The notes beneath the pieces are model-generated. The model was not told the origin of the DNA. It searched no databases and saw nothing but the letters and a program-made list of their open reading frames with translations. Of a stretch of 64,000 nt of DNA, positions 1 through 64,000 are shown one piece after another. The stretch spans positions 2,226,699 to 2,290,698 of the forward strand of contig OZ241375.1 of the NCBI GenBank assembly GCA_965200625.1. Reading direction: 5' to 3'. Position numbers and translations under genes: made by a program. Within the stretch, counting starts at the first letter, position 1. Each line of letters opens with the position of its first letter. This stretch comes from Dehalococcoidia bacterium (GTDB lineage: Bacteria > Chloroflexota > Dehalococcoidia > Bin125).

Positions 1-2821
1 TGTGCGCGCAGCTCGGCGAGCTGAGCGCGGATGCCTGCCTCGCTCAGGGCCGGAGAGAGGGCGGGCAGCTGATCGACGCGCAGGGCAATCACTGACAGCA
101 GGAGCTCGTGCAGCTCATCCGCCGTGCGGATCGGAGGAAAAGCCTCTTCCTGGACGCGGATGATGGCGTCGAGGTCGAGCTTGCCCAGGTCGCGCTGCTC
201 GTTGGGCAGAGTGCGGCGGGTCATCACGGCGCGGGTGCGGCGTTCCTCCAGCGGCGCGTCGTCGAGGAAGCCGAAGGGATTGACGTTGATGATGCTCTGC
301 GCCAGCCCCGACGGCGTGACGGTGTCGCGCGCGTGCAGGCGAATCTCGCCCCGTTCAATCCGTTCCAGCACCTCGATCAGGCCGTCCGTGTCGACCGCCT
401 CGTGCAGGCAGTCGTCCATGGTCTGGGCGATCAGCGGGTGGTCGGGCACCTCGAGCGGGCCGGCGAGATTCTCCTGGCAGCCGACCTGCGCGGGGAAGAC
501 GGCGGCGAGTAGGTCGTCGGCGATCATCCGCTGGAGATAAGGCGGCACTTCCCGCCCGCCGCGACGGCGCGGGACGGCCAGCGCGCGGGTCGCGGCCCAG
601 CGCCAGCGCGTGTTCCAGAACGGCGCGTAGAGCACCGCCTGGCGCAGCGACTGCTCGGCGTTGGCGGCAGACAGGTAGCCGAACGCCTCCTCGAGCGGGA
701 AGGACTGCGAGGGTCCGAGCGAGAGAATGACGCCTTCCTCGTTGGCGGCGGCCTGAAGTTCGAAGTCGAAGCGCACGCAGAAGCGCTTGCGCAGCGCCAG
801 TCCCCAGGCGCGGTTGACGCCCGAGCCGAACGGGGCGTGGACGACCAGCTGCTGACCGCCGCCCTCGTCGAAGAAGCGCTCAAAGACGACATCGGTGTCG
901 GAGGGCATCACCTGGAGCGCGTCCTGCGCTTCGCTCAGGTACTCGACGATCTGCTCGGCGGCGGCGGCCGGCATGTGGCACTCGCGCTGAAGTTGGCGGA
1001 CGGCGGACTCGGTGTCCTGGGCCAGGCGGCCGACGTCGCGGCGCAGCTCGCCGACCGCCTGCGAGAGTTCCATGCTGCGCCCGGGCGCCTCGCCGAGCCA
1101 GAAGGGGATCGTCGGCGGCGCGCCGTGCGCGTCCTCGACGCGGACGATGCCCTTGTTCTCGACGCGGCGGATTTTCCATGAGGTGCTGCCCAGCAAAAAA
1201 ATGTCGCCGGCGGCGGTCTCGATCGCGAAGTCCTCGTTGACCGTGCCGATGAACGCGCCTTCGGGTTCCTTGATCACGCGGTAGTCGCCGGTCTCGGGGA
1301 TCGTGCCGCCGTTGAGGATGGCGGTCATCCGCGCGGCGCGGCGCGGCTTCACCCGACCGTTGATGCGGTCGCGGTGGATCAGCGGCTGCGAGCGGCCGCC
1401 GCCCTCGCCGACGCCGGTGGCGAGCATCTCCAGGGTTTCCTCGAAGGCGTCGCGCTCCAGGTCGGCGTAGGGCGCGGCGCGGCGCATGACCTGGTAGAGA
1501 TCGTCCTCGCGCCAGTCTTCCTCGGACGCCGCCTCGGCGACGATCTGTTGGGCGAGCACTTCGATCGGCGCGGCGGGCTGGCAGATGCGGTCGAGCTGGC
1601 CGCGCTCGACGGCGCGGACCATGGCCGCGCATTCGACCAGCTCGTCCAGCGAGGTGGGAAAGAGCGCACCGTGCGGGACGCGGCCGAGCGCGTGGCCGGA
1701 GCGGCCGACGCGCTGGAGGAAGGTGGCAATGCGGCGCGGCGAGCCGAGTTGGCAGACGAGATCGACGGAGCCGATGTCGATGCCCAGTTCGAGCGAGGCG
1801 GTAGCGACGACCGCCTTGAGATCGCCCGACTTGAGCCGCTGCTCCATGACGTGGCGGCGCTCTTTGGAGAGCGAGCCGTGGTGTCCGGAGACGTGCTCCT
1901 TGCCGACGCGCTGGCCGAGTTCGTGCGCGACCCGCTCGGCCAGCGAACGGCGGTTGACGAAGATCAGCGTGGTGCGGTGCTGGAGGATGAGTTCCGCCAA
2001 CCGGTCATAGACCGCGGCCCAGTGTTCGTGCGTGGCGAGCGCCTGCAGGGGCGCGTCGGTGGTCTCGATCCAGAGCGTGAGCTCGCGTCGGTGGCCGAGG
2101 TCGAGGATGCGGCAGGGCAGCGGCTGCGCCGATTCGTCCAGGCCGGTCAGGAAGGCGGCGATCTCGGTCATCGGCTTCTGCGTGGCGGAAAGGCCGATGC
2201 GGGTCGGGCGTTGATCGGCGACATGGTCGAGGCGGGCCAGGGTGAGCGCGAGGTGCGAGCCGCGCTTGTCGCGCACGACGGCGTGGATTTCATCGAGGAT
2301 GACCGTGCGCACGGTGCGCAGGATTTCGCGCGACTGCTTCGCGGTCAGCATCAGGTAGAGCGATTCGGGCGTGGTGATCAGGATCTGCGGCGGCCGCTTG
2401 ACGATCGCGCGCCGCTCGGCCTGGGTGGCGTCGCCGGTGCGCAGCCCCATGCGGATGCGGGGCAGCTCGACGCCGCGCTCCTGAGCGCGCTGGCGGATTT
2501 CCGTCAGCGGCTCCTCGAGGTTGCGACGGATGTCGTTGGAGAGCGCCTTGAGCGGCGAGATGTAGAGGATGCGCACCTCATCGGGCAGCGCGCCGCCCGC
2601 CGCCTCGCCCTCGCGGATGAGATCATCAATGCCGGCGAGGAAGGCGGTCAGCGTCTTGCCCGAGCCGGTCGGCGCGGCGATCAGGCAATCTTCCCCCGAC
2701 CGAATCGCCGGCCAGCCGTTCGCCTGGGCAAAGGTGGGCGCGCCAAAGCGCTCCCGAAACCAGCCCCGCACCATCGGGTGGAAGTCTCCCAACACCCCAT
2801 CAGCAGTCAACGTCTGGATCA
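1..2821 (-). CDS. lhr: ATP-dependent helicase Lhr (DEAD/DEAH-box helicase with DEAD/H-associated domain). It is partial: the C-terminus lies beyond the window start.
   Basis: Hand translation of the minus strand from ATG at 2821 gives MIQTLTADGVLGDFHPMVRGWFRERFGAPTFAQANGWPAIRSGEDCLIAAPTGSGKTLTAF... The Walker A motif (AAPTGSGKT), DEIH box, SAT motif and downstream PFGSGVNRAWGLALRKRF (Lhr-type associated domain) are all present. There is no stop before position 1, which explains why it is absent from the ORF track. The long + strand ORFs here (108..512, 1374..2942) are antisense artefacts. Confidence 0.8.
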
Positions 2822-2885
2822 TATGTTCAACACCATATCTGGTCTACGCGGTTTCTGCACCATCCACGCCGCGGTCGTCGGCCAA

Positions 2886-4370
2886 TTACCCTGTTTTGTT
2901 TCGCGGTTCAGCCACCATTCGTGCCGCCGGGGATCTGCATAGGCGATCGCAATCCGTTGCTCGAACGGATGAAGCTCGCCAAACTCTCCCGAATCGATCG
3001 TCGCTCCCCGAACGCGTTCCGGATCCAGACGGTAAGCGCAGTGACGAGCCCACAGACGTACCGGGGGGGCAGGAGTCGCTCCGTGCCAGTCCCAGCAGCT
3101 GTTTGGCCAATAGGCCCCGTAGTGCGCTGGGGGGAGGTTCCTTTGACTTCGAAATCGCGCGAAGCAGGCACGTCACTTGCTCAGAGCTGGCCGGACCCTC
3201 ATTGACCAAATCTAACGCCTGACCGATCACCTTGATGACTTGTTCAGGCGATGCGTACTTGTCGAGGAATCTTGAAGCCCTGACGCAGGAACATTCCCAT
3301 AGGTCCGGGTACTTCAGCATCCGATCGACGATCAGCTCTGGCAACGATCCTTCTTCTGGCGTTTGGAGTACTGCGCGATACAGACGGTTGAGGCGGGATT
3401 TGTCCGGTTGTGCGCCCATGAGTTCCTCATAGAGCATTATCCAGAGCGACATGGTGTCCTTGTTCTTGACTACGAAGTTGATGTCGCCTTGGGAGACGGT
3501 GGCGCCTAATAGGAGTTCGCTGCCGGATTGCCCGCTTTGCCACGAACGAATCGTCTTCTCCTCCGATGAGACAAGCCCGACGGAACGCAGGTATTGCGTT
3601 CTCTGTGACTGGGCGTGCTCGACTAGTGTGGGCACGCCATCAACCAAAAATTCGTCATCGCTCCAGCGAAGAGAGGAGAGCCCGGGAATCCCCTCAAGAA
3701 TCCTGTCCAACTGATAGAGCACTTGATTGGCGAGCCAACTGGACGCCTCTGCGGTGATCGGCAGGCCCTTGACGCCGGAGTCGATCTGAACACGTTCGAG
3801 CAACATGCGAAGCCCGAAAGCAAGGTCTTGGCCTATCACAGGCGAGAGCGTTTCCTAGATAATGTACGGACCCACCGATGGGTAAAAGCGCTTGATGTCT
3901 GTCTTGAGGACTGCACTTGGCTCAGTCTGCGCGAGTTGCGAGATTTCTCGTCGCCAAGCGCCGAAAGCAGGCCCAAATGGCTCGGTTGTCAGGACGGAAA
4001 TGCTGCTGCCTCGCGGGTTGGTAAGTCTCATGCGGCCAGCAAAACTCCTGGGATGTTGACGATCAACCAACGCGTCCGCACCTTCATGCAGCAGTAAGCG
4101 TGTGGCCAGCTGTGCTGGCCAAGACATCAGAACCATCTCGCGACAGGATCGGTCGTCTTTTCGCGCACCGTATGGGACGCCGACCGGGTTTGCCAGATAT
4201 TGCCGCTCGATCAGCTGGGTCAGTGGCTGCTGCTTCGGTGCGTGGCTGAGCAGCCAGTGAACGTCGGCGAACTCGATCGGGTCAGGCATAGAGACTTCTG
4301 GAGAACACAGGTGAGCGCGCAGTTCCCGCAGGTTGGCAAGAGCAGCGTCCCGATTGGAATGGATGAGCAC
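2886..4370 (-). pseudogene. Reverse-transcriptase-like gene with RT motifs 1-6, interrupted by a single in-frame TAG at 3855-3857. Catalytic motifs are degenerate and there is a ~200 aa C-terminal extension.
   Basis: ORFs 3855..4370 and 2886..3839 are in the same frame, separated by a TAG plus 5 codons. Upstream part: VPYGARKDDRSCREMVLMSW...RLLL (motif 1-like) and TDIKRFYPSV (motif 2, cf. DLKxFFPSI). Downstream part: KGLPITAEASSWLANQVLYQLD (motifs 3/4, with QG replaced by IT), LRWSDDEFLV (YxDD box reading WSDD) and GLVSSEEKTIRSW (motif 6, GLxxNxxKT). GC is ~55% against a ~70% background. Both ORFs use GTG starts. Confidence 0.6.
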
Positions 4371-4534
4371 GGTAGACCTCCGTTTCAGCGGGGAGCAGTG
4401 GACAGACCGTCGATCCGACTCTAGCAGGCAGATTGATCAATAGATTAGACAAGTTCTCATTTCTACGATCGTTGTGGGCACTGTGGACGCGGATACACTG
4501 TCTAGCGGCAGCAGAAGCCGCTCAGGAGACGCCC

Positions 4535-5845
4535 ATGACCCCTCAAATCAGCTGGCAGCCCGTCTTTGATGAGGCGCTGGACTACTTTGTCAACTATCTG
4601 CAGATCGACACCTCGAATCCGCCGGGGAATGAGAAGCCGGCGGCTCGGTGGTTGGGGCAGATTCTGTCGGCGGCGGGGATGGAGGTGGAGTATGTCGAGA
4701 TTCAGCCGGAGCGCGAGGCGGTCTTTGCCTGGCTGCGCGGGGACGGCTCGAAGCGGGCGATGATGCTATGCAACCACACCGATGTCGTGCCGGTCGAGGA
4801 GGACTACTGGACGAAGCCAGCCTTCGAGGGCTACATCGAGGACGGCAAGGTCTACGGGCGCGGCGCGGTCGACATGAAGGGCTGCGGGATCATGCATCTG
4901 ATGACGATGCTGCTGCTCAAGCGCAACGCCGTCCCGCTCAAGCGCGACCTCGTCTTCTGCGGGGTGCCCGATGAGGAGGCGGGCTCGGTCTGGGGAATGG
5001 AGTGGCTGTGCAAGAATCGGCCCGATCTGGTGGATGTGGAGTTTGAGCTCTCGGAGGGCGGCTCGGGCTCGACGCAGTTGATGGGCGAGGAAGCGAGCAT
5101 CTTCTCGGTGGCGACCAACGAGAAGGACATCTGCTGGCTGAAGTTGACGTCGGTGGGGACGCCGGGGCACGGCTCGCGGCCGCACTACGACAACTCGGCG
5201 GTGCATCTGGTCAACGCGCTCTCGAAGCTGGCGGCGTGGGAGCGACCGGTGACGATCACGCCCTCGACGCAGGTCTGGCTGGATCGGCTGATCGAGGAGG
5301 GCCACATTCCCCCCGTACAGGACGCGGAGGAGCTGACCGCGTACGTGATCGATCATCCCGCGACGCACGCGATGTTCATCAACACGCTCAACGTGACGAT
5401 GATCAACAGCGGGATCAAGGCCAACGTGATTCCCGCCAAGTCGGAGGCCACCATCGATTGCCGCCTGCTGCCCGGTCAGGATCGCGAGGACTGGCGCCAG
5501 CAGGTGATGTCGGTGATCGACGACGATCGCATCGAGGTGGAATTCTCAGGCTGGGATCAGGAGCAGCCGGTCGAGGTCGATTGGGATACGGAGTTGTACC
5601 GCACCATCGAAGCGGTGGTTAACGAAGCGGTCGAGGATGCGACAGTCGTGCCGTCCACCTGCGTCGGCGGGACGGATAACCGGTTCCTCCGGCAGCAGGG
5701 AATTCCCGCCTACGGCTTCATCCCCGTGCTGCTCAGCCCCGAGGAAGCCGCCGGCTTCCACGGCAACGACGAGCACATGACCATCGAAAACCTCAACATG
5801 GGAGTCGAACTGACCTACGAGATCGTGCGTCGGATGGTGACGTAG
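4535..5845 (+). CDS. M20 family metallopeptidase (ArgE/DapE/CPG2-like).
   Basis: DTSNPPGNE, HTDVVP, GRGAVDMKG and GGTDNRFL motifs typical of peptidase M20 with a dimerisation domain. The ORF track begins at 4433, but an RBS (GGAG) precedes ATG 4535 and 4433-4534 is AT-richer, non-coding-like sequence. Confidence 0.85.
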   Translation: MTPQISWQPVFDEALDYFVNYLQIDTSNPPGNEKPAARWLGQILSAAGMEVEYVEIQPEREAVFAWLRGDGSKRAMMLCNHTDVVPVEEDYWTKPAFEGYIEDGKVYGRGAVDMKGCGIMHLMTMLLLKRNAVPLKRDLVFCGVPDEEAGSVWGMEWLCKNRPDLVDVEFELSEGGSGSTQLMGEEASIFSVATNEKDICWLKLTSVGTPGHGSRPHYDNSAVHLVNALSKLAAWERPVTITPSTQVWLDRLIEEGHIPPVQDAEELTAYVIDHPATHAMFINTLNVTMINSGIKANVIPAKSEATIDCRLLPGQDREDWRQQVMSVIDDDRIEVEFSGWDQEQPVEVDWDTELYRTIEAVVNEAVEDATVVPSTCVGGTDNRFLRQQGIPAYGFIPVLLSPEEAAGFHGNDEHMTIENLNMGVELTYEIVRRMVT

Positions 5846-5856
5846 GACTCGCCTAC

Positions 5857-5888
5857 CGTCGTTTCTGCTTTCGCAGGAACGACGGAGA
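5857..5888. terminator. Strong GC-rich stem-loop (cgtcgtttctgc / gcaggaacgacg) between convergent genes. It is a candidate bidirectional terminator with no U-tract.
   Basis: Near-perfect 12-bp inverted repeat with a 4-nt loop immediately after the M20 peptidase stop (5845) and downstream of the minus-strand gene ending at 5919. Confidence 0.4.
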
Positions 5889-5918
5889 TGGGGAAGCTGC
5901 CGGCTGGAGCGATCGGGG

Positions 5919-6590
5919 TTACTGGAGTTTGGAGTAGGGGAGGGGGTTGAGGAAGTAGATTTCTTCTTCTGGGGCGTGTTCGCGGAGGGAGCCGATGATG
6001 TCGGCCAGGGGGTCGCCGGGGCGGTAGATGGTCATGGCGTCCGTGCCCTGGGGCAGGATCCAGAGGTCGGTGAGTTCGCCGCTGCGGCCGATGCTGGAGG
6101 CGTAGGCGGTGACGAGCTGCATCGCGCCGGCGCCTTCGAGCGTGTCAACGAGGCCGCCGATCGCCTCGATGGCGGGGGGCAGACCGCCGGTGACGGTCTG
6201 GAGGACGGCGAGCAGGTACTGGCGCGGCTGGTCGGGGTTGGCGTCCAATGCTGCCTGCAGCCGCTCCTCGGTGCCGTACGAGACGCGGTTGGCGAACTTG
6301 GTGACCTCTTCGATCTCGATCTCGCCGCGCAGCTTCTCGACCGCCGCCCAGAGCGCTTTGTCCTGTCCCAGCGAGGCCAGGCACTCCTCGGCGTGCGCCA
6401 TGCTCTCGTAGCGGTGGATGGAGAGATCCCAGCCCATCTGCCCGCCGGTCATCTTCCAGGCGCCGATCAGGTCGATGCCGTGCCGCTCCGTGGCCGGCAC
6501 GACGGTCTCGGCGTAGAAGTCGACGAACAGGTCGAAAGCGGTGTTGGTGATTGGCTTGATGCGGTGTCGGACTTCGAGGAGGACGGCCAT
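5919..6590 (-). CDS. NIPSNAP-family protein (two tandem NIPSNAP-like domains), function unknown.
   Basis: 223 aa ORF with balanced composition and two ~100 aa repeats. The family assignment is from memory of NIPSNAP features. Confidence 0.5.
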   Translation of the reverse strand: MAVLLEVRHRIKPITNTAFDLFVDFYAETVVPATERHGIDLIGAWKMTGGQMGWDLSIHRYESMAHAEECLASLGQDKALWAAVEKLRGEIEIEEVTKFANRVSYGTEERLQAALDANPDQPRQYLLAVLQTVTGGLPPAIEAIGGLVDTLEGAGAMQLVTAYASSIGRSGELTDLWILPQGTDAMTIYRPGDPLADIIGSLREHAPEEEIYFLNPLPYSKLQ

Positions 6591-6652
6591 GATCTGCTCC
6601 GGGGCGTGTTCGGTTCGTTGCAGGTTAGAGGTTGGGCGCTACAGGTTGGGGG

Positions 6653-7555
6653 CTACAGGTGAGGGGCGAGGGCGGTGATGAACTCGCGGGTGCGGCGGCG
6701 TTCGTCGGCGTTGACGCCGGCGAAGGCGGCGTAGAAGTCGGTCACGCCGATCTCCCGCCAACGCAGCAGCTCGCGCTCGACTTCCTCCTCGCTGCCGACG
6801 ATCGCTACGCCGCCCGGGTCGTCCGCGCCCGAGCCCTGGATGACGCGCTGGTAGGACGGCAGGGTGTTGTACATGGCGAAGGCTTGGGCGATGCGCTCGC
6901 GGGCGGCGTCCGGGTCGGCGGTGACGGCGACGGGCACGCCGGCGATGATGCGCGGGTCGGGCTTGCCGGCCTCGCGCGCCGCGCCGCCCAGCTCGGGGAT
7001 CACCACGTCCTCGATCCACTGCGGTCCGGCCAGCCAGAGGGCGGTGCCGTCGGCGAGGCGGCCGGTGACGCGCAGCATCTGCGGGCCGAGCGCGGCGACG
7101 ATGACCGACGGCGGCTCGGCGTCGGGCAGGTCAACCTGCGAGTGGACCTGGAACTCCTCGCCGTCGTAGTGCACAACTTCTCCGCGCAAGAGCGGCTGGA
7201 GCACTTCCAAGTACTCGCGCATGTGCCGCACGACCTTCGTGAAGTCGAGCCCCCAGGAGTCGCGGATCACGACTTCGTGCGAGAGTCCGAGTCCGAGTGT
7301 AAAGCGTCCGCCGGCGGCGGCGTTGACGGCGAGCGCCTGCTGCGCCATCGCCACGGGATGGCGGGTGTAGGTCGGAATCACGTAGGTGCCCAACTCGATC
7401 GTGGTGGTGGTCTCGGCGGCGAGGGCGAGCACGGTCATCGCGTCGTGGCCGACCGAGGGCAGGAAAGCGCCGGCGAAACCGACGGTTTCGAGTTGGCGGA
7501 TGGCTTCGATCTTGCCGGCGAGCGTGGCGCCGTCGGGCGGGGCGAGGATGCGCAT
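6653..7555 (-). CDS. LLM-class (luciferase-like) F420-dependent oxidoreductase.
   Basis: MRILAPPDGATLAGKIEAIRQLETVGFAGAFLPSVGHDAMTVLALAA...GLGLSH matches the TIM-barrel luciferase-like monooxygenase family (F420-dependent subgroup). Confidence 0.8.
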   Translation of the reverse strand: MRILAPPDGATLAGKIEAIRQLETVGFAGAFLPSVGHDAMTVLALAAETTTTIELGTYVIPTYTRHPVAMAQQALAVNAAAGGRFTLGLGLSHEVVIRDSWGLDFTKVVRHMREYLEVLQPLLRGEVVHYDGEEFQVHSQVDLPDAEPPSVIVAALGPQMLRVTGRLADGTALWLAGPQWIEDVVIPELGGAAREAGKPDPRIIAGVPVAVTADPDAARERIAQAFAMYNTLPSYQRVIQGSGADDPGGVAIVGSEEEVERELLRWREIGVTDFYAAFAGVNADERRRTREFITALAPHL

Positions 7556-7650
7556 TGGGAATGTCCTGTCAACAATCGATCTCGGTACCCTGCACGCTAA
7601 TCGTTATCTTGCCTGCGCAAGGCTGATCAGATTGGAACGGAGTCGGCAGC

Positions 7651-8550
7651 ATGGCATCGGCGGAACTGCAGAAGGTCCTGCGCTTGATGGCGGAGCGCCC
7701 GCTCGGCGGCGGCGCGACTGACATTCAGGGGATGCGCGAGGGAATGGAGGCCGGTTCGTTTCCGGCGACGGAGGCGGCCGCGGTCACGGCAGTCGACGCG
7801 AACGGCGTGCCAGGCGAGTGGGTGACGGTCGCCGGGTCCGATCCCAACCGCCGCCTGCTCTACGTGCACGGCGGCGGCTATGTGCTCGGCTCACCGGTGA
7901 CCCACCGCCGACTCTGTGAGGGCATCGCCGCGGCGGGCGGCTGCGCCGTGCTCAACCTGGACTATCGGCTCGCGCCGGAGCATCCCTTCCCGGCGGCGGT
8001 TGATGACGCGATCGCGGGGCTGCAGTTTATCCAGGCCAACGGCCCCGACGGGGAAGGCGCGGCGGAGGCGGTCTTCGTCGCCGGCGACTCGGCCGGCGGC
8101 GGGCTGACCCTGGCGACGCTGCTCGCCGCCCGCGAGCGCGGAGTCGAGCAGCCGAACGCGGCGGTCGGGATTTCCGCCTGGACCGATCTGGCGATCACGG
8201 GCGAGTCGATTCAGACGCGGGCGGAGAATGACCCCTTGATCACGGATTCGTCGATGATCCACGTCATGGCGTCTGCCTACCTCGGCGACACGGCGGCGAC
8301 CGATCCGTTGGCCTCCCCGCTGTATGCCGACTACGCCGGGCTGCCGCCGCTGTTGTTGCAGGTCGGCGACGCCGAAGTGTTGCTGTCTGACACGACGCGG
8401 GTGACCGAGCGGGCGCGGGCGGCGGGCGTGGACGTGGTCGAGGAGGTCTGGGACGAGATGTTCCACGTCTGGCACGCGTTCGCGCCGATGCTGCCCGAGG
8501 GTCAGCAGGCGATTGAGCGGATCGGCGAGTTCATCCAACAGCACGCCTAG
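7651..8550 (+). CDS. Alpha/beta hydrolase fold-3 esterase/lipase (HSL family), paralog 1.
   Basis: LLYVHGGGYVLGS oxyanion-hole HGGG motif, LDYRLAPEHPFPAAVDDA and GDSAGGGL nucleophile elbow (GxSxG). Confidence 0.85.
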   Translation: MASAELQKVLRLMAERPLGGGATDIQGMREGMEAGSFPATEAAAVTAVDANGVPGEWVTVAGSDPNRRLLYVHGGGYVLGSPVTHRRLCEGIAAAGGCAVLNLDYRLAPEHPFPAAVDDAIAGLQFIQANGPDGEGAAEAVFVAGDSAGGGLTLATLLAARERGVEQPNAAVGISAWTDLAITGESIQTRAENDPLITDSSMIHVMASAYLGDTAATDPLASPLYADYAGLPPLLLQVGDAEVLLSDTTRVTERARAAGVDVVEEVWDEMFHVWHAFAPMLPEGQQAIERIGEFIQQHA

Positions 8551-8597
8551 CCGCGCCCGCGCCCGGTAGCGGTTGGAGCAACGGTCAGGAGCACGGG

Positions 8598-9518
8598 ATG
8601 CCTTCGCAGGAGTACTACGAGGTTGTTGAGGCGATGCGCAGCCAGGCCGCCAGCATGATTGAGGGCGAGCTGACGATCGAGCAGCAGCGCGCGGCGATGG
8701 AAGCGGGGTTTGCTTTTCCTCTGGAAGATGACCTCACCCTGACGGCGGTCGACGCCAACGGCGTGCCGGGCGAGTGGACGGCGCTGCCCGGCTCTGATCC
8801 CGATCGGCGCTTGCTGTACGTCCACGGCGGCGGCTACGTGCTGGGGTCGATCAAGACGCATCGGCGGCTGGTGGCGGACATATGCCGCGCCGCGGGCTGC
8901 GTCGCGCTGAGCCTCGACTATCGGCTCGCGCCCGAGCATCCCTTTCCCGCCGCCGTGGACGACGCGATTGCCGGGCTGGAGCACATCTGGGCGAACGGCC
9001 CGGATGGCCCGAGTGCGGCGAGTGCCGTCTTCGTGGCGGGCGACTCTGCCGGCGGCGGGCTGACGCTGGCGACCCTGGTCGCCGCGCGCGAGCGCGGGGT
9101 GCGGATGCCGAGCGCCGGGATCGGGTTGTCGCCGTGGGCTGATCTGGCCGCCGGCCCGGAGGAGTTGTCCGCGTTTGGACACGACGATCCGACGATCCCC
9201 GACAACACGACGGCGATCACCGCCTCGCAGGCCTGGGCGGCGATGTACGCCGGCGATGCGGATCGCGCAGATCCGCTGGTGTCGCCGCTGTTCGCCGACT
9301 ACGCCGGGCTGCCGCCGCTGCTGCTCCAGGCGGGCGCGGTGGAGATGATCGCCCGCGACACGACGCGCGTGGCGGAACGGGCGCGGGCGGCCGGTGTGGA
9401 GGTCGTCGAAGAACTCTGGGACGATATGTTCCACGTCTGGCAGGCGTTCGCGCCGATGCTGCCCGAGGGTCAGCAGGCGATTGAGCGGGTCGGCGAGTTC
9501 ATCAAGCAGCACGCCTGA
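8598..9518 (+). CDS. Alpha/beta hydrolase fold-3 esterase/lipase (HSL family), paralog 2 (tandem duplicate of 7651..8550).
   Basis: Same HGGGY, LDYRLAPEHPFPAAVDDAIAGL and VFVAGDSAGGGLTLATL motifs. Roughly 70% identical to the upstream copy by eye. Confidence 0.85.
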   Translation: MPSQEYYEVVEAMRSQAASMIEGELTIEQQRAAMEAGFAFPLEDDLTLTAVDANGVPGEWTALPGSDPDRRLLYVHGGGYVLGSIKTHRRLVADICRAAGCVALSLDYRLAPEHPFPAAVDDAIAGLEHIWANGPDGPSAASAVFVAGDSAGGGLTLATLVAARERGVRMPSAGIGLSPWADLAAGPEELSAFGHDDPTIPDNTTAITASQAWAAMYAGDADRADPLVSPLFADYAGLPPLLLQAGAVEMIARDTTRVAERARAAGVEVVEELWDDMFHVWQAFAPMLPEGQQAIERVGEFIKQHA

Positions 9519-9579
9519 CCGAGCCTCCAGGCCGACCTGGAGACGGAGGATCGTGTAGGGCAACGGGGGAGAAGCAGCG

Positions 9580-11403
9580 TTGTTCAGCGCCTGGTTCGCG
9601 TACTTCATTGGACGCTGGGAGGGGTACAACCTCCAGAAGCTGCGCGGGGACATCTTCGGCGGGGTGACTTCCGGAGTCGTCGCGCTGCCGGTCTCGCTGG
9701 CGTTGGGCGTGGCCGCAGTCTCGACCGCGGGCGGCGATGTTGGCCAGGGCGCGCTGGCCGGTCTGTACGGGGCGATCGCGGTCGGCGTCTGCGCCGCGTT
9801 GTTCGGCGGGACGCCGGCGCAGGTCTCCGGGCCGACGCCGCCGATGGCAATCGCGATGGCCGTGGTGGTCGCGCAGAAGGGGCTGGAAGAGGCCTTCGCG
9901 GTCGTCCTGCTGGCCGGGCTGTTCCAGATCGCGTTTGGCGTGCTGCGGGTCGGGCGGTTCATTTCGTACACGCCCTATTCGGTGATTTCGGGATTTATGT
10001 CGGGCATCGGCATGATCATCATCGTGATCCAGCTGCTGCCGTTCTTCGGCTTCCCCGTCCAGGCGGGACGGCTGACGGCGTCGCTGGAAGCGCTGCCCGA
10101 CGCGATTCGGGAACTCAACATTGACGCCTTCGGCGTGGCGCTGTTCACGCTGGGTCTGGTCGTGTTCTGGCCGCGCCGCTTCCGCGGCGTGATCCCGCCG
10201 ACGCTGGCGGCGCTGGTGCTGGGCACCGGCCTGAGCCTGCTCTGGCTGGACGGCGCGCCCACCATCGGCGACATTCCGACCGGTTTCCCCTCGCTTCAGT
10301 GGCCGGACTGGTCGCTTGACTTCGTGCTCGCGGTGATCGAGCCCGCGTTCATCATCGCGCTGCTGGGTTCAATCGACAGTCTGCTCACGTCGCTCGTGGC
10401 GGATTCGCTGACGCGCACGACGCACCGGCCGAATCGCGAGCTGTTCGGCCAGGGTCTGGGCAACACGCTCTCGGGCCTGATCGGCGGGCTGCCGGGCGCG
10501 GGGATGACGCTGACGACGGTGGTCAACGTCCGCGCCGGCGGCCGGACGCCGCTGGCGGGCATTCTGGTCGCGGTCGTGCTGCTGGCGCTGGCGATGGGCG
10601 GCGGCGCGATTGCGGAACCGATTCCCCACGCCGTGCTGGCCGGCATCCTGCTCAAAGTCGGCTGGGACATCATCGACTGGCGCTTCCTGCGCCGCATCCG
10701 CGACATTCAGGGCTCGCACCTGCTGGTCATGTTCATGACGGTGGTGCTGACGATGTTCGTCGATCTGGTCACGGCGGTAGCGATTGGCCTGATCGCGGCC
10801 GGGATGGCGAATGCGCTCCGCTCGGAACGGTTCGAGCTGGACAACGTGCTCTCGGTGCCGCTGCTCGACCTGAGCGGCGACGATCCGTACTCGGCGCGGA
10901 CGGGCCTGCTGGCGCTGCGCGGCCGCTTCTCGGTCGCCTCATCAAGCGCCCTGGTGCGGGCGATCACGCCCGACATCCAGGAGCACGAAGTGGTGATCTT
11001 CGACTTCTCGCGGACGACAGCGCTCGATGACAGCGCGGCGATGGTGATCAAGGATCTGGTCGAAGGCGCGACGGAGCAGGGCACGCAGAGCATTGCGATG
11101 GGTCTGGAACAGACGCCGTCGGTCGAGTCGGCGTTGGACTCGTTGGGCGCGCTCGACGACATCCCGCCGGAGCGGCGGGTCGAGACGCTGGTCGAAGCGC
11201 GCGAGTTGGCGGATGCGCTGCTCGCCGAGCGGGACGCGGCGGAGGCGGCGCAGGCGGCAGAGGCGGCACTCGAGACCGAGGCGGAAGCGACCGAGGCGGA
11301 AGCGACCGAGGCGGAAGCGACCGAGTCCGACGAGGCCGTTGAGGGTGACGAGGGCGAAGCAGAGGCAGAGGCGTCGGAGGAGTCGAGCAGCGCCAACAGC
11401 TAG
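9580..11403 (+). CDS. SulP-family anion transporter with a C-terminal STAS domain and an acidic EAEAT repeat tail.
   Basis: N-terminal LRGDIFGGVTSGVVALPVSLALG and multiple TM segments typical of SulP. STAS-like region VVIFDFSRTTALDDSAAMV. TTG start at 9580 with a GGGAGAAG RBS. The C-terminal (EAEAT)3 is encoded by a 15-bp x3 tandem repeat at ~11278-11325. Confidence 0.85.
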   Translation: MFSAWFAYFIGRWEGYNLQKLRGDIFGGVTSGVVALPVSLALGVAAVSTAGGDVGQGALAGLYGAIAVGVCAALFGGTPAQVSGPTPPMAIAMAVVVAQKGLEEAFAVVLLAGLFQIAFGVLRVGRFISYTPYSVISGFMSGIGMIIIVIQLLPFFGFPVQAGRLTASLEALPDAIRELNIDAFGVALFTLGLVVFWPRRFRGVIPPTLAALVLGTGLSLLWLDGAPTIGDIPTGFPSLQWPDWSLDFVLAVIEPAFIIALLGSIDSLLTSLVADSLTRTTHRPNRELFGQGLGNTLSGLIGGLPGAGMTLTTVVNVRAGGRTPLAGILVAVVLLALAMGGGAIAEPIPHAVLAGILLKVGWDIIDWRFLRRIRDIQGSHLLVMFMTVVLTMFVDLVTAVAIGLIAAGMANALRSERFELDNVLSVPLLDLSGDDPYSARTGLLALRGRFSVASSSALVRAITPDIQEHEVVIFDFSRTTALDDSAAMVIKDLVEGATEQGTQSIAMGLEQTPSVESALDSLGALDDIPPERRVETLVEARELADALLAERDAAEAAQAAEAALETEAEATEAEATEAEATESDEAVEGDEGEAEAEASEESSSANS

Positions 11404-11425
11404 GCGTCCGCCGCAAGCAGCGCAG

Positions 11426-12061
11426 TCAGGACGTGTCGCGCCGCCCGTCTCGCCGCCCGTCTCGTAGCCAGGCGCGCTGGGCTTCCTGCTTTTCGTAGGC
11501 GAGGGCGAGGCGCTGTTCGCGCGTGCGCAGGCTGTCGGGCGCGAACAGGTCGGGTTGGATCGATTCGTGCAGTCCGTGCGCCTCCAGCAGGCGTTGCTCC
11601 AGATGCTCGCGGCTGTCGAGGCGGCCGTCGGCGCGGATATGGGCGACCGCGCAGCCGCGCTCGGCCAGCTGGCGCGCCAGGAGGATGGCGCGGTGGCACT
11701 GGAGCGGATCCTCCTCGGCGCACATCAGGACGGTCGGCTGGCGCTCGGCGTCGCGCATAGCGCGGCTCAGGGCCGCGGCGAACTGGGGCTGGGCGGCGAC
11801 CGCGGCGAAGGAGACGCGCCCGGCGGCGGTGTAGGCTCGCGGATCGTTCGGTCGCGCGCCCAGCGTCTGACCCTCAAAGCGGTAGGCCGCGCCCGCTGCG
11901 TGCAAGCGGCGCATCAGCGGCTCGCGGTTGAACCAGGTCGCCCAACGCGCGTGAGGATGCGCCCGCACGTCGATCACGAGCGCGATCTCGTACTGCGCGA
12001 GCAGGTCGAGAAAGTCCGCGAGCGGATAGTTCGAGTGGCCGACGGTGTAGAGACGCGTCAT
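11426..12061 (-). CDS. DUF488 family protein.
   Basis: N-terminal MTRLYTVGHSNYPLADFLDLL is characteristic of DUF488. 211 aa. Confidence 0.7.
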   Translation of the reverse strand: MTRLYTVGHSNYPLADFLDLLAQYEIALVIDVRAHPHARWATWFNREPLMRRLHAAGAAYRFEGQTLGARPNDPRAYTAAGRVSFAAVAAQPQFAAALSRAMRDAERQPTVLMCAEEDPLQCHRAILLARQLAERGCAVAHIRADGRLDSREHLEQRLLEAHGLHESIQPDLFAPDSLRTREQRLALAYEKQEAQRAWLRDGRRDGRRDTS

Positions 12062-12089
12062 CAGCGCGGCTTGCCCGAGACGCCGCGGC

Positions 12090-13454
12090 CTATGGGTAGA
12101 ACAGCTTCTGCGCGGCTTGGCGCAGTTCGGCGCGGAAGTCGGGGTGGGCGACGGCGATCAGCTCGTCGGCGCGTTGGCGCACCGTCTTGCCGAGCAGGCG
12201 GGCGATGCCGTATTCGGTCACGACGGTGTCGGCGATGTCGCGGGGGACGGTGACGATCTGGCCGGGGTCGAACTGGGCCATGATCGTGGAGATCGTGCCG
12301 GCGCGGTTGGTCGAGGGCATCACCGTGACGTAGCGGCCCTTGGGCGCGAGGTAGGCGCCCATGGCGAAGGCAAGGTGTCCGCCGACGCCCGCGTAGACGC
12401 GCGGGCCGATCGTGTGGACGCCGATCTGCCCGCTGAGGTCAACAGTCAGCGCGCCGTTGATTGCGACGATGTTCTCGTTGCGGGCGATCTGGCGGGGGTC
12501 GAGCAGGTACTCGATTGAGTAGGTCTCGAAGTGCGGGTTGCGGTGGACGACGGCGTGCTCGTCGGGCGTGTTGCCGATCACGGTGGCGACGAACTTGTCG
12601 GGGTGGGTGTCGGAGTATTTCCCCGTGATCACGCCGCGTTCGACCAGCGGCACCAGCCCCTCGACGGTGAGCTCGGCGAAGTAGGAGAGATTCTCGCGCT
12701 CGTCGAACGCGCCCAGGCGCGGCAGCGCGCCGGTGTGCGAGCCGACGCCGACCTGAATCGTGTCGCCGTCCTGGACTAACTGGCCGACGTAGTGGGCGAG
12801 CGCGAGGTCGGTTTGATTTGGTTCGGGATGCTCCAGATTGACGACGACCGGCGAGTCGGCGGGGACGAAGCAGTCGATCTCCGAGACGTGCAGCCAGGAG
12901 TCGCCGAAGGATTCGATCACGTTGTCGTTGATTTCGGCAATGACTTTCCGCGCCCGCTTGGCCGAGGTCACGCCGTCCCAGACCGAACCGCCGAGCGACA
13001 CGTAGCCGGCCTCGTTGGGCGGCGAGGTGCGGATCTGGAGCACGTCGATCGGCCAGGCCTCGTCAGCCTCGCGGCCGGCGTCCCACGCCTTGTGGATGCC
13101 GACCAGCCAGTAGGGGTGATAGTCGGCGACGCGGCTGTTGACGGCGTCGCGGTCGAAGAGCGTGCCGAACTGCGGCGCGAGCTTGAACGCTGCCATCATG
13201 TCTTCGGTGAACCAGCCGGCGTCGGGCACGATCACGGCGCGCACTTCGACGCCCTGCAGCTCGTCCCGTCGGGCGGCGAGCGCCTGGAGAATCGGCAGCG
13301 AGGCGTGGCCGGGCGGCATCCAGAGGTGGTCGCCGGAATGGAACATCGCCGCCGCCATCTCGGGCGTGGCGAGCCGCTCGGCGTAGGCGTCGCGCCAGTT
13401 GATCGTCGGGTCGAAGCGCGTGCTGCGCCGCTGGTAGTAGGGAGACGTGGTCAT
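12090..13454 (-). CDS. Acetyl-CoA hydrolase/transferase family protein (4-hydroxybutyrate CoA-transferase-like).
   Basis: The ATG at 13454 (MTTSPYYQRRSTRF...) begins a 455 aa protein with the characteristic ...GNTPDEH...GALTVDLSGQIG...GVGGHLAFAMGA... core. The 360 aa N-terminal extension in the ORF track (to 14537) is Arg-rich antisense junk. Confidence 0.85.
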   Translation of the reverse strand: MTTSPYYQRRSTRFDPTINWRDAYAERLATPEMAAAMFHSGDHLWMPPGHASLPILQALAARRDELQGVEVRAVIVPDAGWFTEDMMAAFKLAPQFGTLFDRDAVNSRVADYHPYWLVGIHKAWDAGREADEAWPIDVLQIRTSPPNEAGYVSLGGSVWDGVTSAKRARKVIAEINDNVIESFGDSWLHVSEIDCFVPADSPVVVNLEHPEPNQTDLALAHYVGQLVQDGDTIQVGVGSHTGALPRLGAFDERENLSYFAELTVEGLVPLVERGVITGKYSDTHPDKFVATVIGNTPDEHAVVHRNPHFETYSIEYLLDPRQIARNENIVAINGALTVDLSGQIGVHTIGPRVYAGVGGHLAFAMGAYLAPKGRYVTVMPSTNRAGTISTIMAQFDPGQIVTVPRDIADTVVTEYGIARLLGKTVRQRADELIAVAHPDFRAELRQAAQKLFYP

Positions 13455-13565
13455 CGCAATGCCTGCCGACTCTGCCTGATGCTGCGGGCGGGTGGTTAGA
13501 CTCGTAACAAGGTAATGCCGACGGCTCCAGATCGAACGGTGCAGCATTGAACGGCTCAGTATTGA

Positions 13566-14768
13566 ATGGGGGACGAGATGGCCAGTGACGGACGGATGGA
13601 CTTCGGAATCTTCATGGCGCCGTTCCACCGAGTGGGAGAAAACCCCTCGCTGGCGATTCACCGCGATCTGGAGTTGGTCGAGTGGCTCGATCAACTCGGC
13701 TACGACGAGGCGTGGATCGGCGAGCATCACTCCGCCGGCTGGGAACTGATTGCCTCGCCCGAGGTGTTCATCGCTGCGGCGGCGGAGCGGACGAGCAACA
13801 TCCGGCTGGGGACGGGCGTGGTCTCGCTGCCCTATCACCATCCGCTGATGGTGGTCGACCGCATGATCCAGCTCGATCACATGACGCGCGGGCGGGTGAT
13901 GATGGGCGTCGGGCCGGGCGCGCTGTCCTCGGACGCGCGGATGATGGGGATCGACCCGCTCTATCAGCGGCAGCGGATGGATGAGTCGTTGCAGGCGATC
14001 ACGGCGCTGCTGCGGCAGGACGGTCCGGTCAACATGAAGACGGACTGGTTCGAGCTGACCGACGCGCGCTTGCAGGTCTCGCCGTACACAAAGCCGCACT
14101 TCGAGATGGCGGTCGCCTCCACGGTCAGCCCGGCCGGCCGGGTGACGGCGGGCAAGTACGGGATGGGGATGCTCAGCATCGGCGTCTACCTGCCCGGCGG
14201 CCGCTCGAACCTCGAGGGGCAGTGGGAGGAAGTGGAACAGGTCGCGGAGCGCGAGGGCACGGTCGTTGACCGCAACAAGTGGCGGCTCGTGATCCCGATG
14301 TACATCGCGGAGACGCGCGAGCAGGCCTTCGCCGAGTGCCGCGAGGGTTGGCGCGCCTGGCAGATCGACTACTTCCGCGACACGCTCCAGGCGGTGCTGC
14401 CGGGCACGGCGGAGACGCCGGAAGGCGCGGTGGCGACGGGCGGCGCGATCATCGGCACGCCGGACGACGCGATCAAGGCGATTGAGATTCTGCAGGAGAA
14501 CTCGGGCGGCTTCGGCGGGCTGATGATGCTGGCGCACGAGTGGGCGAACCGCGAGGGGATTCGGCGCAGCTACGAGCTGTTCGCGCGCTACGTCGCGCCC
14601 CGATTCCAGGGTCAGCTGGCCTCGGTCGAGGGCACCCAGCAGTGGGTCGCTTCGGGCGGTGGCGCGGTCTCGTTCAGCCGCACCGACGTGCTGGCCAAGG
14701 CGTTCATCGACGCCGGCCAGGAAGTCCCCGACTTCCTCCAGGCCCCGGCCGAGGCAGCGTCCGACTAG
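13566..14768 (+). CDS. LLM-class flavin-dependent oxidoreductase (luciferase-like monooxygenase).
   Basis: DFGIFMAPFH...LGYDEAWIGEHH...VMMGVGPG pattern of LLM monooxygenases. Confidence 0.8.
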   Translation: MGDEMASDGRMDFGIFMAPFHRVGENPSLAIHRDLELVEWLDQLGYDEAWIGEHHSAGWELIASPEVFIAAAAERTSNIRLGTGVVSLPYHHPLMVVDRMIQLDHMTRGRVMMGVGPGALSSDARMMGIDPLYQRQRMDESLQAITALLRQDGPVNMKTDWFELTDARLQVSPYTKPHFEMAVASTVSPAGRVTAGKYGMGMLSIGVYLPGGRSNLEGQWEEVEQVAEREGTVVDRNKWRLVIPMYIAETREQAFAECREGWRAWQIDYFRDTLQAVLPGTAETPEGAVATGGAIIGTPDDAIKAIEILQENSGGFGGLMMLAHEWANREGIRRSYELFARYVAPRFQGQLASVEGTQQWVASGGGAVSFSRTDVLAKAFIDAGQEVPDFLQAPAEAASD

Positions 14769-14907
14769 CTCCCCGCTGCCCCCTCAGAGGGGGGAAGCTG
14801 TCCCGAAGGGACTGAAGAGGGACGCCCCCTCCGCCTTCTGCGCCTCCCCCAAAGGGGGAGGCCTTTGGAGCGTGTTCTCCTCCCCCCAGAGGGGCGGGGT
14901 GGGCGGA
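14769..14907. repeat. Cluster of GC-rich palindromic hairpin units (REP-like composite element) at a convergent gene junction. It shares a ~45-nt module with 46438..46634.
   Basis: Hairpins ccccctcagaggggg, gtcccgaagggac, gagggacgccccctc, cctcccccaaagggggagg and ctccccccagaggggcgg. The module gctgccccctcagaggggggaagctgtcccgaagggactgaagaggg recurs at 46.5 kb as gctccccctttgggggagctgtcacgaagtgactgaggggg and as ccctcagcggggagaggcgatcccgaagggactgaaggggg. Confidence 0.6.
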
Positions 14908-15609
14908 TCACCAGACCAGGCGGTCGGTGGACTCTTTCAGCGCTTGCCGTCGGATGCGGTAGTCGGGCAGGTGCGACTCGACGAGCCGCCAGTAGGCGGG
15001 ACTGTGGTCGGGTTGGATGAGGTGGCAGAGCTCGTGGACGACGACGTACTCGATAATCTCCGGTGAGGCGAAGATCAGGCGCCAGTTGAAGCTCAGCGTG
15101 CCGAGCGCGGAGGCGCTGCCCCAGCGCGTCTTCTGATCGCGAATCTGGATGCGGGCCGGACGGACGCCAATGCGGTCGATCCAGCGGTCAACGCAGTCGG
15201 TGAACTCGGCGCGGGCGTACTCGCGCAGCCAGGCTTCGGCGTCGCGGCAGCGGTTGTCGTCGGCGGGATTGACGAGGAAGCGCTGGCCGTCGTAGGCAAA
15301 CCGCGACGGGTGGTGGGCAACCGCGACGGGTTGGCCGAGGAGCGGCAGTTGGCCGCCGGCCCGCAGCTGGTCGCGCAGCCGGACGGGTGGAGGCGCGGTC
15401 AGGTGTTCCCGAATCCAGTCGGCGCGCCGCTGGAGGAAGGCGTCGATCTGCGCGAGTGGCGTCCGCTTGGGGGCGAGCACGCGCAGGCGGCGGTCGTCGT
15501 CAACGACGAGCGAGATGCTCTTGCGCCGCCGGGCGCTGCGGTGCAGCTCGTAGGTGAACTCGCGTCCGGCGAGGACGGCGCGGCGTTCGATCGGTTGGCC
15601 GCAGGACAC
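14908..15609 (-). CDS. M48/DUF45 (YgjP-like) metal-dependent hydrolase.
   Basis: HELCHL (HExxH zinc site) near the C-terminus and a YgjP/DUF45-like overall layout. 233 aa. Confidence 0.7.
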   Translation of the reverse strand: MSCGQPIERRAVLAGREFTYELHRSARRRKSISLVVDDDRRLRVLAPKRTPLAQIDAFLQRRADWIREHLTAPPPVRLRDQLRAGGQLPLLGQPVAVAHHPSRFAYDGQRFLVNPADDNRCRDAEAWLREYARAEFTDCVDRWIDRIGVRPARIQIRDQKTRWGSASALGTLSFNWRLIFASPEIIEYVVVHELCHLIQPDHSPAYWRLVESHLPDYRIRRQALKESTDRLVW

Positions 15610-15611
15610 CG

Positions 15612-16925
15612 CTAGGCACCGCCGTTGGCGGCTCGGTGGAAGGAGCGGCCCAGACGATCGGCGGCGTCTTCGAGGACGGCGGCGGGCGGCCAGGAGTAGG
15701 CGAGGCGCAGCGATTCGCCGTCGTTGCCGCCCCCGCCGCCCGGGTAGAAGCGGTTGCCCGAGGCGAAGCTCAGCCCGTCCTCGGCGGCGCAGTCGCGGAC
15801 GGCGTCGCCGGTTAGTCCGTTGCGCAGCTTGAGCCAGAGGAAAAAGCCGCCGCCTGGTTCGGTGACGTCGAAGTAGGGTTCGCCGTACGGCTCGAGCGCC
15901 CCGGCGAGGGTCTTGGCCTTGAGCGCGTAGAGGCGGCGCATCTGCTCAACGTGCTCGCGGAAGTTGCCGCGCACCATGTACTCGTGCAGCATCCGATGCA
16001 GCAGCGGACTGTTGCCCATGTCGAAGCGGGCCGGCACCATCGCCTGAATCCAGTCGGGCCGCGCCTGCACCCAGCCGACGCGCAGGCCGGTCGCGATCAC
16101 CTTGGAGAACGTGCCCACGGTGAGCACGCCGTAGCCGTCGGTCAGTTCCGAGAGCGTGGGCGGCGGCGGGCCGTCGAAGTAGAGCTCCGAGTAAGCGTGG
16201 TCTTCCATCAACAGCACCCGCCGCCGGGCGGCGACCTCGATCAGGTCGAGGCGGCGCTGGAGGGGCATCGTCAGCCCGGTCGGATTGTGGAAGGTGGGCT
16301 GGGTGTAGATCAGCTTGACGCGGCGGCCGTTGGCCTCGAGGCGGTCGATGGTGGCTTCGAGTTCGTCGAGCTTGATGCCGTCAGCGTCCATGCCGACGCC
16401 GACGACCTCAGCTTGCTTGCCCCGCATCGTGCGCAGCGAGCCGGCGAAGGTGGGGATTTCGGTAATCACGATGTCGCCCGGGTCGAGGAAGGCGGCGCAG
16501 ATCGATTCAATCGCGCCCGCGGCGCCGTTGGTCAGCAGATACCAGTCCGCGCCGGGCTGGGCGGGATGGTTGCGGGCAAAGAAAGCGGCGATTTCGTCGC
16601 GCAGCGGCGTGAACCCCTGCGGGCCGCCGTAGACAAGCGGCGCATCGCCGGGCGCGTCCAATACGCGGGCCATGGCCTCGAGCAGCTGCTGACGCGGCTG
16701 CGTGTCCGCGTCGGGGATGCCGCCGCCGAGCGAGATCGGCGGCAGATCGCTGAGCGGCGCCCGCTCGGAGAGTCCCCACGCGGTCGCGCTGCCAGCGGTC
16801 ATCCCGCGCGTCGCCGCGTTCGCGGTGTGCAGCGCCGGGAAGTTGTCCCAGGCGTCGCGGGCGGCGTCGGCGGCGCGGCTGCTGGGCGGAGCAAGCGGGC
16901 TGGGGGAGTCGGAACGGGTGGTCAT
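15612..16925 (-). CDS. PLP-dependent aminotransferase (class I/II fold).
   Basis: TFSKVIATGLRVGW (PLP-lysine context), NPTG motif and ~437 aa length typical of class I aminotransferases. Confidence 0.8.
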   Translation of the reverse strand: MTTRSDSPSPLAPPSSRAADAARDAWDNFPALHTANAATRGMTAGSATAWGLSERAPLSDLPPISLGGGIPDADTQPRQQLLEAMARVLDAPGDAPLVYGGPQGFTPLRDEIAAFFARNHPAQPGADWYLLTNGAAGAIESICAAFLDPGDIVITEIPTFAGSLRTMRGKQAEVVGVGMDADGIKLDELEATIDRLEANGRRVKLIYTQPTFHNPTGLTMPLQRRLDLIEVAARRRVLLMEDHAYSELYFDGPPPPTLSELTDGYGVLTVGTFSKVIATGLRVGWVQARPDWIQAMVPARFDMGNSPLLHRMLHEYMVRGNFREHVEQMRRLYALKAKTLAGALEPYGEPYFDVTEPGGGFFLWLKLRNGLTGDAVRDCAAEDGLSFASGNRFYPGGGGGNDGESLRLAYSWPPAAVLEDAADRLGRSFHRAANGGA

Positions 16926-17065
16926 GCAGGGCTCCAGCGAGGGTGTGCAGGGTAAGTATTCAGCTTAGGCGAGGCGCGCCGCTCAGTCGCAGGTCGCAGG
17001 TTGCACGCGGCGCGGGTTGTGCAGGCGGCACGTTCTGGGACAGGCGGCGGTTGTAGGCTGCAGGC

Positions 17066-18121
17066 ATGGCGGCTGAGATTCGGCTGGGCGTGCTCGATCA
17101 GATTCCGATCCGCGAGGGCGGCACGGCGGCGACGGCGATCACGGAAACGTTCGCGCTGGCGCAGGCCTGCGATCTGCTGGGCTACTCACGCTATTGGCTG
17201 GCCGAGCATCACAACGCCGGCTCGCTGGCCTGCGCCTCGCCGGAGGTGTTGATTCCCCAGGTCGCCTGGCTGACCGATCGGATTCGGGTCGGCTCGGGCG
17301 GGATCATGCTGCCGCATTACTCATCGCTCAAGGTGGCCGAGAACTTCCGCACGATGACGACCCAGTTCCCGGGCCGGATCGACCTCGGCGTGGGGCGCGC
17401 GCCGGGCTCGGACGGACGCACCGCGCGGGCGTTGGTGCACGGGCCGGGGGCGCTGGGCATCGATCATTTTCCCGAGCAGCTGCTCGATCTCTACGGCTGG
17501 CTGGCCGACGACCTGCCGCCCGATCATCAGTACCGCGAGGTGCGGGCCGCGCCGCCGGGCGCGCCGATGCCGGAGCTCTGGCTGCTGGGCTCGTCGCACT
17601 ACGGCGGCCACGTGGCGGCCGAGTTGGGCTGGTCGCACTGCTTTGCGCACTTCATCTCGCCCGAGGGCGGCGAGCAGGTGGTGCGCAAGTACCGCGAGCG
17701 CTTCCAGCCGTCGCCGGTCAGCGCCGAGCCGCGGGCGTCGCTGGGCGTCTCGGTCACGGTCGCGGAGACGGACGAAGAGGCCGAGCGGCTCTGCTGGAGC
17801 CGCTGGTGCTGGCGGATCAAGGGCAACCGCGGGATGCGCGGCGGGATTCCGTCGGTCGAGGAAGCGCTGAACTTCCCGTACTCGCAGCCCGAGCTGGATT
17901 ATCTCGCCTACATGAAGAATCGCAGCATCCACGGCGCTCCCGAGACGGTGCGGACACGGCTGGAACAGCTGGCCGCGGCCTACGACGTGGATGAATTCAT
18001 CGTGCTCACAATCACGCACGACTTCGCCGCGCGGATCCGTTCCTACGAGCTGCTGGCGGACGTGTTCGACCTACCGCGCAGCGACTCGGAAGCCGGCGTC
18101 AATCCAGCGGCGGCTGATTGA
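17066..18121 (+). CDS. LLM-class flavin-dependent oxidoreductase (MsnO8-like luciferase-like monooxygenase).
   Basis: LGVLDQIPIREG...YSRYWLAEHHN...IRVGSGGIMLPHYS is a signature of this LLM subfamily. Confidence 0.8.
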   Translation: MAAEIRLGVLDQIPIREGGTAATAITETFALAQACDLLGYSRYWLAEHHNAGSLACASPEVLIPQVAWLTDRIRVGSGGIMLPHYSSLKVAENFRTMTTQFPGRIDLGVGRAPGSDGRTARALVHGPGALGIDHFPEQLLDLYGWLADDLPPDHQYREVRAAPPGAPMPELWLLGSSHYGGHVAAELGWSHCFAHFISPEGGEQVVRKYRERFQPSPVSAEPRASLGVSVTVAETDEEAERLCWSRWCWRIKGNRGMRGGIPSVEEALNFPYSQPELDYLAYMKNRSIHGAPETVRTRLEQLAAAYDVDEFIVLTITHDFAARIRSYELLADVFDLPRSDSEAGVNPAAAD

Positions 18122-19550
18122 GCAGGGGCGCCGGGTCAAGTCCGCGTGCGGCCAGAATGTCCGCCGTGACCTGCCGCGCAGTCTCATAACCGGCGTCGGT
18201 GCGCGCTTCCACGACGACGGTCAGGTAGGGCGTCGTGTTCGAGGCACGGATTACGCACCAAGCGCCGTCGGCCAGTGTGGAGAGGTCGATCCGCGCGCCG
18301 TCAATCTCATTGACCGGCCAGCGCCCGCGGACCGCGTCGACGAGGGCCGAGGCGGCAGCGTGTTTGCGTTCGTCGGGGCAGTGGATTTTGACTTCCGGCG
18401 AGATCGGATAGCGCGGCAGCCCGTCCAGAATCGGGGTGAGCGGAGTGGTCGCGGCGAGGCGGGCGAGGCGGCAGGCGGTGCGCACGGCGTCGTCGCTGAA
18501 GTGGGGCGGATCGGCGAGGCGGTAGTAGTAGTGGGTCGAGGCCTCGCCGCCGAACTCGATGCCGCGCGCCTGCATCGCGTACTTGCCGAGCGAATGTCCG
18601 ACCGGGCCAAAGACGGCTCGCCCGCCGAGCCGCTCGATGTGTTCAATCACGGCCTGAGACGTCTTGACATCGACCTGGATCTGCGCGCCGGGCCGGGCGG
18701 CGAGCCATTCCCCCGCCAACAGCGCGAGCACCTGATCGGGCCGGGCGCGGCGGCCGCGGCTGTCGACCAGACCGAGGCGGTCGCCGTCGCCATCGAACGC
18801 GAACCCGAGGTCTGCGCCTGCCTCGCGGACGAAAGCCGCCAACTGCGCGACGTTGGCGGCGTGCTGCGGATCGGCGGGATGCGGTGGGTGAGGTTCGTTG
18901 GGATCATCGTTGATGGCCTGCACGTCAGCGCCGATCGCGCGGAGCGCGGGCGCGGCGGTCAGCGCGGCTGCGCCGTTGCCGGGATCGACTGCGACAGTCA
19001 AGCGCCGCGCCAGCGGGTACTGCTCCGCCAGCTGTTGGAGATAGGGCGGCTTCGGGGCCCATTGCGAGCGTGTCCCTGCCGAATGGCGCTCTGTGCGCCC
19101 GCGTTCGATGCGGTCGGCGACGGCCTGGATGGACTCGGGCAGCAGCGGCATCCCGCCGGCCTCGAGCAGTTTGACGCCGTTGTCCTCCGGCGGATTGTGC
19201 GAGGCGGTGATTACGACGCCCCCGGTCGGCTGCGCCGGCGACAGCCTCGCCGCCGCCCAATAGACCAGCGGCGAGGGCGCGCGGCCCAGCGCGATCACGT
19301 CCAGCCCGCCGTCGAGCATCCCCTCGGACGCGGCCTCCATCAGCGACGCTGTGGTTGGGCGTTGATCGCCGCCGATCACCGCCCGTCGGACTGCCCGTTG
19401 GACGGTGTGGCGGACAGGTTGGAGATAGTCGGCGTAGGCGCGGCCGATCTGGTAGGCGAGCGCGGCGGTCAGGGGCGCGCCTGGGCCGTCGGCGCGGCCG
19501 CGGATGTCGTAGGCGCGGAAGATGTCGCGGGGGATCGGGGGCGCGCTCAT
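18099..19550 (-). CDS. Phosphomannomutase/phosphoglucomutase (alpha-D-phosphohexomutase), paralog 1.
   Basis: GGVVITASHNPPEDNGVK active-site serine loop, FDGDGDRLGLVD metal-binding loop and all four phosphohexomutase domains. Confidence 0.85.
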   Translation of the reverse strand: MSAPPIPRDIFRAYDIRGRADGPGAPLTAALAYQIGRAYADYLQPVRHTVQRAVRRAVIGGDQRPTTASLMEAASEGMLDGGLDVIALGRAPSPLVYWAAARLSPAQPTGGVVITASHNPPEDNGVKLLEAGGMPLLPESIQAVADRIERGRTERHSAGTRSQWAPKPPYLQQLAEQYPLARRLTVAVDPGNGAAALTAAPALRAIGADVQAINDDPNEPHPPHPADPQHAANVAQLAAFVREAGADLGFAFDGDGDRLGLVDSRGRRARPDQVLALLAGEWLAARPGAQIQVDVKTSQAVIEHIERLGGRAVFGPVGHSLGKYAMQARGIEFGGEASTHYYYRLADPPHFSDDAVRTACRLARLAATTPLTPILDGLPRYPISPEVKIHCPDERKHAAASALVDAVRGRWPVNEIDGARIDLSTLADGAWCVIRASNTTPYLTVVVEARTDAGYETARQVTADILAARGLDPAPLLNQPPLD

Positions 19551-20250
19551 CGATCAGTACCCTACGCCCATGCCGCTCGAAATCTCCGCCATCGATCGCC
19601 AACGCACGCTGTTCCGCTTCCTGACCAAGTCGGCGCGCAAGGGCGAGCAGGCGGACGCGGCGGCGGCCCGGAGCCGACTGTCATTGTCGGCGGACAGCGT
19701 CGCGCTGGCGGAGATCGCCGACGGGATGCAGGCGAGAGTAGCGGCGCTGGATTCGGATGCGCCCGATCTGCGCGGGATGCTGGGCGGCGCGTCGGCGGAC
19801 GAGCTTGCCGCGATGCAGGCGTTCGATTGGGTCCCGGTGGGCATCTATGCGTTCGGGCTGCCGCCGACCAAGACGCGCTCCGGCACGGACGAGAGCGCCG
19901 CGCACCGCGCCCTGAAGGAGTGGGCGGCGGCGAATGGGGAAGCGTTGGGCGCACCCGCGGACGCGGTCGGCGTGACGGAGCGTTGGTTTCCCTCCGGCGA
20001 TGAGGCGGACGCCGCGTTTGTCGGAGAGGGTGAGACGCTCATCGTCGAGGTACGCCCGGCGGGCGCGGAGCCGCATGAACTGCAACAGGCGCTGTTCCGG
20101 CTGGCGGGGATGCGGGCGGTGCGCGAGGCGGAGCTCTCGCTGGACGGTCGCCGTGACATCGTGCGGGTGACATTGGTGTTGGCGGAAGAGCCGCCGGCCG
20201 CGACGCGCGAGTTGGCCGAGGCGCTGCACGTCGCCATCGTGGTCAAATGA
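19522..20250 (+). CDS. Hypothetical protein (no recognised domain), sandwiched between the two phosphohexomutase paralogs.
   Basis: 242 aa ORF exactly filling the 690-bp gap between the two minus-strand genes. Composition is balanced and coding-like. The competing ORFs in this interval are Arg/Gly-rich artefacts. Confidence 0.5.
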   Translation: MSRGIGGALIDQYPTPMPLEISAIDRQRTLFRFLTKSARKGEQADAAAARSRLSLSADSVALAEIADGMQARVAALDSDAPDLRGMLGGASADELAAMQAFDWVPVGIYAFGLPPTKTRSGTDESAAHRALKEWAAANGEALGAPADAVGVTERWFPSGDEADAAFVGEGETLIVEVRPAGAEPHELQQALFRLAGMRAVREAELSLDGRRDIVRVTLVLAEEPPAATRELAEALHVAIVVK

Positions 20251-21694
20251 GCGGCTGCGGACCGATCGTCGGCGGGTCGTCCAGCTGCTCGACGCCGCTG
20301 ACCTGTGGAAGACGCGCGAGCGCGGTCTGGAGCTGTTCAGCCAGACGGCGGTAGGCGGCTTCGTCCCGCGCCTCGAAGCGCAGGCTGAGCGCGGGCGCGG
20401 TGTTGGAGGCGCGGGCGTGCAGCCAGCCGTCGGGCAGAGTGACGCGCGCGCCGTCGCTGCGATCCAGTACAGCGTCGGGATGGCGCTCGGCGAACCAGTC
20501 GCCGATCTGCTCGGCGACGCTGACTTTCAATTTGTCCCCGCAGGGCAAGCGGAGTTCCGGTGAGATCGGACGCGGTTCGAGCTCCGCCATTGCTTCCGCC
20601 AGCGTGCGCTCCCGCTCTGAGAGGTAAGCGAGCAATGCGCAGGCGGCGTAGACGCCGTCGTCGATCCAGGGGGCGTGCTCGCCGGCGCGGTAGTCGGGGC
20701 CGAACATGATGTGGCCGCTGGTTTCGCCGCCGAAGGCCATGCGCCGCTCGCGCATCGTGCGGCGGAAGAATGAGTAGCCGGTGCGGGCGGTGACAGGCAT
20801 GCCGCCGCGCTGACGGATTTCGTCGATCACGCTGCTGCTCGTCTTCAGGTCGAGCAGGATCTCGCTGCCCGGCCGCCGCGCCAGCAGCGGTCGGGCGAGC
20901 ACGGCGGTCAGCCAGTCGGCTTCATAGCGGCGGCCGAGATGGTCAAGCACGCCAATGCGATCGCCGTCGCCGTCCCAGGCGATGCCCAAGTCAGCCTGCA
21001 ACGCGCCGGTGGCGCGCGCCAGTTCGCGCATGGTCTCGGGATTCTGTGGGTCAGCGGAGAGCGCCGGCGCAGGGCGCGGAGTCGAGCGGATCGCGTGCAG
21101 CCGCGCGCCGAGCGCGAGCAGCGCTCGCGGCGCGGTCAGCGCGGCGACGCCGTTGCCCGGGTCGATGGCGACGGAGAGGCCAGCGGCGCCGCCGCGGAAG
21201 CGCTGATCGATCAGTTCGAGGTACGGCTCGAGGGCGTCGATGTCCGCTCGTGCACCGCTTGCCGCTGCCGTTTTCGGCGGGGACTGGGCCAGCGCGGCGA
21301 TTGCGGCGATCGCGTCCGGCATCAGCGGCTCGGCCGATTCGGCGAGCAGCTTGAAGCCGTTGTACTCGGGCGGATTGTGGCTGGCGGTAATGATCAGCCC
21401 GCCGCCCAAGCCGAGCCGATCGACCGTCCAGCCGATCACCGGCGTCGGCGCGAGCCCGGCCGCGTGGACGTTGACTCCCGCCCGCCGCAAACCGTCAATC
21501 GCCGCCTCATAGAGCGCCGGCGAGCTGGCCCGCGCGTCATGCCCGACGGCGGCGCTGTCCGCTCCGCGCTCGCCGAGCCAGCGGCCAAACGCCAGGCCGA
21601 TGCGCTCGGCTACCGACTCGTCGATCTGATCCGGCGTCGTACCGCGGATGTCGTAGGCGCGGACGATCGCGGGCGGGAGCTCACCGGTCGGCAT
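20243..21694 (-). CDS. Phosphomannomutase/phosphoglucomutase (alpha-D-phosphohexomutase), paralog 2.
   Basis: GGLIITASHNPPEYNGFK and WDGDGDRIGVLD motifs. Confidence 0.85.
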   Translation of the reverse strand: MPTGELPPAIVRAYDIRGTTPDQIDESVAERIGLAFGRWLGERGADSAAVGHDARASSPALYEAAIDGLRRAGVNVHAAGLAPTPVIGWTVDRLGLGGGLIITASHNPPEYNGFKLLAESAEPLMPDAIAAIAALAQSPPKTAAASGARADIDALEPYLELIDQRFRGGAAGLSVAIDPGNGVAALTAPRALLALGARLHAIRSTPRPAPALSADPQNPETMRELARATGALQADLGIAWDGDGDRIGVLDHLGRRYEADWLTAVLARPLLARRPGSEILLDLKTSSSVIDEIRQRGGMPVTARTGYSFFRRTMRERRMAFGGETSGHIMFGPDYRAGEHAPWIDDGVYAACALLAYLSERERTLAEAMAELEPRPISPELRLPCGDKLKVSVAEQIGDWFAERHPDAVLDRSDGARVTLPDGWLHARASNTAPALSLRFEARDEAAYRRLAEQLQTALARLPQVSGVEQLDDPPTIGPQPLI

Positions 21695-21742
21695 GAATCC
21701 ACTCTAATCTGAGCGCGTTGGGCGATTGAGAGGCGGCGGGGG

Positions 21743-23071
21743 ATGGCGTCGCGGTTTGGCCGCAACGACTGGGAAGCGGTGTTGCACCGCTGGACGGAGG
21801 CGGAACTGTTCGACGCCGAGACCGCCGCCGCGGTGCGCGCCTGGGAAGCGGAGCGCGAGGCGCAGGCATCGGCGGGCCGTCTGGTTGATTCGCTGTCGTA
21901 TCTGGGCGTCTCGATCGTCCTCGTCGGCGCGCTGCTGGCGGTCGGGCTGATGGATTCCAGCGAGCTCGGGACAATCGTTCTGCCCCTCCTCATCGGGCTG
22001 GCCGCCGCCTTGCTGGCGCGCATCGCCTGGCGCTCCGGGCTCCAGGCGCTGGCGGACGGCTTTGCGGCGAGCGGCGTCATCCTGCTGACGTTGGCGCTGG
22101 GGTTCGGCCTCGAGCGCGTTGACGACAGCGGCGGACAGTATGCGATCGGGTTCTTCCTGATCTGCCTCTGCGCGCTGCTCGTCGGCGGCGGGCTGGCGCG
22201 TCTGGCGCGTTCCCGACTCGCGGCCTTCCTGGCCGCCGTCGCCCTCTGTCTGATGCCGTTTTCGATCGCGGCGGACGACAACGCGCTGAACGTCCTCCGC
22301 TACGGAGGCGCGGGCGACTGGAGCGTCGGCTGGGAGTTGTGGGGGACGCTCGCGGCGGTCGTTGTGGTGGGTCTCGCCGCGCAGATCGCGATGCTGCGCC
22401 CGAGCCGCCTGCTCGACGCGGACGCCGCGCCCTGGGCGCGGCTCGGCGCGTCGCTGGCGACCGGCGGCGCGATTCTGTGGTTGGCCGAGTCGTCGCCCGA
22501 GGCGGCCCTCGACTGGATGTCGCTGCTCGCCGGTTGGCTCGTGACCGTGCTCGCCTTTCGCCAGAATCGGTTCGAGCTATTGCCGGCGTCGGCGTTGCTT
22601 CTGCTCGGTGCGCTCGTCGGCGGGCTCTCCGATCTCGACAGCGAGCTGCATCTCGGACTGACGGTCGTAGTGCTCTTCACGGCGCTGCAGGTGACGATCG
22701 TCGGCATGGCCGGCCCGCAGCTGCTGGGCGCGTTGGCCGAGCACTGGCTGCTGCCCTTCTGGCAGGCGGCGCTGCTGACAGGCGGTGTGGTCGCCGTGTC
22801 GATCCTCGCTGCCGACCACGCCGGGCTCGCCGCAATCGGGATCATCTGGGGACTCTTCCTGCTCGTCGCGGGAGTAGTCCGCCGCCAGCGCCTCGAGCTC
22901 TGCTTCGGCGCGGCGGGCGTCTACGGCACCGGCCTGGCGCTGATCCTCGGGCACCTGGAATCCAGCCTCGGCGCGGTGATCGCCACGCTCGCGCTGGGCC
23001 TGCTGATCGTCGCGGGCGCGATCATCTGGCGGCGGCAGCGCGGCGCGACCGTGGTCGAGGGCGCGTCATAG
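21743..23071 (+). CDS. Polytopic membrane protein of unknown function, paralog A. It has an N-terminal soluble helical domain.
   Basis: N-terminus NDWEAVLHRWTEAELFDAETAAAVRAWEAEREA followed by ~10 hydrophobic segments, and the C-terminus ends IIWRRQRGATVVEG. Confidence 0.7.
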   Translation: MASRFGRNDWEAVLHRWTEAELFDAETAAAVRAWEAEREAQASAGRLVDSLSYLGVSIVLVGALLAVGLMDSSELGTIVLPLLIGLAAALLARIAWRSGLQALADGFAASGVILLTLALGFGLERVDDSGGQYAIGFFLICLCALLVGGGLARLARSRLAAFLAAVALCLMPFSIAADDNALNVLRYGGAGDWSVGWELWGTLAAVVVVGLAAQIAMLRPSRLLDADAAPWARLGASLATGGAILWLAESSPEAALDWMSLLAGWLVTVLAFRQNRFELLPASALLLLGALVGGLSDLDSELHLGLTVVVLFTALQVTIVGMAGPQLLGALAEHWLLPFWQAALLTGGVVAVSILAADHAGLAAIGIIWGLFLLVAGVVRRQRLELCFGAAGVYGTGLALILGHLESSLGAVIATLALGLLIVAGAIIWRRQRGATVVEGAS

Positions 23072-23086
23072 CGGGTTGGGCATAAG

Positions 23087-24427
23087 GTGGAGTCGATGGC
23101 AGCGAACGAGCGGGACAAGCGGAACGAGTGGGACGCGGCGCTGGAGCGCTGGCGCGAGGCGGGCTTCGTCGAGGCGGAGACGGACGCAGCAATCCGCGAC
23201 TGGGAAGCGGCGCGCGGCGCAAAACCAGCCCCGCGAGGGCGCGGAGCCGTGGCGCTCTCCTACGTCGGCGTTTCGATCCTCCTGATCGGTCTGTTCACGC
23301 TGAATGAGCGGGTCGTAGACGGGCGCCCCGCCTGGATGGCGCTGCCGTTCGGGCTCGCGCTGGTCAGCGCGGCGCTGGCCTGGTGGAGCCGCCGGGCGGT
23401 GCTGGCCGAGCTCTCGGACTGCTTGGCCATCGTCACGATCATCATGGCGGCGGTGGGCGTGCTCGCGTTGCTTGATGAGGTCGGCGGCGGGGCGTTGGCG
23501 ATCGTCACGTTGGCGCTCAGTTTCTGCACCGTGCTGGTTGGCTCAGGGATGGCGTGGCTGGCGCGCTCGCCGCGGGCGGCCTTGCTGGCCGCGCTGGCCC
23601 TGACGGCGCTGCCGCTGGTGTTTGTAGTCGAGGGCGATGCGTTTGAGCTGGAGGCGCTCGACGACGGCGTGCAGGCGCTTGCCGGCTGGGTGCTGTGGGG
23701 CGCGTTCGCGGCAACGCTGGCGTTGGGCGGCGGCGCAATGTTCCTGCTGGAACGCCTCCAGCGGCTGGAGGCTGGGCTGCGGCAGTGGGCTCGGCTCGGG
23801 GCGTCCTTGGGAACCGCGTTTGCGATTCTGGCGCTGGCCAGTGTGGCTGGAGGACCGGCAATCGACTGGTTGGCGCTGTTGCTGAGTTGGATCCTCGCGG
23901 TCTGGGCTGTGCGCCGCGGGCAGGCGGAGCTGCTGCCAGCAGCGGGCTTGCTGTTGCTGGGCGCGCTGGTCGGCGGCTTGTCCGATCTGGACAGCGGCGC
24001 GCGGCTGGGGCTGACGATTGCCGCGCTGATCACGGCCCTGCAGCTGACTGCCCTGGAGCGGATTGGCCCGCGCATTCTGGACCGTCTCGGCGACGATTGG
24101 CTGACGCGGTGCTGGGAAGCGGCGCTGCTCGTTGGCGGCCTCGTCGGGGCGGTGTTCCTGGCGGAGCGCAGTCTGGAGCTGGCGAGCGTCGCGGTCGTCT
24201 GGGCGGTCGCGCTGCTGGTCGCGGGGGCGCTGCGGCAGCGCTGGCTGGAAGTCCTCCTCGGCGTGGCCAGCGTCTACGCCGTCGGGTTCACGCTCCTGAT
24301 CGCTCAGTTCGAGTCCGGGCTCGGTGAGGTGCTGGGCGTGCTGTTCGTCGGTTTGCTGGCGGTGGTGGGCGCGATCATCTGGCGGCGGCGGCAGCGCGGT
24401 TTGACACTGGTTACGGGTGACGCATAG
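23087..24427 (+). CDS. Polytopic membrane protein of unknown function, paralog B (tandem duplicate of 21743..23071).
   Basis: N-terminus NEWDAALERWREAGFVEAETDAAIRDWEAARGA and C-terminus IIWRRRQRGLTLVTG mirror the upstream paralog. Shared internal motifs include LLLGALVGGLSDLDS. Confidence 0.7.
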   Translation: MESMAANERDKRNEWDAALERWREAGFVEAETDAAIRDWEAARGAKPAPRGRGAVALSYVGVSILLIGLFTLNERVVDGRPAWMALPFGLALVSAALAWWSRRAVLAELSDCLAIVTIIMAAVGVLALLDEVGGGALAIVTLALSFCTVLVGSGMAWLARSPRAALLAALALTALPLVFVVEGDAFELEALDDGVQALAGWVLWGAFAATLALGGGAMFLLERLQRLEAGLRQWARLGASLGTAFAILALASVAGGPAIDWLALLLSWILAVWAVRRGQAELLPAAGLLLLGALVGGLSDLDSGARLGLTIAALITALQLTALERIGPRILDRLGDDWLTRCWEAALLVGGLVGAVFLAERSLELASVAVVWAVALLVAGALRQRWLEVLLGVASVYAVGFTLLIAQFESGLGEVLGVLFVGLLAVVGAIIWRRRQRGLTLVTGDA

Positions 24428-24493
24428 CCTTGCAACGTGCGTCCGCAGGTTGAGCGGGCTGATCTGCGAGTACATTCTCCTGGAGGGATCCGG

Positions 24494-25279
24494 ATGGAAG
24501 ACAAGACGATTTCGCTCGTCAACGGCCGCTTCAACGTGGGCTACATGGAGGCCGGCTCGGGACCCGACCTGCTCTTCATCCACGGCGCCGGCGGACTGAT
24601 CTGGGACCCCTTCCTCGAGCAGCTCTCGCAGCACCACCGCGTGCTCGCGCCGAAGCTGCCAGGCACCGCCAACTCGACCGGCGTCGAGTGGCTGATGGAT
24701 CACCACGACGTCTTCTACTTCTACTGGGACTTCCTCGACGCGCTGGGCGTGGACGAGGTGATCGTGGTCGGGCACTCGATGGGCGGCTGGTTCGCGGCGG
24801 AGGTCGCGGCGATGCAGCCGGGCCGCGTCGCCAAGCTCGTCCTGATCGCCCCGGCCGGCCTCTGGAACGATGACTATCCGGTCGTCGACTTCTTTGCGAT
24901 GCTGCCGAACGAGCTGATCCCGGCGCTGTTCCACGACACCAACCATCCCGGCGCGCAGATGATGACCGCGCCGCCGCCCGAGGACCCGGACGTGCTGCGC
25001 ACCGTCACGGTGGAGCGCGCCAAGATGCTCCAGACCGCCGCCCGCTTCATGTGGCCGATTCCGGACAAGCGCCTCTCTGAGCGCATCCACCGCGTCACCT
25101 CTCCGACGCTGATCGTCTGGGGCGCGTCCGACGGCCTGATTCCGCCGCAGTACGCCGAGGACTTCAACAACGCGATCCCGAACTCGGAGGTCGCCATGTT
25201 CAACGCCTCCGGGCACATGCCGCAGGTCGAGGAGCCCGAAGCGCTGCTCCAGAAGCTGGGCGAATTCCTCAGCGCCTGA
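24494..25279 (+). CDS. Alpha/beta hydrolase fold protein.
   Basis: LLFIHGAGG and VVGHSMGGWFA (GxSxG nucleophile elbow). A GGAGGG RBS precedes ATG 24494; the ORF-track start at 24437 lies upstream of it. Confidence 0.8.
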   Translation: MEDKTISLVNGRFNVGYMEAGSGPDLLFIHGAGGLIWDPFLEQLSQHHRVLAPKLPGTANSTGVEWLMDHHDVFYFYWDFLDALGVDEVIVVGHSMGGWFAAEVAAMQPGRVAKLVLIAPAGLWNDDYPVVDFFAMLPNELIPALFHDTNHPGAQMMTAPPPEDPDVLRTVTVERAKMLQTAARFMWPIPDKRLSERIHRVTSPTLIVWGASDGLIPPQYAEDFNNAIPNSEVAMFNASGHMPQVEEPEALLQKLGEFLSA

Positions 25280-25310
25280 CGCTTGCTCCCTGCCGCTTGC
25301 TTCCCGGCGC

Positions 25311-26408
25311 ATGGCCTCGCGGAGCGGTCTCGACGCGCCGGCGGCGGCGCATTACCGCGATGTCTTTCATCGCTTCGCGCGGGTGGAATCGCCCGACCTC
25401 GCGTCGCCGATGTATGCCGAGCTGGCGTACGGCGTCTCGCTGGACGCGGAACTGCTGGCGCTCGCGTCGCAGAAACGCAAGCGTCAGCCAGCGCCAAACA
25501 TGCTCTTCGCCGCCGTCCAGTACCTGCTGCTCGGCGGCGGCGCGGCGGCCCGGCATCCGTTGGCCGCGCACTACCCGATCGTCTCAGGAGCAGAGCGGCC
25601 GATGGCCCCTGCGTTCCCGGCCTTCCGCGACTTCTGTCTCGCCCACCGCGAGGAGATTCTGGCGCTGATCCGCGCGCGCCGCACGCAGACCAACGTCGTC
25701 CGCCGCTGCACCTGTCTGCTGCCGGCGTTTTCGATGGTCCAGCGGGAATCGGGCCAGCCGCTGGCGCTGATCGACGTCGGCGCGAGCGCCGGGCTGAATC
25801 TGAATGTGGATCGCTACCGCTACCGCTATCTGCGCGGCGGTCGGGAAGAAGCGCGCTGGGGCCGGGACGACGCGCCGGTAACGCTGGAGGCCGAACTGCG
25901 CGGCGGCGGCGCGATGCCGCCGCTGGCGGATACGCTGGTGGTCAGCTACCGCGCCGGCGTCGACCTCAACCCGATCGACCTGCGCGACGAGGATCAGCTG
26001 CGCTGGCTCCGGGCGCTGATCTGGCCCGAGCATGTGGAACGGCATCAACGCCTGATCGACGCGGCGGCCGAGTTGAGCGCATCGCCGGTCGATCTGCGCG
26101 AAGGCGACGCCGTGCAGCTGCTGCCGCAGCTGATTGATGACGCGCCGGATGACGCGGCTCTGACCTTCTACTCAACAGTCGCCATCTACCAAATCCCCGC
26201 CGCCTTCCGCGAACAGATGTTCCAGACCCTGGCCGCGGCCAGCACGGAGCGCCCGGTCTGGCTGGTCACGCTGGAGCTGTACCTGGAAAACATCGACGAT
26301 CCGCAAATGCCAAGTCTGTCAATCACCCGCTTCCGCAACGGCGAGCAAAGCCGCCAGCGCCTCGCCCAAGCATCCCCGCACGGCTGGTGGATTGCGTGGG
26401 TTGAGTGA
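25311..26408 (+). CDS. DUF2332-like protein. The family assignment is tentative.
   Basis: 365 aa coding-like ORF with LIDVGASAGLNLNVDRYRY. Assignment rests on remembered family features only. Confidence 0.5.
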   Translation: MASRSGLDAPAAAHYRDVFHRFARVESPDLASPMYAELAYGVSLDAELLALASQKRKRQPAPNMLFAAVQYLLLGGGAAARHPLAAHYPIVSGAERPMAPAFPAFRDFCLAHREEILALIRARRTQTNVVRRCTCLLPAFSMVQRESGQPLALIDVGASAGLNLNVDRYRYRYLRGGREEARWGRDDAPVTLEAELRGGGAMPPLADTLVVSYRAGVDLNPIDLRDEDQLRWLRALIWPEHVERHQRLIDAAAELSASPVDLREGDAVQLLPQLIDDAPDDAALTFYSTVAIYQIPAAFREQMFQTLAAASTERPVWLVTLELYLENIDDPQMPSLSITRFRNGEQSRQRLAQASPHGWWIAWVE

Positions 26409-26426
26409 CGCCGTGCAGAATCGGGT

Positions 26427-26780
26427 CTAGCCGGTTCTCCGGATCCGAATTCGATTGCGAGTAACGACGATGATGCACCGTTCTTCGATCTCCGTTGGAT
26501 AATGTTCCAGAAGCTCACGCATGGCTTCGACCTTTTCATTGACCGTCATGTTGGTAAAGCGAATGATGCCGGAGTGTGGCAGGCGGCGAACGAACACGAG
26601 CTCGCCGAAGTCCTTGTCTTCTGTGATGATGACTCGCTGATTCGCTTGGGCGAACTCCAGCAGCTCTGCGTCGGTCGCCCGCGGGTCGAGCTCGAGGGCT
26701 GAGAGCAGGTCATGTCCGTGGGACCGCAACGCCAACTGCAGGCTCCGTGAGGAGGCGCAGACGTCAAGCAAGAATCTCAC
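26427..26780 (-). CDS. DUF5615 (PIN-like / Mut7-C-like) putative toxin.
   Basis: MRFLLDVCAS...VIITEDKDFGELVF is typical of DUF5615. It overlaps the upstream DUF433 gene by 4 nt (ATGA). Local GC is reduced. Confidence 0.7.
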   Translation of the reverse strand: MRFLLDVCASSRSLQLALRSHGHDLLSALELDPRATDAELLEFAQANQRVIITEDKDFGELVFVRRLPHSGIIRFTNMTVNEKVEAMRELLEHYPTEIEERCIIVVTRNRIRIRRTG

Positions 26781-27028
26781 TGCCGACTGGTGAGCACGCG
26801 GTCGTGGATGTCCTCACCGGCGATAGAGCGATGCGCGAACAAAAGGCAGGCCTGGATGTCTGCGGATTCGAGGAACGGGTACTCGCTCAGGATCGTCTCC
26901 GTCGAGTCACCCGCTGCAAGCATGGCGAGCACGTGTTCCACAGCGATCCGCAGCCCGCGGATGATCGGCTTGCCGCCGAACACGTCGGGGCGGACGACGA
27001 TGCGGTCAAGCAACTCCGCTTCTGGCAT
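26777..27028 (-). CDS. DUF433 putative antitoxin.
   Basis: MPEAELLDRIVVRPDVFGGKPIIRGLRIAVEHVLAMLAAGDSTETILSEYPFLESADIQACLLFAH is the canonical DUF433 sequence. The ORF-track start at 27331 is upstream Arg-rich junk; the ATG at 27028 fits. Confidence 0.7.
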   Translation of the reverse strand: MPEAELLDRIVVRPDVFGGKPIIRGLRIAVEHVLAMLAAGDSTETILSEYPFLESADIQACLLFAHRSIAGEDIHDRVLTSRQ

Positions 27029-27048
27029 AGCTGCTGCCTGCTTCGCGC

Positions 27049-28056
27049 CTAGCCCTTGAGCGCTTCGAGGATGTTGGCGAACTCGTTGGGGTCGCTTTCC
27101 ATTACGTTGACGCTGTGCAGCAGGGCGCCGGCGGCCTGCTCCCGCTCGAGGCGCTCGACGCACTCCTCGGTCGTGCCGACGAAGCCGAACTGCTCCAGCA
27201 TCTCGCCGGGGATCGACTGCGCCGCCGCGCCGCCGCCGCCTTCCTTCCAGGCGAGGCGGGCGGCGTTGGCCTCGTCCTCGTAGCCCTGGCGCGAGAGCTG
27301 GCGGTAGTAGAACTCGCCCATCCGCGCGCAATAGAAGGCGAGCGTGCCGGCCTGCCCGGCGCGGGCGCGGGCCTGCGCCTCGGGCGTGTTGGCGACCGTG
27401 ACCCCGCCCGGCGCGCGGACGGTGAAGTCGGCCGGGTCCTTGCCCGCCTCACGCACCCAGTCGTTGACCTGCTCGATTTCCTCTTGCAGGCGGTCAATGG
27501 GGATCATGATCGGTAGCCAGCCTTCGGAGATTTCGGCGGTCATCTTGACCGACTTGGGGTTCAGGGTGGCCAGATAGATCGGCAGCTGCTTGCGGTAGGG
27601 CTCGAAGCGGAGGGTGAAGCCGCGCTGCAGCTTGAACAGCTCGCCGTCGTAGCGGAGCGGTTCGTGCGAGAAGAGGATCTTCATGATCTCGACGGTCTCG
27701 CGCATCCGCTTGAAGGCGGGCTGGAAGGGGACGCCGTGGAAGTGCTCGATCACCTGCGGCCCGGAGTTGCCCAGCCCGACGATCACGCGGCCTTCGGAGA
27801 TATCGTCGATGGTGGCGAAGTGCTGCGCCAGCGCGGCGGGCGTGCGCGAGTAGATGTTGACGATGCCGGTCGCGACCTGGACATTCTGCGTGCGCTCGGC
27901 GAGCTGGACGAGAGTGGTGAAGGCGTCCTGGCCCCAGGCCTCGGCGACCCAGAGCGAGTCGATGCCGACTTCGTCCGCGATCTGCGCGCGCTGCAGCGCA
28001 GTCTCGCGGTTCATCGATCCCTGCCAGTCAAATCCCATGCCAATGCGTCGGCTCAT
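27049..28056 (-). CDS. LLM-class F420-dependent oxidoreductase.
   Basis: GMGFDWQGS...IDSLWVAEAWGQDAFTTL...GLGNSGPQV pattern of F420-dependent luciferase-like oxidoreductases. Confidence 0.8.
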   Translation of the reverse strand: MSRRIGMGFDWQGSMNRETALQRAQIADEVGIDSLWVAEAWGQDAFTTLVQLAERTQNVQVATGIVNIYSRTPAALAQHFATIDDISEGRVIVGLGNSGPQVIEHFHGVPFQPAFKRMRETVEIMKILFSHEPLRYDGELFKLQRGFTLRFEPYRKQLPIYLATLNPKSVKMTAEISEGWLPIMIPIDRLQEEIEQVNDWVREAGKDPADFTVRAPGGVTVANTPEAQARARAGQAGTLAFYCARMGEFYYRQLSRQGYEDEANAARLAWKEGGGGAAAQSIPGEMLEQFGFVGTTEECVERLEREQAAGALLHSVNVMESDPNEFANILEALKG

Positions 28057-28205
28057 GAGTGGGCTCCCCAGTCGTTGCGCTGATTGCGAATGTCCCCCTC
28101 AGCCTAACGGCGCGTGCGGGATCAGCGGGCCACTGGCGGTAGAGGCCGCCGGCGCTTGGGAAGCTGGCCGGCTGGCGAGCGCGTCAGCAGAAGGCGACCC
28201 CGGTA

Positions 28206-28610
28206 GTGACTGACGAAGGGCATTCATCGCCCGAGACGGATGTGGATGGCTCACTTGTCCCCGACGGAGTTTCGACTCCTGTGGATCATCCAGAGCCTGA
28301 GTCGTCCACTGTTTCGCTTTCGGCGTTCGTCGGCCCGATTCCGAATCCAGATATGTTGGAGAGATACGAGCAGATCCTACCGGGATTTTCGGAGCGATCG
28401 CTCTCTCTGCTGGAGCAGGAGCAGGCGAACCGGTACGACATCGACAAGCGGGGCATGGAACTCTCCGCGAGACATATGGAGCCCGTCACCCGCCGGTTCC
28501 TCATGCTCAGGGCCTCGAATGCGTTGGTGCTCACCATTCTTGGGCTGCTTGGCGCGGCCGTCGCCTTTTGGGCGGGAGGTCCGGCGATCGGGAAAGCGTC
28601 TTGGTCGTAG
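28206..28610 (+). CDS. DUF2335 family membrane protein, often prophage-associated.
   Basis: PNPDMLERYEQILPGFSERSLSLLEQEQANRYD resembles the conserved DUF2335 core, followed by a C-terminal TM helix. GC is ~58%, below background. Confidence 0.55.
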   Translation: MTDEGHSSPETDVDGSLVPDGVSTPVDHPEPESSTVSLSAFVGPIPNPDMLERYEQILPGFSERSLSLLEQEQANRYDIDKRGMELSARHMEPVTRRFLMLRASNALVLTILGLLGAAVAFWAGGPAIGKASWS

Positions 28611-28795
28611 AGGCGGTGGGGATTCTGCTCAATACTCTCGTTTCCAACCTCAAGTCCGACAGAGCTGAGGGCCCTGGGGACACGTCTGAAGACGAGTGAC
28701 TTGAGGGTCTGGCCAAAGCTCGCGCTAGGCTGAGCGAGGTCGCGCGCTGGGGCGGCTCAGGCGGGCGACCGGCGCGGCGGCGACGAACATGGAGG

Positions 28796-29575
28796 TTGGA
28801 CATGGCGGTGACGTATGAGCGCGAGGGGCGGATTGCGACGATCTTGCTGGATCGTCAGCAGGCGCTGAACTCCTTTGACCGCGAGCAGTACGCGGCGTTC
28901 GCCGACGCCTGCGCCCGGTTCCGCGACGATGACGAGGCTTGGGTGGCGATCATCACCGGGGCCGGCGCGCGCGCCTTCTCGGCGGGCGCCGACCTGCGCG
29001 ACATGATCCCGGCGCTGATGGACGAGCCCTCCAAAGAGCGCTTCGATCTGGCCCCGTCGATCATGCGCGGGATGTACATCGCCAAGCCGTTGATCGCGGC
29101 GATCAACGGCTACGCCTTCGGCGGCGGCCTGGAGGTCGCGCTGGCCTGCGATTTGCGGATCGCGGCGCGCGGAGCGCAGATGGGTCAGCCGGAGGTCGGC
29201 CTCGGCTTGCTGCCCGGCTGGGGCGGCACGCAGCGGCTGCCGCGGCTGCTGGGCGAGAGTCGGGCGATGGAGATCATGCTGACCGGCGACCCGTTGACGG
29301 CGGAGCGCGCGCACGAGATCGGTCTGGTGCACCAGGTCGTTGAGGCGGACGAACTCATGTCCGCCGCGCGGGCGATGGCGGAGCGAATCTGCCGCAACGG
29401 ACCGCTGGCGGTGCGCGCCTGCAAGTCGGCGGCAGTGCGCGGGATGCAGACCTCGCTGGACGAGGGCTTGCGGATCGAGCAGCTCTACTTCGAGCGCCTC
29501 GCCTACACGGACGACATGAAGGAAGGCGTCGCCGCCTTCAACGAGCGCCGCCCGGCCCAGTTCACCGGCAGCTAG
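28796..29575 (+). CDS. Enoyl-CoA hydratase/isomerase (crotonase family).
   Basis: ITGAGARAFSAGADL oxyanion hole and AAINGYAFGGGLEVALACDLRIAA. Confidence 0.85.
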   Translation: MDMAVTYEREGRIATILLDRQQALNSFDREQYAAFADACARFRDDDEAWVAIITGAGARAFSAGADLRDMIPALMDEPSKERFDLAPSIMRGMYIAKPLIAAINGYAFGGGLEVALACDLRIAARGAQMGQPEVGLGLLPGWGGTQRLPRLLGESRAMEIMLTGDPLTAERAHEIGLVHQVVEADELMSAARAMAERICRNGPLAVRACKSAAVRGMQTSLDEGLRIEQLYFERLAYTDDMKEGVAAFNERRPAQFTGS

Positions 29576-29581
29576 CGGCGG

Positions 29582-30061
29582 CTACTCCCGATCCGACTGG
29601 TGATTCGCTTCTTCCTCACCCACTTCCGGGTGCGAGTTCCACGTGTCGAACGGTTCTTCGGTCGCTTCGAGACGGATGGCGCGCGAGTCGCCCGGCGCGA
29701 GGTCGCCGGGGGTGGTGGGACCAAGTTCAGCGCCGTTCGAGAGGTGCACTTCGACGCGGACGCGGGTCAGCGCCCCGTCGGTGGTGTTTTCGACGGTTCC
29801 GACGAAGGCGCGCTCGGCGGCCGAGTACTCGAGAATGAGGCGGGAGCCGTTGCGGGTCTGGTCGTAGGTGTCGGTCTTGTCGTACTGCACCGCCGACTCT
29901 TGCTGGTGTTGCTGCTGCCCCTGAGCGTGGCCGCGCTGCTCGCTCTGGCGGCCGCTGTGCTCGTCCTGCCCCTGTTGCCCGTGGCGCGATTCATGGCTCG
30001 AGCAGGCGCCGATCAGCAGCGCAGCGACAAGTAATCCTGCACACGCGATTCGACTTATCAT
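29582..30061 (-). CDS. Lipoprotein with a His/Gln-rich N-terminal segment, function unknown.
   Basis: ATG at 30061 gives MISRIACAGLLVAALLIGACSS, a signal peptide with a lipobox. It is followed by an HESRHGQQGQDEHSGRQSEQRGHAQGQQQHQQ low-complexity region. GC is ~60%. Confidence 0.55.
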   Translation of the reverse strand: MISRIACAGLLVAALLIGACSSHESRHGQQGQDEHSGRQSEQRGHAQGQQQHQQESAVQYDKTDTYDQTRNGSRLILEYSAAERAFVGTVENTTDGALTRVRVEVHLSNGAELGPTTPGDLAPGDSRAIRLEATEEPFDTWNSHPEVGEEEANHQSDRE

Positions 30062-30107
30062 CTGCTTGCTTTCCGCTTGCATCACCTGCGCGGCGAACGT
30101 GCCGCTG

Positions 30108-30967
30108 TCAGGACTCACCGTCTTGGACGCGCATCCGCGCATACAGGACCTGCGGGGTATGATCATCTCCTACGGTACGCAGCTCAAAGATGTCCTGTCT
30201 GGACTTGACCATCCGAGAGAGCTGCGTGAATCCGTAAGAGCGAGGGTCAAAGGCCGGATTCGTTGCGCGCAGGGCGTTTCCAACGTCAGCGAGGTTCGCC
30301 CAGTCGTCGTGCTGGCCCAGAGTGTGTTCGATCGCGCGCTTCACCTGAGCAGGCCAATCGTGCCACGTATCCTCGGCGTCGGAAGTTCTCCACTCGCCAG
30401 ACTTCCAGTCAACACGTGGTTTGTCGGTAGCAAGTTCATTAACCAACGGCTTGTCAGGTGGATCGCCTTCGCCGGTATCATCATCAGTAGTGGAGTTCCG
30501 GACGGAACTCCCAAGTTCTCGGTATGCACGAACCGCTCGCACGCATGCTGGAACGCCTGAGGAGTGTTGCTTCTGCCGATACCCATCACGAACATCCCCT
30601 GTTCGCGGATCCTGATCGCTAGAGGAGTGAAGTCGCTGTCGCTGGAGATGATGCAGAACCCGTCTACGTCGCCGGCGTGGAGTAAGTCCATGGCGTCAAT
30701 GATCATTCCAATGTCGGTCGCATTCTTGCCGGAGGTATAACTGGTCTGATGTATCGGTTGGACCCCGTGCCCGTGCAGCACTTGTCGTTTCCACTGAGAC
30801 ATGTTCGAGCTCGCCCAATCGCCGTAGACACGGCGGATGATGACGTTCCCGTACTTGGTCGTCTCGGCCAGCATCTCCGCAAGCAGCGACGGTTGGGCGT
30901 TGTCGCCGTCGATCAGCATCGCGAGCCGCTTTGCTCTTGCTGGTTCTTCCGGCATTCCCGGCTCCAT
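30108..30967 (-). pseudogene. NYN-domain / OST-HTH (LOTUS) protein split by a frameshift into two overlapping ORFs.
   Basis: ORF 30341..30967 carries a NYN (LabA-like) domain: LAMLIDGDNAQ...DIGMIIDAMDL...FCIISSDSDFTPLAIRIREQGMFVMGIG...ACERFVHTENL. ORF 30108..30542, in a different frame, carries an OST-HTH-like WANLADVGNALRATNPAFDPRSYGFTQLSRMVKSRQDIFEL. In intact genes the two domains are fused. GC is ~55%. Confidence 0.6.
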
Positions 30968-30986
30968 TCACTCTGATTTCGGGCCG

Positions 30987-31466
30987 TTAGAACTGCCAGC
31001 GGGTGGCGGTGTTGGGGAAGGTGGATTCTGTCCAGGCGAGCGCTTTGCTCAGCTTGAGGCGGAAGACGGGGAGCTGGTCTGCGCCCCAGGGCATGTCGTA
31101 CTTCTTGGCGAAGGCGGCGATGCTGGCGGCGTTGGGCTCCCGCAGCTCGAACTCGCCCTCGAGGATGACGACCTCATCGCCTGACTCCAGGTTGACGACA
31201 GCCTGCGGATTGCGCTGCAGGTTGTGCGCCGTGATGCTGCGCGGATCGGTGACGAACCAGAACGCCTCCTCCGCCCAGACGCCCCAGACGGGAATCGAGT
31301 GCGGTTTGCCGGAGGGCGCGGCGGTCACGATCCAGTAGTTGCGCGAGTCGGTCAGCCTGCGGGTCGTGTCATCCCACGACAGCGGCGTGAACGGATACTG
31401 CTCCAGCCCGACGCCGAAGGAGTCGGGCATGTGCGGCCGATCGGGCTCGGGGACGCGCAGGCTCAT
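30987..31466 (-). CDS. Pyridoxamine 5'-phosphate oxidase (PNPOx)-like FMN/F420-binding split-barrel protein.
   Basis: RNYWIVTAAPSGKPHSIPVWGVW...AVVNLESGDEVVILEGEFEL pattern of the PNPOx-like fold. Confidence 0.7.
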   Translation of the reverse strand: MSLRVPEPDRPHMPDSFGVGLEQYPFTPLSWDDTTRRLTDSRNYWIVTAAPSGKPHSIPVWGVWAEEAFWFVTDPRSITAHNLQRNPQAVVNLESGDEVVILEGEFELREPNAASIAAFAKKYDMPWGADQLPVFRLKLSKALAWTESTFPNTATRWQF

Positions 31467-31476
31467 GCTTCGTCCT

Positions 31477-31899
31477 CTATTCGTCCTCTGAGTGGTCGGC
31501 GAGGGCGTCGTAGGTGCCGAGATGCCAGTGGTTGCCCTCGTAGTCGGCGACGGTGAAGGCGTGGGAACCGTAGTCGGTGTCGGTCAACGGTTGGACGACC
31601 GTCGCGCCGGCGGCCACGGCGCGGGCGAAGACCGCGTCGACCTGCTCGGCCGACTCGGCGGTCATGCTGATGGATCCGTGTCGGTGAGGCAGGTCGTACG
31701 GGTCGCCCTGCACCTCGCCGAGCATGACCAGCGAGCCGCGCCACGCCAGCTGGGCGTGCTCGACGCGGCCCGCCTCATCGCGCACGACGAAGTGCTCGGT
31801 AATGCCGAAGGCGTCGGCCAACCACTCGATGGCGCGGTTCGCGTCCGCGTAGCGCAGGCTGGGAATGATGGTCTGGTGACTCACGTTCGCTCCGTTCAA
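31477..31899 (-). CDS. VOC (glyoxalase/bleomycin-resistance) family protein.
   Basis: IIPSLRYADANRAIEWLADAFGF...HAQLAWRGSLVMLGE...GNHWHLGTY is typical of VOC domain proteins. Confidence 0.75.
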   Translation of the reverse strand: MNGANVSHQTIIPSLRYADANRAIEWLADAFGITEHFVVRDEAGRVEHAQLAWRGSLVMLGEVQGDPYDLPHRHGSISMTAESAEQVDAVFARAVAAGATVVQPLTDTDYGSHAFTVADYEGNHWHLGTYDALADHSEDE

Positions 31900-31936
31900 T
31901 TCTCGGATCTCTGGTCTTCACCTTAGTCGGGCGGGG

Positions 31937-34027
<2,091 letters not shown>

Positions 34028-34556
34028 AGTCCAACCTTAACAGCGAGCGCCCGCGCCCAGCGTGGGCAGGCTCTGCACCGTCGCGGTCAGAGCGCGTCGG
34101 GGCGACACGGGGGCGTTCACGGGGCGTTCAAGTGGCGTACTCGGGGTGCGCGTCCAGCAGAGCGGCCCAGAACTGTTCGCGCTCGGGCTGAGCCAGCCCT
34201 CCTGCAGGGCGTCAATCGCGGCGGCGAGATTGGCGTCCCCGAGTGACACGCGATAGTGCTCGGCCAGGTATGCCCAGAAGGCCCGCTCGGTCGCGGCCCA
34301 GCTCGGCTCGGACTCGTTGCAGGCGCTGGCCGCGAGGCCGACGGCGACGATGGCGCTGAGCGGCTGCACCGCGCCGCCATGCCCGCCGCTGGGGGCGGCT
34401 CGGGAGGGGCTGAATTTGGGCCTGCACGCGGGCCGCCGATCCGTTGCCAATGCTCAGTGATTCACGCTGAATTATGCCGAATTGGCACGTGTCCGCCGCC
34501 GTGCTGAGACTGGCTGTTAGTGTGGCGCTCGAATCTGCGGCGGGAATGGGGAGGCG

Positions 34557-35312
34557 TTGGTGCAGAGTCCGATTGAGCAGCTGTTGGCGCCGCTGGGACG
34601 CGGTCTGCGCCCGGTGCTGGGGTTGCTGCGGCTCGATCGGGCGAGCAACCAGGCGACCGCGCGGCAGCTCATGGCGGAAGTGCTGGGCACGTTCGGGCTG
34701 GTGCTGTTCTGCGCGGGTTCGGCGCACGTCAACTGGTGGTCGGGCGGACAGCTGGGCGCGTTGGGCGTAGGGCTGGTCAACGGTTTCGGCGTGGCGGTGA
34801 TGATCTTCAGCTTCTGGGCGATCTCGGGCGCGCACCTCAATCCGGCGGTCTCGCTCGGCCTCTGGCTGAGCGGTCGGCTGCCCGGCCGCCGGCTGGCGCC
34901 CTACGTCGCCGCGCAGCTGGCCGGCGCGCTGATCGCCTCCTCCGTGATGCACGGCCTGTTCCGCAATCACACCGGCGAGGGCGAATCCTGGCTGGGCGCG
35001 AACTTCAGCGACGGCCCGCTGATCCAGGCGTTTGGCGCCGAGATCGTGATCACCTTCTTCCTCGTCTACGCGATCCTGCTGCTGGCCGAGCGCGGGCGCG
35101 GCGCGACCGTCTTTGCCCTGGCGGTCGGCCTCTACGTCGCGGCGGCGGTGACGATGGCGGGCGGCGTGTCGGGCGCGTCAATGAATCCCGCCCGCGCCTT
35201 CGGCCCGGCGGCGATCGCCTGGTTCTGGGATGACCACTGGATCTACTGGGTCGCCCCGGCCCTGGGCGCGTTGTTCGCCGCGATCTTCCACGCCGTCCTG
35301 CGCGAGCGCTAG
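34557..35312 (+). CDS. MIP/aquaporin family channel.
   Basis: Two NPA boxes (SGAHLNPAVS and SGASMNPARAF) and six TM segments. The real start may be the internal MAEVLGTF (~34674). Confidence 0.85.
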   Translation: MVQSPIEQLLAPLGRGLRPVLGLLRLDRASNQATARQLMAEVLGTFGLVLFCAGSAHVNWWSGGQLGALGVGLVNGFGVAVMIFSFWAISGAHLNPAVSLGLWLSGRLPGRRLAPYVAAQLAGALIASSVMHGLFRNHTGEGESWLGANFSDGPLIQAFGAEIVITFFLVYAILLLAERGRGATVFALAVGLYVAAAVTMAGGVSGASMNPARAFGPAAIAWFWDDHWIYWVAPALGALFAAIFHAVLRER

Positions 35313-35944
35313 CTCTCGATGCCGGCGGCGCGCAGCGCGATGCGCAGGGCTTTGTAGTTGTTGCGGGTGAAGTGGTAGCCGCCCATCCCGACCGCCTGCG
35401 CGCCGAGCACGTTTTCCTCGAGGTCGTCAATGAAAAAGCACTGGGCGGACGGCACGCCGATTGCCTCGGCCGCGTGGTGGAAGATCCTGGGGTCGGGCTT
35501 GCGCAGGCCGATCTCGCCGGAGACCACGATCGCGTCCCAGTCGATCGCGACCGGCAGATTGTTGAGGAAGCGTTCGCGGAGGTCGTCGGGCGCGTTGGAG
35601 AGCACGCCGATCTTGTGGCCGTGAGCCTGGAGGTCGCGGGCAAGCTCGAAGTTGGGGTGGTGATACTGCCAGGGCTGGGCGTACCAGGCGTCGAGCAGGT
35701 TCTGGACCTCGGCCGCGGCGTCACCCCGCAGGTAGGGCGCGAGGCGCTGTTCGACCCCGCGCTGCCAGGTGTCCCAGTTGCCCCGCCCGGTCTCGATCGC
35801 GTGCCACTCGGGCGTGCGGTAGAAGGCGTCGATCAACGCGCCGGGCGGCAGATTCCACTGCTTGCCGAACTCGTCGTAGCCGTCCCAGTCCATGCGGATC
35901 AGAACACCGCCAAAATCGAACAGTACTGCGCGCTGGGTCATCAC
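35309..35944 (-). CDS. HAD-superfamily hydrolase.
   Basis: AVLFDFGGVL (DxG motif I), SNAP (motif II) and FIDDLEENV (motif IV). Confidence 0.8.
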   Translation of the reverse strand: MMTQRAVLFDFGGVLIRMDWDGYDEFGKQWNLPPGALIDAFYRTPEWHAIETGRGNWDTWQRGVEQRLAPYLRGDAAAEVQNLLDAWYAQPWQYHHPNFELARDLQAHGHKIGVLSNAPDDLRERFLNNLPVAIDWDAIVVSGEIGLRKPDPRIFHHAAEAIGVPSAQCFFIDDLEENVLGAQAVGMGGYHFTRNNYKALRIALRAAGIES

Positions 35945-37275
35945 GATGCCTCCTCAAGCGGGCTGCCCACCGCGAGTCTATGGGCGATGCCGATCAAGCG
36001 GTCAGCAGCGACGGCGAAGGGCCGGTCTCGACCCCACTGCGCGGCGGCCTGGCGGTGACGGGCGAGCGCGCCGGTCTCGTCGGCGTGGAGCGCGCGGCGG
36101 ATCGCGGCGGCGAAGGCGCGGGCGCGGGGCGCGGCGATCCAGCCGTGGCGGTCGTCAACCGTCGCCTGCGCGCCGGCGTGCGGCGCGGCGATCACGGGCG
36201 TACCGCTGGCCAGCGCCTGGGCGATCGTCAGGCCGTAGGCCTCGTAGTAGCTGGGCGAGAGGAAGGTGTCAGCGGCGGCGAACAGCCGCCATTTCTGCTC
36301 GCCCGAGACATAACCGACAAAGTGCGCCTCCACCCGCGAAAGGGACGCAGCGGCGCGGCGCAGTTTGCGCTCATAGGCCGCGCCGCCCATGTAGGCCGGC
36401 GCACCGGCGATGATCAGCTGGAGCCGCTCCGCGGTCGAGGGCGACTGCCGTTCAATCAGGCGGAGCGCGTCGAGCGCGAGTTCGATCCATTTTTCGGGCG
36501 CGATGCGGCTCAAGGTGAGCAGGGTGAAGCGGTTCGGGTCCGCGCCGAGCTCGCGCAGCGTCTGGCGGCGCTGCTCGCGCAGGCTGGGATCGGCGGGGCC
36601 AATCACGCCCCAGGGCACGATCTGCGTGCGCCGCGCGACGCCGCTGCCGGGATAGCAGTCGGCGAGCGAGCGGGCGACGGCCGCAGAGGGCGCGATCGGC
36701 GCATCCACGCTGCGCGCCAGATCGCCCTCTTTGGGCCAGACGAGGCGGGCAACGTTGGGGGTGTAGCTGGTGAGGCCGCGCCGCTCCGCCGCGCGCCAGA
36801 GCGCGGCGAGGTGGCGGCCCTGCAGGGGAATGCGGGTCGGCTGGGAGATGTAGCGGCGGCTGAAGAACTCGCTGACGATGATGTGCAACAGCGCGATCTG
36901 GCGAAAGCCGTTCGCCTGCAGCAGCGCGAAGGGCGGCCCCTCCGAGGTGTCGTTGGCGAGGACCACGGAGTCAGTCGGGTCAATGTCCGCGAAGTACTCG
37001 GCGAGCGCCGCCTCCCATTCGAGCGCGAATCGAGCGTAGGCGCGGGCGTTGAGCTTGAGGATGCGCTCCGGCTCGGCGCGCGCGAGGGTCGGCACGGACA
37101 GCTGCTGGCGGATGCCCTCGCGCTGCTCGGCGGCGGCGGGCGTGAGCAGGGTGACATCGAAGCCGGCGTCCCCGAGCTGCGGGAGCAGCGCTTCCAGCAC
37201 CGCGACGCCGCCGCCGACGGGGGCGGCGTCGGTGGTCAGAGCGCCAGTCGCGCTGCAGAGAAAGATGCGCGGCAT
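35941..37275 (-). CDS. Glycosyltransferase family 4 (GT-B, group 1).
   Basis: C-terminal ...SYYEAYGLTIAQALASGTPVIAA... (E-x7-E region) and the overall GT4 layout. Confidence 0.8.
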   Translation of the reverse strand: MPRIFLCSATGALTTDAAPVGGGVAVLEALLPQLGDAGFDVTLLTPAAAEQREGIRQQLSVPTLARAEPERILKLNARAYARFALEWEAALAEYFADIDPTDSVVLANDTSEGPPFALLQANGFRQIALLHIIVSEFFSRRYISQPTRIPLQGRHLAALWRAAERRGLTSYTPNVARLVWPKEGDLARSVDAPIAPSAAVARSLADCYPGSGVARRTQIVPWGVIGPADPSLREQRRQTLRELGADPNRFTLLTLSRIAPEKWIELALDALRLIERQSPSTAERLQLIIAGAPAYMGGAAYERKLRRAAASLSRVEAHFVGYVSGEQKWRLFAAADTFLSPSYYEAYGLTIAQALASGTPVIAAPHAGAQATVDDRHGWIAAPRARAFAAAIRRALHADETGALARHRQAAAQWGRDRPFAVAADRLIGIAHRLAVGSPLEEAS

Positions 37276-37355
37276 ACAGCGAGCGTATTCGCTGGAGCAC
37301 GGGGCGGCGCGGATAGCCTGTCAGACAACTGAGACAGTGAGCGGAGGGCAGCGGC

Positions 37356-38297
37356 ATGGCGCTGACATACGAGCGGTTGGACGGGCTGATGGCAGCGCAG
37401 GTGACGCCGTTTACGGCGGGCGGGCGCGAGGTTGACGTGGACTGGATTGGGGAGCACGTCGACTGGATGCGGACGATGGGGATCACCGGCATCCTCACGC
37501 TGGGTACCAACGGCGAGGGCCCCTCGGTGGGGCTGGACGAGCGCCGACGGGTGGTCGAGGCGGTCAAGCGGGCGTCGCGCGGGATCGGCGGCGGACTCGT
37601 CGTGGTTGCCGGAGCAACCTGCCCCTCGCTGCCCGATACGATCCGCGCCGCCAACGAGGCGCTCGACGCGGGCGCGGACGCGGTCGCGCTGCTGCCGCCA
37701 TTCTTCTTCAAGAACGTCGATGAACGCGGGCTGATCGACTGGTTCAGCGCGGTGATCGAGTCGCTGCCGCCGCAGGGTCGGGTGCTGCTCTACAACATGC
37801 CAGCCCAGGCCGGGATCGACATTCCCGACGCGGTACTGCGGGTCGTGCTGGCGCGGCATCCCGAGCAGTTGATGGGAATCAAGGACTCCGGCGGCGACGC
37901 GGAGCGCACCAGGCGCTACATGGCCCAGGTACTGGCGGAGGGGCCGGGCGCGGAGTTCCGCGTCATGGCCGGTTCCGACGCGGCGCACGCCGCGCTCTAC
38001 CAGGCGGGCTGCGTGGGAGGCGTCTCGGGGATGGCGAACGCGGTGCCGGCGCTGGTCAAGACGATCCAGTTCGCCCACCGCGAGGGAGGCGAGCCGCAGC
38101 GCCCGCAGGCTCAACTCAACGAGCTGCACGCGATCCTCAACCTCTTCCCCCGCGTCGGCGCGCTGAAGCAGCTGATCAACATCACGAGCGGTCTACCGCT
38201 GACGCACACGCGCCCGCCCTACCGCGACCTCGATCCGCACGAGATGCGGGCGCTGGAGGAGGCCGTCGGCCAGTACCTGCTCGGCGAGGCGGTCTGA
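37356..38297 (+). CDS. Dihydrodipicolinate synthase family (DapA/NAL-like) class I aldolase/lyase.
   Basis: AAQVTPFTAGG...ILTLGTNGEG...LLYNMPAQAGIDI...IKDSGGD. The Schiff-base lysine context is conserved. Confidence 0.8.
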   Translation: MALTYERLDGLMAAQVTPFTAGGREVDVDWIGEHVDWMRTMGITGILTLGTNGEGPSVGLDERRRVVEAVKRASRGIGGGLVVVAGATCPSLPDTIRAANEALDAGADAVALLPPFFFKNVDERGLIDWFSAVIESLPPQGRVLLYNMPAQAGIDIPDAVLRVVLARHPEQLMGIKDSGGDAERTRRYMAQVLAEGPGAEFRVMAGSDAAHAALYQAGCVGGVSGMANAVPALVKTIQFAHREGGEPQRPQAQLNELHAILNLFPRVGALKQLINITSGLPLTHTRPPYRDLDPHEMRALEEAVGQYLLGEAV

Positions 38298-38346
38298 GCC
38301 GTCGGTCAAGCCCGGCCGCGATGAGCCGTGAGCCGCCGCTGGAGCG

Positions 38347-39603
38347 CTAGAAGTGGTTCATGCAGTGCATGGCGTACTCGGTGGCGAAGAGGTGATCGGC
38401 GCGGAGCAGCGCCGCCGAGTCGGCGGCCTCAATCCGCCCGAGGCGGTGCTCGTAGCTCGCCGGCAGCGCGCCGGTCGCCAGATGCGCCAGCGTGAAGATA
38501 TCCAGCGTCAGCTCCGGTGAGGCGTCAACCTGGCGAATGTCAGCGCCCTCCGGCCCGGTGGAGAGTTTCCAGGTGCCCTGGTTCCAGTCGCAGAGGTCGT
38601 CGAGGACGCGGAAGGTGAGCTCGGACTCGACCGGGTAGCGGCGGATCATCAACGCACGGGGCAGGTCGACGATGCGCACAAGGATGCCGTCGGCGATGTT
38701 GACGCGCAGCGTGCGCGGATCGCGGGCGAAGTGCTGGATCGGGTCGTCGGCGGGCGCGTCGGCGAGGTGAATGCGGTAGGTAAGGTCCTGGCTGGCGGCG
38801 AACTGCCACATGGCGACGTAGGCCGCGGGGCTGAGCCAGCCGTGCTCGCGGATCGTCATCACATGGTCGCGCTGACCGGCGGTAAACGGATTCACCGTGC
38901 GATCTTCGCGGCTCGTGTAGACCATGTAGCCCAGCGCCTCGCCGTCCTCCTCGTAGAGCAGCACGCGCACAGGGCCTTCGGTGATGTCCTCCGGCTCCGA
39001 CAGCACTTCCGCGTTCCAGAGGTTGAGGCCGCGGTGCAGCAGTCCGTTGCGCGGCTGCATGAACTGGCGGTAGAGGTCGCGGATCACGGCGGCGTTGTCG
39101 GGCAGATCCTTGGCGTTGACAACGCTGAGTGAGCCGCTGGGGCTGGGCGCGTGGACGAAGTTGAGGTCCTGCGGGTCGATTTCATAGCGCACCCGCCGCG
39201 AGCAGATCGCGTAGCCGAAGCGCTGATAGATGCCCGCCTGCGAGGCGTAGAGCGCGGCCAGCGACTGCCCGCGCTCGTACTGCTCGTCGAGCGAGTGTTC
39301 CATGGCGAAGCGCAGGTAGCCGCGCCGCCGTTTGGTCGGGTCGGTGCCGACGGCGGTGACGCCGGCAACGTGGGCGCGCTCGCCGTTGAAGCGCATCGAG
39401 AACGGCCACGCGCCGAAGGTGGTCGAGAGCGCGCCGTGCTCAAACACGCAGGTCGACCACTCGGGCTGAAGGAAGGTGACCGGGTCGCGCATCGGGTTGC
39501 CGTGCTCCTGCAGGGCGAGGTTGGCGATGAAGCGGAAGTCCTCCATCTCTTCGGCGTTGGCGGCGCGGACTTCGACTCCGGCGGGGATTTCGCGGCGCGG
39601 CAT
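38347..39603 (-). CDS. Eis-like GNAT N-acetyltransferase (tandem GNAT plus SCP2-like C-terminal domain).
   Basis: FRFIANLALQEH...AGVTAVGTDPTKRRRGYLRFAMEHSL...GQSLAALYASQAGIYQRFGY match the Eis (enhanced intracellular survival) architecture. 418 aa. Confidence 0.8.
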   Translation of the reverse strand: MPRREIPAGVEVRAANAEEMEDFRFIANLALQEHGNPMRDPVTFLQPEWSTCVFEHGALSTTFGAWPFSMRFNGERAHVAGVTAVGTDPTKRRRGYLRFAMEHSLDEQYERGQSLAALYASQAGIYQRFGYAICSRRVRYEIDPQDLNFVHAPSPSGSLSVVNAKDLPDNAAVIRDLYRQFMQPRNGLLHRGLNLWNAEVLSEPEDITEGPVRVLLYEEDGEALGYMVYTSREDRTVNPFTAGQRDHVMTIREHGWLSPAAYVAMWQFAASQDLTYRIHLADAPADDPIQHFARDPRTLRVNIADGILVRIVDLPRALMIRRYPVESELTFRVLDDLCDWNQGTWKLSTGPEGADIRQVDASPELTLDIFTLAHLATGALPASYEHRLGRIEAADSAALLRADHLFATEYAMHCMNHF

Positions 39604-39631
39604 GGTGACCTCCCTGAAGCATTCTGTCGCT

Positions 39632-39654
39632 GGTTCTGGACAATTCTGGACACT
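39632..39654. promoter_or_regulatory. Tandem 10-bp direct repeat (ttctggacaa / ttctggacac) in the divergent promoter region between the GNAT gene and the response regulator.
   Basis: Two adjacent copies of TTCTGGACA separated by one helical turn. Confidence 0.35.
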
Positions 39655-39694
39655 CTGAGGCTACCAACGACCAGCCCGTCAGCGCGCCGCGCGG

Positions 39695-39771
39695 TGGAAG
39701 ACTGCGTGAAAGACTGCGTGAAAGACTGCATGAAAGAGCGGCGTGAAAGAGCGGCGTGGAAGAGCGGGGCG
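39695..39771. promoter_or_regulatory. Six-unit tandem direct-repeat array (3 x GTGAAAGACTGC then 3 x GTGAAAGAGCGGC) upstream of the OmpR-family response regulator. It is a candidate binding-site array or minisatellite.
   Basis: gtggaagactgc gtgaaagactgc gtgaaagactgc atgaaagagcggc gtgaaagagcggc gtggaagagcgggg. The 12-13 bp period spans about one DNA turn. The array lies 65-140 bp upstream of ATG 39836. Confidence 0.5.
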
Positions 39772-39835
39772 GCGCGATTAGGCAACGGGCGGGCGAGGTT
39801 CTATAGTGAATCTCGGTTGGCGCGGGTCCCGTGTT

Positions 39836-40549
39836 ATGAAAATCCTCATTGCTGACGACGAGCCGCACATCCGCGAGTTGGTCCGCCTCTACCTCTCCCG
39901 CGAGGGCTACGAGCTCGAATTCGCCGCCGACGGACAAGAGGCGCTCGAGAAAGCGGTGATGCTCCGCCCCGATCTGGTCGTCCTGGACCTGATGATGCCG
40001 AAGATGGACGGCTTCGAGGTGACCAAGGGCATTCGCCAGGACTCGGACGTGCCGATCCTGATGCTGACCGTGCGCCGCGAGGACACGGTCAAGGTGGCCG
40101 GCTTCGAGCTGGGCGCGGACGACTACCTGACCAAGCCGTTCAATCCCAAAGAGCTGGTCGCCCGGGTCAAGGCGATTCTGCGCCGCGCGGACGGGATCGC
40201 GCGCTCGGCGGTCGAGGTCACGGCGGGCAGCCTCAGTCTGAACCGCCAGACGCGCGACGCCTCGCTGGGCGGCAAGCCGCTCAAGCTGCGCACGAAGGAG
40301 TTCGACCTGCTCTTCGCCCTGGCGCAGAATCTGCAGACAGTGATGTCGCGGGAACAGCTGCTCTCGCTGGTCTGGGGTTACACCTTCAGCGGCGAGACGC
40401 GCACGGTCGATGTGCACATCAACCATCTCCGCCAACGGCTGCGAGGCAGCGACTTGCAGATCGAGACGCTGCGCGGGGTCGGGTACAAGATGACGATGCG
40501 CGACAATCCCGCGGGGCTCCAGCTGGCCGCCAACGGCGACGCAAACTAG
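39836..40549 (+). CDS. OmpR/PhoB-family response regulator (REC plus winged-helix).
   Basis: MKILIADDEPHIRELV...DLVVLDLMMPKMDGFEV...KPFNPKELVARVKAILRR and C-terminal ...TKEFDLL...TRTVDVHI. The ORF-track start at 39806 is an upstream GTG. Confidence 0.9.
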   Translation: MKILIADDEPHIRELVRLYLSREGYELEFAADGQEALEKAVMLRPDLVVLDLMMPKMDGFEVTKGIRQDSDVPILMLTVRREDTVKVAGFELGADDYLTKPFNPKELVARVKAILRRADGIARSAVEVTAGSLSLNRQTRDASLGGKPLKLRTKEFDLLFALAQNLQTVMSREQLLSLVWGYTFSGETRTVDVHINHLRQRLRGSDLQIETLRGVGYKMTMRDNPAGLQLAANGDAN

Positions 40550-40580
40550 CCGCGCCCCCGCCGCCCGCGACAGCCCGGTC

Positions 40581-42140
40581 ATGCTCGCCGCCGCCAAGGC
40601 CAAGCCGAGTTGGGTCTCGGCGCCGCGTTCCGCGCTCGTGCAGTTTCAGACGATCCGCTCGCGGATTTACGTGACGCTGGTCGCGATCGTCGCGCTGACG
40701 CTGGTGGTCGTCGGGCTGAGCAGTTTTCTGCTGCTGGGCGGATATCAGGATCGCGTGGATCAGTCGCGGCTCCATGAACTGGCCACGGCGTGGGAACCCG
40801 ACGTGTTCGCTGGGGAAGGCGAGGTGAGTAGCTACAGCTACGGAGCGCTCGTGCAGGAGTGGCTGGGAAGTCCCGGCGTCAGAGGTTCCCTGGTCAACAC
40901 GCTTGACGTGTCAGTGCTGGGGCTCACGGAGGCGGGCGCGGTGGCGCGCACGATGGACACGGAAAACCGATTTGAGAACGAGTTCCTGCCGATCAGCTTC
41001 GAGAATCTGGCGGCGGGCGAAGTCGTCCCGGGGCGGCTGACCAGCGCCGACGGCAGGCGGTTGGCCTATATCGTCACTCGACTGCCGACCGAGGATGCGC
41101 AGCGTCTGGGATTCTGCTGCGTCGGCGTGGTGCTGGTTGGCGATTCGCGCCTGGCGGTCGTCGAAGATCTGGCCCCGCTGCTGCTGCTCGCCGGGTTGAT
41201 TGCGCTGGTCGTCGCCTCACTCGTCGGATTCCTGGTCTCGCGTTCGATTTACCGGCCGATTCAGCGGGTCGCCGCCGCCTCGCGCAGCGTGGCGCGGGGG
41301 CAGCTGCAGCAGCGCGTTGATGTGGGCGGATCGCAGGAGGCGCAGGAGCTGGCCCGCTCGTTCAACCAGATGACCGAAGAAGTGGAGCGCCAACAGACCG
41401 CCCTGCGCGATTTTCTCGCCAACGTCTCGCACGACCTGCAGACGCCGCTGACGTCGATCAACGGATTCTCGCAAGCGTTGATGGAAGACGTGGTCCGGGG
41501 CGACGAGCAGCGCAATGCGTATCGGATCATCGAGGACGAGTCGCGGCGCTTGCTCCGCCTGGTGGAGGGGTTACTCGATCTCTCGCGGATTGAAGCGGGT
41601 CAGGTGCAGGTGGAATCGAGTCCGGTGGAAGTGAGGACGCTGCTCGCGCACGTCGGCGAGCTGTTTGCGCTCCGCGCGCAGGAGCTGGACGTCAGGCTCA
41701 CGGTCCTGCCGAGCGACGTTGACGATGTCCTGGGCGACTGGGATCGCCTGGAACAGGTGCTGGGCAACCTGATCGACAATGCGCTGCGGCACACACCGCC
41801 CGGCGGCGACGTACAGTTGAGTGCACGCCGGAAGAGCCGCAGCAGCGTGTCGATCGCGGTCGCCGACACGGGCGTCGGGATTCCGGAGGAAGCGATTCCC
41901 CATCTCTTCGACCGCTATTACAAATCGGATCGGCCGGGCGCTCAGGGGGGCACGGGGCTCGGGCTGGCGATTGCCCGCGAGTTGGTGCGGGCGCAGGGGG
42001 GCGAGATTCGCGTGTCGAGCGAGCAGGGCGAGGGCACCACGTTCCACATTGTCCTGCACAGCGCCCGCCGGGCAGAGGCGGCGGCGGCGGTGGAGACTGC
42101 GCTGGCGGCGGAAGAGATCCCGAGCCGGGAGCACGGCTAA
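40581..42140 (+). CDS. Sensor histidine kinase (TM-HAMP-HisKA-HATPase_c).
   Basis: HisKA box VSHDLQTPLTSI, N-box NLIDNALRHT and G-boxes DTGVGIP / GGTGLGLAI. Confidence 0.85.
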   Translation: MLAAAKAKPSWVSAPRSALVQFQTIRSRIYVTLVAIVALTLVVVGLSSFLLLGGYQDRVDQSRLHELATAWEPDVFAGEGEVSSYSYGALVQEWLGSPGVRGSLVNTLDVSVLGLTEAGAVARTMDTENRFENEFLPISFENLAAGEVVPGRLTSADGRRLAYIVTRLPTEDAQRLGFCCVGVVLVGDSRLAVVEDLAPLLLLAGLIALVVASLVGFLVSRSIYRPIQRVAAASRSVARGQLQQRVDVGGSQEAQELARSFNQMTEEVERQQTALRDFLANVSHDLQTPLTSINGFSQALMEDVVRGDEQRNAYRIIEDESRRLLRLVEGLLDLSRIEAGQVQVESSPVEVRTLLAHVGELFALRAQELDVRLTVLPSDVDDVLGDWDRLEQVLGNLIDNALRHTPPGGDVQLSARRKSRSSVSIAVADTGVGIPEEAIPHLFDRYYKSDRPGAQGGTGLGLAIARELVRAQGGEIRVSSEQGEGTTFHIVLHSARRAEAAAAVETALAAEEIPSREHG

Positions 42141-42147
42141 GGTGAGC

Positions 42148-42963
42148 TGCCGCGCAGTTTGGCCGGGCTTGTTCTGCCTGCTCGCCGGCTGCGCGGCGGC
42201 GTTCGGCCTGCTGACCGCCTGCCAGGATGACGGCGCCGCGCCGCGTCCGGCGCAGGCCGGCCCGCCGATCGAGCAGCCGGCGGACGAGCCGGACGCCCCG
42301 CCGAGCGAGGCGGAAGCGGCGGAAGCGGCGGAAGCGACAGAAGCGCCGGTGCGGACACTGGAGATTAACTGCGCCGATGTGGGCGCTCATCTGCAGGACA
42401 CGGAGCATCGATTCCCGCTGTCCCAGCAGCTTGCGAGCGCGGGCGACGCGTTCCTCGAGGCGCTGCCCGGACGCGCCTATCCGCCGAGCGACTATCCGCC
42501 AAGCGGCCTGCTCTGTTCCAACAGCGCGGACAGCCTGACGGGAGAGACGTTCTGGCTGGAGGTGTTCACGGAGAACACGTCCCCGGACGAGCCGCCCCAA
42601 TTGGCCGCGGAGGCGGTGGCTTATCTGGCCGAGGAGCCGTCGCGGGCGGGCTTTATCCTGCCCTCCGGGCAAAACCTCTTTCGCGCTTCCTCCCGCTCCT
42701 TGGGAGACCACTCCGTCTTGATCGAGCTGTACCACGGCCATAGCGGCATCTGTCTGTTGACGCAGCTGGCCGTGTTCGCGCAGGGGTACGATCTCCTCTT
42801 TCTGCGCAACGCGATTGAAGTCACCCGCGAGTCCTCCGCCGCGGCGGCGCCGGCGGCGGTCAGCTTCGAGTCGAAGTGCGATGCGAGCAAGGCGGCGCGG
42901 CAGCTGACCGATCTGGACGCGGTCGCGCGGCTGATCGCGGAACGGCTCGCCGCCGCTCCCTAG
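42148..42963 (+). CDS. Lipoprotein of unknown function immediately downstream of the two-component system.
   Basis: GTG at 42148 gives VSCRAVWPGLFCLLAGCAAA, a signal peptide with a lipobox. It contains an (EAAEA) coding tandem repeat at ~42309-42335. Confidence 0.55.
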   Translation, partial: CRAVWPGLFCLLAGCAAAFGLLTACQDDGAAPRPAQAGPPIEQPADEPDAPPSEAEAAEAAEATEAPVRTLEINCADVGAHLQDTEHRFPLSQQLASAGDAFLEALPGRAYPPSDYPPSGLLCSNSADSLTGETFWLEVFTENTSPDEPPQLAAEAVAYLAEEPSRAGFILPSGQNLFRASSRSLGDHSVLIELYHGHSGICLLTQLAVFAQGYDLLFLRNAIEVTRESSAAAAPAAVSFESKCDASKAARQLTDLDAVARLIAERLAAAP

Positions 42964-43076
42964 CGCGGCGGCGGTCTGCCTGTGCACAGCGCGGGCGGGA
43001 GCGTTAGGCTATATTGCCAAATTCAGTAGGCTAAATTCCGACCCGGAAGAACACCGGGAGAAAGGCAACGGTAGCG

Positions 43077-44069
43077 GTGCGTCGGGTGCGGAGCGTGAAC
43101 CGTCGGCAGGCGATCGGCGCCCTCTGTTGGGTGGCGCTGGCGATCGGTTTGGGCGCGGCGCTGCTGCGCCAGACGATCTCGCTGGAGCCGACCGTCTTCG
43201 CCCCGCTCTGCGGGGTCGCGGTGGTCGCGATCTTCGTCCTCGCGCGGCGCTGGGCGGACTGGGGCATCCTGGTCGCGTACATTGTGGCGATGGGCTTCTT
43301 CATCCAGCTGCGCGACGCGGCCGACGAGACCGGGCTGCGCGTGCTGACCGCCTACGTGATCGACTGGGAGCTGTGGATGTTCGCGGGCGTGACACCGTCG
43401 GCCTGGCTGCAGGCGCGGATCGGCGGCGCGAGTTCGGACCCGGGCCTCGCCGCCGCGTTCGCCGCCGTGATTCACTGGACCTGGTTCGTGTTCCCCCACG
43501 CCGCGGTGATCGGCGCTTGGTTGTTCGCGCGGCGGATGGCCTGGCGGGTGACGATCATCGTCGCGCTGACCTTCTACCTCGGCCTGACGCTCTACTACAC
43601 GGTGCCGACCGCGCCGCCCTGGATGGCGGCCGAGCAGGGGCTGATCAGCGGCGTCGTGCGCGGGATGCACGCGATCGGGCCGGCGCTGCTGGGACAGGGT
43701 TTCTACGACTGGGCGTTCGATGCGATGGCGGAACCGAATCCGATCGCGGCGATGCCCTCGCTGCACTTCGCCGCGTCGTTCGTCGTGGTCGGCGTCGGCA
43801 TCCTGCTGCGTTCGCGCTGGGTCGTGGCGATCGCGCTGCTCTACTCGGCCGCGCTGGCCTTCTCCCTCGTCTACCTGGGCGAGCATTACATCGCCGACAT
43901 TCTCGCCGGCGCGGCGGTGGCACTGATCGCGTTTTCGGCGGTCGAGAGCGGGCGCTACCTGCGCTACCAGATCGTGCTGCGTCACGGGCAGATCACCCGC
44001 AGCGCGCAGCGGGCAGCGCAATGGCTGCGCGAGGCGCTGCGCCTGCCTCCGTCTCGAATTGAAGCGTAG
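43077..44069 (+). CDS. PAP2-superfamily integral membrane phosphatase/phosphotransferase-like protein.
   Basis: PSLHFAASF and YLGEHYIADILAG correspond to PAP2 motifs C2/C3, with multiple TM helices. GTG start. Confidence 0.65.
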   Translation: MRRVRSVNRRQAIGALCWVALAIGLGAALLRQTISLEPTVFAPLCGVAVVAIFVLARRWADWGILVAYIVAMGFFIQLRDAADETGLRVLTAYVIDWELWMFAGVTPSAWLQARIGGASSDPGLAAAFAAVIHWTWFVFPHAAVIGAWLFARRMAWRVTIIVALTFYLGLTLYYTVPTAPPWMAAEQGLISGVVRGMHAIGPALLGQGFYDWAFDAMAEPNPIAAMPSLHFAASFVVVGVGILLRSRWVVAIALLYSAALAFSLVYLGEHYIADILAGAAVALIAFSAVESGRYLRYQIVLRHGQITRSAQRAAQWLREALRLPPSRIEA

Positions 44070-44098
44070 CCCCCGCGCGGGCCGGGGCGGCAGCGGCG

Positions 44099-45178
44099 AT
44101 GCGGGTGCGGCTTCGCGCGTGGGCGGGCAGTCCAGCGGCTCGGCTGGCGTTGGGGCTGGGCGGCAGCAGCGCGTTTCTGGTCCTGTTCCTGCGCAACGCC
44201 GACTTCGATCAGGTCGGCCGCGCGTTCACCGAGGTCTCGGCCTGGTGGATCGGTCCCGCGCTGGTGGTTTATTTCGCCGGGATCGCGGCCCGCGCCTGGC
44301 GCTGGCATTGGCTCCTGCTGCATCTCCAACCGATCGCCTGGTGGCGGCTGTTTCCGATTGTGGCGATCGGCTTCGGCGTCAATAACGTCCTGCCGCTGCG
44401 GGCCGGCGAGCTGGTGCGCGCCCACGTGCTGTATGAACGGCACGGCGTCTCCCGCCTGTCAGGGCTGTCCAGCATCTTCATGACCCGCGTGTACGACGGG
44501 TTGATGCTGACCGCGTTTCTCGTGATCGGCGTGATTGCCAGCCTGCTCGGCGTGCAGGGGATGCGCGACGCCGGCGCCGAGCTGACGGCGGCGATGGCCT
44601 TTCTCGTCTTCGGGATCACGGGCGCGTTTCTGGTCTTCGGCGCGATCGCGCGGCGGCCCGCCGAGGCGGAGCGGCTCATCGGCCGCCTGCTCAGCCGGCT
44701 GCCGGGTCAGGCGGAGCGGGAGTGGACCTGGCTGCCGCCGCTGATTGCGGGGATGTCGGCGCAGGCTAATCGGCGGCAGGTGATCGGCGCGCTGAGCGCC
44801 AGCCTGCTCGCCTGGGGGCTGGAGGCGCTGATGTACTGGATGGTCGGCCAGGCGTTCAATCTGGGGCTGCCGTTTCCGGTCTATCTGCTCGTCTCGGCGG
44901 CGGCCAACCTGTTGATCACCGCGCCGTCGACCGCCGGCGGCGTCGGCCCGTTCGAGTGGGCGACCAAGGCGACGCTGCTGATTTGGCTGCCGGAGTTGGG
45001 CGCGTTGAGCGTCGCGGGCGCGGAGGCGGCAGCCGTCGCCTACGCGGCGATCCTGCACGCGCTGGTGCTCGTGCCGATTGCCCTGACCGGCCTGATCTTC
45101 CTCTGGCTCTTCCAGGTCGCGCCCGCTCGGCGCGGGCGGCCGGTCGCGCCGGAGGATGACGCAGCAGGCGGGTCGTAG
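44099..45178 (+). CDS. Flippase-like / lysylphosphatidylglycerol-synthase TM-region family membrane protein (UPF0104).
   Basis: NNVLPLRAGELVRAHVL is the conserved motif of the LPG_synthase_TM / flippase-like family. ~8 TM. Confidence 0.7.
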   Translation: MRVRLRAWAGSPAARLALGLGGSSAFLVLFLRNADFDQVGRAFTEVSAWWIGPALVVYFAGIAARAWRWHWLLLHLQPIAWWRLFPIVAIGFGVNNVLPLRAGELVRAHVLYERHGVSRLSGLSSIFMTRVYDGLMLTAFLVIGVIASLLGVQGMRDAGAELTAAMAFLVFGITGAFLVFGAIARRPAEAERLIGRLLSRLPGQAEREWTWLPPLIAGMSAQANRRQVIGALSASLLAWGLEALMYWMVGQAFNLGLPFPVYLLVSAAANLLITAPSTAGGVGPFEWATKATLLIWLPELGALSVAGAEAAAVAYAAILHALVLVPIALTGLIFLWLFQVAPARRGRPVAPEDDAAGGS

Positions 45179-45219
45179 CCTGAGGGCGCGGTGCTGCTGA
45201 TACGTGAAGGGACGCGGCG

Positions 45220-46437
45220 ATGACAACCCTAGAGACGACTCTGGACGGACCGTTGGACGGCATTCGCGTCGTTGACCTCTCGGCGCTGGCGCCGGGGCCG
45301 TATTGCTCGATGCTGCTGGCCGATATGGGCGCGGAGGTGATCCTCGTCGAGCAGGCCGGCCGCCCGCGCGGCCGCCGCAACCTCGCCCGCGATCCGAATG
45401 AGGAGCGGCGGCGCTATTCGTCCTATGCGCTGGGCCGGGGCAAGCGTTCGATCGGCCTCAACCTCAAGGCAGACGAGGCGCGCGAGATTTTCTATCAGCT
45501 GGCCGCCGGCGCGGATGTCGTGCTCGAAGGCTTCCGCCCGGGCGTGGTCAAGCGGCTGGGCGTCGATTGGGAGACGCTCTCGGCGCGGAACCCGAGGCTG
45601 GTCTACTGTTCGCTCTCGGGCTTCGGTCAGAGCGGCCCCTACGCGATGGATGTGGGACACGACATCAACTACATCGCCACGAGCGGCGCGCTGGGCATGA
45701 TCGGCGACTACGCGGCGGGCGGGCGGCCGGCGATCCCGGCCAACATCATCGCCGACTTCGCCGGCGGCGGGCTGATGGCGGCGTTCGCGATCGTCTGCGC
45801 CTTGCAGGCGCGGGAGCGGACTGGGCAGGGGCAGTACATCGATCTGGGCATGTCGGACGGGTCGATGTCGCTGATTACCTCCGCGCTGGCCGGATATGAG
45901 GGCGCAGGCGCGGATATGCGGCCGGCGCGGCACGTGCTCAACGGCGGCGAGCCGCACTATCAGGCCTACGAGACCGCCGACGGCCGCTGGTTCTCGGTCG
46001 GCTCGATGGAGCCGTACTTCTACGCCAACCTCTGCCGGGCGCTGGGGCTGGAGCAGTTCAGCGACGATCAGGGCACGTCCGATCCGGAGCGGCGGGAGGA
46101 AATGCGCACGGCGTTTGCGGCCGCCTTCCGGACGCGCCCGGCGGACGAGTGGCATCAGCTGCTCAACGAGGTGGATGTCTGCGCCAAGCCGGTCTTGACG
46201 CTGGAGGAGGCGCTGCAGGACGAGCACAACATCGCGCGCGGGATGGTGGTCGAGGTGCCGACGCCAGAGGGCGGCACGATGCGCCAGGCCGGCGTTGCGC
46301 CGAAGCTGTCGGCGACGCCCGGCCGCGTCCGCGCCGGCGCGCCGACGCGCGGTCAGGACACGGAAGCGCTGCTCGCCGATCTGGGTCTGGACGCCGCCGC
46401 GGTGGCGGCGCTGCGCGAGCGGGAGATCGTCGCCTGA
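45220..46437 (+). CDS. CaiB/BaiF family III CoA-transferase.
   Basis: PLDGIRVVDLSALAPGPYCSMLLADMGAEVI at the N-terminus and GxxGL... downstream are typical of CoA-transferase family III. Confidence 0.85.
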   Translation: MTTLETTLDGPLDGIRVVDLSALAPGPYCSMLLADMGAEVILVEQAGRPRGRRNLARDPNEERRRYSSYALGRGKRSIGLNLKADEAREIFYQLAAGADVVLEGFRPGVVKRLGVDWETLSARNPRLVYCSLSGFGQSGPYAMDVGHDINYIATSGALGMIGDYAAGGRPAIPANIIADFAGGGLMAAFAIVCALQARERTGQGQYIDLGMSDGSMSLITSALAGYEGAGADMRPARHVLNGGEPHYQAYETADGRWFSVGSMEPYFYANLCRALGLEQFSDDQGTSDPERREEMRTAFAAAFRTRPADEWHQLLNEVDVCAKPVLTLEEALQDEHNIARGMVVEVPTPEGGTMRQAGVAPKLSATPGRVRAGAPTRGQDTEALLADLGLDAAAVAALREREIVA

Positions 46438-46634
46438 GCTAGGGCGCAAACCATCCTGCCTGCGCGGGCAGGAGGCTCGCCGCGGGCAAAGCTCCCCCTT
46501 TGGGGGAGCTGTCACGAAGTGACTGAGGGGGGCTTCCCCATGCTTCCCTCAGCGGGGAGAGGCGATCCCGAAGGGACTGAAGGGGGTGTGCGCACATCAC
46601 ACCGCTGTCCTCCAAGCAGGATCCGGGGATTGCG
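46438..46634. repeat. Cluster of GC-rich palindromic hairpin units (REP-like composite element; two copies of the module seen at 14769..14907) at a convergent gene junction.
   Basis: cctgcctgcgcgggcaggagg, gctccccctttgggggagc, gtcacgaagtgac, ccctcagcggggag and gatcccgaagggactgaaggggg. Located between the stop of the CoA-transferase (+) and the stop of the MFS gene (-). Confidence 0.6.
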
Positions 46635-47906
46635 TCAGGCCTCGGTGTGGGCGCGGCTCCAGCCGGCCCAGCCGAGTCCGCCGCCGATGACCAGCAGGGC
46701 GAAGGCGAGGCTGAAGCCGGCGCGGAAGTCGAAGGCGTCGACCAGCAGTGAGGTCGAGCCGATCACGATCGTGATCAGCACCGCCGTGCAGAGGGAGAAG
46801 ACGGAGAGCACGGTCGCGCGCTGATCGGAGGAGATGCGGCGGTTGATGTAGCCGCCGGCAAGCGGGTGCACGGCGGCGGTCGCAGCGGCGAGCAGCGCGA
46901 GCGCCGCGACCAGGGCGAGATGGTCGACAAGCAGCAGGGGCAGGAAGACGGCGGCGCCGAGGATCAGCACGGCCGGCAGGCTGCGGCGCTCGCCCAGCCG
47001 CGCCGCGAGCGGGGCCGCGACGATCGAGCCAATCATGACCCCGATGAACGAAGGCAGGATCAGACTGGAGTAGATCAGCCCCAGATCCAGCGCCTCGGCC
47101 GGATCGACGCCGTGCGAGTGGATGAAGGGTTGGATGAAGAAGTCGGGCAGATCGAGCGTGGCAAGCAGGAGGCCGCCGAGGAGGATCGTCCAGAGCACGG
47201 GGCGCGTGCGCAGCACAATCCGCGCGCCCGCGCGCATCTCGTCGAGAACGGCGCGGCTGGAGCGGCTGGAGCGGGTCACCGCCTCCTGCGTGCCGTCGAA
47301 ATCGGACTCGCGGCGCGGCGGTTCGCGCAGGCTGAGGGCGATCAGGCCCGAGACGCCCATCCCGACGGCGCTGAGCATGATCACGCTGCGGAAGTCGAGG
47401 AGGGCGACGAGCGGGCCGCTCAGGATCGTGGCGGCCAGCAGCGACGCCGTCGCAACCGCCTGCGCGCGTCCCGCGTGGCGCTCATATTCGTCCGTGCGCT
47501 TGAGCGCTCGCAGGCTGTCGTAGAGCAGGGCGTCGTCGGCGCCGGACATCAGCGTGCGCGCGATCGACATGCCCAGGTGGCCGATGATCAGGGCGGGAAA
47601 GTTGAGCGCGGCGAAGAGCGCGGTGGCGGCGGCGAAGCCCAGCGCGCCGACGCCCATCGAGACGCGGCGGCCAAAGCGGTCGGCGATCGCGCCGGTCGGG
47701 ACTTCGGCGAGGATTGTGACGAGCCCGAAGAGGACTTCCATCAGCCCGATCTGGGCGTAGGAGAGTCCGTGCTGCGCTTGCAGGAAGAGAAACCAGATCG
47801 GCAGCCAGAAGTGGAATCCGCGCAGGAATTGATAGGCGTAATAGCGGGGGATGTTGCCCGCGACGGGGTTGCGCGCCGCCGCGCCGTCGGCCGGGCCGCC
47901 GCTCAT
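46635..47906 (-). CDS. MFS transporter, tandem paralog 1.
   Basis: NIPRYYAYQFLRGFHFWLPIWFLFLQ...LAEVPTGAIADRFGRR and 12 predicted TM segments. Confidence 0.8.
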   Translation of the reverse strand: MSGGPADGAAARNPVAGNIPRYYAYQFLRGFHFWLPIWFLFLQAQHGLSYAQIGLMEVLFGLVTILAEVPTGAIADRFGRRVSMGVGALGFAAATALFAALNFPALIIGHLGMSIARTLMSGADDALLYDSLRALKRTDEYERHAGRAQAVATASLLAATILSGPLVALLDFRSVIMLSAVGMGVSGLIALSLREPPRRESDFDGTQEAVTRSSRSSRAVLDEMRAGARIVLRTRPVLWTILLGGLLLATLDLPDFFIQPFIHSHGVDPAEALDLGLIYSSLILPSFIGVMIGSIVAAPLAARLGERRSLPAVLILGAAVFLPLLLVDHLALVAALALLAAATAAVHPLAGGYINRRISSDQRATVLSVFSLCTAVLITIVIGSTSLLVDAFDFRAGFSLAFALLVIGGGLGWAGWSRAHTEA

Positions 47907-49417
47907 TCGGATTCGGGCGGGCCAGATGGAGTGTAGGCAGGCGGCGGCGCGGGCGCGCCGTTGGTGGCGACGCCGTTGCCAGCGACGCCGTTGCCGAGCC
48001 CGTTGCGGGCTCCGTTGGCAGCGCCATTAGCCGCGCCGTTGATGGAGACGCCGTGCCCGTGTCCGTTGTGGGTGTGGGCGCTCGGGAGCGGTTGCGCGTG
48101 AGCCTGGGGCGCGGAGCGGATGCTGATCCGGCGCAGGGCCTCGACCTGGTCGCGCTGATGACTGCGCCGCCAGAGGTAGAAGCAGTAGACGCCGAAGGTC
48201 AAGATGACGCCGGCGGACAGACCGTAGGCGAACCGGAAGTCAATCTGGTCAGCCGAGGCGGAGATCAGGGGTACCAGGACCGCCATCTGCGCGGCCAGCA
48301 TCAGCTCGTAGATCGAGAGGACCGTGGCGCGCTGGTCGGAGGGGATGCGGCGGTTGATGTAGCCGGTCGCGATCGGGCGGATCATCGCGTGGAGTCCGCC
48401 GAGGATGGCGATCGGCGCGATGATCGCGAGGTGGTCGGTCAGCATCAGCGGGAGAAAAAAGAGGGAGCCGCCGAACATCAGCAGGGGGATCGCGCGGCGT
48501 TCGCCGACGCGGCCGACGAAGCGCGCGGCGAGCAGCGCGCCGATCGACATCGCCGCGAAGCCGGGCACGATCAGCGCGCTCCAGGCGATCCCGTCAAGCA
48601 GGCCGCCTTCGGGGTCGAGGCCGTGCTCGCGCAGCATTGGCTGGAGGAAGAAGCCAGGCATTTCAAAGGCGACGGTGACGAGTCCGGCCAGAACGATCAT
48701 CCAGAGCACCGGGCGGCGCTGGAGGACCATGCGGAAGCCTTCGAGCACGAAATTGACGAGGCCCTGAGGCGAGCGGTCGCTGGTCGCGTCGGCGGCGGTG
48801 ATCGGTTCGGCGTAGAGGCCGTCGGCGGCAAACTCGGCCTCGGTGCGGGGAGGCTCGCGCAAGAGCAGGGCGATCGTGCCGGCCAGCGCCATCGGGATCG
48901 TGCCGATCAGGATTGTCGTCTGCATTCCCCAGAGGCCGGCGATCGGGCCGCCGAGCAGCGCTGAGCCGAGCAGGGCGCCGGTCATCAGCGCCTCGGAACG
49001 GCCGATGTGTTTCTCGTACTCGCCCGTCCGCCGCAGTGAGCGGAGCGAATCGAAGAGCAAGGCGTGTCCGGCGCCGGAGTAGAGCGTCATCGAGAGCGCC
49101 ATCACGAGGTAGGCGACCGCCAGCCCCGTAAAGCTGTCGAGGAGGGCGAAGCAGACCGAGCCGATCGTGAAGAGGAACCCGCCCAACGCCAGTGAGGTGC
49201 GGCGTCCCCAGCGGTCGGCGACGGCGCCGGTCGGCACCTCGGCCAGCATCATCGTGACCCAGAAGACCGCCTCCATCAGGCCGACCTGGGTCAGCGAGAG
49301 GCCGCGTTCGTCCTGCAGAAAAATGATCCAGATGGGCACCCAGATCAGGAATCCAGTGGCGAACTGGAACAGGTAGTAGATCGGGATGTTGCGTGCGTAG
49401 CGCGGCGCAGCGGTCAT
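47903..49417 (-). CDS. MFS transporter, tandem paralog 2, with a C-terminal Asn/Gly-rich (NGxA)n tail.
   Basis: NIPIYYLFQFATGFLIWVPIWIIFLQ...LAEVPTGAVADRWGRR. The tail NGHGHGVSINGAANGAANGARNGLGNGVAGNGVATNG is encoded by imperfect 12-bp repeats at ~47937-48060. ATG 49417 is preferred over the ORF-track start at 49510. Confidence 0.8.
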   Translation of the reverse strand: MTAAPRYARNIPIYYLFQFATGFLIWVPIWIIFLQDERGLSLTQVGLMEAVFWVTMMLAEVPTGAVADRWGRRTSLALGGFLFTIGSVCFALLDSFTGLAVAYLVMALSMTLYSGAGHALLFDSLRSLRRTGEYEKHIGRSEALMTGALLGSALLGGPIAGLWGMQTTILIGTIPMALAGTIALLLREPPRTEAEFAADGLYAEPITAADATSDRSPQGLVNFVLEGFRMVLQRRPVLWMIVLAGLVTVAFEMPGFFLQPMLREHGLDPEGGLLDGIAWSALIVPGFAAMSIGALLAARFVGRVGERRAIPLLMFGGSLFFLPLMLTDHLAIIAPIAILGGLHAMIRPIATGYINRRIPSDQRATVLSIYELMLAAQMAVLVPLISASADQIDFRFAYGLSAGVILTFGVYCFYLWRRSHQRDQVEALRRISIRSAPQAHAQPLPSAHTHNGHGHGVSINGAANGAANGARNGLGNGVAGNGVATNGAPAPPPAYTPSGPPESE

Positions 49418-49547
49418 GGCGGAACGGATCGGTTGGAGTCGGGGGCGCAATGGTGGACGCTGTTGTGGGCGCTGACGCCGACAATGCCCTAGATCGTATT
49501 GACTTGGCAAGCGTCAGCGCAGCCGTGGAGCCGCGCGCTGCGCGGGC

Positions 49548-51032
49548 TCAGCCGTGCTTCTGCACATTAGGAAACAGAGCGGCGGCGTCCGCGTTGCGTC
49601 CGTTCGAACTGGCAGGATGCGTCCCGTTGGGCGCCGGCGGGTGCGACTGCGGCTTCGTGATCGAGAGCGACCAGCGGCGCAGGCGCTCGGCCTGGTCGCG
49701 GCGGTGGGCGGCGCGCCAGAGCAGCCAGAGCGCCACGCCCAGCGTCGCGCAGACCAGCAGGGGCAGCGCGCCGATCCCGGCCTGGAAGGAGACCTGATCG
49801 ATGATCGGCCCGCTCGTGACCAGCATCCCGCTCATCGCCAGTCCGCCGGCGAGCGAGAAGATCGAGAGCACTGTGGCCCGCTGATCGGAGGTGATCCGCC
49901 GATTGATGTAGCCCGTCGCGATCGGCCGGATCGCGGCCTGGGCGATGCTGACCAGGAAGATCACCCCCAACATGCCGAGGTGGTTCCAGATCATCAGCGG
50001 GATCAGCATGATCGCGCCGTAGAGCATGATCGCGGGGAAGCTGCGCCGCTCGCCGAGACGGCCGATCAACCAGGCGGCGGCGAGCATCCCCAGCATCGTG
50101 CCGAGGTAGGCGGGGATCAGCGCCGCCGAGAAGAGGACACCTTCGCTGAGGCTCGTCATCGGGTCGAGGCTGTGCTCAACCCGCACCCAGAGCTGGGTGA
50201 AGAAGCGCGGCATGTCGAAGAGCGCGATCAGCAGGGCGGCGAAGGGAATCAGGAAGCGCACCGGGCGAATCCGCCAGACCATGCGCAGGCCCTGGACGAC
50301 CTCGGCAAAGATCGGAATCCCGCCCCGCTCCGTCGTAGACTCGACCGCTTGGTCGTGCGCCGTGTGCCGCCCGCCCCCCGGGGGCGCGTGCAGCAGATCG
50401 GGCGCGTACTCCGACTCGCGCCGCGGCGGCTCGCGCAGCAGCAGCGCGGCGACCGCGGAGACCAGGAAGAAGGCGGCGGACACGATGATCGCGGCGGAGT
50501 AGCCAATCGCGTAGGAGAGCGGTCCGCCGACCGCCGTGGCGAGGATCATCATCAGCCAGAACAGCCCTTGCGAGCGGCCGTGGTGGCGCTCGTACTCGCT
50601 GGTCCGGCCGAGGATGCGCAGGGTGTCGTAGAGCAGCGCTTCCGACGCGCCCGAGTAGAGCGTCATCGCAATGCCCAACACAAGGTAGGAGCCGAACAGG
50701 ATCGGCACGGTCGAGGCGAGGGCGAAGATCGCGGTGGCGACCGCGAAGAGCAGCGCGCCCAGCGCGAGGGAGATCCGCCGCCCGAACCGATCCGCGACCG
50801 CGCCGGTGGGGACTTCGCAGATCACCAGCGTCAGCCAGAAGACGCTCTCGAAGATCGAAATCTGGCTGATCGACAGGCCGCGGGCGTCGTGCAGGTAGAC
50901 CATCCAGATCGGCAGGAAGATCATGAACCCGGTCGCGGCCATGAAGAAGTAGTAGACGCGGAGATTGCGTCGGTAACGCTGCGGGTCGGCGCGGGACGCG
51001 GCTGGCGGACGAGGTGGAGCGGAGGCGGACAT
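49548..51032 (-). CDS. MFS transporter, tandem paralog 3.
   Basis: NLRVYYFFMAATGFMIFLPIWMVYLH...ICEVPTGAVADRFGRR. Confidence 0.8.
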   Translation of the reverse strand: MSASAPPRPPAASRADPQRYRRNLRVYYFFMAATGFMIFLPIWMVYLHDARGLSISQISIFESVFWLTLVICEVPTGAVADRFGRRISLALGALLFAVATAIFALASTVPILFGSYLVLGIAMTLYSGASEALLYDTLRILGRTSEYERHHGRSQGLFWLMMILATAVGGPLSYAIGYSAAIIVSAAFFLVSAVAALLLREPPRRESEYAPDLLHAPPGGGRHTAHDQAVESTTERGGIPIFAEVVQGLRMVWRIRPVRFLIPFAALLIALFDMPRFFTQLWVRVEHSLDPMTSLSEGVLFSAALIPAYLGTMLGMLAAAWLIGRLGERRSFPAIMLYGAIMLIPLMIWNHLGMLGVIFLVSIAQAAIRPIATGYINRRITSDQRATVLSIFSLAGGLAMSGMLVTSGPIIDQVSFQAGIGALPLLVCATLGVALWLLWRAAHRRDQAERLRRWSLSITKPQSHPPAPNGTHPASSNGRNADAAALFPNVQKHG

Positions 51033-51038
51033 GCGCGC

Positions 51039-51782
51039 TCAGGATATCGGTAGGTCTTGAGCGGCAGAGAGCGGCCGCCGCCGGATCTGGTTCCAGGGGC
51101 GTGGATAGCGCGGCGCGGTGAGGCGCAGCTGGGTCGCGACGACGAGGCCGGCGGGTGGATCGAGCGGCGTCAGCGTTGCGCCCAGCGCGGCGGCGACGCC
51201 CGCCAGCCGTGCGCGTTCCCGCGCCGACAGCGCGCCCGTCCAGAGGGCGGCCACGCCGCCGACCTGGAGGAAGGGGAGCATCAGCTCCAGGGCGACGGCC
51301 GGCGGCGCGGCGGCGCGGCTCAGGACGAGCGCGAAGCGCGCGCGGTCATCGCTGTGCGCGGCGCGCTCGGCGCGTTCCTGCCGGATGCTGAGCTGCGGGG
51401 TGTCCAGTTGGGTCACGACTCCGCGCAGAAAGTCGGCGGTGCCGGCCCGCGCATCGAGCAGCACCGCGGCGCGGTCCGGTTCGCAGAGCGCGAACGGCAG
51501 TCCGGGCGCGCCGTTGCCGCTGCCGATGTCGAGCAGCGGGCCGTGCGGCACGGGTAGATCCGCGCCGAGCAGGCGGTGCCGCCCGACGAGCGGCTCGAGC
51601 ACGTGCTTGGCAATCGCCGCGCGCGGGTCGCGGATTGCGGTCAGATTGCGCGGCGCGGCGAGCAACTGGTCAAGCCAAAGGGCGAGCTGCGCGGGCAGTT
51701 CGGGGTTGAGCGCCTGCGTATAGGCGAGGCCGGCGCGCTCGAGCGATTGCTGAATCTGGCGGGGATCGACGTAGCGAGGCAT
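51039..51782 (-). CDS. rsmG: 16S rRNA (guanine527-N7)-methyltransferase RsmG (GidB).
   Basis: ATG at 51782 gives MPRYVDPRQIQQSLERAGL...LLDIGSGNGAPGLPFAL... (SAM-binding motif), 247 aa. The 860 aa ORF-track entry (to 53621) is antisense read-through of the two + genes. Confidence 0.8.
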   Translation of the reverse strand: MPRYVDPRQIQQSLERAGLAYTQALNPELPAQLALWLDQLLAAPRNLTAIRDPRAAIAKHVLEPLVGRHRLLGADLPVPHGPLLDIGSGNGAPGLPFALCEPDRAAVLLDARAGTADFLRGVVTQLDTPQLSIRQERAERAAHSDDRARFALVLSRAAAPPAVALELMLPFLQVGGVAALWTGALSARERARLAGVAAALGATLTPLDPPAGLVVATQLRLTAPRYPRPWNQIRRRPLSAAQDLPIS

Positions 51783-51908
51783 CAATAAGGGGGTAGGATA
51801 GAGGCGTCGGAGCCTGGCGGCGCTCTGCCTGCGCCGCGTGTCAGGCCCGGTCAGTGACAGCCGCGGCGCGAATCGGCCGGTTCGCTGCTCGAACGTTGGA
51901 GATGACCG

Positions 51909-52967
51909 ATGGCAAGCGTGGACGACCAGCAGACCCCCGACGTGCTGGACGAAGTCGATGACGACGTGGTCGAAGGCGACGCGGAGCCGTTCGACGAACC
52001 GGCTGCGACGGCGGTCGACAACGGCGCGGGCGCCAGTACGCCGATCACGCTGAGCGCGGCGGTGATGGAGTACTTCAGCTGGGAGGAAGAGCGCGAGGCC
52101 AAGCGGACGCGGCGCAAGACGACCAACAGCGCCCGCTCGCGGCGGAGCGTGTTCGTGCTCGACAAACCCGCGCGCGAGGCGGTCGCCCGCTTCCTCGGCC
52201 ACTTCGGCCCGGACACGCCGCTCGCCGAATTGTCGCCGAAGTCGATGGAGAGCTTCCAGGAGACGATCGGCGTCAAGGCCATGGGCCTGGAGGCGCGGCT
52301 GCAGCCGGTGAAGGAATTCCTGCGCTATTGCTGGAAGCAGGAATACACCGTCAGCTTCGACGCGGCGGGGCGGGCGACCGCCCAGAACCTGGGCAACTTC
52401 CTGCGGATCAAGCGTCCGGCCACGGTCGTCAGGGGTAAGTCTCAGTTCCAGCATGAGCAGGCGGAGACGTTTGAGATGACGGCGGAGGGTCTGCAAAATC
52501 TGCACAAGGAGTTGGAGGAGCTGAACGAGAAGATGCCCAAGCTGGTGGAGGACGTCGCGGCGGCGCGCGAAGACAAGGACATCCGCGAGAACGCCCCGCT
52601 GGAAGAAGCGCGCAAGGACCTGGGGGAGAATCAGTCGCGGATCAATGATCTCCATTACCAGATCGCGCGCGCCGTCGTCCCCGAGCAGCGAGCGAGCGAC
52701 CGCGCCCAGCTGGGCAGCGTGGTCTCGGTCGTCGAGCTCGACGAGCACGGCGGGTCTCTGGGCGAGGCCAGAGAGTACACTTTGGTGGGAACCACAGAGG
52801 CGAACGCAGCGGAGCGGCGGATCTCGGTCGAGAGCCCGCTGGGCCGCGGGCTGCTCGATCAGCCTGCCGACCGGCAGATTGAAATCCAGGCCCCCAACGG
52901 CCGCAGGCGGTTCCGCTTGCTCTCGGTCAAGGACAGCCCGCCTGCCGAGCCGAGCGAAAGCGACTGA
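51909..52967 (+). CDS. GreA/GreB-family transcription elongation factor homolog with a ~190 aa N-terminal extension.
   Basis: C-terminal half LQNLHKELEELNEKMPKLVEDVAAAREDKDIRENAPLEEARKDLGENQSRINDLHYQIARAVV...ISVESPLGRGLL...IEIQAPNGRRRFRLLSV matches the GreA coiled-coil plus FKBP-like domains. The N-terminal part (acidic stretch, then FLGHFGPDTPLAELSPKSMESFQETIGVKAMGLEARLQPVKEFLRYCW) resembles an integrase-type SAM-like/core-binding fold. Confidence 0.7.
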   Translation: MASVDDQQTPDVLDEVDDDVVEGDAEPFDEPAATAVDNGAGASTPITLSAAVMEYFSWEEEREAKRTRRKTTNSARSRRSVFVLDKPAREAVARFLGHFGPDTPLAELSPKSMESFQETIGVKAMGLEARLQPVKEFLRYCWKQEYTVSFDAAGRATAQNLGNFLRIKRPATVVRGKSQFQHEQAETFEMTAEGLQNLHKELEELNEKMPKLVEDVAAAREDKDIRENAPLEEARKDLGENQSRINDLHYQIARAVVPEQRASDRAQLGSVVSVVELDEHGGSLGEAREYTLVGTTEANAAERRISVESPLGRGLLDQPADRQIEIQAPNGRRRFRLLSVKDSPPAEPSESD

Positions 52968-53024
52968 GCGAGATGACCTGCATCCCCTGCGTACCGGGAT
53001 GCGCCGATCATCTACCTGGTTACG

Positions 53025-54218
53025 GTGCGCATGGGGAAAGGGACGCCGGTGTCTGACATTCCGACCATTGAGTTCACGATCACCAACGCCAATCTCGATA
53101 CTGGCCTGCGCGGTTACCCGGTCGGGACGTGCGAAACCAGTTACGTCGATCCGCAAGACGGCGTCTCCTACGTTGGCTACCCGATCGCGGAACTCGCCTT
53201 CCTGCCCGCCGAAGACATCATCCATCTGCTCTTCAACAAGTCGCTGCCAACCGACGTCGAGCGGCAGGCCGTGGCCGACGATATCGCGGAGCGCTCGGAG
53301 GTCTCGGAGGACGCGCTGGCCGCGATCGCGGCGCTGCCGATGGCGGGCCATCCGATGGACCTCTTCTGTGCCGCCATCCAGATTCTGGGGATGACCGGCA
53401 AGACTGACGACTACTACGAGGACGCGCTCAACCTGGTCGCGCGGATTCCGACGGCGCTGGCCGCGATCTTCCGCAAGCGCGAGGGCTGGGGCGAGCTGAT
53501 CGCTTCGGAGCCGGGGCGCGGCTACGTCAACAACTTCGTCCACATGCTGGGCATGCCGGGCGGCGACGAAGCGGCGCTGACCCGTCTGCTCTCGGTCTAC
53601 TACAACCTGCACGCCGATCACGGCGGCGGCAATCTCTCCACCTTCACCGGCCGCGCGGTCGCCTCAGGGCTGGCCGACATGTACCGCTCGATGGCGTCGG
53701 GCATGAACGCGCTCGCCGGGCCGCGTCACGGGATGGCCAACCAGGACGCCTTCAAGATGGTGCGCGAGGTGAACACGACCGATCCCGCCGAGGCCACCGA
53801 GATTCTGCGCAAGCGGCTCGCCGACGGCGGGCTGATCTTCGGCTTCGGCCACGCGGTGCTGCGCCAGGAAGACCCGCGCGCGAAGGTGCAGCTGGGCGTC
53901 GGCGAAGAGCTCTGCCCGGATGATTACTGGTTCAACGTGGTCAAGGCCGTGCGCGAGGGCGGGATCACTGTGCTGGGCGAGAACCCCAAGGTCTCCAACC
54001 CGTACCCCAACGTCGACCTGATCTCCGGCAGCCTGGTCAACGCGCTCGGCTTCACCGACCCGGACTACTACACGACGCTGTTCGGCTGGTCGCGGATCGC
54101 CGGGATCGGCGCGCAGATCGTGGACGAGCGCACGCGCGCGCGCAACGGGCGCGGCGTGGCCATCTACCGGCCCCGCTACATCCCGATCAACCAGCCCACC
54201 CGCTCGCTCGCGGATTAG
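53025..54218 (+). CDS. Citrate synthase family protein (citrate or 2-methylcitrate synthase).
   Basis: LHADHGGGNLSTFTGR, GPRHGMANQ and GFGHAVLRQEDPRA are the canonical citrate synthase active-site regions. Confidence 0.85.
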   Translation: MRMGKGTPVSDIPTIEFTITNANLDTGLRGYPVGTCETSYVDPQDGVSYVGYPIAELAFLPAEDIIHLLFNKSLPTDVERQAVADDIAERSEVSEDALAAIAALPMAGHPMDLFCAAIQILGMTGKTDDYYEDALNLVARIPTALAAIFRKREGWGELIASEPGRGYVNNFVHMLGMPGGDEAALTRLLSVYYNLHADHGGGNLSTFTGRAVASGLADMYRSMASGMNALAGPRHGMANQDAFKMVREVNTTDPAEATEILRKRLADGGLIFGFGHAVLRQEDPRAKVQLGVGEELCPDDYWFNVVKAVREGGITVLGENPKVSNPYPNVDLISGSLVNALGFTDPDYYTTLFGWSRIAGIGAQIVDERTRARNGRGVAIYRPRYIPINQPTRSLAD

Positions 54219-54343
54219 GCGGGATACGTAATCAACCAGTCCGCGGATGCGGGGATAGCCTCTGTCGCGGGGCTGGGTTAGGATCGGAGATCGACCGCGC
54301 CTCACCTCCGGGGCGCGGCTGAGCGAGAGGCGAACAGGTAGCC

Positions 54344-55480
54344 ATGCCCACGCTGGAGTCGGCGAGGCAGAAGCGCGGCAGTGTCCTTCAGCAGATCGCT
54401 GAAGCGTCCTACGGCTATCCCAACGCCGAGTTCCCCGACCGCGAAGTGACGACCAACTTCCCCGCGGAACAGCTCGGCGTGCGGGTGCGCTCGGGCGGCT
54501 GGCTCTACCCCGACATCGTCGTGACCGATGAGCCGGGCCACTTCATCGCCCTCGCCGGCGACCTCGCGCTGACCCATGAGGTCAACAACGAGACCGCGCT
54601 CGAGCGCTGGAAGCCGCTCGCCCAGACCGCGCCGCTCGTGCTCTACGTGCCGATGGGCCAGAGCGGCCGCGCGATCCGCCTCTGCCGGCTGAACGGGATC
54701 AAGCTGCACAAGCTGGTCGCCTACCGCCAGCGGCCGGCCGGTTTCGGGATCGACCTGCAGGAGGCCTACAGCGGCCCCGACCTGTTCAAACCGATCGCCG
54801 CCCTGCTGCCGCCGGCGCTGCGGCCGATGGCCTACCGCGATGAGCGCAAGGTCGTCGCGGACAGCTACCTTCAGCCTTTGCCGGCCGCGCGCAGCGGCGA
54901 CGTGCCCGCGCTGGCCGCGCCCGCTCCGCAGCCGGCGGCGACGCTGGCCCTGCCCTCCGGGCTGGGAGACGAGCACGGCGACGCCCACGCCGATCATGCC
55001 GGCCATGACTCACCCGAGACGCATCTGCCGCCGCCGAGTCTTGCGCCCGTGCTCTTCGCGCTGGGACTGATCGTGACCGCCGCCGGCGGGATTTTCGTCG
55101 GCGAGCTGCTCAGCGTCGGGATCACGCTGATCTTCCTCTCGGCGGTGCGCTGGTTCATGGAAGACATGGGCTACTTCGAGGCCGGCGGGCCGGCGGAATT
55201 CCGCCAGCATCCGCTGCCGGTGATGCCCGACGTCTCGCCGCCGCCCGGCATCCATATGCCGCCCCCTAGCCTGTCCCCGCTCCTCTTCGCCGTCGGCCTG
55301 ATCATGACGGGCGCCGGCGCTGTCTTCACCGACCAGGTGTTGGGCGCCGGGATCACGCTGCTCGTCTTCGGCGGCGTTGGCTGGTTCCTGGAAGACATTC
55401 GCTACTTTGAGGAGCCGGTCCACGACGAGCACCACAGCGAGCATGACGCGGAGGCCCCGCTCATGCCGAACGCGGACTAA
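54344..55480 (+). CDS. Cox-locus-associated membrane protein. It has an N-terminal soluble domain plus an internally duplicated 2-TM module with His-rich linkers, function unknown.
   Basis: Two consecutive ~55 aa repeats: HLPPPSLAPVLFALGLIVTAAGGIFVGELLSVGITLIFLSAVRWFMEDMGYFE and HMPPPSLSPLLFAVGLIMTGAGAVFTDQVLGAGITLLVFGGVGWFLEDIRYFE. They are flanked by GDEHGDAHADHAGHD and VHDEHHSEHDAE. The gene lies immediately upstream of ctaC. Confidence 0.6.
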   Translation: MPTLESARQKRGSVLQQIAEASYGYPNAEFPDREVTTNFPAEQLGVRVRSGGWLYPDIVVTDEPGHFIALAGDLALTHEVNNETALERWKPLAQTAPLVLYVPMGQSGRAIRLCRLNGIKLHKLVAYRQRPAGFGIDLQEAYSGPDLFKPIAALLPPALRPMAYRDERKVVADSYLQPLPAARSGDVPALAAPAPQPAATLALPSGLGDEHGDAHADHAGHDSPETHLPPPSLAPVLFALGLIVTAAGGIFVGELLSVGITLIFLSAVRWFMEDMGYFEAGGPAEFRQHPLPVMPDVSPPPGIHMPPPSLSPLLFAVGLIMTGAGAVFTDQVLGAGITLLVFGGVGWFLEDIRYFEEPVHDEHHSEHDAEAPLMPNAD

Positions 55481-55550
55481 TGCACAGAGCGCCCGCGAGC
55501 AGCGGAGACCGCGGCGGGTTGAAACCGGGAGAGAAGGGAGCGGGCGCGTG

Positions 55551-56900
55551 ATGGCATATCAACGGCTGTGGCGAACCCGATTTGGTCGGCTCACGCTCGT
55601 CATGGGCGCCGCCGCGCTGGGGCTGCTGGCGCTCTCCGGCCTGGCCGGCGCGCAGGTCGCCCTGCCTGAGGCGGTGACCGAGCAGGGCGACTCGATTCGC
55701 GCCCTGTTCTTCGTCGTCCTCGCCATTGGCGTGATCGTCTTCATCATCGTCGAGGCGATGATCCTCTGGGTCGTCTTCCGCTACAAGCGCAAGTCCGACG
55801 AAGAACTGCCCACCCAGGTCGCCCACAACACCACCGCCGAGATCCTCTGGACCGGCATCCCCACAGTCATCGTCGTCGTGCTCTTCATCGTCTCCTTGTT
55901 CGTCCTCCAGGACATCCAGGCCGCTGCTGACCCGGATGAGGAAGTCGTGATCGTTGACGTCCAGGGCCGCCAGTGGGCCTGGGCGTTCAACTACGCCGTC
56001 CCGCTCGGCACCGAGTTGGCCGAAAACATCTCGGCGGATCCGGCCCAGACGGAGATTCACCTGGAAGACCCGTCGCTGGTCGTGCCGTTCATGACGCTCA
56101 AGCTCGGGGTGGAGCACATGCGCGTCGTGGCGCGCACCGGCGATGTGGTGACCGTCGAGCGCGCGGTCAACGGCACCGTGCCCATCCGGCACCGCGCCGG
56201 GACGGCGGTGATGCGTTCCTTCAACGGCACCGACACGGTCGCCGAGGGCCGCCTCCAGTCCGCCGACAACACGCCCATCGTGACGGTGCCGGTCGGCACC
56301 ATGATCCGCTTCAACATCGCCTCGGCCGACGTCCTGCACGCCTTCTACACGCCGCAGTTCCTGACCAAGCTCGACGCGGTACCCGGCCGCGTGCAGACGC
56401 TCTGGGTGCGGATCACCGACGCCGGCGACTTCATCAGTCAGTGCGCCGAGTTCTGCGGCCGCGACCACGCGCGGATGATCTACACCGTCCGCGCCCTGCC
56501 GCCGGCTGACTATGACGCCTGGTTCACGGCCAAGGCGGGCGAAGCGCCCGCGCCGATCGAGGGCGACTTCGGCGGCGAGGAAGAGGTGGAGCAGGAAGAG
56601 GGCGCGATTGGCAACCCGACCAATGGCCAGAACCTCTTCTTCTCGCTCGGTTGCAACGTCTGCCACGGCGACACCGGCGAGGGTCTGGTCGGGCCGACCA
56701 TTGCCCAGACCATCGTCTCGCTGGAGCGGGTGATCCAGCAGTACCGCGATCCGCTGGAGACGATGCAGGAGTTCCCGCCGGACAAGGTCTCGGACGAGGA
56801 AATCGCCGATATCTACGCCTGGCTGCAAACGGTCCCGCGCCCGCCGGACGCGGCCGTGATTCCGAGCAAACTGGCTGAACTGGTTGAAGCCGGCGGCTAA
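55551..56900 (+). CDS. ctaC: Cytochrome c oxidase subunit II fused to a C-terminal cytochrome c domain (caa3-type).
   Basis: Signal/TM MAYQRLWRTRFGRLTLVMGAAALGLL. CuA site HAFYTPQF...SQCAEFCGRDHARM. C-terminal heme c motif CNVCH. RBS GAGAAGGGAG before ATG 55551; the ORF-track start at 55377 is an upstream extension. Confidence 0.9.
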   Translation: MAYQRLWRTRFGRLTLVMGAAALGLLALSGLAGAQVALPEAVTEQGDSIRALFFVVLAIGVIVFIIVEAMILWVVFRYKRKSDEELPTQVAHNTTAEILWTGIPTVIVVVLFIVSLFVLQDIQAAADPDEEVVIVDVQGRQWAWAFNYAVPLGTELAENISADPAQTEIHLEDPSLVVPFMTLKLGVEHMRVVARTGDVVTVERAVNGTVPIRHRAGTAVMRSFNGTDTVAEGRLQSADNTPIVTVPVGTMIRFNIASADVLHAFYTPQFLTKLDAVPGRVQTLWVRITDAGDFISQCAEFCGRDHARMIYTVRALPPADYDAWFTAKAGEAPAPIEGDFGGEEEVEQEEGAIGNPTNGQNLFFSLGCNVCHGDTGEGLVGPTIAQTIVSLERVIQQYRDPLETMQEFPPDKVSDEEIADIYAWLQTVPRPPDAAVIPSKLAELVEAGG

Positions 56901-56948
56901 GCCCCGCCGCGGCGCAGAGCAGGGGATTACGCAGAGGGAGGCATCACG

Positions 56949-58676
56949 ATGGCGACACTGGCGGGGGCGCAGACCAGACCATATGCCGGCGCAAATGCCT
57001 GGCGCGCCGTGCTCGAGTGGCTGACCACGGTCGACCACAAGAAGATCGGCATCATGTACCTCTGGACGGCCGGGGCCTTCGGCCTCGTGGGCATGGCCTT
57101 CTCCCTCGTCATGCGCACCGAGCTCGCCCAGACCGGCACGATTATCTCGGCGGAGACCTACAACTCGATCTTCACAATGCACGGCAGCGTGATGATCTTC
57201 CTCTTCCTGTTGCCCGTCGGCGCGGCCTTCATGAACTACTCGATGCCGCTGCAAATCGGCGCGCTCGACATGGCCTTCCCGCGCATCAACGCGCTCTCCT
57301 TCTGGATTTTCCTCTTCGGCGGCGTGCTGCTCACGCTCAGCTTCGCGGTCGAGGGCGGCACCGCCTCCGCCGGCTGGACCGCCTACCCGCCCGTCACGCT
57401 CGACACCGGCAACAACGCCGAACCGCCCGGCGTCGGGATGGACATGTGGCTGGTCGGTGTGATCCTGTTGGGTCAGGCGTCGATCTTCGGGTCGGTGAAC
57501 TTCTTGGTCACGATCTTCAAGATGCGCGCGCCAGGGATGACCATGTGGCGGCTGCCGCTGTTCACATGGACGACGCTCGTCACCGGCCTGCTGATCCTCC
57601 TCTCGACCCCCGTCCTCGCCGCCGCCCTCGTGCTCGGATTCATTGACCGCAACGGCGCGGAGGGCGCATTCTTCGACCCCGCCGCCGGCGGCCAACCGCT
57701 GCTCTGGCAGAACCTCTTCTGGTTCTATTCGCACCCCGCCGTCTACATCATGATCTTGCCCGCGATGGGCATCGTCTCGGACGTCTTCGGCGTCTTCACG
57801 CGACGGCCGGTCTTCGGCTACCGCTCGATGGTGCTGGCGCTGGTCGGGATTGGGCTGCTCGGCTTCATCGTCTGGGCGCACCATATGTTCACGACCGGCG
57901 GCGTCTTCCTGCCCTTCTTCATGGGCGCGACCTTCCTGATCGCGGTGCCGACCGGGGTCAAGATGTTCAACTGGATCGCGACCATGTGGCGCGGCTCCAA
58001 CATTTTCCCGACTGCGATGCTGTTCAGCGTCGGCTTCCTCATGCTCTTCCTGATCGGCGGGATCACCGGCGTCTTCCACGCGGCGGTGCCGGTCGACTTC
58101 GCGCTGCACGACACCTACTTCGTCGTCGGCCACTTCCACTACACGATGTCCATCGCCGCGACCTTCGGCTTCCTCGCCGGCTGCTACTACTGGTTCCCGA
58201 AGATGTTCGGCAAGTTCATGAACGAGGGTCTGGGCAAGCTGCACTTCTGGCTGGTCTTCATCGGCGTCAACCTCGTCTTCTTCACCCAGCTGCTGCTCGG
58301 CCTGGACGGAATGCCGCGGCGGATCAACGACTACGTCGACAACCCCGGCTGGGAACTGATGAACATGCTGATCACGATCGGCGCGTTCATCTCCGCAGCG
58401 GGGATGATGGTCTTCCTCTACAACGTCTTCTACTCGCTCAAGTGGGGCGAGCGGGCCGGCGCGGACCCCTGGGAGGGCACCACGCTGGAGTGGGCGACGA
58501 CCTCGCCGCCGCCGCCGCACAACTTCGACTCGCTGCCCGAGATTCGCTCCGAGCGGCCGCTCTTCGACCTGCGCTTCGGTGAGAAGCTGCAGGACGACCC
58601 GCACTACCACGTCAACAACGGCCATAACGGCGGCGGCGCGAAACAGCCCTCCGCGCGTGCGCGGGAGGAGGGCTAA
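56949..58676 (+). CDS. ctaD: Cytochrome c oxidase subunit I (heme-copper oxidase catalytic subunit).
   Basis: MHGSVMIFLFLLP..., WAHHMFTTG and GHFHY...; the canonical 12-TM subunit I with its His ligands. 575 aa. Confidence 0.95.
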   Translation: MATLAGAQTRPYAGANAWRAVLEWLTTVDHKKIGIMYLWTAGAFGLVGMAFSLVMRTELAQTGTIISAETYNSIFTMHGSVMIFLFLLPVGAAFMNYSMPLQIGALDMAFPRINALSFWIFLFGGVLLTLSFAVEGGTASAGWTAYPPVTLDTGNNAEPPGVGMDMWLVGVILLGQASIFGSVNFLVTIFKMRAPGMTMWRLPLFTWTTLVTGLLILLSTPVLAAALVLGFIDRNGAEGAFFDPAAGGQPLLWQNLFWFYSHPAVYIMILPAMGIVSDVFGVFTRRPVFGYRSMVLALVGIGLLGFIVWAHHMFTTGGVFLPFFMGATFLIAVPTGVKMFNWIATMWRGSNIFPTAMLFSVGFLMLFLIGGITGVFHAAVPVDFALHDTYFVVGHFHYTMSIAATFGFLAGCYYWFPKMFGKFMNEGLGKLHFWLVFIGVNLVFFTQLLLGLDGMPRRINDYVDNPGWELMNMLITIGAFISAAGMMVFLYNVFYSLKWGERAGADPWEGTTLEWATTSPPPPHNFDSLPEIRSERPLFDLRFGEKLQDDPHYHVNNGHNGGGAKQPSARAREEG

Positions 58677-58678
58677 TC

Positions 58679-59299
58679 ATGGCCGCCGGCACGATCGCGC
58701 CCAAGCGCGTCCACCCCGTCCGCAGCTTCCTCGTCGGCGACGAGCCGATGACGACCGGCCTGTGGGGGATCATCTTCTTCATCTTCTCCGAGATCATGTT
58801 CTTCGCGGGACTGATCGCGGCGATGCTCGCCCTGCACAGCGACACGCTGTTCTGGGAACCGACCAACGGCGCCCACCGCGTTGAAGGCGACCACCTGTTG
58901 CCGATCCTGTTCACCGTGCTCCTGGTCAGCACCTCGATCCCGATGCAGTTCGCCGCCTTCGCGATCCGCAAGGGCAACCGCAAGGCGATGCTGATCAACA
59001 TGACCATCGTCCTGGTCGTCGGCACCGCCTTCATCATCAACCAGTACTTCGAGTGGGAGCACGCCGGCTTCGGCATCTCCGACGGCCCCTACGCGGCCAG
59101 CTTCTACACCCTGACCGGCTTCCACGGCGCGCACGTGATCGGCGGACTCGTCTTCATCTTCGCGCAGTGGCTGCGCGGGCTGCTCGGACACTTCGACGCC
59201 AAACGCAACACGGCGATTGAGGCCGCGACGCTCTACTGGCACTTCGTGGGCTTCGTATGGCTGCTGGTCATCTTCCCGCTCGTCTTCTTCCTCAGCTGA
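58679..59299 (+). CDS. ctaE: Cytochrome c oxidase subunit III.
   Basis: LWGIIFFIFSEIMFFAGL..., TGFHGAHVIGG and LYWHFVGFVWL are typical of subunit III. Confidence 0.9.
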   Translation: MAAGTIAPKRVHPVRSFLVGDEPMTTGLWGIIFFIFSEIMFFAGLIAAMLALHSDTLFWEPTNGAHRVEGDHLLPILFTVLLVSTSIPMQFAAFAIRKGNRKAMLINMTIVLVVGTAFIINQYFEWEHAGFGISDGPYAASFYTLTGFHGAHVIGGLVFIFAQWLRGLLGHFDAKRNTAIEAATLYWHFVGFVWLLVIFPLVFFLS

Positions 59300-59312
59300 T
59301 CCGGACTGACCG

Positions 59313-60323
59313 GTGAGGAGGAGCCCGCGAGCGCTGGCCGCGCTCGTCGCGGTTGTTGGCGCGCTCGCGGCGCTGCTCGCGCCCGCGGTGGCGGCGGCCC
59401 ACGACGGCCGCTACGCCGAATCGGGCGAGCTGCTCACCGCGCTGGGCATCTGGAGCCTCGACGGACCCGGCCTCGCCATCGTCCTGATCGTCGGCGGACT
59501 CTACGTCTGGGGCTACTACCGCCTGCGCCGCGACTCGCCCCACTTCCACTTTCCCCGCTGGCACGCCTGGTGTTTCGCCGCCGGCTGGCTGATCATGCTG
59601 CTCGGGCTGATGTCGCCGGTGGACACCTACTCGGACGACCTGTTCTGGGTGCACATGATCCAGCACGTGATGATCACGATGCTGGTCGCGCCGCTGATGC
59701 TGCTCGGCGCGCCGGCGACGCTGGCGCTGCGCGCCGCCTCGCCGCGCATTCGCTCGACCTACCTGATTCCCTTCCTCAACTCCCGGCTCGTGCGCTGGCT
59801 GACCTGGCCGCCGGCGGCGCTGGCGATCTACATCGCCAGCGTCTGGAGCTGGCACTGGCCCGACGCCTACGACGCCGCCATCGCTTCGGAGGCGGTGCAC
59901 TTTGCCGAGCACGGCGTTTTTCTCTTCGGCGCGCTGCTGCTCTGGTGGTTGGTGATCGGCGTCGACGCGACGCGCCTGCGTCCGCACCACGTCTGGCGCT
60001 GCGCCCTGCTGGTCGTCGCGATCCTGCAGAACATCGCCCTCGGCCTGATCCTGATCAACGTCGGCGAGGCGGTCTACGACACCTACGCGACGGCCGCCGC
60101 CGTGCGCGAGTGGGGCCCGGACGCGCTGCTTGACCAGCGCATCGGCGCGGGGATCATGTGGGTGCCAGGCTCGATGATGTTCGCGCTGGCGATCATCATC
60201 ACGGTCTACTACTGGGCGGAGCGTGAGGGCTTCAAGGATCGCCGCAACGACACGGTGCGCGATATGCAAATCCGCGTGCACGGGGAGATCCCCACGCTCG
60301 GCCCGCGCCCCGGCGAGCACTAG
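59313..60323 (+). CDS. ctaG: Caa3-type cytochrome oxidase assembly factor CtaG (Caa3_CtaG family).
   Basis: VHMIQHVMITMLVAPLMLLGAPATLALRA... is the conserved core of the CtaG/Caa3 assembly family. ~7 TM. Confidence 0.75.
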   Translation: MRRSPRALAALVAVVGALAALLAPAVAAAHDGRYAESGELLTALGIWSLDGPGLAIVLIVGGLYVWGYYRLRRDSPHFHFPRWHAWCFAAGWLIMLLGLMSPVDTYSDDLFWVHMIQHVMITMLVAPLMLLGAPATLALRAASPRIRSTYLIPFLNSRLVRWLTWPPAALAIYIASVWSWHWPDAYDAAIASEAVHFAEHGVFLFGALLLWWLVIGVDATRLRPHHVWRCALLVVAILQNIALGLILINVGEAVYDTYATAAAVREWGPDALLDQRIGAGIMWVPGSMMFALAIIITVYYWAEREGFKDRRNDTVRDMQIRVHGEIPTLGPRPGEH

Positions 60324-60411
60324 CGATCAGGCAGCGAATGTGTGCTCGAATGTCTGCCCAAATGTGTGCTCGGCAGTTCGCTGATACTGCGAGAAGTGCG
60401 ACACTGAACCG

Positions 60412-61479
60412 GTGGCAGCGATGAGCGGCATGAGCAGATTTCAGAGCGTCGGTTTCGGACTGGTGATCGGTCTGCTCGTCCTGACGGCGTTGGGCGGCAT
60501 CGTCCGCGTGACCGGCTCCGGGCTCGCCTGCCCCGATTGGCCGGCCTGCTACGGCGGCTTGATTCCGACGGGCGACTTCGGCGAGTTCGCCGCGCGCCAG
60601 GTCTGGTTTGAGTGGACCCACCGCCTGGTCGCCGCGATCATGGGCTTCATCATCATCGGCTACGCCTACGTTGCCTGGCGGCGCTACCGCGCGCAGCGCC
60701 GCGTCTGGCTGCCGGCGGCGCTGGCGGTGCCGTTCCTCGCCCTGCAGATCGTGCTCGGCGGCCTGACCGTGACGGAGCGGCTCGAGGAGCTGATCGTCAC
60801 GCTGCACCTCGCCACCGCGATGCTGATCCTGATGCTGGTCGCCGTGTCCTGGCTGGGCAGCTTCCCCTGGCGCGTCGTGACCAGCGCGGACGAAGCGCCG
60901 CTGGGTACCGACGCGGCCTCGCAGGCGCGCACCTACGCGCGGATCGCGCTGCTCATCGCCGTGCTCGTCTACGCGGTCGTCGTGGTCGGTTCCTACGTGA
61001 CCCATGTCGGCGCGGGTCCGGACGCGGGCGCGCACGTCGGCCCCGGCGGCGCGGCCTGCGGCAATCAGTGGCCGCTCTGCTACGGCGGACTCTTCCCCGA
61101 GGGCGAGTACGCTCAATGGAACATGGGACACCGATTCCTGGTCGCGATCGGCGGAGTCGCGCTGTTTGGCGCGGCGATGGGCGTGGTCATGCTGCGACCG
61201 CGCGCGCGCGGCCTGACCTTCCTGGTGCACGGTGCGGCGACGCTCTATCTGATCCAGATCTTCATCGGCGCGGCGATGATCTGGATCAACTTCGACGCCT
61301 GGGCGCGGGCGCTGCATCTGTCGATGGGCTCGATAACCTGGCTGCTCGCGGTCGCCGCCGCGCTGGGCGCGTACTACCGCGCCGGCGGACTGCGCGCCGG
61401 CAGCACAGCCGCCGCCGCGCTGCCCACAGTCAACACGCCCGCAGGGACGCCGGTCTCGGAGAGCGAGGGCAACGGATGA
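60412..61479 (+). CDS. ctaA: Heme A synthase (COX15/CtaA).
   Basis: VRVTGSGLACPDWPACYG, WTHRLVA and a second half with CGNQWPLCYG plus His-containing helices. Confidence 0.85.
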   Translation: MAAMSGMSRFQSVGFGLVIGLLVLTALGGIVRVTGSGLACPDWPACYGGLIPTGDFGEFAARQVWFEWTHRLVAAIMGFIIIGYAYVAWRRYRAQRRVWLPAALAVPFLALQIVLGGLTVTERLEELIVTLHLATAMLILMLVAVSWLGSFPWRVVTSADEAPLGTDAASQARTYARIALLIAVLVYAVVVVGSYVTHVGAGPDAGAHVGPGGAACGNQWPLCYGGLFPEGEYAQWNMGHRFLVAIGGVALFGAAMGVVMLRPRARGLTFLVHGAATLYLIQIFIGAAMIWINFDAWARALHLSMGSITWLLAVAAALGAYYRAGGLRAGSTAAAALPTVNTPAGTPVSESEGNG

Positions 61480-62405
61480 CCGAACGTCCGCTTACGCTGC
61501 CGCGCCCCGCGTCGCTCCCGAGTTCGCGCCGGTCGCTGGAACTGGCGCGCGGCTTCTGGGAGCTGACCAAGCCGGGCATCATCGGCCTGCTGCTGGTCAC
61601 GACCGTGCCGACGATGATCGTCGCCGCCAACGGCTGGCCGCGCGACAGCTTCGCCGACGGCCTCGCGCTGATCCTCATGACCCTGCTGGGCGGCGTCCTG
61701 ACCGCCGGCGGCGCGAACACGTTCAACCAGTGGTTCGACCGCGATATCGACGCGATCATGGAGCGCACCGCCGGGCGCCCGCTGCCGTCAGGCCTGATCC
61801 AGCCCTGGCAGGCGCTGGCCTGGGGCGTCCTGCTGGCGACGCTCGGCGGCGTCCAGCTGGCGCTCATGGTCAACCTGCTGGCGGCGCTGCTCGCCGAGGC
61901 GGCGGTGCTCTTCTACGTCTTCGTCTACACGATCTGGCTCAAGCGCTCGACCACGCAGAACATCGTGATCGGCGGCGCGGCCGGCTCGATTCCGCCGCTC
62001 GTCGGCTGGGCGGCGGTGACCGGCGAGGTCACCTGGACGCCGTTCATCCTTTTCCTCGTGATCTTCATGTGGACGCCGCCGCACTTCTGGGCGCTGGCGC
62101 TCAAGTACCGCGACGACTACGCCCGCGCCGACGTGCCGATGCTGCCCGTCGTCTCGGGCGAGCGCGAGACGCGCAAGCAGCTGCTGATCTACTCGGTCGG
62201 CCTGGTAGCGGTCAGCCTGCTCGGGCCGCTGGGCGGACATCTGAGCTGGTGCTACGAGACGACCTGCGCGATCGCGGGCGCGGGCTTCATCTGGATCGCC
62301 TGGCAGGTCTGGCGCGAGCAAGCGCCGCCGATGCGGATCTTCTTCGCCTCCATCGCCTATCTCTTCATCGTCTTCGCCGCCGTCGGACTCGACGTGCTCG
62401 TCTAG
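61476..62405 (+). CDS. ctaB: Protoheme IX farnesyltransferase (heme O synthase).
   Basis: ATG 61476 overlaps the ctaA stop (ATGA). MTERPLTL...GFWELTKPGIIGLLLVTT...NTFNQWFDRDIDAIMERTAGRPLPSG...TPPHFWALA is the UbiA-family heme O synthase signature. In the ORF track it appears only as the 3' part of a longer out-of-context ORF. Confidence 0.9.
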   Translation: MTERPLTLPRPASLPSSRRSLELARGFWELTKPGIIGLLLVTTVPTMIVAANGWPRDSFADGLALILMTLLGGVLTAGGANTFNQWFDRDIDAIMERTAGRPLPSGLIQPWQALAWGVLLATLGGVQLALMVNLLAALLAEAAVLFYVFVYTIWLKRSTTQNIVIGGAAGSIPPLVGWAAVTGEVTWTPFILFLVIFMWTPPHFWALALKYRDDYARADVPMLPVVSGERETRKQLLIYSVGLVAVSLLGPLGGHLSWCYETTCAIAGAGFIWIAWQVWREQAPPMRIFFASIAYLFIVFAAVGLDVLV

Positions 62406-63340
62406 CGCGCCGCTGTCCCGGCTGTCCCTGCCGTAACTGCCGTCCCCGCCGCCTCCAACTCTGACAGTGCGACGACAATCTCGAACCGCGCGCGGATTAC
62501 GCCGGTTCCATCGACGACGAAGAACTGCGGCTCCGCCTCAATCGACCAGGCCTCGTTCGCCGAGTCGATCAGGGTCTGCAACGGTTCGGGGCGGGGGCGA
62601 CCGAACGGTTCGACGTGCAGCACGGCGATCGCGCCGCGCGGGAGCAGCGCGGCGGCCTGCGCCTGTGCTCGGGCGCAGGCGCGCCGGCCGGCGCAGCGCT
62701 CGGCGGACGCCCAGACGATCAGAAACGGCTCGCCCGCCGCGAGCAGCGCGTCCGCCGAGCGCTCGTACAGACCGAGCGCTTCCGCCGACACCTCGCCCAT
62801 CCGCTCGAGCACGCCGTCGGCGATGGTCGGCGTCGGCACGGCGGGCGCGGCGTCGCCGGCGCGGAGGCCGTTGGGGAGATCGCGAACGAGGAACGGCAAG
62901 CGCGGGCTGCTCTCGGCGCGGCCGTCGGGCAGTTCGACCGCGACCGCGAGCGCCCACTGCCCCGCGACGCCGAACGGCGGCGACTGGGCGATCAGGTAGC
63001 GCAGCCCTTCGACCTCGAGCGACGCCAGCGGCGCTTCGGAGTGGAACTTGATCCCGTCCTCGGTCGGATCGAAGTAGCGGATCAGAAACGCGGCCCCGTC
63101 CGGGAAGGCGGGCTGCGCGTCCCGCTCCAACAGCGTCAGCACCAGACGCGGGACGTTGACGTAGACGTCGGAGGACTCAATCACCGGCACGAACGACGCC
63201 TCCGACGCGGTTACCACGACGCGACTCTCGGAGTCGCCGCAGGCGGCGCTGCCCAGCGCGGCGAGCAGAATCGTGAGCAGGCCGCCGCGCAGCAGGGAGT
63301 GAGGCAGAGAACGCGGCGCGGATCGCGGCGGGCGGCTCAT
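62402..63340 (-). CDS. Putative lipoprotein of unknown function, located between the cox locus and an ABC-2 permease.
   Basis: ATG at 63340 gives MSRPPRSAPRSLPHSLLRGGLLTILLAALGSAACGD, a signal peptide with a lipobox. C-terminal Ala/Thr/Gly repeats. The ORF track extends the start to 63421. Confidence 0.5.
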   Translation of the reverse strand: MSRPPRSAPRSLPHSLLRGGLLTILLAALGSAACGDSESRVVVTASEASFVPVIESSDVYVNVPRLVLTLLERDAQPAFPDGAAFLIRYFDPTEDGIKFHSEAPLASLEVEGLRYLIAQSPPFGVAGQWALAVAVELPDGRAESSPRLPFLVRDLPNGLRAGDAAPAVPTPTIADGVLERMGEVSAEALGLYERSADALLAAGEPFLIVWASAERCAGRRACARAQAQAAALLPRGAIAVLHVEPFGRPRPEPLQTLIDSANEAWSIEAEPQFFVVDGTGVIRARFEIVVALSELEAAGTAVTAGTAGTAAR

Positions 63341-63344
63341 CGGT

Positions 63345-64000
63345 TCATACCGCCCGCGGCGCCTGGCGGAGGCCGACGATGAAGAGCAGCAGCGCCAGCG
63401 CGCCGAGCACGGGCGCGTCAATCCAGGGACCGATCAAGCCGTCCGGGGAATCGGCGTAGGCGGCGTAGTGGAGGAGGTCGACGGCGTAGGTCAGCGGGTT
63501 GGCGTAGCCGATTACCTCCAGCCACGTCGGCACGGCGTCGAGCGGGAAGAACGCGCCGGAGAGGAAAAAGAGCGGGAAGAGGAAGAGGTTCATCAGCAGA
63601 TGGAAGCCCTGCATCGTCTTGATCCGCACCGCCAGGAGCAGCGAGAGCCCGGAGAGCATGAAGTTGAACGCCAGGATCGTTGCAACCACCGTCGCCGCGC
63701 CGCCGAGCCAGCCGAATTGCCAGGCCAGATCGATGCCGGGAATCACCACCGCCAACACCAGCACGGCCAGCGCCTGCAGCGAGCCGATCAGGATCGCGCC
63801 CAACGCTTTGCCGAACAGGATCGTCTGCAGGTGATGGGGCGAAGCGAGCAGCGCGCGCAGCAGCCCGCTCTCGCGGTCGCGGTAGAAGCCGGCGCTGGAG
63901 AAGGTGGACGAGAAGAGCGCCGTCAGCGCGATCATGCCTGGTGCGAGGAAGGAGGTGTAGTCGCCGTCGAGAATGCGCGGCGAAGTCGGCGCGAGCCCGC
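63345..64000 (-). CDS. ABC-2 type transporter permease. It is partial: the N-terminus lies beyond the window end.
   Basis: Multi-TM ...QTILFGKALGAILIGSLQALAVLVLAVVIPGIDL...FFPLDAVPTWLEVIGYANPLTYAVDLL is typical of ABC-2 permeases. The reading frame stays open upstream of the ORF-track start (63935) through to position 64000. Confidence 0.7.
   Translation of the reverse strand, partial: GLAPTSPRILDGDYTSFLAPGMIALTALFSSTFSSAGFYRDRESGLLRALLASPHHLQTILFGKALGAILIGSLQALAVLVLAVVIPGIDLAWQFGWLGGAATVVATILAFNFMLSGLSLLLAVRIKTMQGFHLLMNLFLFPLFFLSGAFFPLDAVPTWLEVIGYANPLTYAVDLLHYAAYADSPDGLIGPWIDAPVLGALALLLFIVGLRQAPRAV

Follow-up and report, generated by a model that had tools for sequence, protein, structure and literature searches.

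Positions 2819-4370 of the window (the whole 64-kb stretch of Dehalococcoidia DNA analyzed here) probably hold the recently inactivated copy of a single-gene, defense-type reverse transcriptase (RT)-like polymerase from a small, uncatalogued group belonging or adjacent to the class 1 UG/Abi RTs, an explanation to which we assign a probability of about 0.72. A decaying defense RT was among the three readings offered in the earlier note on this DNA, and for the window copy it is the one that held.

The RT-like gene, 1.55 kb in length, lies on the minus strand between the genes for lhr and an M20 peptidase and begins with a GTG at 4370 (minus strand), with a GGAGG upstream. The locus comprises:

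1..2822, minus strand: lhr (Lhr-type helicase), a core flank, intact and extending past the window edge
2819..4370, minus strand: the whole RT-like pseudogene, delimited by corrected translation and by alignment against five intact homologs (480-534 aa)
4371..4534, minus strand: leader and divergent promoter region, from the RT start to the M20 start, belonging to the cassette
4535..5845, plus strand: M20 peptidase, a core flank, intact and in divergent orientation
2829..4563, no strand assigned: span of the variable cassette, which the empty-site relative L018 lacks, having 126 bp at that point

Both flanks aligned to their orthologs by tBLASTn as single HSPs, lhr over 962 aa at 87% amino acid identity and M20 over 436 aa at 92%, and the orthologs carried the expected Pfam domains (DEAD, Helicase_C and WHD_Lhr for lhr; Peptidase_M20 for the peptidase). 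The TGA of the RT gene (2819-2821) overlaps the ATG of lhr (2820-2822). Across about 2850-4650 the GC content is 0.55-0.60, as opposed to 0.68-0.73 in the flanks (RT gene 55-58%, background about 70%), and the lowest-GC bin of the 64-kb window is 3001-4000, in agreement with the low-GC islet between intact flanking genes previously described. GC3 ranges from 0.46 to 0.64 in all RT alleles, compared with 0.82-0.94 in the flanks; the RT cassette is compositionally foreign wherever it occurs.

Two lesions interrupt the window copy, leaving the following pieces:

3855..4370, minus strand: N-terminal fragment, an ORF of 171 aa with the N-terminal helices, fingers, and motif A, ended by the TAG
3855..3857, minus strand: lesion 1, a premature TAG where homologs have Glu, Gly, or Ala (alignment column 'VVxETL')
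3063..3069, minus strand: lesion 2, a +1 frameshift in a C7 homopolymer (G7 on the plus strand); homologs read SC[I/V]PVR, the window SCPP+1VR
2819..3062, minus strand: last stretch of the C-terminal alpha-helical repeat domain, which the window copy has out of frame

The TAG had been noticed before and is present, its simplest origin by sequence being a GAG>TAG change; the C7 frameshift, 790 nt downstream, had been missed, and the gene had accordingly been described as split once and as ending at 2886. Because of this frameshift, the true 3′ end is at 2819: judged by the five intact homologs, the last ∼60 residues of the ORF ending at 2886 are out of frame, whereas dropping one C from the C7 run restores a fully conserved C-terminus ending at 2819-2821, with every family-invariant residue retained (VRxWAR...TIDSGEF...HxFEQR...WPTTA.W). 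With the TAG taken as a sense codon and one C removed, the product is ∼516 aa. The ortholog from locus L001 aligned by tBLASTn as two HSPs, in frame -3 and then -1, with the junction at 3063/3064. The assemblies look long-read, and lesion 2 may be a systematic homopolymer error. An identical 171-aa product is on record (P0019) and is also encoded by L009, an independent long-read contig (2x). As far as its sequence can tell, the window copy is a pseudogene, with disabling lesions that intact homologs lack, among neighbors that are themselves intact. Since the break leaves motif A on one fragment and motifs B-E on the other, neither fragment is expected to be active; the RT system would then be dead in the window genome.

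Were the gene instead intact in the organism, the TAG and the extra C would both be errors of long-read metagenome assembly or sequencing, which is unlikely. The TAG is a substitution rather than an indel and is common to the window and L009, with 0 mismatches over 4.16 kb; the same C7 is also found in L009, although this contig and the window possibly share a source population or study, in which case the two would not be fully independent. L009 does carry four homopolymer insertions of the long-read-error type, as an error account would have it, but each is a +1 insertion in a run of 2-3 bases and none recurs in the window, whose consensus thus looks polished. Similarly, the frameshift sits in the sole G/C run of at least 7 in the 64 kb, yet seven neighboring genes (12 kb) are free of lesions and in frame although they include several 6-mers and, in lhr, a run of seven A (A7), whereas two lesions fall within the 1.55 kb of the RT gene. 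The preserved invariant C-terminal residues of the corrected frame, and a dN/dS for the window copy like that of intact pairs, remain on the side of an intact gene.

The RT motifs lie at the places previously proposed. Motif A, in the N-terminal fragment, reads TDIKRFYPS, with the catalytic Asp158 at 3897-3899; the others are:

3726..3767, minus strand: motif B, GLPITAEASSWLAN; family consensus GLPIGPESSxWLAN, with G, P, and E invariant in 18 sequences
3654..3668, minus strand: motif C, RWSDD, the catalytic Asp pair; across 18 sequences DD never varies and R and W hardly do
3552..3557, minus strand: motif D, Lys-Thr (EEKT); K298/T299 invariant (P0002 numbering, 18 sequences)

In the 18-sequence family alignment, D184, D264, D265, K298, and T299 (P0002 numbering) are invariant, and the catalytic residues correspond to D158, D238, D239, and K272 in the window copy. 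The canonical YxDD and PQG boxes are not present in this alignment; the family has RW[S/T/M/L/V/G]DD as motif C and GLPI[G/T/S] as motif B. The catalytic motifs that had been called degenerate are therefore conserved traits of the family. The canonical boxes do not define activity, because the IG variant of motif B occurs both in DRT6 (GLPIGPDTS), an active template-independent polymerase, and in the DGR RT (GIPIG). Since the catalytic Asp triad and the Lys of motif D show little or no variation, the alignment indicates that the family is not catalytically dead, contrary to another of the earlier readings, with the G-P-E of motif B also invariant. No Tyr outside motif A is invariant in the 18 sequences, and none consequently stands out as a priming residue.

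Profile searches significantly matched the window copy to RTs, with PADLOC returning RT_UG33 (2.7e-12, 44.4 bits), RT_UG23 (3.5e-12, 43.6 bits), and Drt8 (9e-10), as well as UG36; the UG33 and UG23 models are ∼490 positions long, and the UG33 alignment reaches past the RT core (residues 30-345 versus model positions 26-309). PADLOC UG or Drt models matched 17-18 of the 20 family members, with best E-values of about 1e-19 overall, ∼1e-18 for UG33, and ∼1e-16 for UG23, and similar values for Drt8, UG34, and UG36. The best model differs from member to member (Drt8, UG33, UG34, UG36, or UG23), and none dominates; all matches are weak, with no full-length, high-scoring hit to UG33 or UG23 and with scores far below those expected of members of these groups. 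The defense predictions for UG33 and UG23 are themselves 'inconclusive' (Mestre et al., 2022; PMC9226505). Pfam gave no match to the read-through protein of the window copy or to P0002, but RVT_1 scored above its cut-off in P0014 (42.6 versus 29.6 bits) and just attained it in P0006. The NCBIfam matches of the window copy to retron, Drt3a, and group II RTs were weak, and retron, group II, and DGR RTs aligned with the palm only (residues about 125-275); the G2L4 RT matched at 1.2e-9 and AbiK at an E-value of 0.04. Taken together, these sequence matches place the family in the RT superfamily.

Because the PADLOC scores are low and spread over many UG models, it is chiefly the predicted fold that assigns the family to class 1. 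The AF2 model of the intact homolog P0002 (pLDDT 90.8, pTM 0.89) consists of an RT core and, at residues 300-531, a region that is helical throughout, with pLDDT >90 for most of that region and 76-87 at residues 311-350; after frame correction, the window copy encodes the same helical-domain residues. The preferred explanation draws on RT fingers and palm without a canonical thumb, followed at the C-terminus by a domain of alpha-helical repeats. By Foldseek, the best full-length matches were UG15/DRT4, DRT6, Abi-P2, AbiA, and AbiK, with TM 0.5-0.6 over about 460-560 columns, compared with a TMq of 0.39 for G2L4. In the model of the intact homolog, the helical C-terminus completes the class 1 UG/Abi architecture, consistent with the helical C-terminal extension of Abi/UG type that had been noticed before. 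HEAT-like repeats are likewise described at the C-terminus of UG23, which has NUDIX or SLATT partners (PMC9226505). With no strong match to any catalogued UG group, these proteins probably form an uncatalogued group within or beside the class 1 UG/Abi RTs.

The family is very small. The family profile recovered only 7 proteins in a word-indexed search; it was an exhaustive HMM search that revealed the family, with 16 representatives among 1.84 billion. No source names any returned member, and the taxonomically named ones are so far from Dehalococcoidia only. Two further locus types lack lhr, namely CoA-transferase/cyclase (L008 and L012) and luciferase-like/ADH (L016), and the RT of L016 lies close to NucS and three N6_N4 methylases. 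Among RT pairs, dN/dS was 0.10-0.22 in the five with computable dS, three of which involve the window copy; dS was saturated in most RT pairs and compressed in the flanks by high GC3, and it was not used to date the cassette relative to the flanks.

Synteny in related Dehalococcoidia, surveyed in part through a JGI metagenome scan queried with M20, supported the proposal that the islet was horizontally acquired. BLASTn homology between the window and L018 ends at 2828 and restarts at 4564, delimiting a cassette of ∼1.7 kb (the RT gene plus its leader) exactly between the start codons of lhr and M20. Empty M20/lhr sites occur in L017 and L018, which have about 100 bp between the genes and an M20 93% identical to that of the window, and also in L019 and L021. 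Elsewhere the slot holds an intact divergent RT allele (L026), a methylase-HNH gene (L027), or both an RT and a methylase-HNH gene (L014). The RT alleles in the slots of other genomes are 35-60% identical, and P0014, at about 31% identity, is located at the same site, so that occupancy of the slot by the family goes back to a deep split in the lineage. Occupancy this old is also compatible with a long-resident host gene. Within a single sample, L001 and L006 have nearly identical flanks (M20 99% and NIPSNAP 100% at the amino acid level; first ∼240 nt of lhr 95-100% at the nucleotide level), whereas their RT cassettes are about 40% identical, with identity dropping sharply at the cassette edges. 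The cassette is exchangeable, non-core DNA, and its variable presence, hotspot location, and neighboring defense-type genes amount to the genomic behavior of a defense gene. A recently inserted mobile element that brought its own integrase was rejected, given that no integrase, repeats, or tRNA were found in the islet and that its boundaries fall at core-gene start codons.

The defense function and biochemistry of the family are inferred by analogy with DRT4, DRT6, AbiK, Abi-P2, and AbiA, using the mechanisms described for class 1 UG/Abi RTs (PMC12783706; PMC13213688; PMC9226505). The intact protein would oligomerize and synthesize protein-primed, template-independent ssDNA, the build-up of which during phage infection would lead to abortive infection, and homologous recombination in the conserved flanks may swap one allele for another. 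More speculatively, the group with RW[S]DD and GLPIGPE motifs could specify an unusual product (a homopolymer, a repeat, or one involving ribonucleotide use), with co-transcription and translational coupling of RT and lhr in the M20/lhr slot making Lhr its partner; we regard this as distinctly unlikely. If true, Lhr, a 3′-5′ helicase with ssDNA and RNA:DNA hybrids as substrates, would process or restrain the DNA product of the RT, much as host exonucleases restrain the ssDNA of DRT4.

A host-domesticated DNA-repair factor working with Lhr (and the nearby RecQ), similar to the group-II-intron-like G2L4 RT in double-strand-break repair, would make the loss in the window that of an accessory repair function. 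This is very unlikely, as close relatives with empty sites keep lhr without the RT, the family also resides at the two locus types without lhr, and the same slot accepts a methylase-HNH gene. The ATGA overlap of RT stop and lhr start does recur in the window, L001, and L002; the two genes share an orientation, and no terminator-like site separates them. The RecQ gene is found one or two genes past lhr in L001, L003, and L005, and the long occupancy of the slot indicated by P0014 would suit a repair gene. However, a housekeeping partner would not be expected to have foreign GC3 and alleles only 40% identical where the backgrounds are nearly the same. The G2L4 RT is among the sequence matches, but the full-length fold matches are alpha-Rep Abi/DRT enzymes, with G2L4 well below them.

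The surroundings of the gene were also scanned for RNA and expression signals. Rfam returned nothing for 2500-5000 at E-values up to 1; the aligned leaders of six loci were poorly conserved and contained no conserved RNA, a TTGATCAA-like palindrome being present in some only; and the 164-nt leader was not unusually stable on folding (z = 0.03). A retron, group II, or DGR element was rejected, with no RNA partner and similarity confined to the palm. The promoter scan found two weak promoter-like sites, one inside the RT ORF and one at its 3′ end, shortly before lhr begins, with neither in the leader; the terminator scan found no terminator-like site, and a tRNA scan of the 64-kb window found none and hence no local suppressor or Pyl tRNA. 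Defense genes are often phase-variable. Nevertheless, regulatory lesions, in which a recoded or read-through TAG, or a phase-variable C-tract, lets part of the population make the full-length protein, are most improbable: a homopolymer tract is a plausible slippage site and the C-terminal coding potential is perfectly kept after the shift, but both events would be needed in one molecule, homologs lack both the stop (E/G/A) and the C-tract (SC[I/V]PVR), C7 is short for a contingency tract, and the window has no tRNA(CUA). The sense codons of homologs, the second, independent lesion downstream, and the lack of a suppressor or Pyl tRNA in the window likewise weigh against the stop-codon read-through proposed earlier.

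Under the preferred reading of a recently inactivated defense-type RT, the locus would add an uncatalogued UG/Abi group to Chloroflexota, and specifically Dehalococcoidia, where such systems are barely described and where Pfam and PADLOC signals for the family are absent or weak. The M20/lhr slot would be a clean one-gene defense hotspot with three states (empty, RT, and methylase-HNH), and the two 40%-identical alleles on near-identical backgrounds in one sample offer a convenient natural system for allele turnover. For annotation, the window copy is better treated as a two-lesion pseudogene than as two hypothetical proteins, and its seemingly degenerate motifs as family traits.

Among known systems, DRT4 (UG15) and DRT6 (UG12) share with the family a single ORF of about 500 aa in which RT fingers and palm precede an alpha-helical repeat domain, and they provide the best full-length structural matches to the P0002 model (9l9s, 9vdv, 9vdo, and 9wy8; TM 0.53-0.60). 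DRT6 also shares the motif B GLPIGP, and the ∼160-nt leader here, with no conserved or unusually stable RNA structure, is counted as a further likeness to both. They differ in that sequence identity is only 11-13%, motif C is RW[S]DD in the family as opposed to Y[V/A]DD, no conserved match to Tyr125 of DRT4 was found, and the family occupies fixed chromosomal slots in Dehalococcoidia rather than classical defense islands of Proteobacteria. The uncharacterized class 1 groups UG33 and UG23 (PMC9226505) supply the top PADLOC profiles for the window copy, but at no more than 44 bits against models of ∼490 positions, and the NUDIX/SLATT partners of UG23 are absent here. AbiK, Abi-P2, and AbiA resemble the family in their RT plus alpha-Rep fold (7r06-7r08, 8oz7), their single-gene organization, and the retained catalytic Asp triad; they are set apart by marginal sequence similarity, a priming Tyr that is not identifiable in the family, another host range, and, for AbiA, a HEPN domain that the family lacks. 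Defense hotspots at core genes likewise show empty/occupied polymorphism, exact core-gene boundaries, alternative cargo (here RT and methylase-HNH), and foreign composition, and one copy here is pseudogenized; unlike them, the islet consists of one gene with no integrase, repeats, or tRNA, and the same RT family recurs in it over deep divergence.

The reverse-transcriptase-like (RT) gene lies on the minus strand between an M20 peptidase gene, upstream and divergent, and lhr, downstream on the same strand. Both flanking genes are intact, as an earlier sequence-only note had stated: each gave a single tblastn HSP, with 92% (M20) and 87% (lhr) amino acid identity to orthologues. GC content is 0.55-0.60 across about 2850-4650 and 0.68-0.73 on both sides, and the bin 3001-4000 is the GC minimum of the entire 64-kb window. 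The note's location, GC composition, stop codon, and motifs of the gene were correct, but its 3′ end at 2886 was not. Aligned to five full-length homologues (480-534 aa, 36-56% identity, from 5.8 billion clusters), the last ~60 residues of that reading were unrelated sequence, and the C-terminus homologous to the relatives was found in a different frame. The features of the gene are as follows:

4370 (-): GTG start, six bases 3′ of a GGAGG
3855-3857 (-): in-frame TAG, closing a 171-aa ORF; past it the frame is open again to 2886 (-)
3063-3069: C7 run (G7 on the plus strand), with a frameshift
2819-2821 (-): TGA stop of the restored frame
2820-2822: lhr ATG, forming an ATGA overlap with that stop

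In tblastn with the orthologue from contig L001, the match changed frame, -3 to -1, at 3063/3064, inside the C7 run, where homologues have SC[I/V]PVR. Removing one C restored "...SCPPVRLWARHCAYRLDPERVRGATIDSGEFGELHPFEQRIAIAYADPRRHEWWLNRETKQGNWPTTAAW...", a C-terminus containing all the C-terminal residues invariant in the intact proteins. Because the restored frame runs on to the TGA, the true gene extends over 2819-4370 (-) and carries two disabling lesions; the TAG reported earlier stands as a break, though not as the sole one. Where this copy has the TAG, homologues encode Glu, Gly, or Ala, and the simplest change is therefore GAG>TAG.

We regard the TAG as a genuine lesion and the frameshift as probably one. 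That the gene is intact and misassembled is unlikely, and such an error is possible chiefly at the homopolymer lesion: apart from the C7 run, no G/C homopolymer in the window reaches 7 bases, and contig naming and error type point to long reads. Against this, both lesions recur in L009 (ERZ25068762; 4.2 kb, 2x coverage), a separate contig carrying the same locus, which differs from window positions 2740-6898 by four single-base homopolymer insertions and 0 substitutions. L009 also encodes the 171-aa RT fragment, which is the recorded called protein (P0019), and no frameshift or stop occurs in seven of the gene's neighbours (about 12 kb). The window copy retains nearly all residues invariant among intact homologues, and gives dN/dS of 0.11-0.14 with intact relatives, similar to the 0.10 and 0.22 of the two computable intact pairs. 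If both lesions are genuine, the gene was inactivated recently. Across the five pairs with computable dS (dN/dS about 0.10-0.22), purifying selection appears to act on the intact alleles. The system in this window is inactive, with motifs B-E cut off from motif A by the TAG and the end of the alpha-Rep domain lost through the frameshift. The gene is a pseudogenised member of its family, in itself an ordinary thing.

The AlphaFold2 model of an intact homologue, P0002, was confident (pLDDT 90.8, pTM 0.89) and had helices at the N-terminus, then an RT core, then a domain built only of helices (about residues 300-531), in agreement with the helical C-terminal extension noted earlier. Top Foldseek matches in the PDB were UG15/DRT4 (9l9s, 9vdv, 9vdo), DRT6 (9wy8), Abi-P2, AbiA, and AbiK, at TM 0.5-0.6 over about 460-560 aligned columns. 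An RT joined to an alpha-Rep domain, as predicted here, is the architecture of class 1 UG/Abi RTs (PMC9226505). Invariant in the 18-sequence family alignment were the motif-A Asp (TDIxxFYPS), the G, P, and E of GLPIGPESS (motif B), the Asp pair of RW[S/T/M/L/V/G]DD (motif C), and the Lys-Thr of motif D; in the subclade of the window copy, Thr or Ser stands at the Gly of Ile-Gly. The unusual motifs, earlier read as degenerate, are thus fixed family traits around an intact catalytic set rather than signs of decay. A catalytically dead, co-opted domain is likewise unsupported. Predicted fold and alignment together show an RT with an alpha-Rep domain, encoded by a single gene and with an active site intact in the family.

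In searches against RT-class profiles, the window copy had no Pfam match and weak NCBIfam matches to retron, Drt3a, and group II models, and it matched defence-RT models of PADLOC: RT_UG33 (2.7e-12, residues 30-345), RT_UG23 (3.5e-12), Drt8 (9e-10), and UG36 (2.5e-9). Twenty members matched many UG models at similar, modest levels, with best E values of 1e-17 to 1e-19 for Drt8, UG33, UG34, and UG36 and 1e-16 for UG23; judged by these profiles, the family belongs to none of the catalogued UG groups. It is also very small: when 1.84 billion representatives were searched exhaustively with a profile, only 16 proteins scored E < 1e-30, followed by a gap and then generic matches confined to the RT palm. 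The two members from named genomes are both from Dehalococcoidia MAGs. Two further proteins, P0020 (441 aa, a more distant relative at 23% identity with RWTDDF and a C-terminal "AEQRW" signature) and P0023 (326 aa, an unrelated N-terminal segment followed by the N-terminal region of the family), hint at wider diversity.

The order M20, RT, lhr, with M20 divergent from the other two, was also found in L001/L002, L003/L007, L005, and L006, and in L014 with an RT just about 31% identical. Synteny comparison, with the M20 protein as probe, recovered further states of the site, including empty gaps, and the family occupies two other conserved slots, both lacking lhr:

States of the M20/lhr gap and other RT slots
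M20/lhr, L017/L018: empty; M20 93% identical to the window; lhr and M20 starts about 100 bp apart
M20/lhr, L019 and L021: empty; starts 155 bp and 300 bp apart
M20/lhr, L026: intact RT allele of 507 aa, divergent (33-42% identity to other alleles), between flanks with 88-89% identity to the window
M20/lhr, L027 551-2164 (+): N6/N4 methylase-HNH gene, 537 aa, replacing the RT (Pfam N6_N4_Mtase and HNH)
M20/lhr, L014: RT, and methylase-HNH at 9630-10955 (-) between RT and lhr
CoA-transferase (III)/cyclase, L008 9866-11536 and L012 8001-9527: RT, no lhr
Luciferase-like/ADH (Zn-ADH), L016 6536-8119: RT, no lhr; beside NucS and three methylases

The L027 and L014 genes are fused N6/N4 DNA methylase-HNH nuclease genes. 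Between the window and empty-site L018, homology ends at 2828 and restarts at 4564; the cassette is thus the RT ORF plus its leader, limited by the start codons of the two core genes. The most telling case is a pair of contigs from one sample (ERZ25071132), L001 and L006, with 99% (M20) and 100% (NIPSNAP) amino acid identity and 95-100% nucleotide identity over the first ~240 nt of lhr present on L006; the RT interval (L001 7900-9620, L006 5908-7627) is about 40% identical. The sharp boundaries of this interval mark the difference as an allelic polymorphism of the cassette between strains. The site has no integrase, repeat, or tRNA, and homologous recombination via the conserved flanks is the simplest route of allele exchange. 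GC3 of the RT is 0.46-0.64 in every genome, against 0.82-0.94 in neighbours. In these data the RT behaves as swappable, compositionally foreign cargo of a small hotspot that also takes a restriction-modification-like gene.

Other low-GC loci were also observed. About 3 kb upstream of the L008 RT, a low-GC patch holds two ORFs, by eye NYN-domain-like and NYN+S1-domain-like. Elsewhere in the window are:

30341-30967 (-): 208-aa ORF, NYN/LabA-like by eye
30108-30542 (-): 144-aa ORF overlapping it in another frame, OST-HTH/LOTUS-like C-terminus by eye
26427-27331 (-): two small adjoining ORFs in a 62% GC dip, one of 117 aa that looks PIN/DUF5615-like and, upstream of it, one whose C-terminus resembles DUF433

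The first two, in the second-lowest GC bin (58%; 30108-30967), may be parts of a single NYN+OST-HTH gene with a frameshift; the window would then have another low-GC accessory gene that is possibly broken. The last pair looks like a candidate toxin-antitoxin pair.

The RT leader showed no RNA structure that was conserved or unusually stable. A palindrome, TTGATCAA, lies there at 4433-4440 (-), with the similar sequences TTGATCGA (L003) and CTGATCAC (L005) at the aligned position; it could be a candidate operator/promoter element common to the RT and the divergent M20 gene. At the other end, the ATGA overlap recurs in L001/L002. Empty-site lhr genes have their own intergenic region (100-300 bp), and the cassette, on insertion, must therefore have taken the place of the lhr promoter region or displaced it; RT lesions could affect lhr translation. 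A role in repair with Lhr is suggested by this overlap, the lack of a terminator-like site, and a nearby RecQ, but lhr is kept at empty sites, RT copies occur elsewhere without it, and the RT allele pattern also argues against it. Read-through or phase variation would require two rescue events in one molecule and finds no support among the homologues. What merits following up is the polymorphism of the hotspot, together with a possible coupling of RT to lhr.

The description that fits the family best is that of a new, small UG/Abi RT group of class 1 type in Dehalococcoidia. If the intact protein acts like known class 1 UG/Abi enzymes (PMC12783706, PMC13213688), it would oligomerise and make template-independent, protein-primed ssDNA, which host nucleases would hold harmless until a phage factor stabilised it, leading to abortive infection; no conserved Tyr able to serve as primer was found in the 18-sequence alignment. 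Ile-Gly for Gln-Gly in motif B is shared with the DGR RT (GIPIGS) and with DRT6 (GLPIGPDTS), an active template-independent polymerase. Although it lies outside each of their groups by profile score, the RT gene has the same build as DRT4, DRT6, and the Abi polymerases and, by analogy, would work likewise.

Follow-up and report, generated by a model that had tools for sequence, protein, structure and literature searches.

The closest described systems to the element reported here are the BoxC repeats of E. coli and other Proteobacteria, which are one and the same as the PIT (potential intrastrand triplex) elements and TMECO (Holder et al. 2015, PMC4666352, citing Hoyne/Maher 2000). Their consensus, CCCTCNCCC-N3-6-GGGNGAGGG-N3-GGGNGAGGG, specifies a class II purine-motif intrastrand triplex, and copies are always intergenic, show no strand bias, frequently stand in inverted pairs, one element being of type A and its partner of type B, and do not occur on transposons, phages or plasmids (PMC4666352). 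The triplex has been formed in vitro, where it was followed by CD and NMR, and went undetected in vivo by DMS footprinting; in E. coli the elements have neither promoter nor terminator activity, and their loci are unusually variable, with deletions of pairs tending to leave a hairpin behind (PMC4666352). Known for some 25 years, these repeats have no agreed function, nor is there proof that the triplex matters in vivo. Here, we describe a dispersed bacterial repeat whose sequence suggests a hairpin-linked intrastrand-triplex element, a variant of the BoxC/PIT/TMECO kind for which the triplex is predicted. It is described from two intergenic spacers in a window of Dehalococcoidia DNA (the whole 64-kb stretch analysed, with a GC content of 68%) and from its copies elsewhere.

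The first site is the 139-bp spacer at 14769-14907, bounded by the stop codons of two convergent genes: a luciferase-like monooxygenase gene on the + strand (13566-14768, stop TAG at 14766-14768; Pfam PF00296, E=1e-40) and a gene for a YgjP-like (SprT/M48-type) metallopeptidase on the - strand (14908-15609; Pfam PF01863, E=3e-56). A preliminary description of this DNA had the spacer between these genes filled with palindromes, as indeed it is, and took four of them to be perfect; all four lie where it placed them, at 14779-14793 (CCCCCTCAGAGGGGG), 14800-14812 (GTCCCGAAGGGAC), 14817-14831 (GAGGG-ACGCC-CCCTC) and 14844-14862 (CCTCCCCCAAAGGGGGAGG), although the third is an imperfect hairpin of 5 bp. 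That description further treated them as independent hairpins of REP/MITE type, and while they do belong to copies of a repeat, they are parts of a three-segment mirror module whose nearest counterpart is BoxC/PIT/TMECO and not REP-RAYT. The first such module, M1 copy 1 (14775-14821, G-rich strand on the + strand; nhmmer E=2.4e-9, also recovered by a relaxed triplex scanner), is the reference copy of family D18. It runs from a pyrimidine strand GCTGCCCCCT (14775-14784) through a loop at about 14785-14787, a purine strand AGGGGGGAAGC (14788-14798), a hinge T (14799) and a mini-hairpin GTCCC-GAA-GGGAC (14800-14812) to a T at 14813 and then a mirror, or third, strand GAAGAGGG (14814-14821), and it is slightly degenerate, since a G.A mismatch interrupts the hairpin and one triad fails to match.

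After a gap of 3 nt there follows an inverted module of a sister type, M2 (14825-14863; TCCG...CACCTCC...GGAGG), with its G-rich strand on the - strand and a perfect 7 triads in the generic triplex scanner. Read on the + strand, it comprises a mirror strand CCCCCTCCG (14825-14833), a minimal and degenerate mini-hairpin CCTTCTG (14834-14840) that is one base off the minimal CCTTCGG of its relatives, a pyrimidine strand (14841-14850), a loop AAA (14851-14853) and a purine strand GGGGGAGGC (14854-14862), and its architecture is the same as that of 223 modules found in other DNA. M1, of AGC type, and the inverted M2, of CCG type, thus lie tail-to-tail as a pair at 14775-14863. The imperfect third palindrome (14817-14831) joins the mirror strand of M1 to the mirror strand of M2, and its arms pair in the minimum-free-energy fold of the RNA; it results from the tail-to-tail arrangement and is no separate element. 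Further along the spacer, CTCCTCCCCCC-AGA-GGGGCGGGG-T-GGGCGG (14877-14905, + strand), matched by no model, may possibly, on its sequence, be what remains of a third module or of a pair that has collapsed, by analogy with the two loci L300 and L311 discussed below.

The preliminary description also had the module recurring near 46.5 kb at another convergent junction, and a module of roughly 41-45 nt does recur there twice, between a family III CoA-transferase gene (45220-46437, + strand; Pfam PF02515) and an MFS transporter gene (46635-47906, - strand; Pfam PF07690). M1 copy 2 (46491-46532, + strand; family D18, nhmmer E=3.6e-12, also recovered by the triplex scanner) has perfect triads and is laid out as GCTCCCCC-TTT-GGGGGAGC, a hinge T, a GTCAC-GAA-GTGAC mini-hairpin, a T and the mirror strand GAGGGGGG. 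M1 copy 3 (46543-46586, + strand; family D18, 85% to the reference copy, nhmmer E=0.0018 for the 3' half) retains an intact mini-hairpin TCCC-GAA-GGGA and mirror strand GAAGGGGG, together with a degenerate first hairpin, CTTCCCT-CAGC-GGGGAGAGGC. The window as a whole therefore holds three M1 modules on the + strand and one inverted sister-type module beside copy 1. Allowing up to 3 mismatches, the 22-nt core AGCTGTCMCGAAGKGACTGARG has 3 matches in the window, compared with 0.00 in 100 shuffles; the 13-mer alone, with 4 matches in the window against 2.6 expected, is not significant. Fold energies of the spacers lie only modestly beyond those of composition-matched shuffles (z -1.7 to -2.2), because runs of C and runs of G fold well whatever their order, and the signal is therefore one of repeated sequence and architecture, not of stability as such. 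Run over the 64-kb window, the generic triplex scanner found these modules alone, against 0.03-0.1 expected; their three blocks follow the class II purine-motif order, with 7-8 perfect triads at 46491-46532 and 14825-14863 and 7 of 8 at 14775-14821.

Both spacers are insertions. The nearest homologues of the YgjP protein lie in long-read MAGs of Chloroflexota/Dehalococcoidia, and four of these relatives, at 58-69% protein identity, keep the order of aminotransferase, YgjP, convergent monooxygenase and acetyl-CoA hydrolase genes. Stop-to-stop distance at the first site is 10-12 nt in all four of these syntenic relatives, compared with 139 bp in the window. At the second site, the junction measures 12, 12 and 81 nt in three relatives with an 87-88% identical CoA-transferase, compared with 197 nt in the window, and modules are absent from that junction in each of the three. 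Given such short, module-free junctions in relatives, both window spacers represent lineage-specific insertions.

Beyond the window, a scan for the core pattern TCMCGAAGKGACTGARGRGGG in one genome per species matched at least 98 stretches of genome DNA, and the hosts among the matches listed include several Dehalococcoidia MAGs, gut Clostridia, Riflebacteria, Planctomycetota, Phenylobacterium, Caulobacter and rhizobia, spanning 28-72% GC. A Gammaproteobacteria MAG of 38% GC holds dozens of copies, and in this AT-rich MAG, where the element is distinct from its background, M1 and M2 can both be discerned. The 27 nt on the 5' side of the core, which the pattern did not force, are still conserved as a GCTYCCCC-loop-GGGGRAGC hairpin, and of the four combinations that the pattern permitted in the small hairpin almost all are C..G or A..T, with A..G seen twice and C..T never. 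A second pattern, in which the architecture alone was fixed and the positions that we call Y and X were left free, was run on metagenome and IMG/VR collections; among the matches listed, 223 distinct modules on 165 contigs have a small hairpin that is self-complementary. The family extends through Gamma- and Alphaproteobacteria and through soil, gut and marine metagenomes, at 28-73% GC. In viral contigs the narrow M1 core matched once, and an early idea that the element is rare in viruses was dropped, as the architecture pattern is common in IMG/VR contigs; a BLAST search of plasmids with M1 matched only 2 records. Rfam at its gathering score returned nothing in the whole window and, in E-value mode, matches at chance level only, and a literature search with exact sequence fragments retrieved only unrelated primers. 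What emerges is a non-coding, non-autonomous DNA repeat family across many bacterial phyla. The preliminary description was right to prefer a dispersed family to ad hoc terminators: both sites are inserted, hundreds of unrelated contigs carry near-identical modules, and the family is far larger than was supposed.

The order of parts is constant: a pyrimidine strand, a loop, a purine strand, a T hinge, a C-GNA-G mini-hairpin and another purine strand, the mirror of the earlier one. In the AT-rich gammaproteobacterial MAG, M1 reads GCTCCCCCC-NNN-GGGGGGAGC-T-GTCMC-GAA-GKGAC-T-GAGGGGGG and M2 reads CCCCCCCTCC-GCCCC-TTC-GGGGC-A-CCTCCCCCC-NNN-GGGGGGAGG. When M1 is reverse-complemented its architecture is exactly that of M2, which makes M2 a sister type in the opposite orientation. 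Written on the C-rich strand, a module consists of segment S1 (CCCC-Y1-TC-X1-G), the small hairpin, segment S2 (C-A-X2-CT-Y2-CCCC), a loop and segment S3 (GGGG-R3-AG-X3), where S2 and S3 are Watson-Crick partners and S1 is the mirror image of S2. The mini-hairpin occurs in 107 distinct sequences and has a stem of at least 3 bp in 78% of them, compared with 19% of shuffles, and its loops on the G-rich strand are mostly C[GAA]G, C[GCA]G, C[GGA]G and C[GTA]G. Hairpins closed by a C-GNA-G loop, studied by Hirao and Yoshizawa, are said to be of an unusually stable DNA type. Two other structural ideas were dropped: a ribozyme, raised by a CUGANGA-like string in copy 1, since CUGAGGG stands in most copies and their orientation does not depend on the genes, and a tRNA-like cloverleaf for the fused M2/M1 copies (L009 and L015), which is a special case of a shared hairpin.

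The 223 distinct modules from 165 contigs, with Y and X left free, form a set in which covariation between the mirror strand and the hairpin can be read directly on the G-rich strand. At Y, a G-C pair (purine-pyrimidine strand) is accompanied by a mirror base G in 162 modules and A in 13, whereas an A-T pair is accompanied by T in 21, A in 8 and G in 1 (T or A in 29 of 30). At X, the mirror base is G in the 95 modules tabulated with a G-C pair, A in 52 of the 55 with an A-T pair (G in the other 3) and T in 34 of the 36 with a C-G pair. The mirror base and the pair share 0.52 bits of mutual information at Y and 1.21 at X, compared with permuted maxima of 0.14 and 0.18. The antiparallel purine-motif triplets are G.G-C, A.A-T and T.A-T (PMC4666352), and these canonical triplets account for 191 of 205 Watson-Crick-paired positions at Y and 147 of 191 at X, a further 34 being T opposite C-G. 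The mirror strand thus covaries with the Watson-Crick pair according to the purine-motif triplet code. Since the triad classes form about 5-6 subfamilies, the support is that of about four independent coordinated changes and not of 223. In one subfamily, to which copy 1 of the window belongs, a G.A mismatch breaks the Watson-Crick hairpin and the mirror match is kept. The state T opposite C-G, at the end of the helix, is that of the M1 copies in the window; CG inversions are recognised by no natural base (PMC6158708), and this combination would make at best a weak triplet. The search patterns demanded the third strand (S1), and the sample is accordingly one of modules that possess it, with decayed copies falling outside.

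Copying from a template yields direct or inverted repeats, never mirror repeats, and to our knowledge the triple helix is the only nucleic-acid fold that demands mirror symmetry. We therefore propose, at a probability of roughly 0.6, that selection acts on a fold open to the G-rich strand in its single-stranded state, in which a hairpin and a mini-hairpin are joined by a third strand in reverse-Hoogsteen pairing. The GCTYCCCC pyrimidine strand and the GGGGRAGC purine strand would pair as a Watson-Crick hairpin, from which the T hinge and the freely varying C-GNA-G mini-hairpin would lead to the second purine strand, GARGGGG, the mirror of the first. With the mini-hairpin serving as the turn, the mirror strand of single-stranded DNA could then occupy the hairpin's major groove in antiparallel orientation as a class II purine-motif intrastrand triple helix, for which replication, transcription and repair would all provide occasions. 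By analogy with TMECO, and in view of the breakpoints observed in relatives, the main consequences would probably be obstruction of polymerases and local instability, and the two convergent transcripts would each end in GC hairpins of great stability. It is a more tentative suggestion that the modules make up a very widespread family of DNA repeats, selfish or semi-domesticated, that spans phyla and is conserved for a single-stranded purine-motif triple helix closed by a GNA mini-hairpin.

Genomic context bears on how such a family moves and where it settles. The preliminary description saw the modules as markers of convergent gene junctions, a view that does not extend to the family: among the matches listed, the copies that can be placed lie between tandem genes in 17 and 16 cases (the two orientations), between convergent genes in 14 and between divergent genes in 5, so convergent junctions do not characterise the family. 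The modules seem to avoid spacers that carry promoters, and many lie within some 1-15 nt of a stop codon. Relative to local GC skew, taken as a guide to the replication strand, there is no bias. About half of the modules stand in inverted pairs, and in metagenomes 20 of 23 neighbouring pairs are inverted. Clustering of ORFs at 98 loci revealed no protein family that recurs beside the elements and no recurring transposase. The densest IMG/VR contig examined (L267) is a chromosomal RcGTA-like head-tail cluster whose co-directional genes are separated at four places by an inverted pair of about 155 nt, the pairs being homologous from end to end, placed in either orientation and built of inverted termini of about 43 nt around a semi-conserved spacer. 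Three of these four pairs are missing from an orthologous cluster (L323), the whole pair being the unit gained or lost, and no target-site duplication or direct repeat was seen at the ends of the four.

Elements persist at orthologous sites in related Dehalococcoidia genomes. In two of five pairs of Dehalococcoidia loci homology stops inside a module, one of which adjoins a tRNA-Met gene, and between two loci with 100% identical flanks (L300 and L311) an inverted pair in L311 corresponds to a single hairpin in L300, to which one module contributes its outer arm and the other its loop and an arm; TMECO pairs show the same pattern of deletion. DNA at the modules is unstable, and the earlier suggestion that they mark recombination or insertion hot-spots gains some support from the breaks within modules and from the reduction of a pair to one hairpin.

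Several other explanations deserve weight, the nearest at hand being that these are ordinary REP/REPIN repeats in which the hairpins alone matter, inverted pairs are copied on single-stranded DNA by a single-copy HUH tyrosine transposase (RAYT) encoded elsewhere and mirror symmetry is incidental. High copy number, intergenic position, pairing of about half of the modules, gain or loss of the whole ~155-nt pair in L267 and the lack of a visible target-site duplication, as with HUH transposition, all speak for such an origin, as does a mini-hairpin belonging to a type with known stability in DNA form; furthermore, M1 of Riflebacteria and of RUG334 is followed by a GCAAAGC-GAAG-CTTTGC-GTAG hairpin that bears the classical REP tag. 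The tag, however, is confined to this extra hairpin, and the module itself carries no GTAG/CGTC tag in the window or at most loci. E. coli RayT, the single query used with phmmer and also with jackhmmer, found no match in the 8032 ORFs on 1.6 Mb of DNA around the elements, in phmmer not even at E<=10. Nor does a protein family recur beside the elements or a bias follow local GC skew, REP sequences are normally lineage-specific whereas the core of the present family spans phyla, and the three-way covariation would go unexplained. We consider this origin unlikely. Mobilisation of the RAYT type or of the TIR-MITE type is an obvious candidate, each without a defining feature here. That the structures evolved locally and independently, or arose by chance in a genome of 68% GC, can draw on the composition-matched shuffles of the spacers, which fold nearly as well (z about -2), and is scarcely credible beside a 22-nt core present 3 times where 0 are expected, near-identical modules in hundreds of unrelated contigs and empty sites in relatives; the cross-phylum matches and the core count refute it.

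Selection might instead act on RNA, with the modules serving as U-tract-independent bidirectional terminators or as 3' hairpins that block exonucleases, and with C-rich transcripts perhaps forming a pyrimidine-motif RNA triple helix. This would fit the closeness of many copies to stop codons (~1-15 nt), the under-representation of divergent, promoter-bearing spacers (5 vs 14 convergent), the extreme stability of the predicted RNA folds on both strands (-82 kcal/mol) and the fact that an inverted pair gives each of two convergent transcripts a set of hairpins, and the pyrimidine motif accommodates 170/205 and 147/191 triads. The two orientations to the upstream gene are nevertheless equally common (17 vs 16), a terminator scan of both window junctions gave 0 sites with a hairpin plus T-run, no Rfam family matches, and four pairs sit inside the co-directional RcGTA-like cluster, which a strong terminator would split. 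PIT elements, moreover, are without terminator or promoter activity, and among A-T pairs at Y the most frequent class is compatible with the purine motif alone, a motif said not to form in RNA (PMC4666352). An RNA-level function as the selected property is accordingly improbable. G-quadruplexes or i-motifs, with the hairpins secondary to runs of G and C, have in their favour that each module contributes two runs of 4-7 G on one strand and that pairs and clusters bring at least four runs within about 100 nt. They leave unexplained the covariation at non-G (A/T) triads, the strict order of strands, the conserved AG/GA punctuation and a complementary C-run in cis, which would compete with a quadruplex, and we regard them as very improbable. 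Folding of the single-stranded G-rich strand into an intrastrand triplex is the reading that we prefer.

If the more tentative suggestion, of a cross-phylum repeat family conserved for this fold, is correct, the three-way covariation would constitute the first comparative evidence of selection on DNA triple helices in cells, and some host or mobile enzyme would be expected to recognise the fold and to copy the element. The diversified subfamilies supply natural covariation at the triplet positions and hence a comparative-genomics test of triplex selection. There is a practical side too: modules fill the spacers beside stop codons, create pseudo-ORFs and assembly errors at homopolymer runs, and coincide with rearrangement breakpoints, so that annotators would benefit from a model for them.

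Among known repeats, the Rhizobium RIMEs and the S. meliloti Sm-repeats and A/B/C palindromes are annotated intergenic palindromic repeats (PMC2573895). They belong to the same taxa where the present family is abundant; its alphaproteobacterial members may already have been named, for example as RIMEs or as the S. meliloti A/B/C palindromes. With MITEs the family shares the ~155-nt unit of L267, with its ~43-nt inverted termini, present at four sites and absent from three orthologous ones; unlike TIR-MITEs it shows no target-site duplication and has yielded no parent insertion sequence whose ends match, and head-to-head pairs are no commoner than single modules or tail-to-tail pairs, the latter being the arrangement in the window. 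The likeness to REP/BIME/REPIN elements lies in short, GC-rich, high-copy intergenic palindromes that form mosaic clusters of alternating orientation near the 3' ends of genes, and in an inverted pair as the unit gained or lost. The differences are the missing GTAG/CGTC tag, the three mirror-symmetric segments and a core common to several phyla, where REP sequences are species-specific.

It is with BoxC/PIT/TMECO that the resemblance goes furthest: both have the strand order pyrimidine, loop, purine, linker and mirror purine, G/C-rich stems of 8-10 nt, highly conserved copies in intergenic positions without strand bias or linked mobile-element genes, frequent inverted pairs of two sister types, and loci prone to rearrangement and deletion in which a pair gives way to a single hairpin. 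Their stems differ, CTYCCCC(CC)/GGGGRAG in the window family as against CCCTCNCCC/GGGNGAGGG in TMECO, and a search with the TMECO pattern gave no match in the window and a single one across 229 loci. The second linker differs as well, being 3 nt in TMECO and, in the window family, a T hinge with a self-complementary mini-hairpin of 9-30 nt; in the window it consists of a T, a 13-nt mini-hairpin and one base, and elsewhere it reaches about 30 nt. A linker of this length exceeds the loop limits of published searches (1-6 and 0-10 nt), which would therefore miss the family. Finally, BoxC/TMECO is found mainly in enterobacteria and cyanobacteria, whereas the hosts of the window family include Chloroflexota, Firmicutes, Alpha- and Gammaproteobacteria, Riflebacteria and others, and with members in many phyla and in soil, gut and marine metagenomes the mini-hairpin family appears to be the more widespread of the two.

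Where related genomes can be aligned through a module of the repeat family, the modules themselves are in several cases the places at which the genomes differ. An inverted module pair separated by a spacer of ~118 nt occupies positions 2310-2540 of locus L311, and the corresponding place in locus L300 (2978-3012) holds one hairpin, AATCTCCCCC-ACGA-GGGGGGAGATT, between flanks that are 100% identical in the two loci, a difference consistent with deletion between direct repeats arising from the palindromic stems. Between orthologous copies of M1 (the module type found at both convergent junctions of the window) in two species, L042 and L074, the first-hairpin loop reads GCAAAGC in one and GCTTTGC in the other on the same stem, which looks like an inversion, or flip, of the palindrome. 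An extra hairpin of 33 nt is present in L016 and absent from L052, and homology between related Dehalococcoidia genomes ends within a module in two comparisons (L035/L072 and L002/L034). A tRNA-Met gene lies ~85 nt from the module in both L002 and L034; tRNA genes are classical integration hot-spots.

Some variation at modules may stem from sequencing or assembly. An independent assembly of the monooxygenase/YgjP locus, L101, differs from the window solely in the G-run of the first M1 hairpin (reverse complement of 14779-14793), whose length differs by a single G (GGGG vs GGGGG); either the homopolymer genuinely varies in length or one of these runs was misread in long-read sequencing. In L040 a module site contains C-runs of 14-21 nt and a G-run of 10 nt, lengths that are implausible and probably an assembly artefact.

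Several repeats and gene calls within the window belong to other categories. At the second junction, a GC hairpin without a T-run (CCTGCC-TGCGCG-GGCAGG, 46455-46472), located between the CoA-transferase gene, whose stop codon it follows by 18 nt, and the two modules, is separate and falls outside the module family. Beyond it on the minus strand stand three tandem MFS transporter paralogues (46635-47906, 47903-49510 and 49548-51032), whose common blocks, 68-82% identical at the DNA level, constitute repeat families D4, D7 and D13. Families D1, D3, D11 and D16 are likewise the repeats behind adjacent or nearby paralogous gene pairs in 7651-9518, 18099-21694 and 21743-24427, namely 7651-8550 with 8598-9518 (blocks 73-89% identical), 18099-19550 with 20243-21694, and 21743-23071 with 23087-24427. 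Family D2 is a tandem repeat of a 15-nt, GAGGCGGAAGCGACC-like unit (11246-11344) inside ORF 9580-11403, where translation would give a repeated peptide that is acidic and rich in Ala and Glu. The mechanically called 815-aa ORF at 12090-14537 (minus strand) overlaps the monooxygenase gene; because its acetyl-CoA hydrolase domain match is confined to the C-terminal ~430 aa, and because the counterpart in L100 is called at 485 aa, the true start of the hydrolase gene is placed near 13.5 kb.

Beyond the window, the modules take on further forms. In a gammaproteobacterial metagenome-assembled genome the M1 copies have in common an extension after the last G-run, ATTAATAGAMTTTTC, and in three loci of this genome (L008, L011 and L026) an ATG start codon follows ~3-9 nt past the 3' end of the sister module M2 (GGGGGGAGGA), so placed that the M2 purine strand may also serve as a Shine-Dalgarno sequence. 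An M1-like copy on the Haliovirga abyssi plasmid NZ_AP027060.1 (90152-90193; 86% identity over 41 nt) adds, on sequence similarity, the Fusobacteriota to the phyla from the genome scan. Four homologous inverted pairs of ~155 nt each (3098-3253, 5447-5604, 7097-7253 and 10898-11054) sit between co-directional terminase, portal, capsid and tail genes of an RcGTA-like cluster in L267, and one of the four is present in the orthologous cluster of L323. The inverted pair is the usual arrangement of the family, from which L155 differs in carrying four modules as a direct tandem array with a 99-nt period (1690-2030). In Riflebacteria and RUG334 (e.g. L019, L031, L032 and L087), some of whose M1 copies have a long AT-rich insert in the first hairpin, M1 is followed directly by a AGCAAAGC-GAAG-CTTTGC-GTAG hairpin, and the GTAG tag that this hairpin bears is typical of REP elements.

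Follow-up and report, generated by a model that had tools for sequence, protein, structure and literature searches.

Directly upstream of the caa3-type cytochrome oxidase operon of a bacterium belonging to the Dehalococcoidia (Chloroflexota), there is an open reading frame at 54344-55480 (+ strand) that encodes a protein of 378 amino acids, and the question raised by this locus is what such a protein could be contributing to the oxidase beside which it is encoded. All positions are those of the window, i.e., the whole stretch of DNA that was analysed, which is 64,000 nucleotides long. The original prediction offered two answers: that the protein substitutes for an absent subunit IV, as a fused “pseudo-subunit IV”, or that it delivers copper or heme to the oxidase by means of His-rich segments. 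The explanation that we favour, with a probability of about 70%, is a membrane-anchored subunit built of two modules: the protein would belong to the adjacent caa3-type (A-family) oxidase, be CtaF-like and complete subunit III.

The open reading frame and the layout of the protein

The open reading frame has GC contents at the three codon positions of 0.73/0.46/0.90, which is the coding signature of a high-GC genome. A soluble N-terminal domain followed by two tandem repeats, each with two transmembrane (TM) helices, had been proposed for its product, and this layout was confirmed by aligning the protein with itself and by an AF2 model. Clusters of His, Asp and Glu, said to precede and to follow the repeats, are indeed present (GDEHGDAHADHAGHD and VHDEHHSEHDAE, the latter at aa 359-370). 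The protein has no signal peptide. Its features are as follows:

54344..55480, + strand: whole open reading frame, 378 aa plus stop; putative CtaF-like oxidase subunit with N-terminal cytoplasmic domain
54344..54871, + strand: N-terminal soluble domain, aa 1-176 (AF2 pLDDT 81.6, pTM 0.74)
54872..55012, + strand: disordered Pro/Ala-rich linker of about 47 aa between the N-terminal domain and repeat 1, aa 177-223 (pLDDT <50), ending in GDEHGDAHADHAGHD
54965-55009, + strand: His/Asp/Glu cluster GDEHGDAHADHAGHD, aa 208-222, at the end of the linker
55013..55180, + strand: repeat 1, aa 224-279, hairpin resembling COX3 helices I-II (self-alignment; hairpin HMM)
55181..55243, + strand: inter-hairpin linker, aa 280-300, predicted cytoplasmic (pLDDT <50)
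55244..55411, + strand: repeat 2, aa 301-356, hairpin resembling COX3 helices I-II, matching CtaF TM3-4
55412..55477, + strand: C-terminal His/acidic tail, aa 357-378, EPVHDEHHSEHDAEAPLMPNAD, predicted cytoplasmic (pLDDT <50)

The oxidase operon

The start of ctaC lies 70 nt past the end of the open reading frame, and no terminator was predicted in this gap. The operon comprises six genes:

55551..56900, + strand: ctaC, caa3-type subunit II with a C-terminal cytochrome c domain (COX2_TM, COX2, Cytochrome_CBB3; CoxB TIGR02866)
56949..58676, + strand: ctaD, subunit I, 12-TM type (COX1 E 4e-152; TIGR02891 above cut-off)
58679..59299, + strand: ctaE, short subunit III of 206 aa, helices III-VII only, 5-TM (COX3 profile)
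59313-60323, + strand: Caa3_CtaG, oxidase assembly/haem A synthesis group (Pfam)
60412-61479, + strand: ctaA, oxidase assembly/haem A synthesis group (Pfam)
61476-62405, + strand: ctaB, oxidase assembly/haem A synthesis group (Pfam)

Subunit III of this oxidase is incomplete at its N-terminal end: aa 27-199 of the ctaE product match positions 75-251 of the 258 positions of the COX3 profile, and positions 1-74 are absent. The ctaD product ends in 95 hydrophilic amino acids and has no extra C-terminal hairpin. That the series ctaC-D-E-G-A-B includes no gene for a subunit IV had been noted from the beginning, and this observation stands: the intergenic gaps are at most 88 nt, therefore another gene cannot fit, and a search with COX4_pro (PF03626) at E <= 0.1 matched neither the 378-aa protein nor any other gene of the locus. 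Neither the Rfam scan nor the tRNA scan of the window gave any hit.

A duplicated hairpin related to subunit III

Over 56 residues, the two repeats (aa 224-279 and aa 301-356) can be aligned with no gap at a BLOSUM62 score of 181; 500 shuffles scored 29 +/- 5.7 and at most 58. The repeats recur with a period of 77 aa, each with a conserved core of about 56 aa in which hydropathy indicates two hydrophobic helices; the AF2 model has four TM helices (234-248, 255-279, 311-325 and 332-356), with low confidence over this part of the protein (pLDDT 55-70). Repeat 1 has the motif H-L-P-P-P-S-L-A-P, followed by two TM helices and R-W-F-M-E-D, and repeat 2 has H-M-P-P-P-S-L-S-P, followed by two TM helices and G-W-F-L-E-D. 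The two HxPxPS motifs are approximately 72-91 aa apart in nearly all of the homologues with both of them.

Two profiles were used in searches: a hairpin HMM made from 26 hairpin units, and a second one for the double hairpin. The hairpin HMM matched R. sphaeroides COX3 (aa 8-65, E 1.1e-4), mitochondrial COX3 (aa 6-62, E 2.7e-4 and weaker), B. subtilis QoxB (aa 579-623, E 9e-5) and the Thermus I+III fusion (aa 546-600, E 0.06). The second half of the double-hairpin HMM aligned with aa 7-66 of R. sphaeroides COX3 (E 1.1e-5), its first half with QoxB 578-638 and with the first half of CtaF, and the double hairpin as a whole with CtaF residues 24-130 (E 0.004) and 17-131 of 139 (E 0.01). The CtaF matches in these searches are marginal (E 0.004-0.4); among all hits at E <= 1, 20 of 23 are oxidase proteins (COX3, QoxB, Thermus I+III, CtaF), each matched at the expected position. 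Foldseek with the whole AF2 model gave weak matches, the best being to COX3 and CtaF chains (5j4z_BC, 6hwh_S, 8hcr_H, 7q21_F). Judged from these alignments, each repeat is a copy of COX3 helices I-II.

In the canonical 7-TM COX3 (PF00510; R. sphaeroides 1M56 chain C, bovine 1V54 chain C), residues ~6-66 resemble the hairpin in motif and in length (E 1e-5 to 3e-3). Both begin on the N side, both have the conserved His and Pro-Ser, and the WW.D motif of COX3 is matched, whereas the Trp of COX3 PSPWP is Ala or Ser in the present hairpins. Unlike in COX3, the hairpin here is encoded by a separate gene upstream of ctaC, two genes before ctaE, and is doubled. The hairpin is also shared by helices XIII-XIV of B. 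subtilis QoxB (6KOB/6KOC; QoxB 578-638, E 9e-5) and by the Thermus caa3 I+III fusion (2YEV 540-604, E 0.003), but in both of these it is single and fused to subunit I, whereas the present one is duplicated and joined to a soluble domain. That the same hairpin is found on the QoxB and Thermus I+III polypeptides shows it to be a mobile module among oxidase subunits.

Relation to CtaF and the probable completion of subunit III

In M. smegmatis, subunit III consists of CtaE and CtaF jointly, helices 1-2 being provided by CtaF (PMC8361435). Actinobacterial CtaF (PF12270; M. smegmatis 6ADQ/6HWH, M. tuberculosis 8HCR, C. glutamicum 7Q21) likewise has four TM helices, is collinear with the double hairpin across nearly its entire chain and, like the present protein, has the COX3 helix I motif on its second hairpin, a 5-TM CtaE as its partner and a gene that is next to ctaC. 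Unlike in CtaF, the COX3 signature (HxPPPS..P ... W.xED) is retained in both hairpins of the present protein, which share 50% identity, the module bears a cytoplasmic extension of ~220 aa as well as His/acidic tails, and the host is a member of the Chloroflexota (Dehalococcoidia) rather than of the Actinobacteria. No report of CtaF in Chloroflexi came up in a literature search.

The 378-aa protein scores 18.3 bits (E 0.0026) with PF12270, which is under the cut-off of 26.9 bits, with profile positions 80-125 aligning with aa 305-350, i.e., with repeat 2. Across the family, 41 of 43 members match PF12270 at E <= 1 (best E 5e-7), and P0071, P0079 and the Limnocylindria relatives have precomputed hits to this model. 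The profile search that had been recommended with the original prediction led, below threshold, to CtaF and not to COX4_pro. The notion of a fused pseudo-subunit IV survives in substance, in that the protein is CtaF-related, and is made more precise by the correspondence of the repeats to COX3 helices I-II. Sub-threshold matches of the whole protein to DUF7541, DUF3040 and SidA (Pfam/NCBIfam) were set aside as due to low-complexity or TM sequence.

Subunit III keeps the oxidase stable in turnover, and on the cytoplasmic side it shapes the entrance to the D proton pathway. In the proposed arrangement, the 4-TM module would dock onto the 5-TM CtaE and onto CtaD, and hairpin 2 would probably replace the missing helices I-II and so complete subunit III; the protein would then be a physical member of the oxidase complex, located at the subunit III helix I-II position. 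According to the predicted topology, the N-terminal domain of ~176 aa, the His/acidic linker and the tail would all lie on the cytoplasmic (N) side; the lack of a signal peptide speaks for this topology, as do, in the Limnocylindria forms described below, the Arg-rich segments ahead of hairpin 1 and the single TM helix between the double hairpin and the cupredoxin. On the cytoplasmic side, the His/carboxylate stretches could plausibly act as a proton-collecting surface, an idea that draws in part on a Chem. Rev. summary, and the folded N-terminal domain may be a non-catalytic restriction-endonuclease-like module, with docking, regulation or assembly as candidate roles. The F. johnsoniae oxidase, which has a 5-TM subunit III, functions without any substitute for helices I-II (PMC8361435), and the fit with the short ctaE product is therefore no proof of partnership.

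Subunit III is modular, its helices I-II residing within COX3 itself, on subunit I (quinol oxidases, Thermus) or on CtaF (Actinobacteria). To these, the present locus adds a form from Chloroflexota with a duplicated hairpin, whose two copies each keep the COX3 signature and together serve as a membrane anchor for appended domains; it gives a clear view of how a CtaF-type “subunit IV” could derive from COX3. A split subunit III of the CtaF type was already known, and the new element is the cytoplasmic domain.

Homologues and gene linkage

There are approximately 80 full-length homologues, with identities of 37-100%, and the gene is present in 62 GTDB species. The loci were surveyed by full-length alignment, which sampled the Dehalococcoidia clade only, and in all informative species-level loci (61/61) ctaC-D-E is immediately downstream. 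The original prediction had been staked on linkage of the homologues to oxidase genes in other genomes, and such linkage was found both in these loci and in distant relatives with other architectures. The 62 syntenic loci belong to one Dehalococcoidia clade, in which the upstream genes for GreA and citrate synthase are also conserved, and synteny alone is therefore weak evidence. One homologue (P0081, 567 aa) appeared to be fused to COX2_TM; this fusion was rejected, since ctaC and ctaG are both split in that contig, so that a frameshift is likely and the fusion is not evidence.

The distant relatives from Limnocylindria consist of a TM helix, a double hairpin, a further TM helix and a cupredoxin (e.g., P0100, P0103). 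The double hairpin and its spacing are shared with the Dehalococcoidia proteins, the hairpins being ~30-35% identical, but the Limnocylindria proteins append a periplasmic cupredoxin C-terminally, after the one further TM helix, whereas the present protein has a cytoplasmic domain N-terminally; the segments before hairpin 1 are Arg-rich in the Limnocylindria forms. Their genes are found directly after coxII-coxI-coxIII, or next to Caa3_CtaG. Repeat-by-repeat orthology between the two families was looked for and gave no signal: repeats within a protein are 51-59% identical, versus 32-34% for all four pairings across the families, and independent duplication is therefore indistinguishable from concerted evolution.

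The tethering of a periplasmic cupredoxin to the same double hairpin, and the location of one Limnocylindria relative near Rieske and cytochrome b genes, would suit an alternative explanation in which the protein is a supercomplex or electron-donor adaptor. Its CtaF-like module would be anchored at the subunit III face, and the extra hairpin and cytoplasmic domain would make contact with a bc-type complex III or an alternative complex III, in parallel with the III-IV interface formed by CtaE/CtaF in actinobacteria; the III2-IV contacts of M. smegmatis are made via CtaE and CtaF (PMC8361435). We consider an adaptor unlikely, as there are no complex III genes beside the locus within the part of the window examined, and the domain here is cytoplasmic and not redox-active.

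The His-rich segments

A C-terminal His/acidic tail with at least two His was found in all 41 homologues examined. The number of His in the segment before hairpin 1 varies from 0 to 5 across homologues, and the tail has 2-7 His and 0-11 Asp/Glu; neither segment contains Cys. From homology and topology, the His-rich stretches are predicted to be on the cytoplasmic side.

These segments are the basis for the suggestion that the protein is not a stoichiometric subunit, and is instead an assembly factor or metallochaperone, which would bind Cu (or Zn/Ni, or haem) via its His-rich segments and deliver it to the oxidase. The position of the His/Asp/Glu clusters on either side of the hairpins, the constancy of the tail, and an operon shared with the assembly genes ctaG, ctaA and ctaB are what could be expected of such a protein. 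However, neither the positions nor the numbers of the His are conserved, there is no Cys or Met motif, and CuA loading takes place in the periplasm, on the opposite side of the membrane from the predicted location of the segments. Moreover, no match to the Sco, PCuAC, Cox11, CtaG or Surf1 families was found in Pfam or NCBIfam, the operon already has Caa3_CtaG, and what is conserved in the protein is its TM hairpins, homologues of structural subunits. The idea of copper or heme delivery is therefore unsupported, and we regard a metallochaperone as quite improbable.

The N-terminal domain

In the AF2 model, the N-terminal domain is folded over ~176 aa (pLDDT 80-92), with a predicted order of secondary structure of alpha-beta-beta-beta-alpha-beta-alpha-beta-beta, and its invariant residues include D57, E63, H66, H78, E79, R88 and W89. 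It has no sequence match in Pfam, NCBIfam or the PDB, and an HMM of the domain searched against PDB sequences returned nothing. Foldseek with the domain gave top matches that are mostly restriction-endonuclease-like folds and are weak (E of at least 0.05, TM of at most 0.41), and a model of the domain alone (pLDDT 81.6) gave no fold matches beyond weak PD-(D/E)XK hits. The alpha-beta-beta-beta-alpha-beta order of elements predicted by the model is that of the core of PD-(D/E)XK folds (e.g., BstEII 9IBQ, SfsA 4DAV, 3IJM, YaeQ 7TCB), and a conserved Pro-Asp where the second strand begins is a further resemblance. Unlike these proteins, the domain is without the catalytic (D/E)xK and is membrane-tethered at a respiratory enzyme: in a check of the catalytic motif, only the Asp of “PD” was invariant, and where the wider family has V-E-(T/S), with no Lys, the family of the window has Leu-Ala-Leu.

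A profile search with the domain at E <= 0.001 returned 6278 clusters (90% identity). The domain has been attached to an oxidase at least three separate times: to the CtaF-like double hairpin, on its N-terminal side; to a single COX3-like hairpin, on the C-terminal side, in a protein encoded directly after COX3 (P0124); and to subunit II, on the N-terminal side of COX2, in other oxidase operons (P0179, P0383). Elsewhere it is found on a membrane-anchored FdxA-type ferredoxin, and in its stand-alone form it adjoins genes for biotin-dependent carboxylases; thus, the domain is not oxidase-specific. Its existence as a separate, widespread module was missed by the first reading of the sequence, as was the COX3 kinship of the repeat.

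A further alternative, a membrane-anchored PD-(D/E)XK nuclease or nucleic-acid-binding protein that has nothing to do with respiration and merely adjoins the cta genes in a conserved block that also includes GreA and citrate synthase, is very improbable. In its favour, the closest structural matches to the domain include restriction enzymes, SfsA, YaeQ, lambda exonuclease and Can2, and Pro-Asp at the start of a β-strand is invariant throughout the wider family. Against it, those matches are weak, (D/E)xK is absent (even its Glu, in the family of the window), the TM module is homologous to oxidase subunits, and other oxidase operons encode the domain as a fusion with COX2 or with a COX3-like hairpin.

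Returning to a CtaF-like subunit that completes subunit III, the N-terminal domain (~140-176 aa) could, although we put this forward tentatively, represent an accessory domain of A-family haem-copper oxidases that is cytoplasmic and has not been described before. Such a large cytoplasmic domain would be an unusual appendage for a bacterial terminal oxidase on the N side, where the D and K proton pathways open, and to our knowledge no bacterial oxidase carries a dedicated regulator or docking module on that side. If the proposal is true, the domain would be such a dedicated N-side module, e.g., one that regulates the oxidase or offers a docking site, and so links its activity to a signal or partner in the cytoplasm. 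If it does regulate or dock, aerobic respiration in this lineage, which is abundant, uncultured, marine and sponge-associated, would be subject to a new level of control. On a practical level, ~80 protein clusters from 62 species, which are now entered as “hypothetical protein”, could be annotated.

Identity of the repeats

The subject of this section is the gene directly upstream of the caa3 oxidase genes:

54344..55480, + strand, ORF of 378 amino acids (ORF call, codon-position GC)

Its codon-position GC (0.73/0.46/0.90) is that expected of a real gene where genomic G+C is about 68%. The original prediction described its product accurately: residues 224–279 and 301–356 align without gaps over 56 positions (BLOSUM62 score 181, compared with 29 ± 5.7 in 500 shuffles), each copy has two hydrophobic helices, and clusters of His, Asp and Glu lie at residues 208–222 and 359–370.

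A profile of the hairpin (one repeat copy), made from 26 units of diverse homologues, was searched against all PDB sequences. It matched COX3 of R. sphaeroides (residues 8–65, E 1.1e-4), mitochondrial COX3 (residues ~6–62, E 2.7e-4 to 0.012), the pair of additional helices at the C-terminus of B. subtilis QoxB (residues 579–623, E 9e-5), the I+III fusion of Thermus caa3 (residues 546–600, E 0.06) and mycobacterial CtaF, the actinobacterial oxidase “subunit IV” (residues 89–126, E 0.38). The profile of the double hairpin gave a sharper COX3 match (E 1.1e-5) and aligned with residues 17–131 of the 139 of mycobacterial CtaF (E 0.004–0.01); 20 of its 23 matches at E ≤ 1 were COX3, QoxB, Thermus I+III or CtaF proteins, with the matching position hit every time. 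Two motifs are shared: where the first helix begins, a His followed by Pro-x-Pro-Ser-x-x-Pro, and behind the second helix, Trp-x-x-(Glu/Asp)-Asp; they are the counterparts of H..PSPWP and WWRD in COX3. The Pfam family of CtaF, PF12270, was matched by 41 of 43 family members (best E 5e-7), the window protein itself scoring under the Pfam cut-off, and the top Foldseek matches of the whole model, all weak, were COX3 and CtaF chains. On these profile, Pfam and Foldseek matches, both repeats are copies of helices I–II of subunit III, and the four-helix module as a whole is a homologue of CtaF. The two repeats of one protein are 51–59% identical, compared with 32–34% for same-position repeats across families (Dehalococcoidia and Limnocylindria), identities compatible with both independent duplication and concerted evolution.

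Linkage to oxidase genes

The full-length family comprises about 80 clusters (37–100% identity), labelled throughout as Chloroflexota or “hypothetical protein”. When one genome from each GTDB species was scanned, the gene was present in 62 species, all of them Dehalococcoidia or Chloroflexota MAGs, and ctaC-ctaD-ctaE followed directly in 61 of the 61 loci with downstream DNA. The upstream GreA and citrate synthase genes are likewise conserved; thus the linkage reflects a block conserved within one clade and is taken as one observation only. The gene order of distant relatives in Limnocylindria lends independent support to the linkage; these are proteins that have a double hairpin of equal spacing plus a C-terminal periplasmic cupredoxin, and whose genes lie directly 3′ of coxII-coxI-coxIII or adjoin Caa3_CtaG.

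These Limnocylindria proteins (e.g., P0100, L003 8001–9104; also P0082–P0107 and L005) are encoded between coxII-coxI-coxIII with a 59-aa ORF on the 5′ side and a redoxin gene on the 3′ side. Each has the look of a blue-copper electron carrier that a CtaF-like anchor tethers to the oxidase, comparable to the fused cytochrome c of caa3 oxidases. An apparent natural fusion of a window-protein homologue to the COX2 transmembrane region (P0081, L004 8001–9704, 567 aa) is probably a frameshift artefact of long-read assembly, because ctaC and ctaG are likewise broken, each into two ORFs, on that contig.

A probable subunit of the oxidase

In the window, the ORF is followed by ctaC (with a cytochrome c domain), ctaD, a short ctaE, Caa3_CtaG, ctaA and ctaB. 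Only 70 nt separate the ORF from ctaC and a scan of this gap found no terminator-like site, so the two are likely to be co-transcribed. The locus was said to be without a recognisable subunit IV, and so it is: none of the downstream genes matches COX4_pro, and those from ctaC to ctaB are packed too tightly for an additional gene. The ctaE product covers only positions 75–251 of the 258 of the COX3 model and thus lacks helices I–II, and ctaD has no extra C-terminal helices. That the window protein supplies the helices missing from ctaE is a suggestive rather than compelling fit, because the F. johnsoniae oxidase functions with a five-helix subunit III and no substitute for helices I–II (PMC8361435). 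In M. smegmatis, subunit III is made up of CtaE and CtaF, the latter contributing helices 1–2; the face formed by the two touches complex III and is located where the D pathway opens (PMC8361435).

The reading preferred here, with a probability of roughly 0.7, is that the window protein is built into the caa3 oxidase as a structural subunit, where it would carry the missing subunit III helices in the manner of CtaF, together with a cytoplasmic domain and His/acidic tails. The proposed “pseudo-subunit IV” holds in essence if recast as the N-terminus of subunit III, encoded apart from the rest and duplicated. Four points set the window protein apart from actinobacterial CtaF: the COX3 signature is kept in both hairpins, an N-terminal domain is added, there are His/acidic tails, and the host belongs to a different phylum. 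A literature search turned up nothing on CtaF of Chloroflexi.

Topology and the His-rich segments

Because the window protein lacks a signal peptide and opens with a folded domain, its N-terminus is expected to be cytoplasmic. In solved structures, helix I of COX3 begins on the N side. The Limnocylindria forms, with an Arg-rich loop before hairpin 1 and one further transmembrane helix before the periplasmic cupredoxin, agree with an in-out-in course of both hairpins. The cluster before hairpin 1, the linker between the hairpins and the C-terminal tail would then all be cytoplasmic.

Across 41 homologues, the His-rich segments are strongly acidic, with 0–5 His before hairpin 1 and 2–7 in the tail, no positional alignment of these His residues, and no Cys. 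Delivery of copper or haem through these segments, as originally suggested, is not supported and is hard to reconcile with these features, since a chaperone for periplasmic CuA would have to act from segments that are presumably cytoplasmic. The protein belongs neither to COX4_pro nor to any chaperone family. A compositional role fits better: the segments would, for example, gather protons at a surface near the entrances of the D and K pathways.

The N-terminal domain

The more novel part of the window protein is its cytoplasmic N-terminal domain (residues 1–176), modelled confidently by AlphaFold with a pLDDT of 81.6 and a pTM of 0.74 in the order alpha-beta-beta-beta-alpha-beta-alpha-beta-beta. 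It has no sequence relatives in Pfam, NCBIfam or the PDB, and Foldseek against the PDB gave weak matches only (E ≥ 0.05, TM ≤ 0.41), mostly to restriction-endonuclease-like folds. In a profile search across 1.84 billion representatives, the domain and the double hairpin each occurred without the other. The domain family numbers at least 6278 clusters at E ≤ 0.001. The family motifs are, in order, Tyr-Pro-Asp-Ile-Val-Val, Val-Glu-(Thr/Ser) and Leu-Tyr-Val-Pro. Nuclease activity, to which the fold matches might point, is unlikely, because these motifs hold no catalytic Lys and, in the family of the window protein, the Glu of Val-Glu-(Thr/Ser) is gone too.

Architectures of the N-terminal domain family
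N-terminal to subunit II: P0179, P0383; operon with cupredoxin, COX1, COX4_pro, COX3 and CtaG
After a single COX3-like hairpin: P0124; directly 3′ of COX1, a small ORF and COX3
C-terminal to an FdxA-type ferredoxin plus two TM helices: P0128, P0154 (L075 6001–7212)
Free domain, 140–166 aa: L007 6001–6423, L009 6001–6423, L010 6001–6501; three Chloroflexota contigs

Thus, counting the window protein, the domain is joined to A-family oxidases in three ways, yet is also found beyond oxidases. In P0128 and P0154, a 4Fe-4S ferredoxin is N-terminal and the domain forms the C-terminus; the neighbouring genes encode TauE, YceI, redoxin and OsmC. The free-domain genes lie directly 3′ of carboxyltransferase, OadA-like (HMGL-like/PYC_OADA) and biotin-carrier genes, with no oxidase genes visible nearby. 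On their 3′ side is a gene for a small HAD/NIF-like phosphatase, immediately adjacent in L007 and L009 and about 1 kb away in L010.

Other features of the window

The GreA/GreB-like gene upstream of the ORF (51909–52967, + strand) encodes 352 aa, of which only residues 190–341 are GreA domains, so that ~180 aa are added at the N-terminus; at related loci the homologous ORFs are called with 274–295 aa. In ctaC (55551–56900), ~110 aa lie between TM helix 2 (ending at ~aa 174) and the COX2 periplasmic-domain match (from aa 288), a spacing suggestive of an insertion when set against the Pfam and NCBIfam models. GC skew is positive over 1–54 kb and negative between ~54 and 60 kb, its cumulative curve peaking near 52–54 kb, and positions 22001–24000 stand out for a strongly negative AT skew (-0.32) at a G+C of 0.71.
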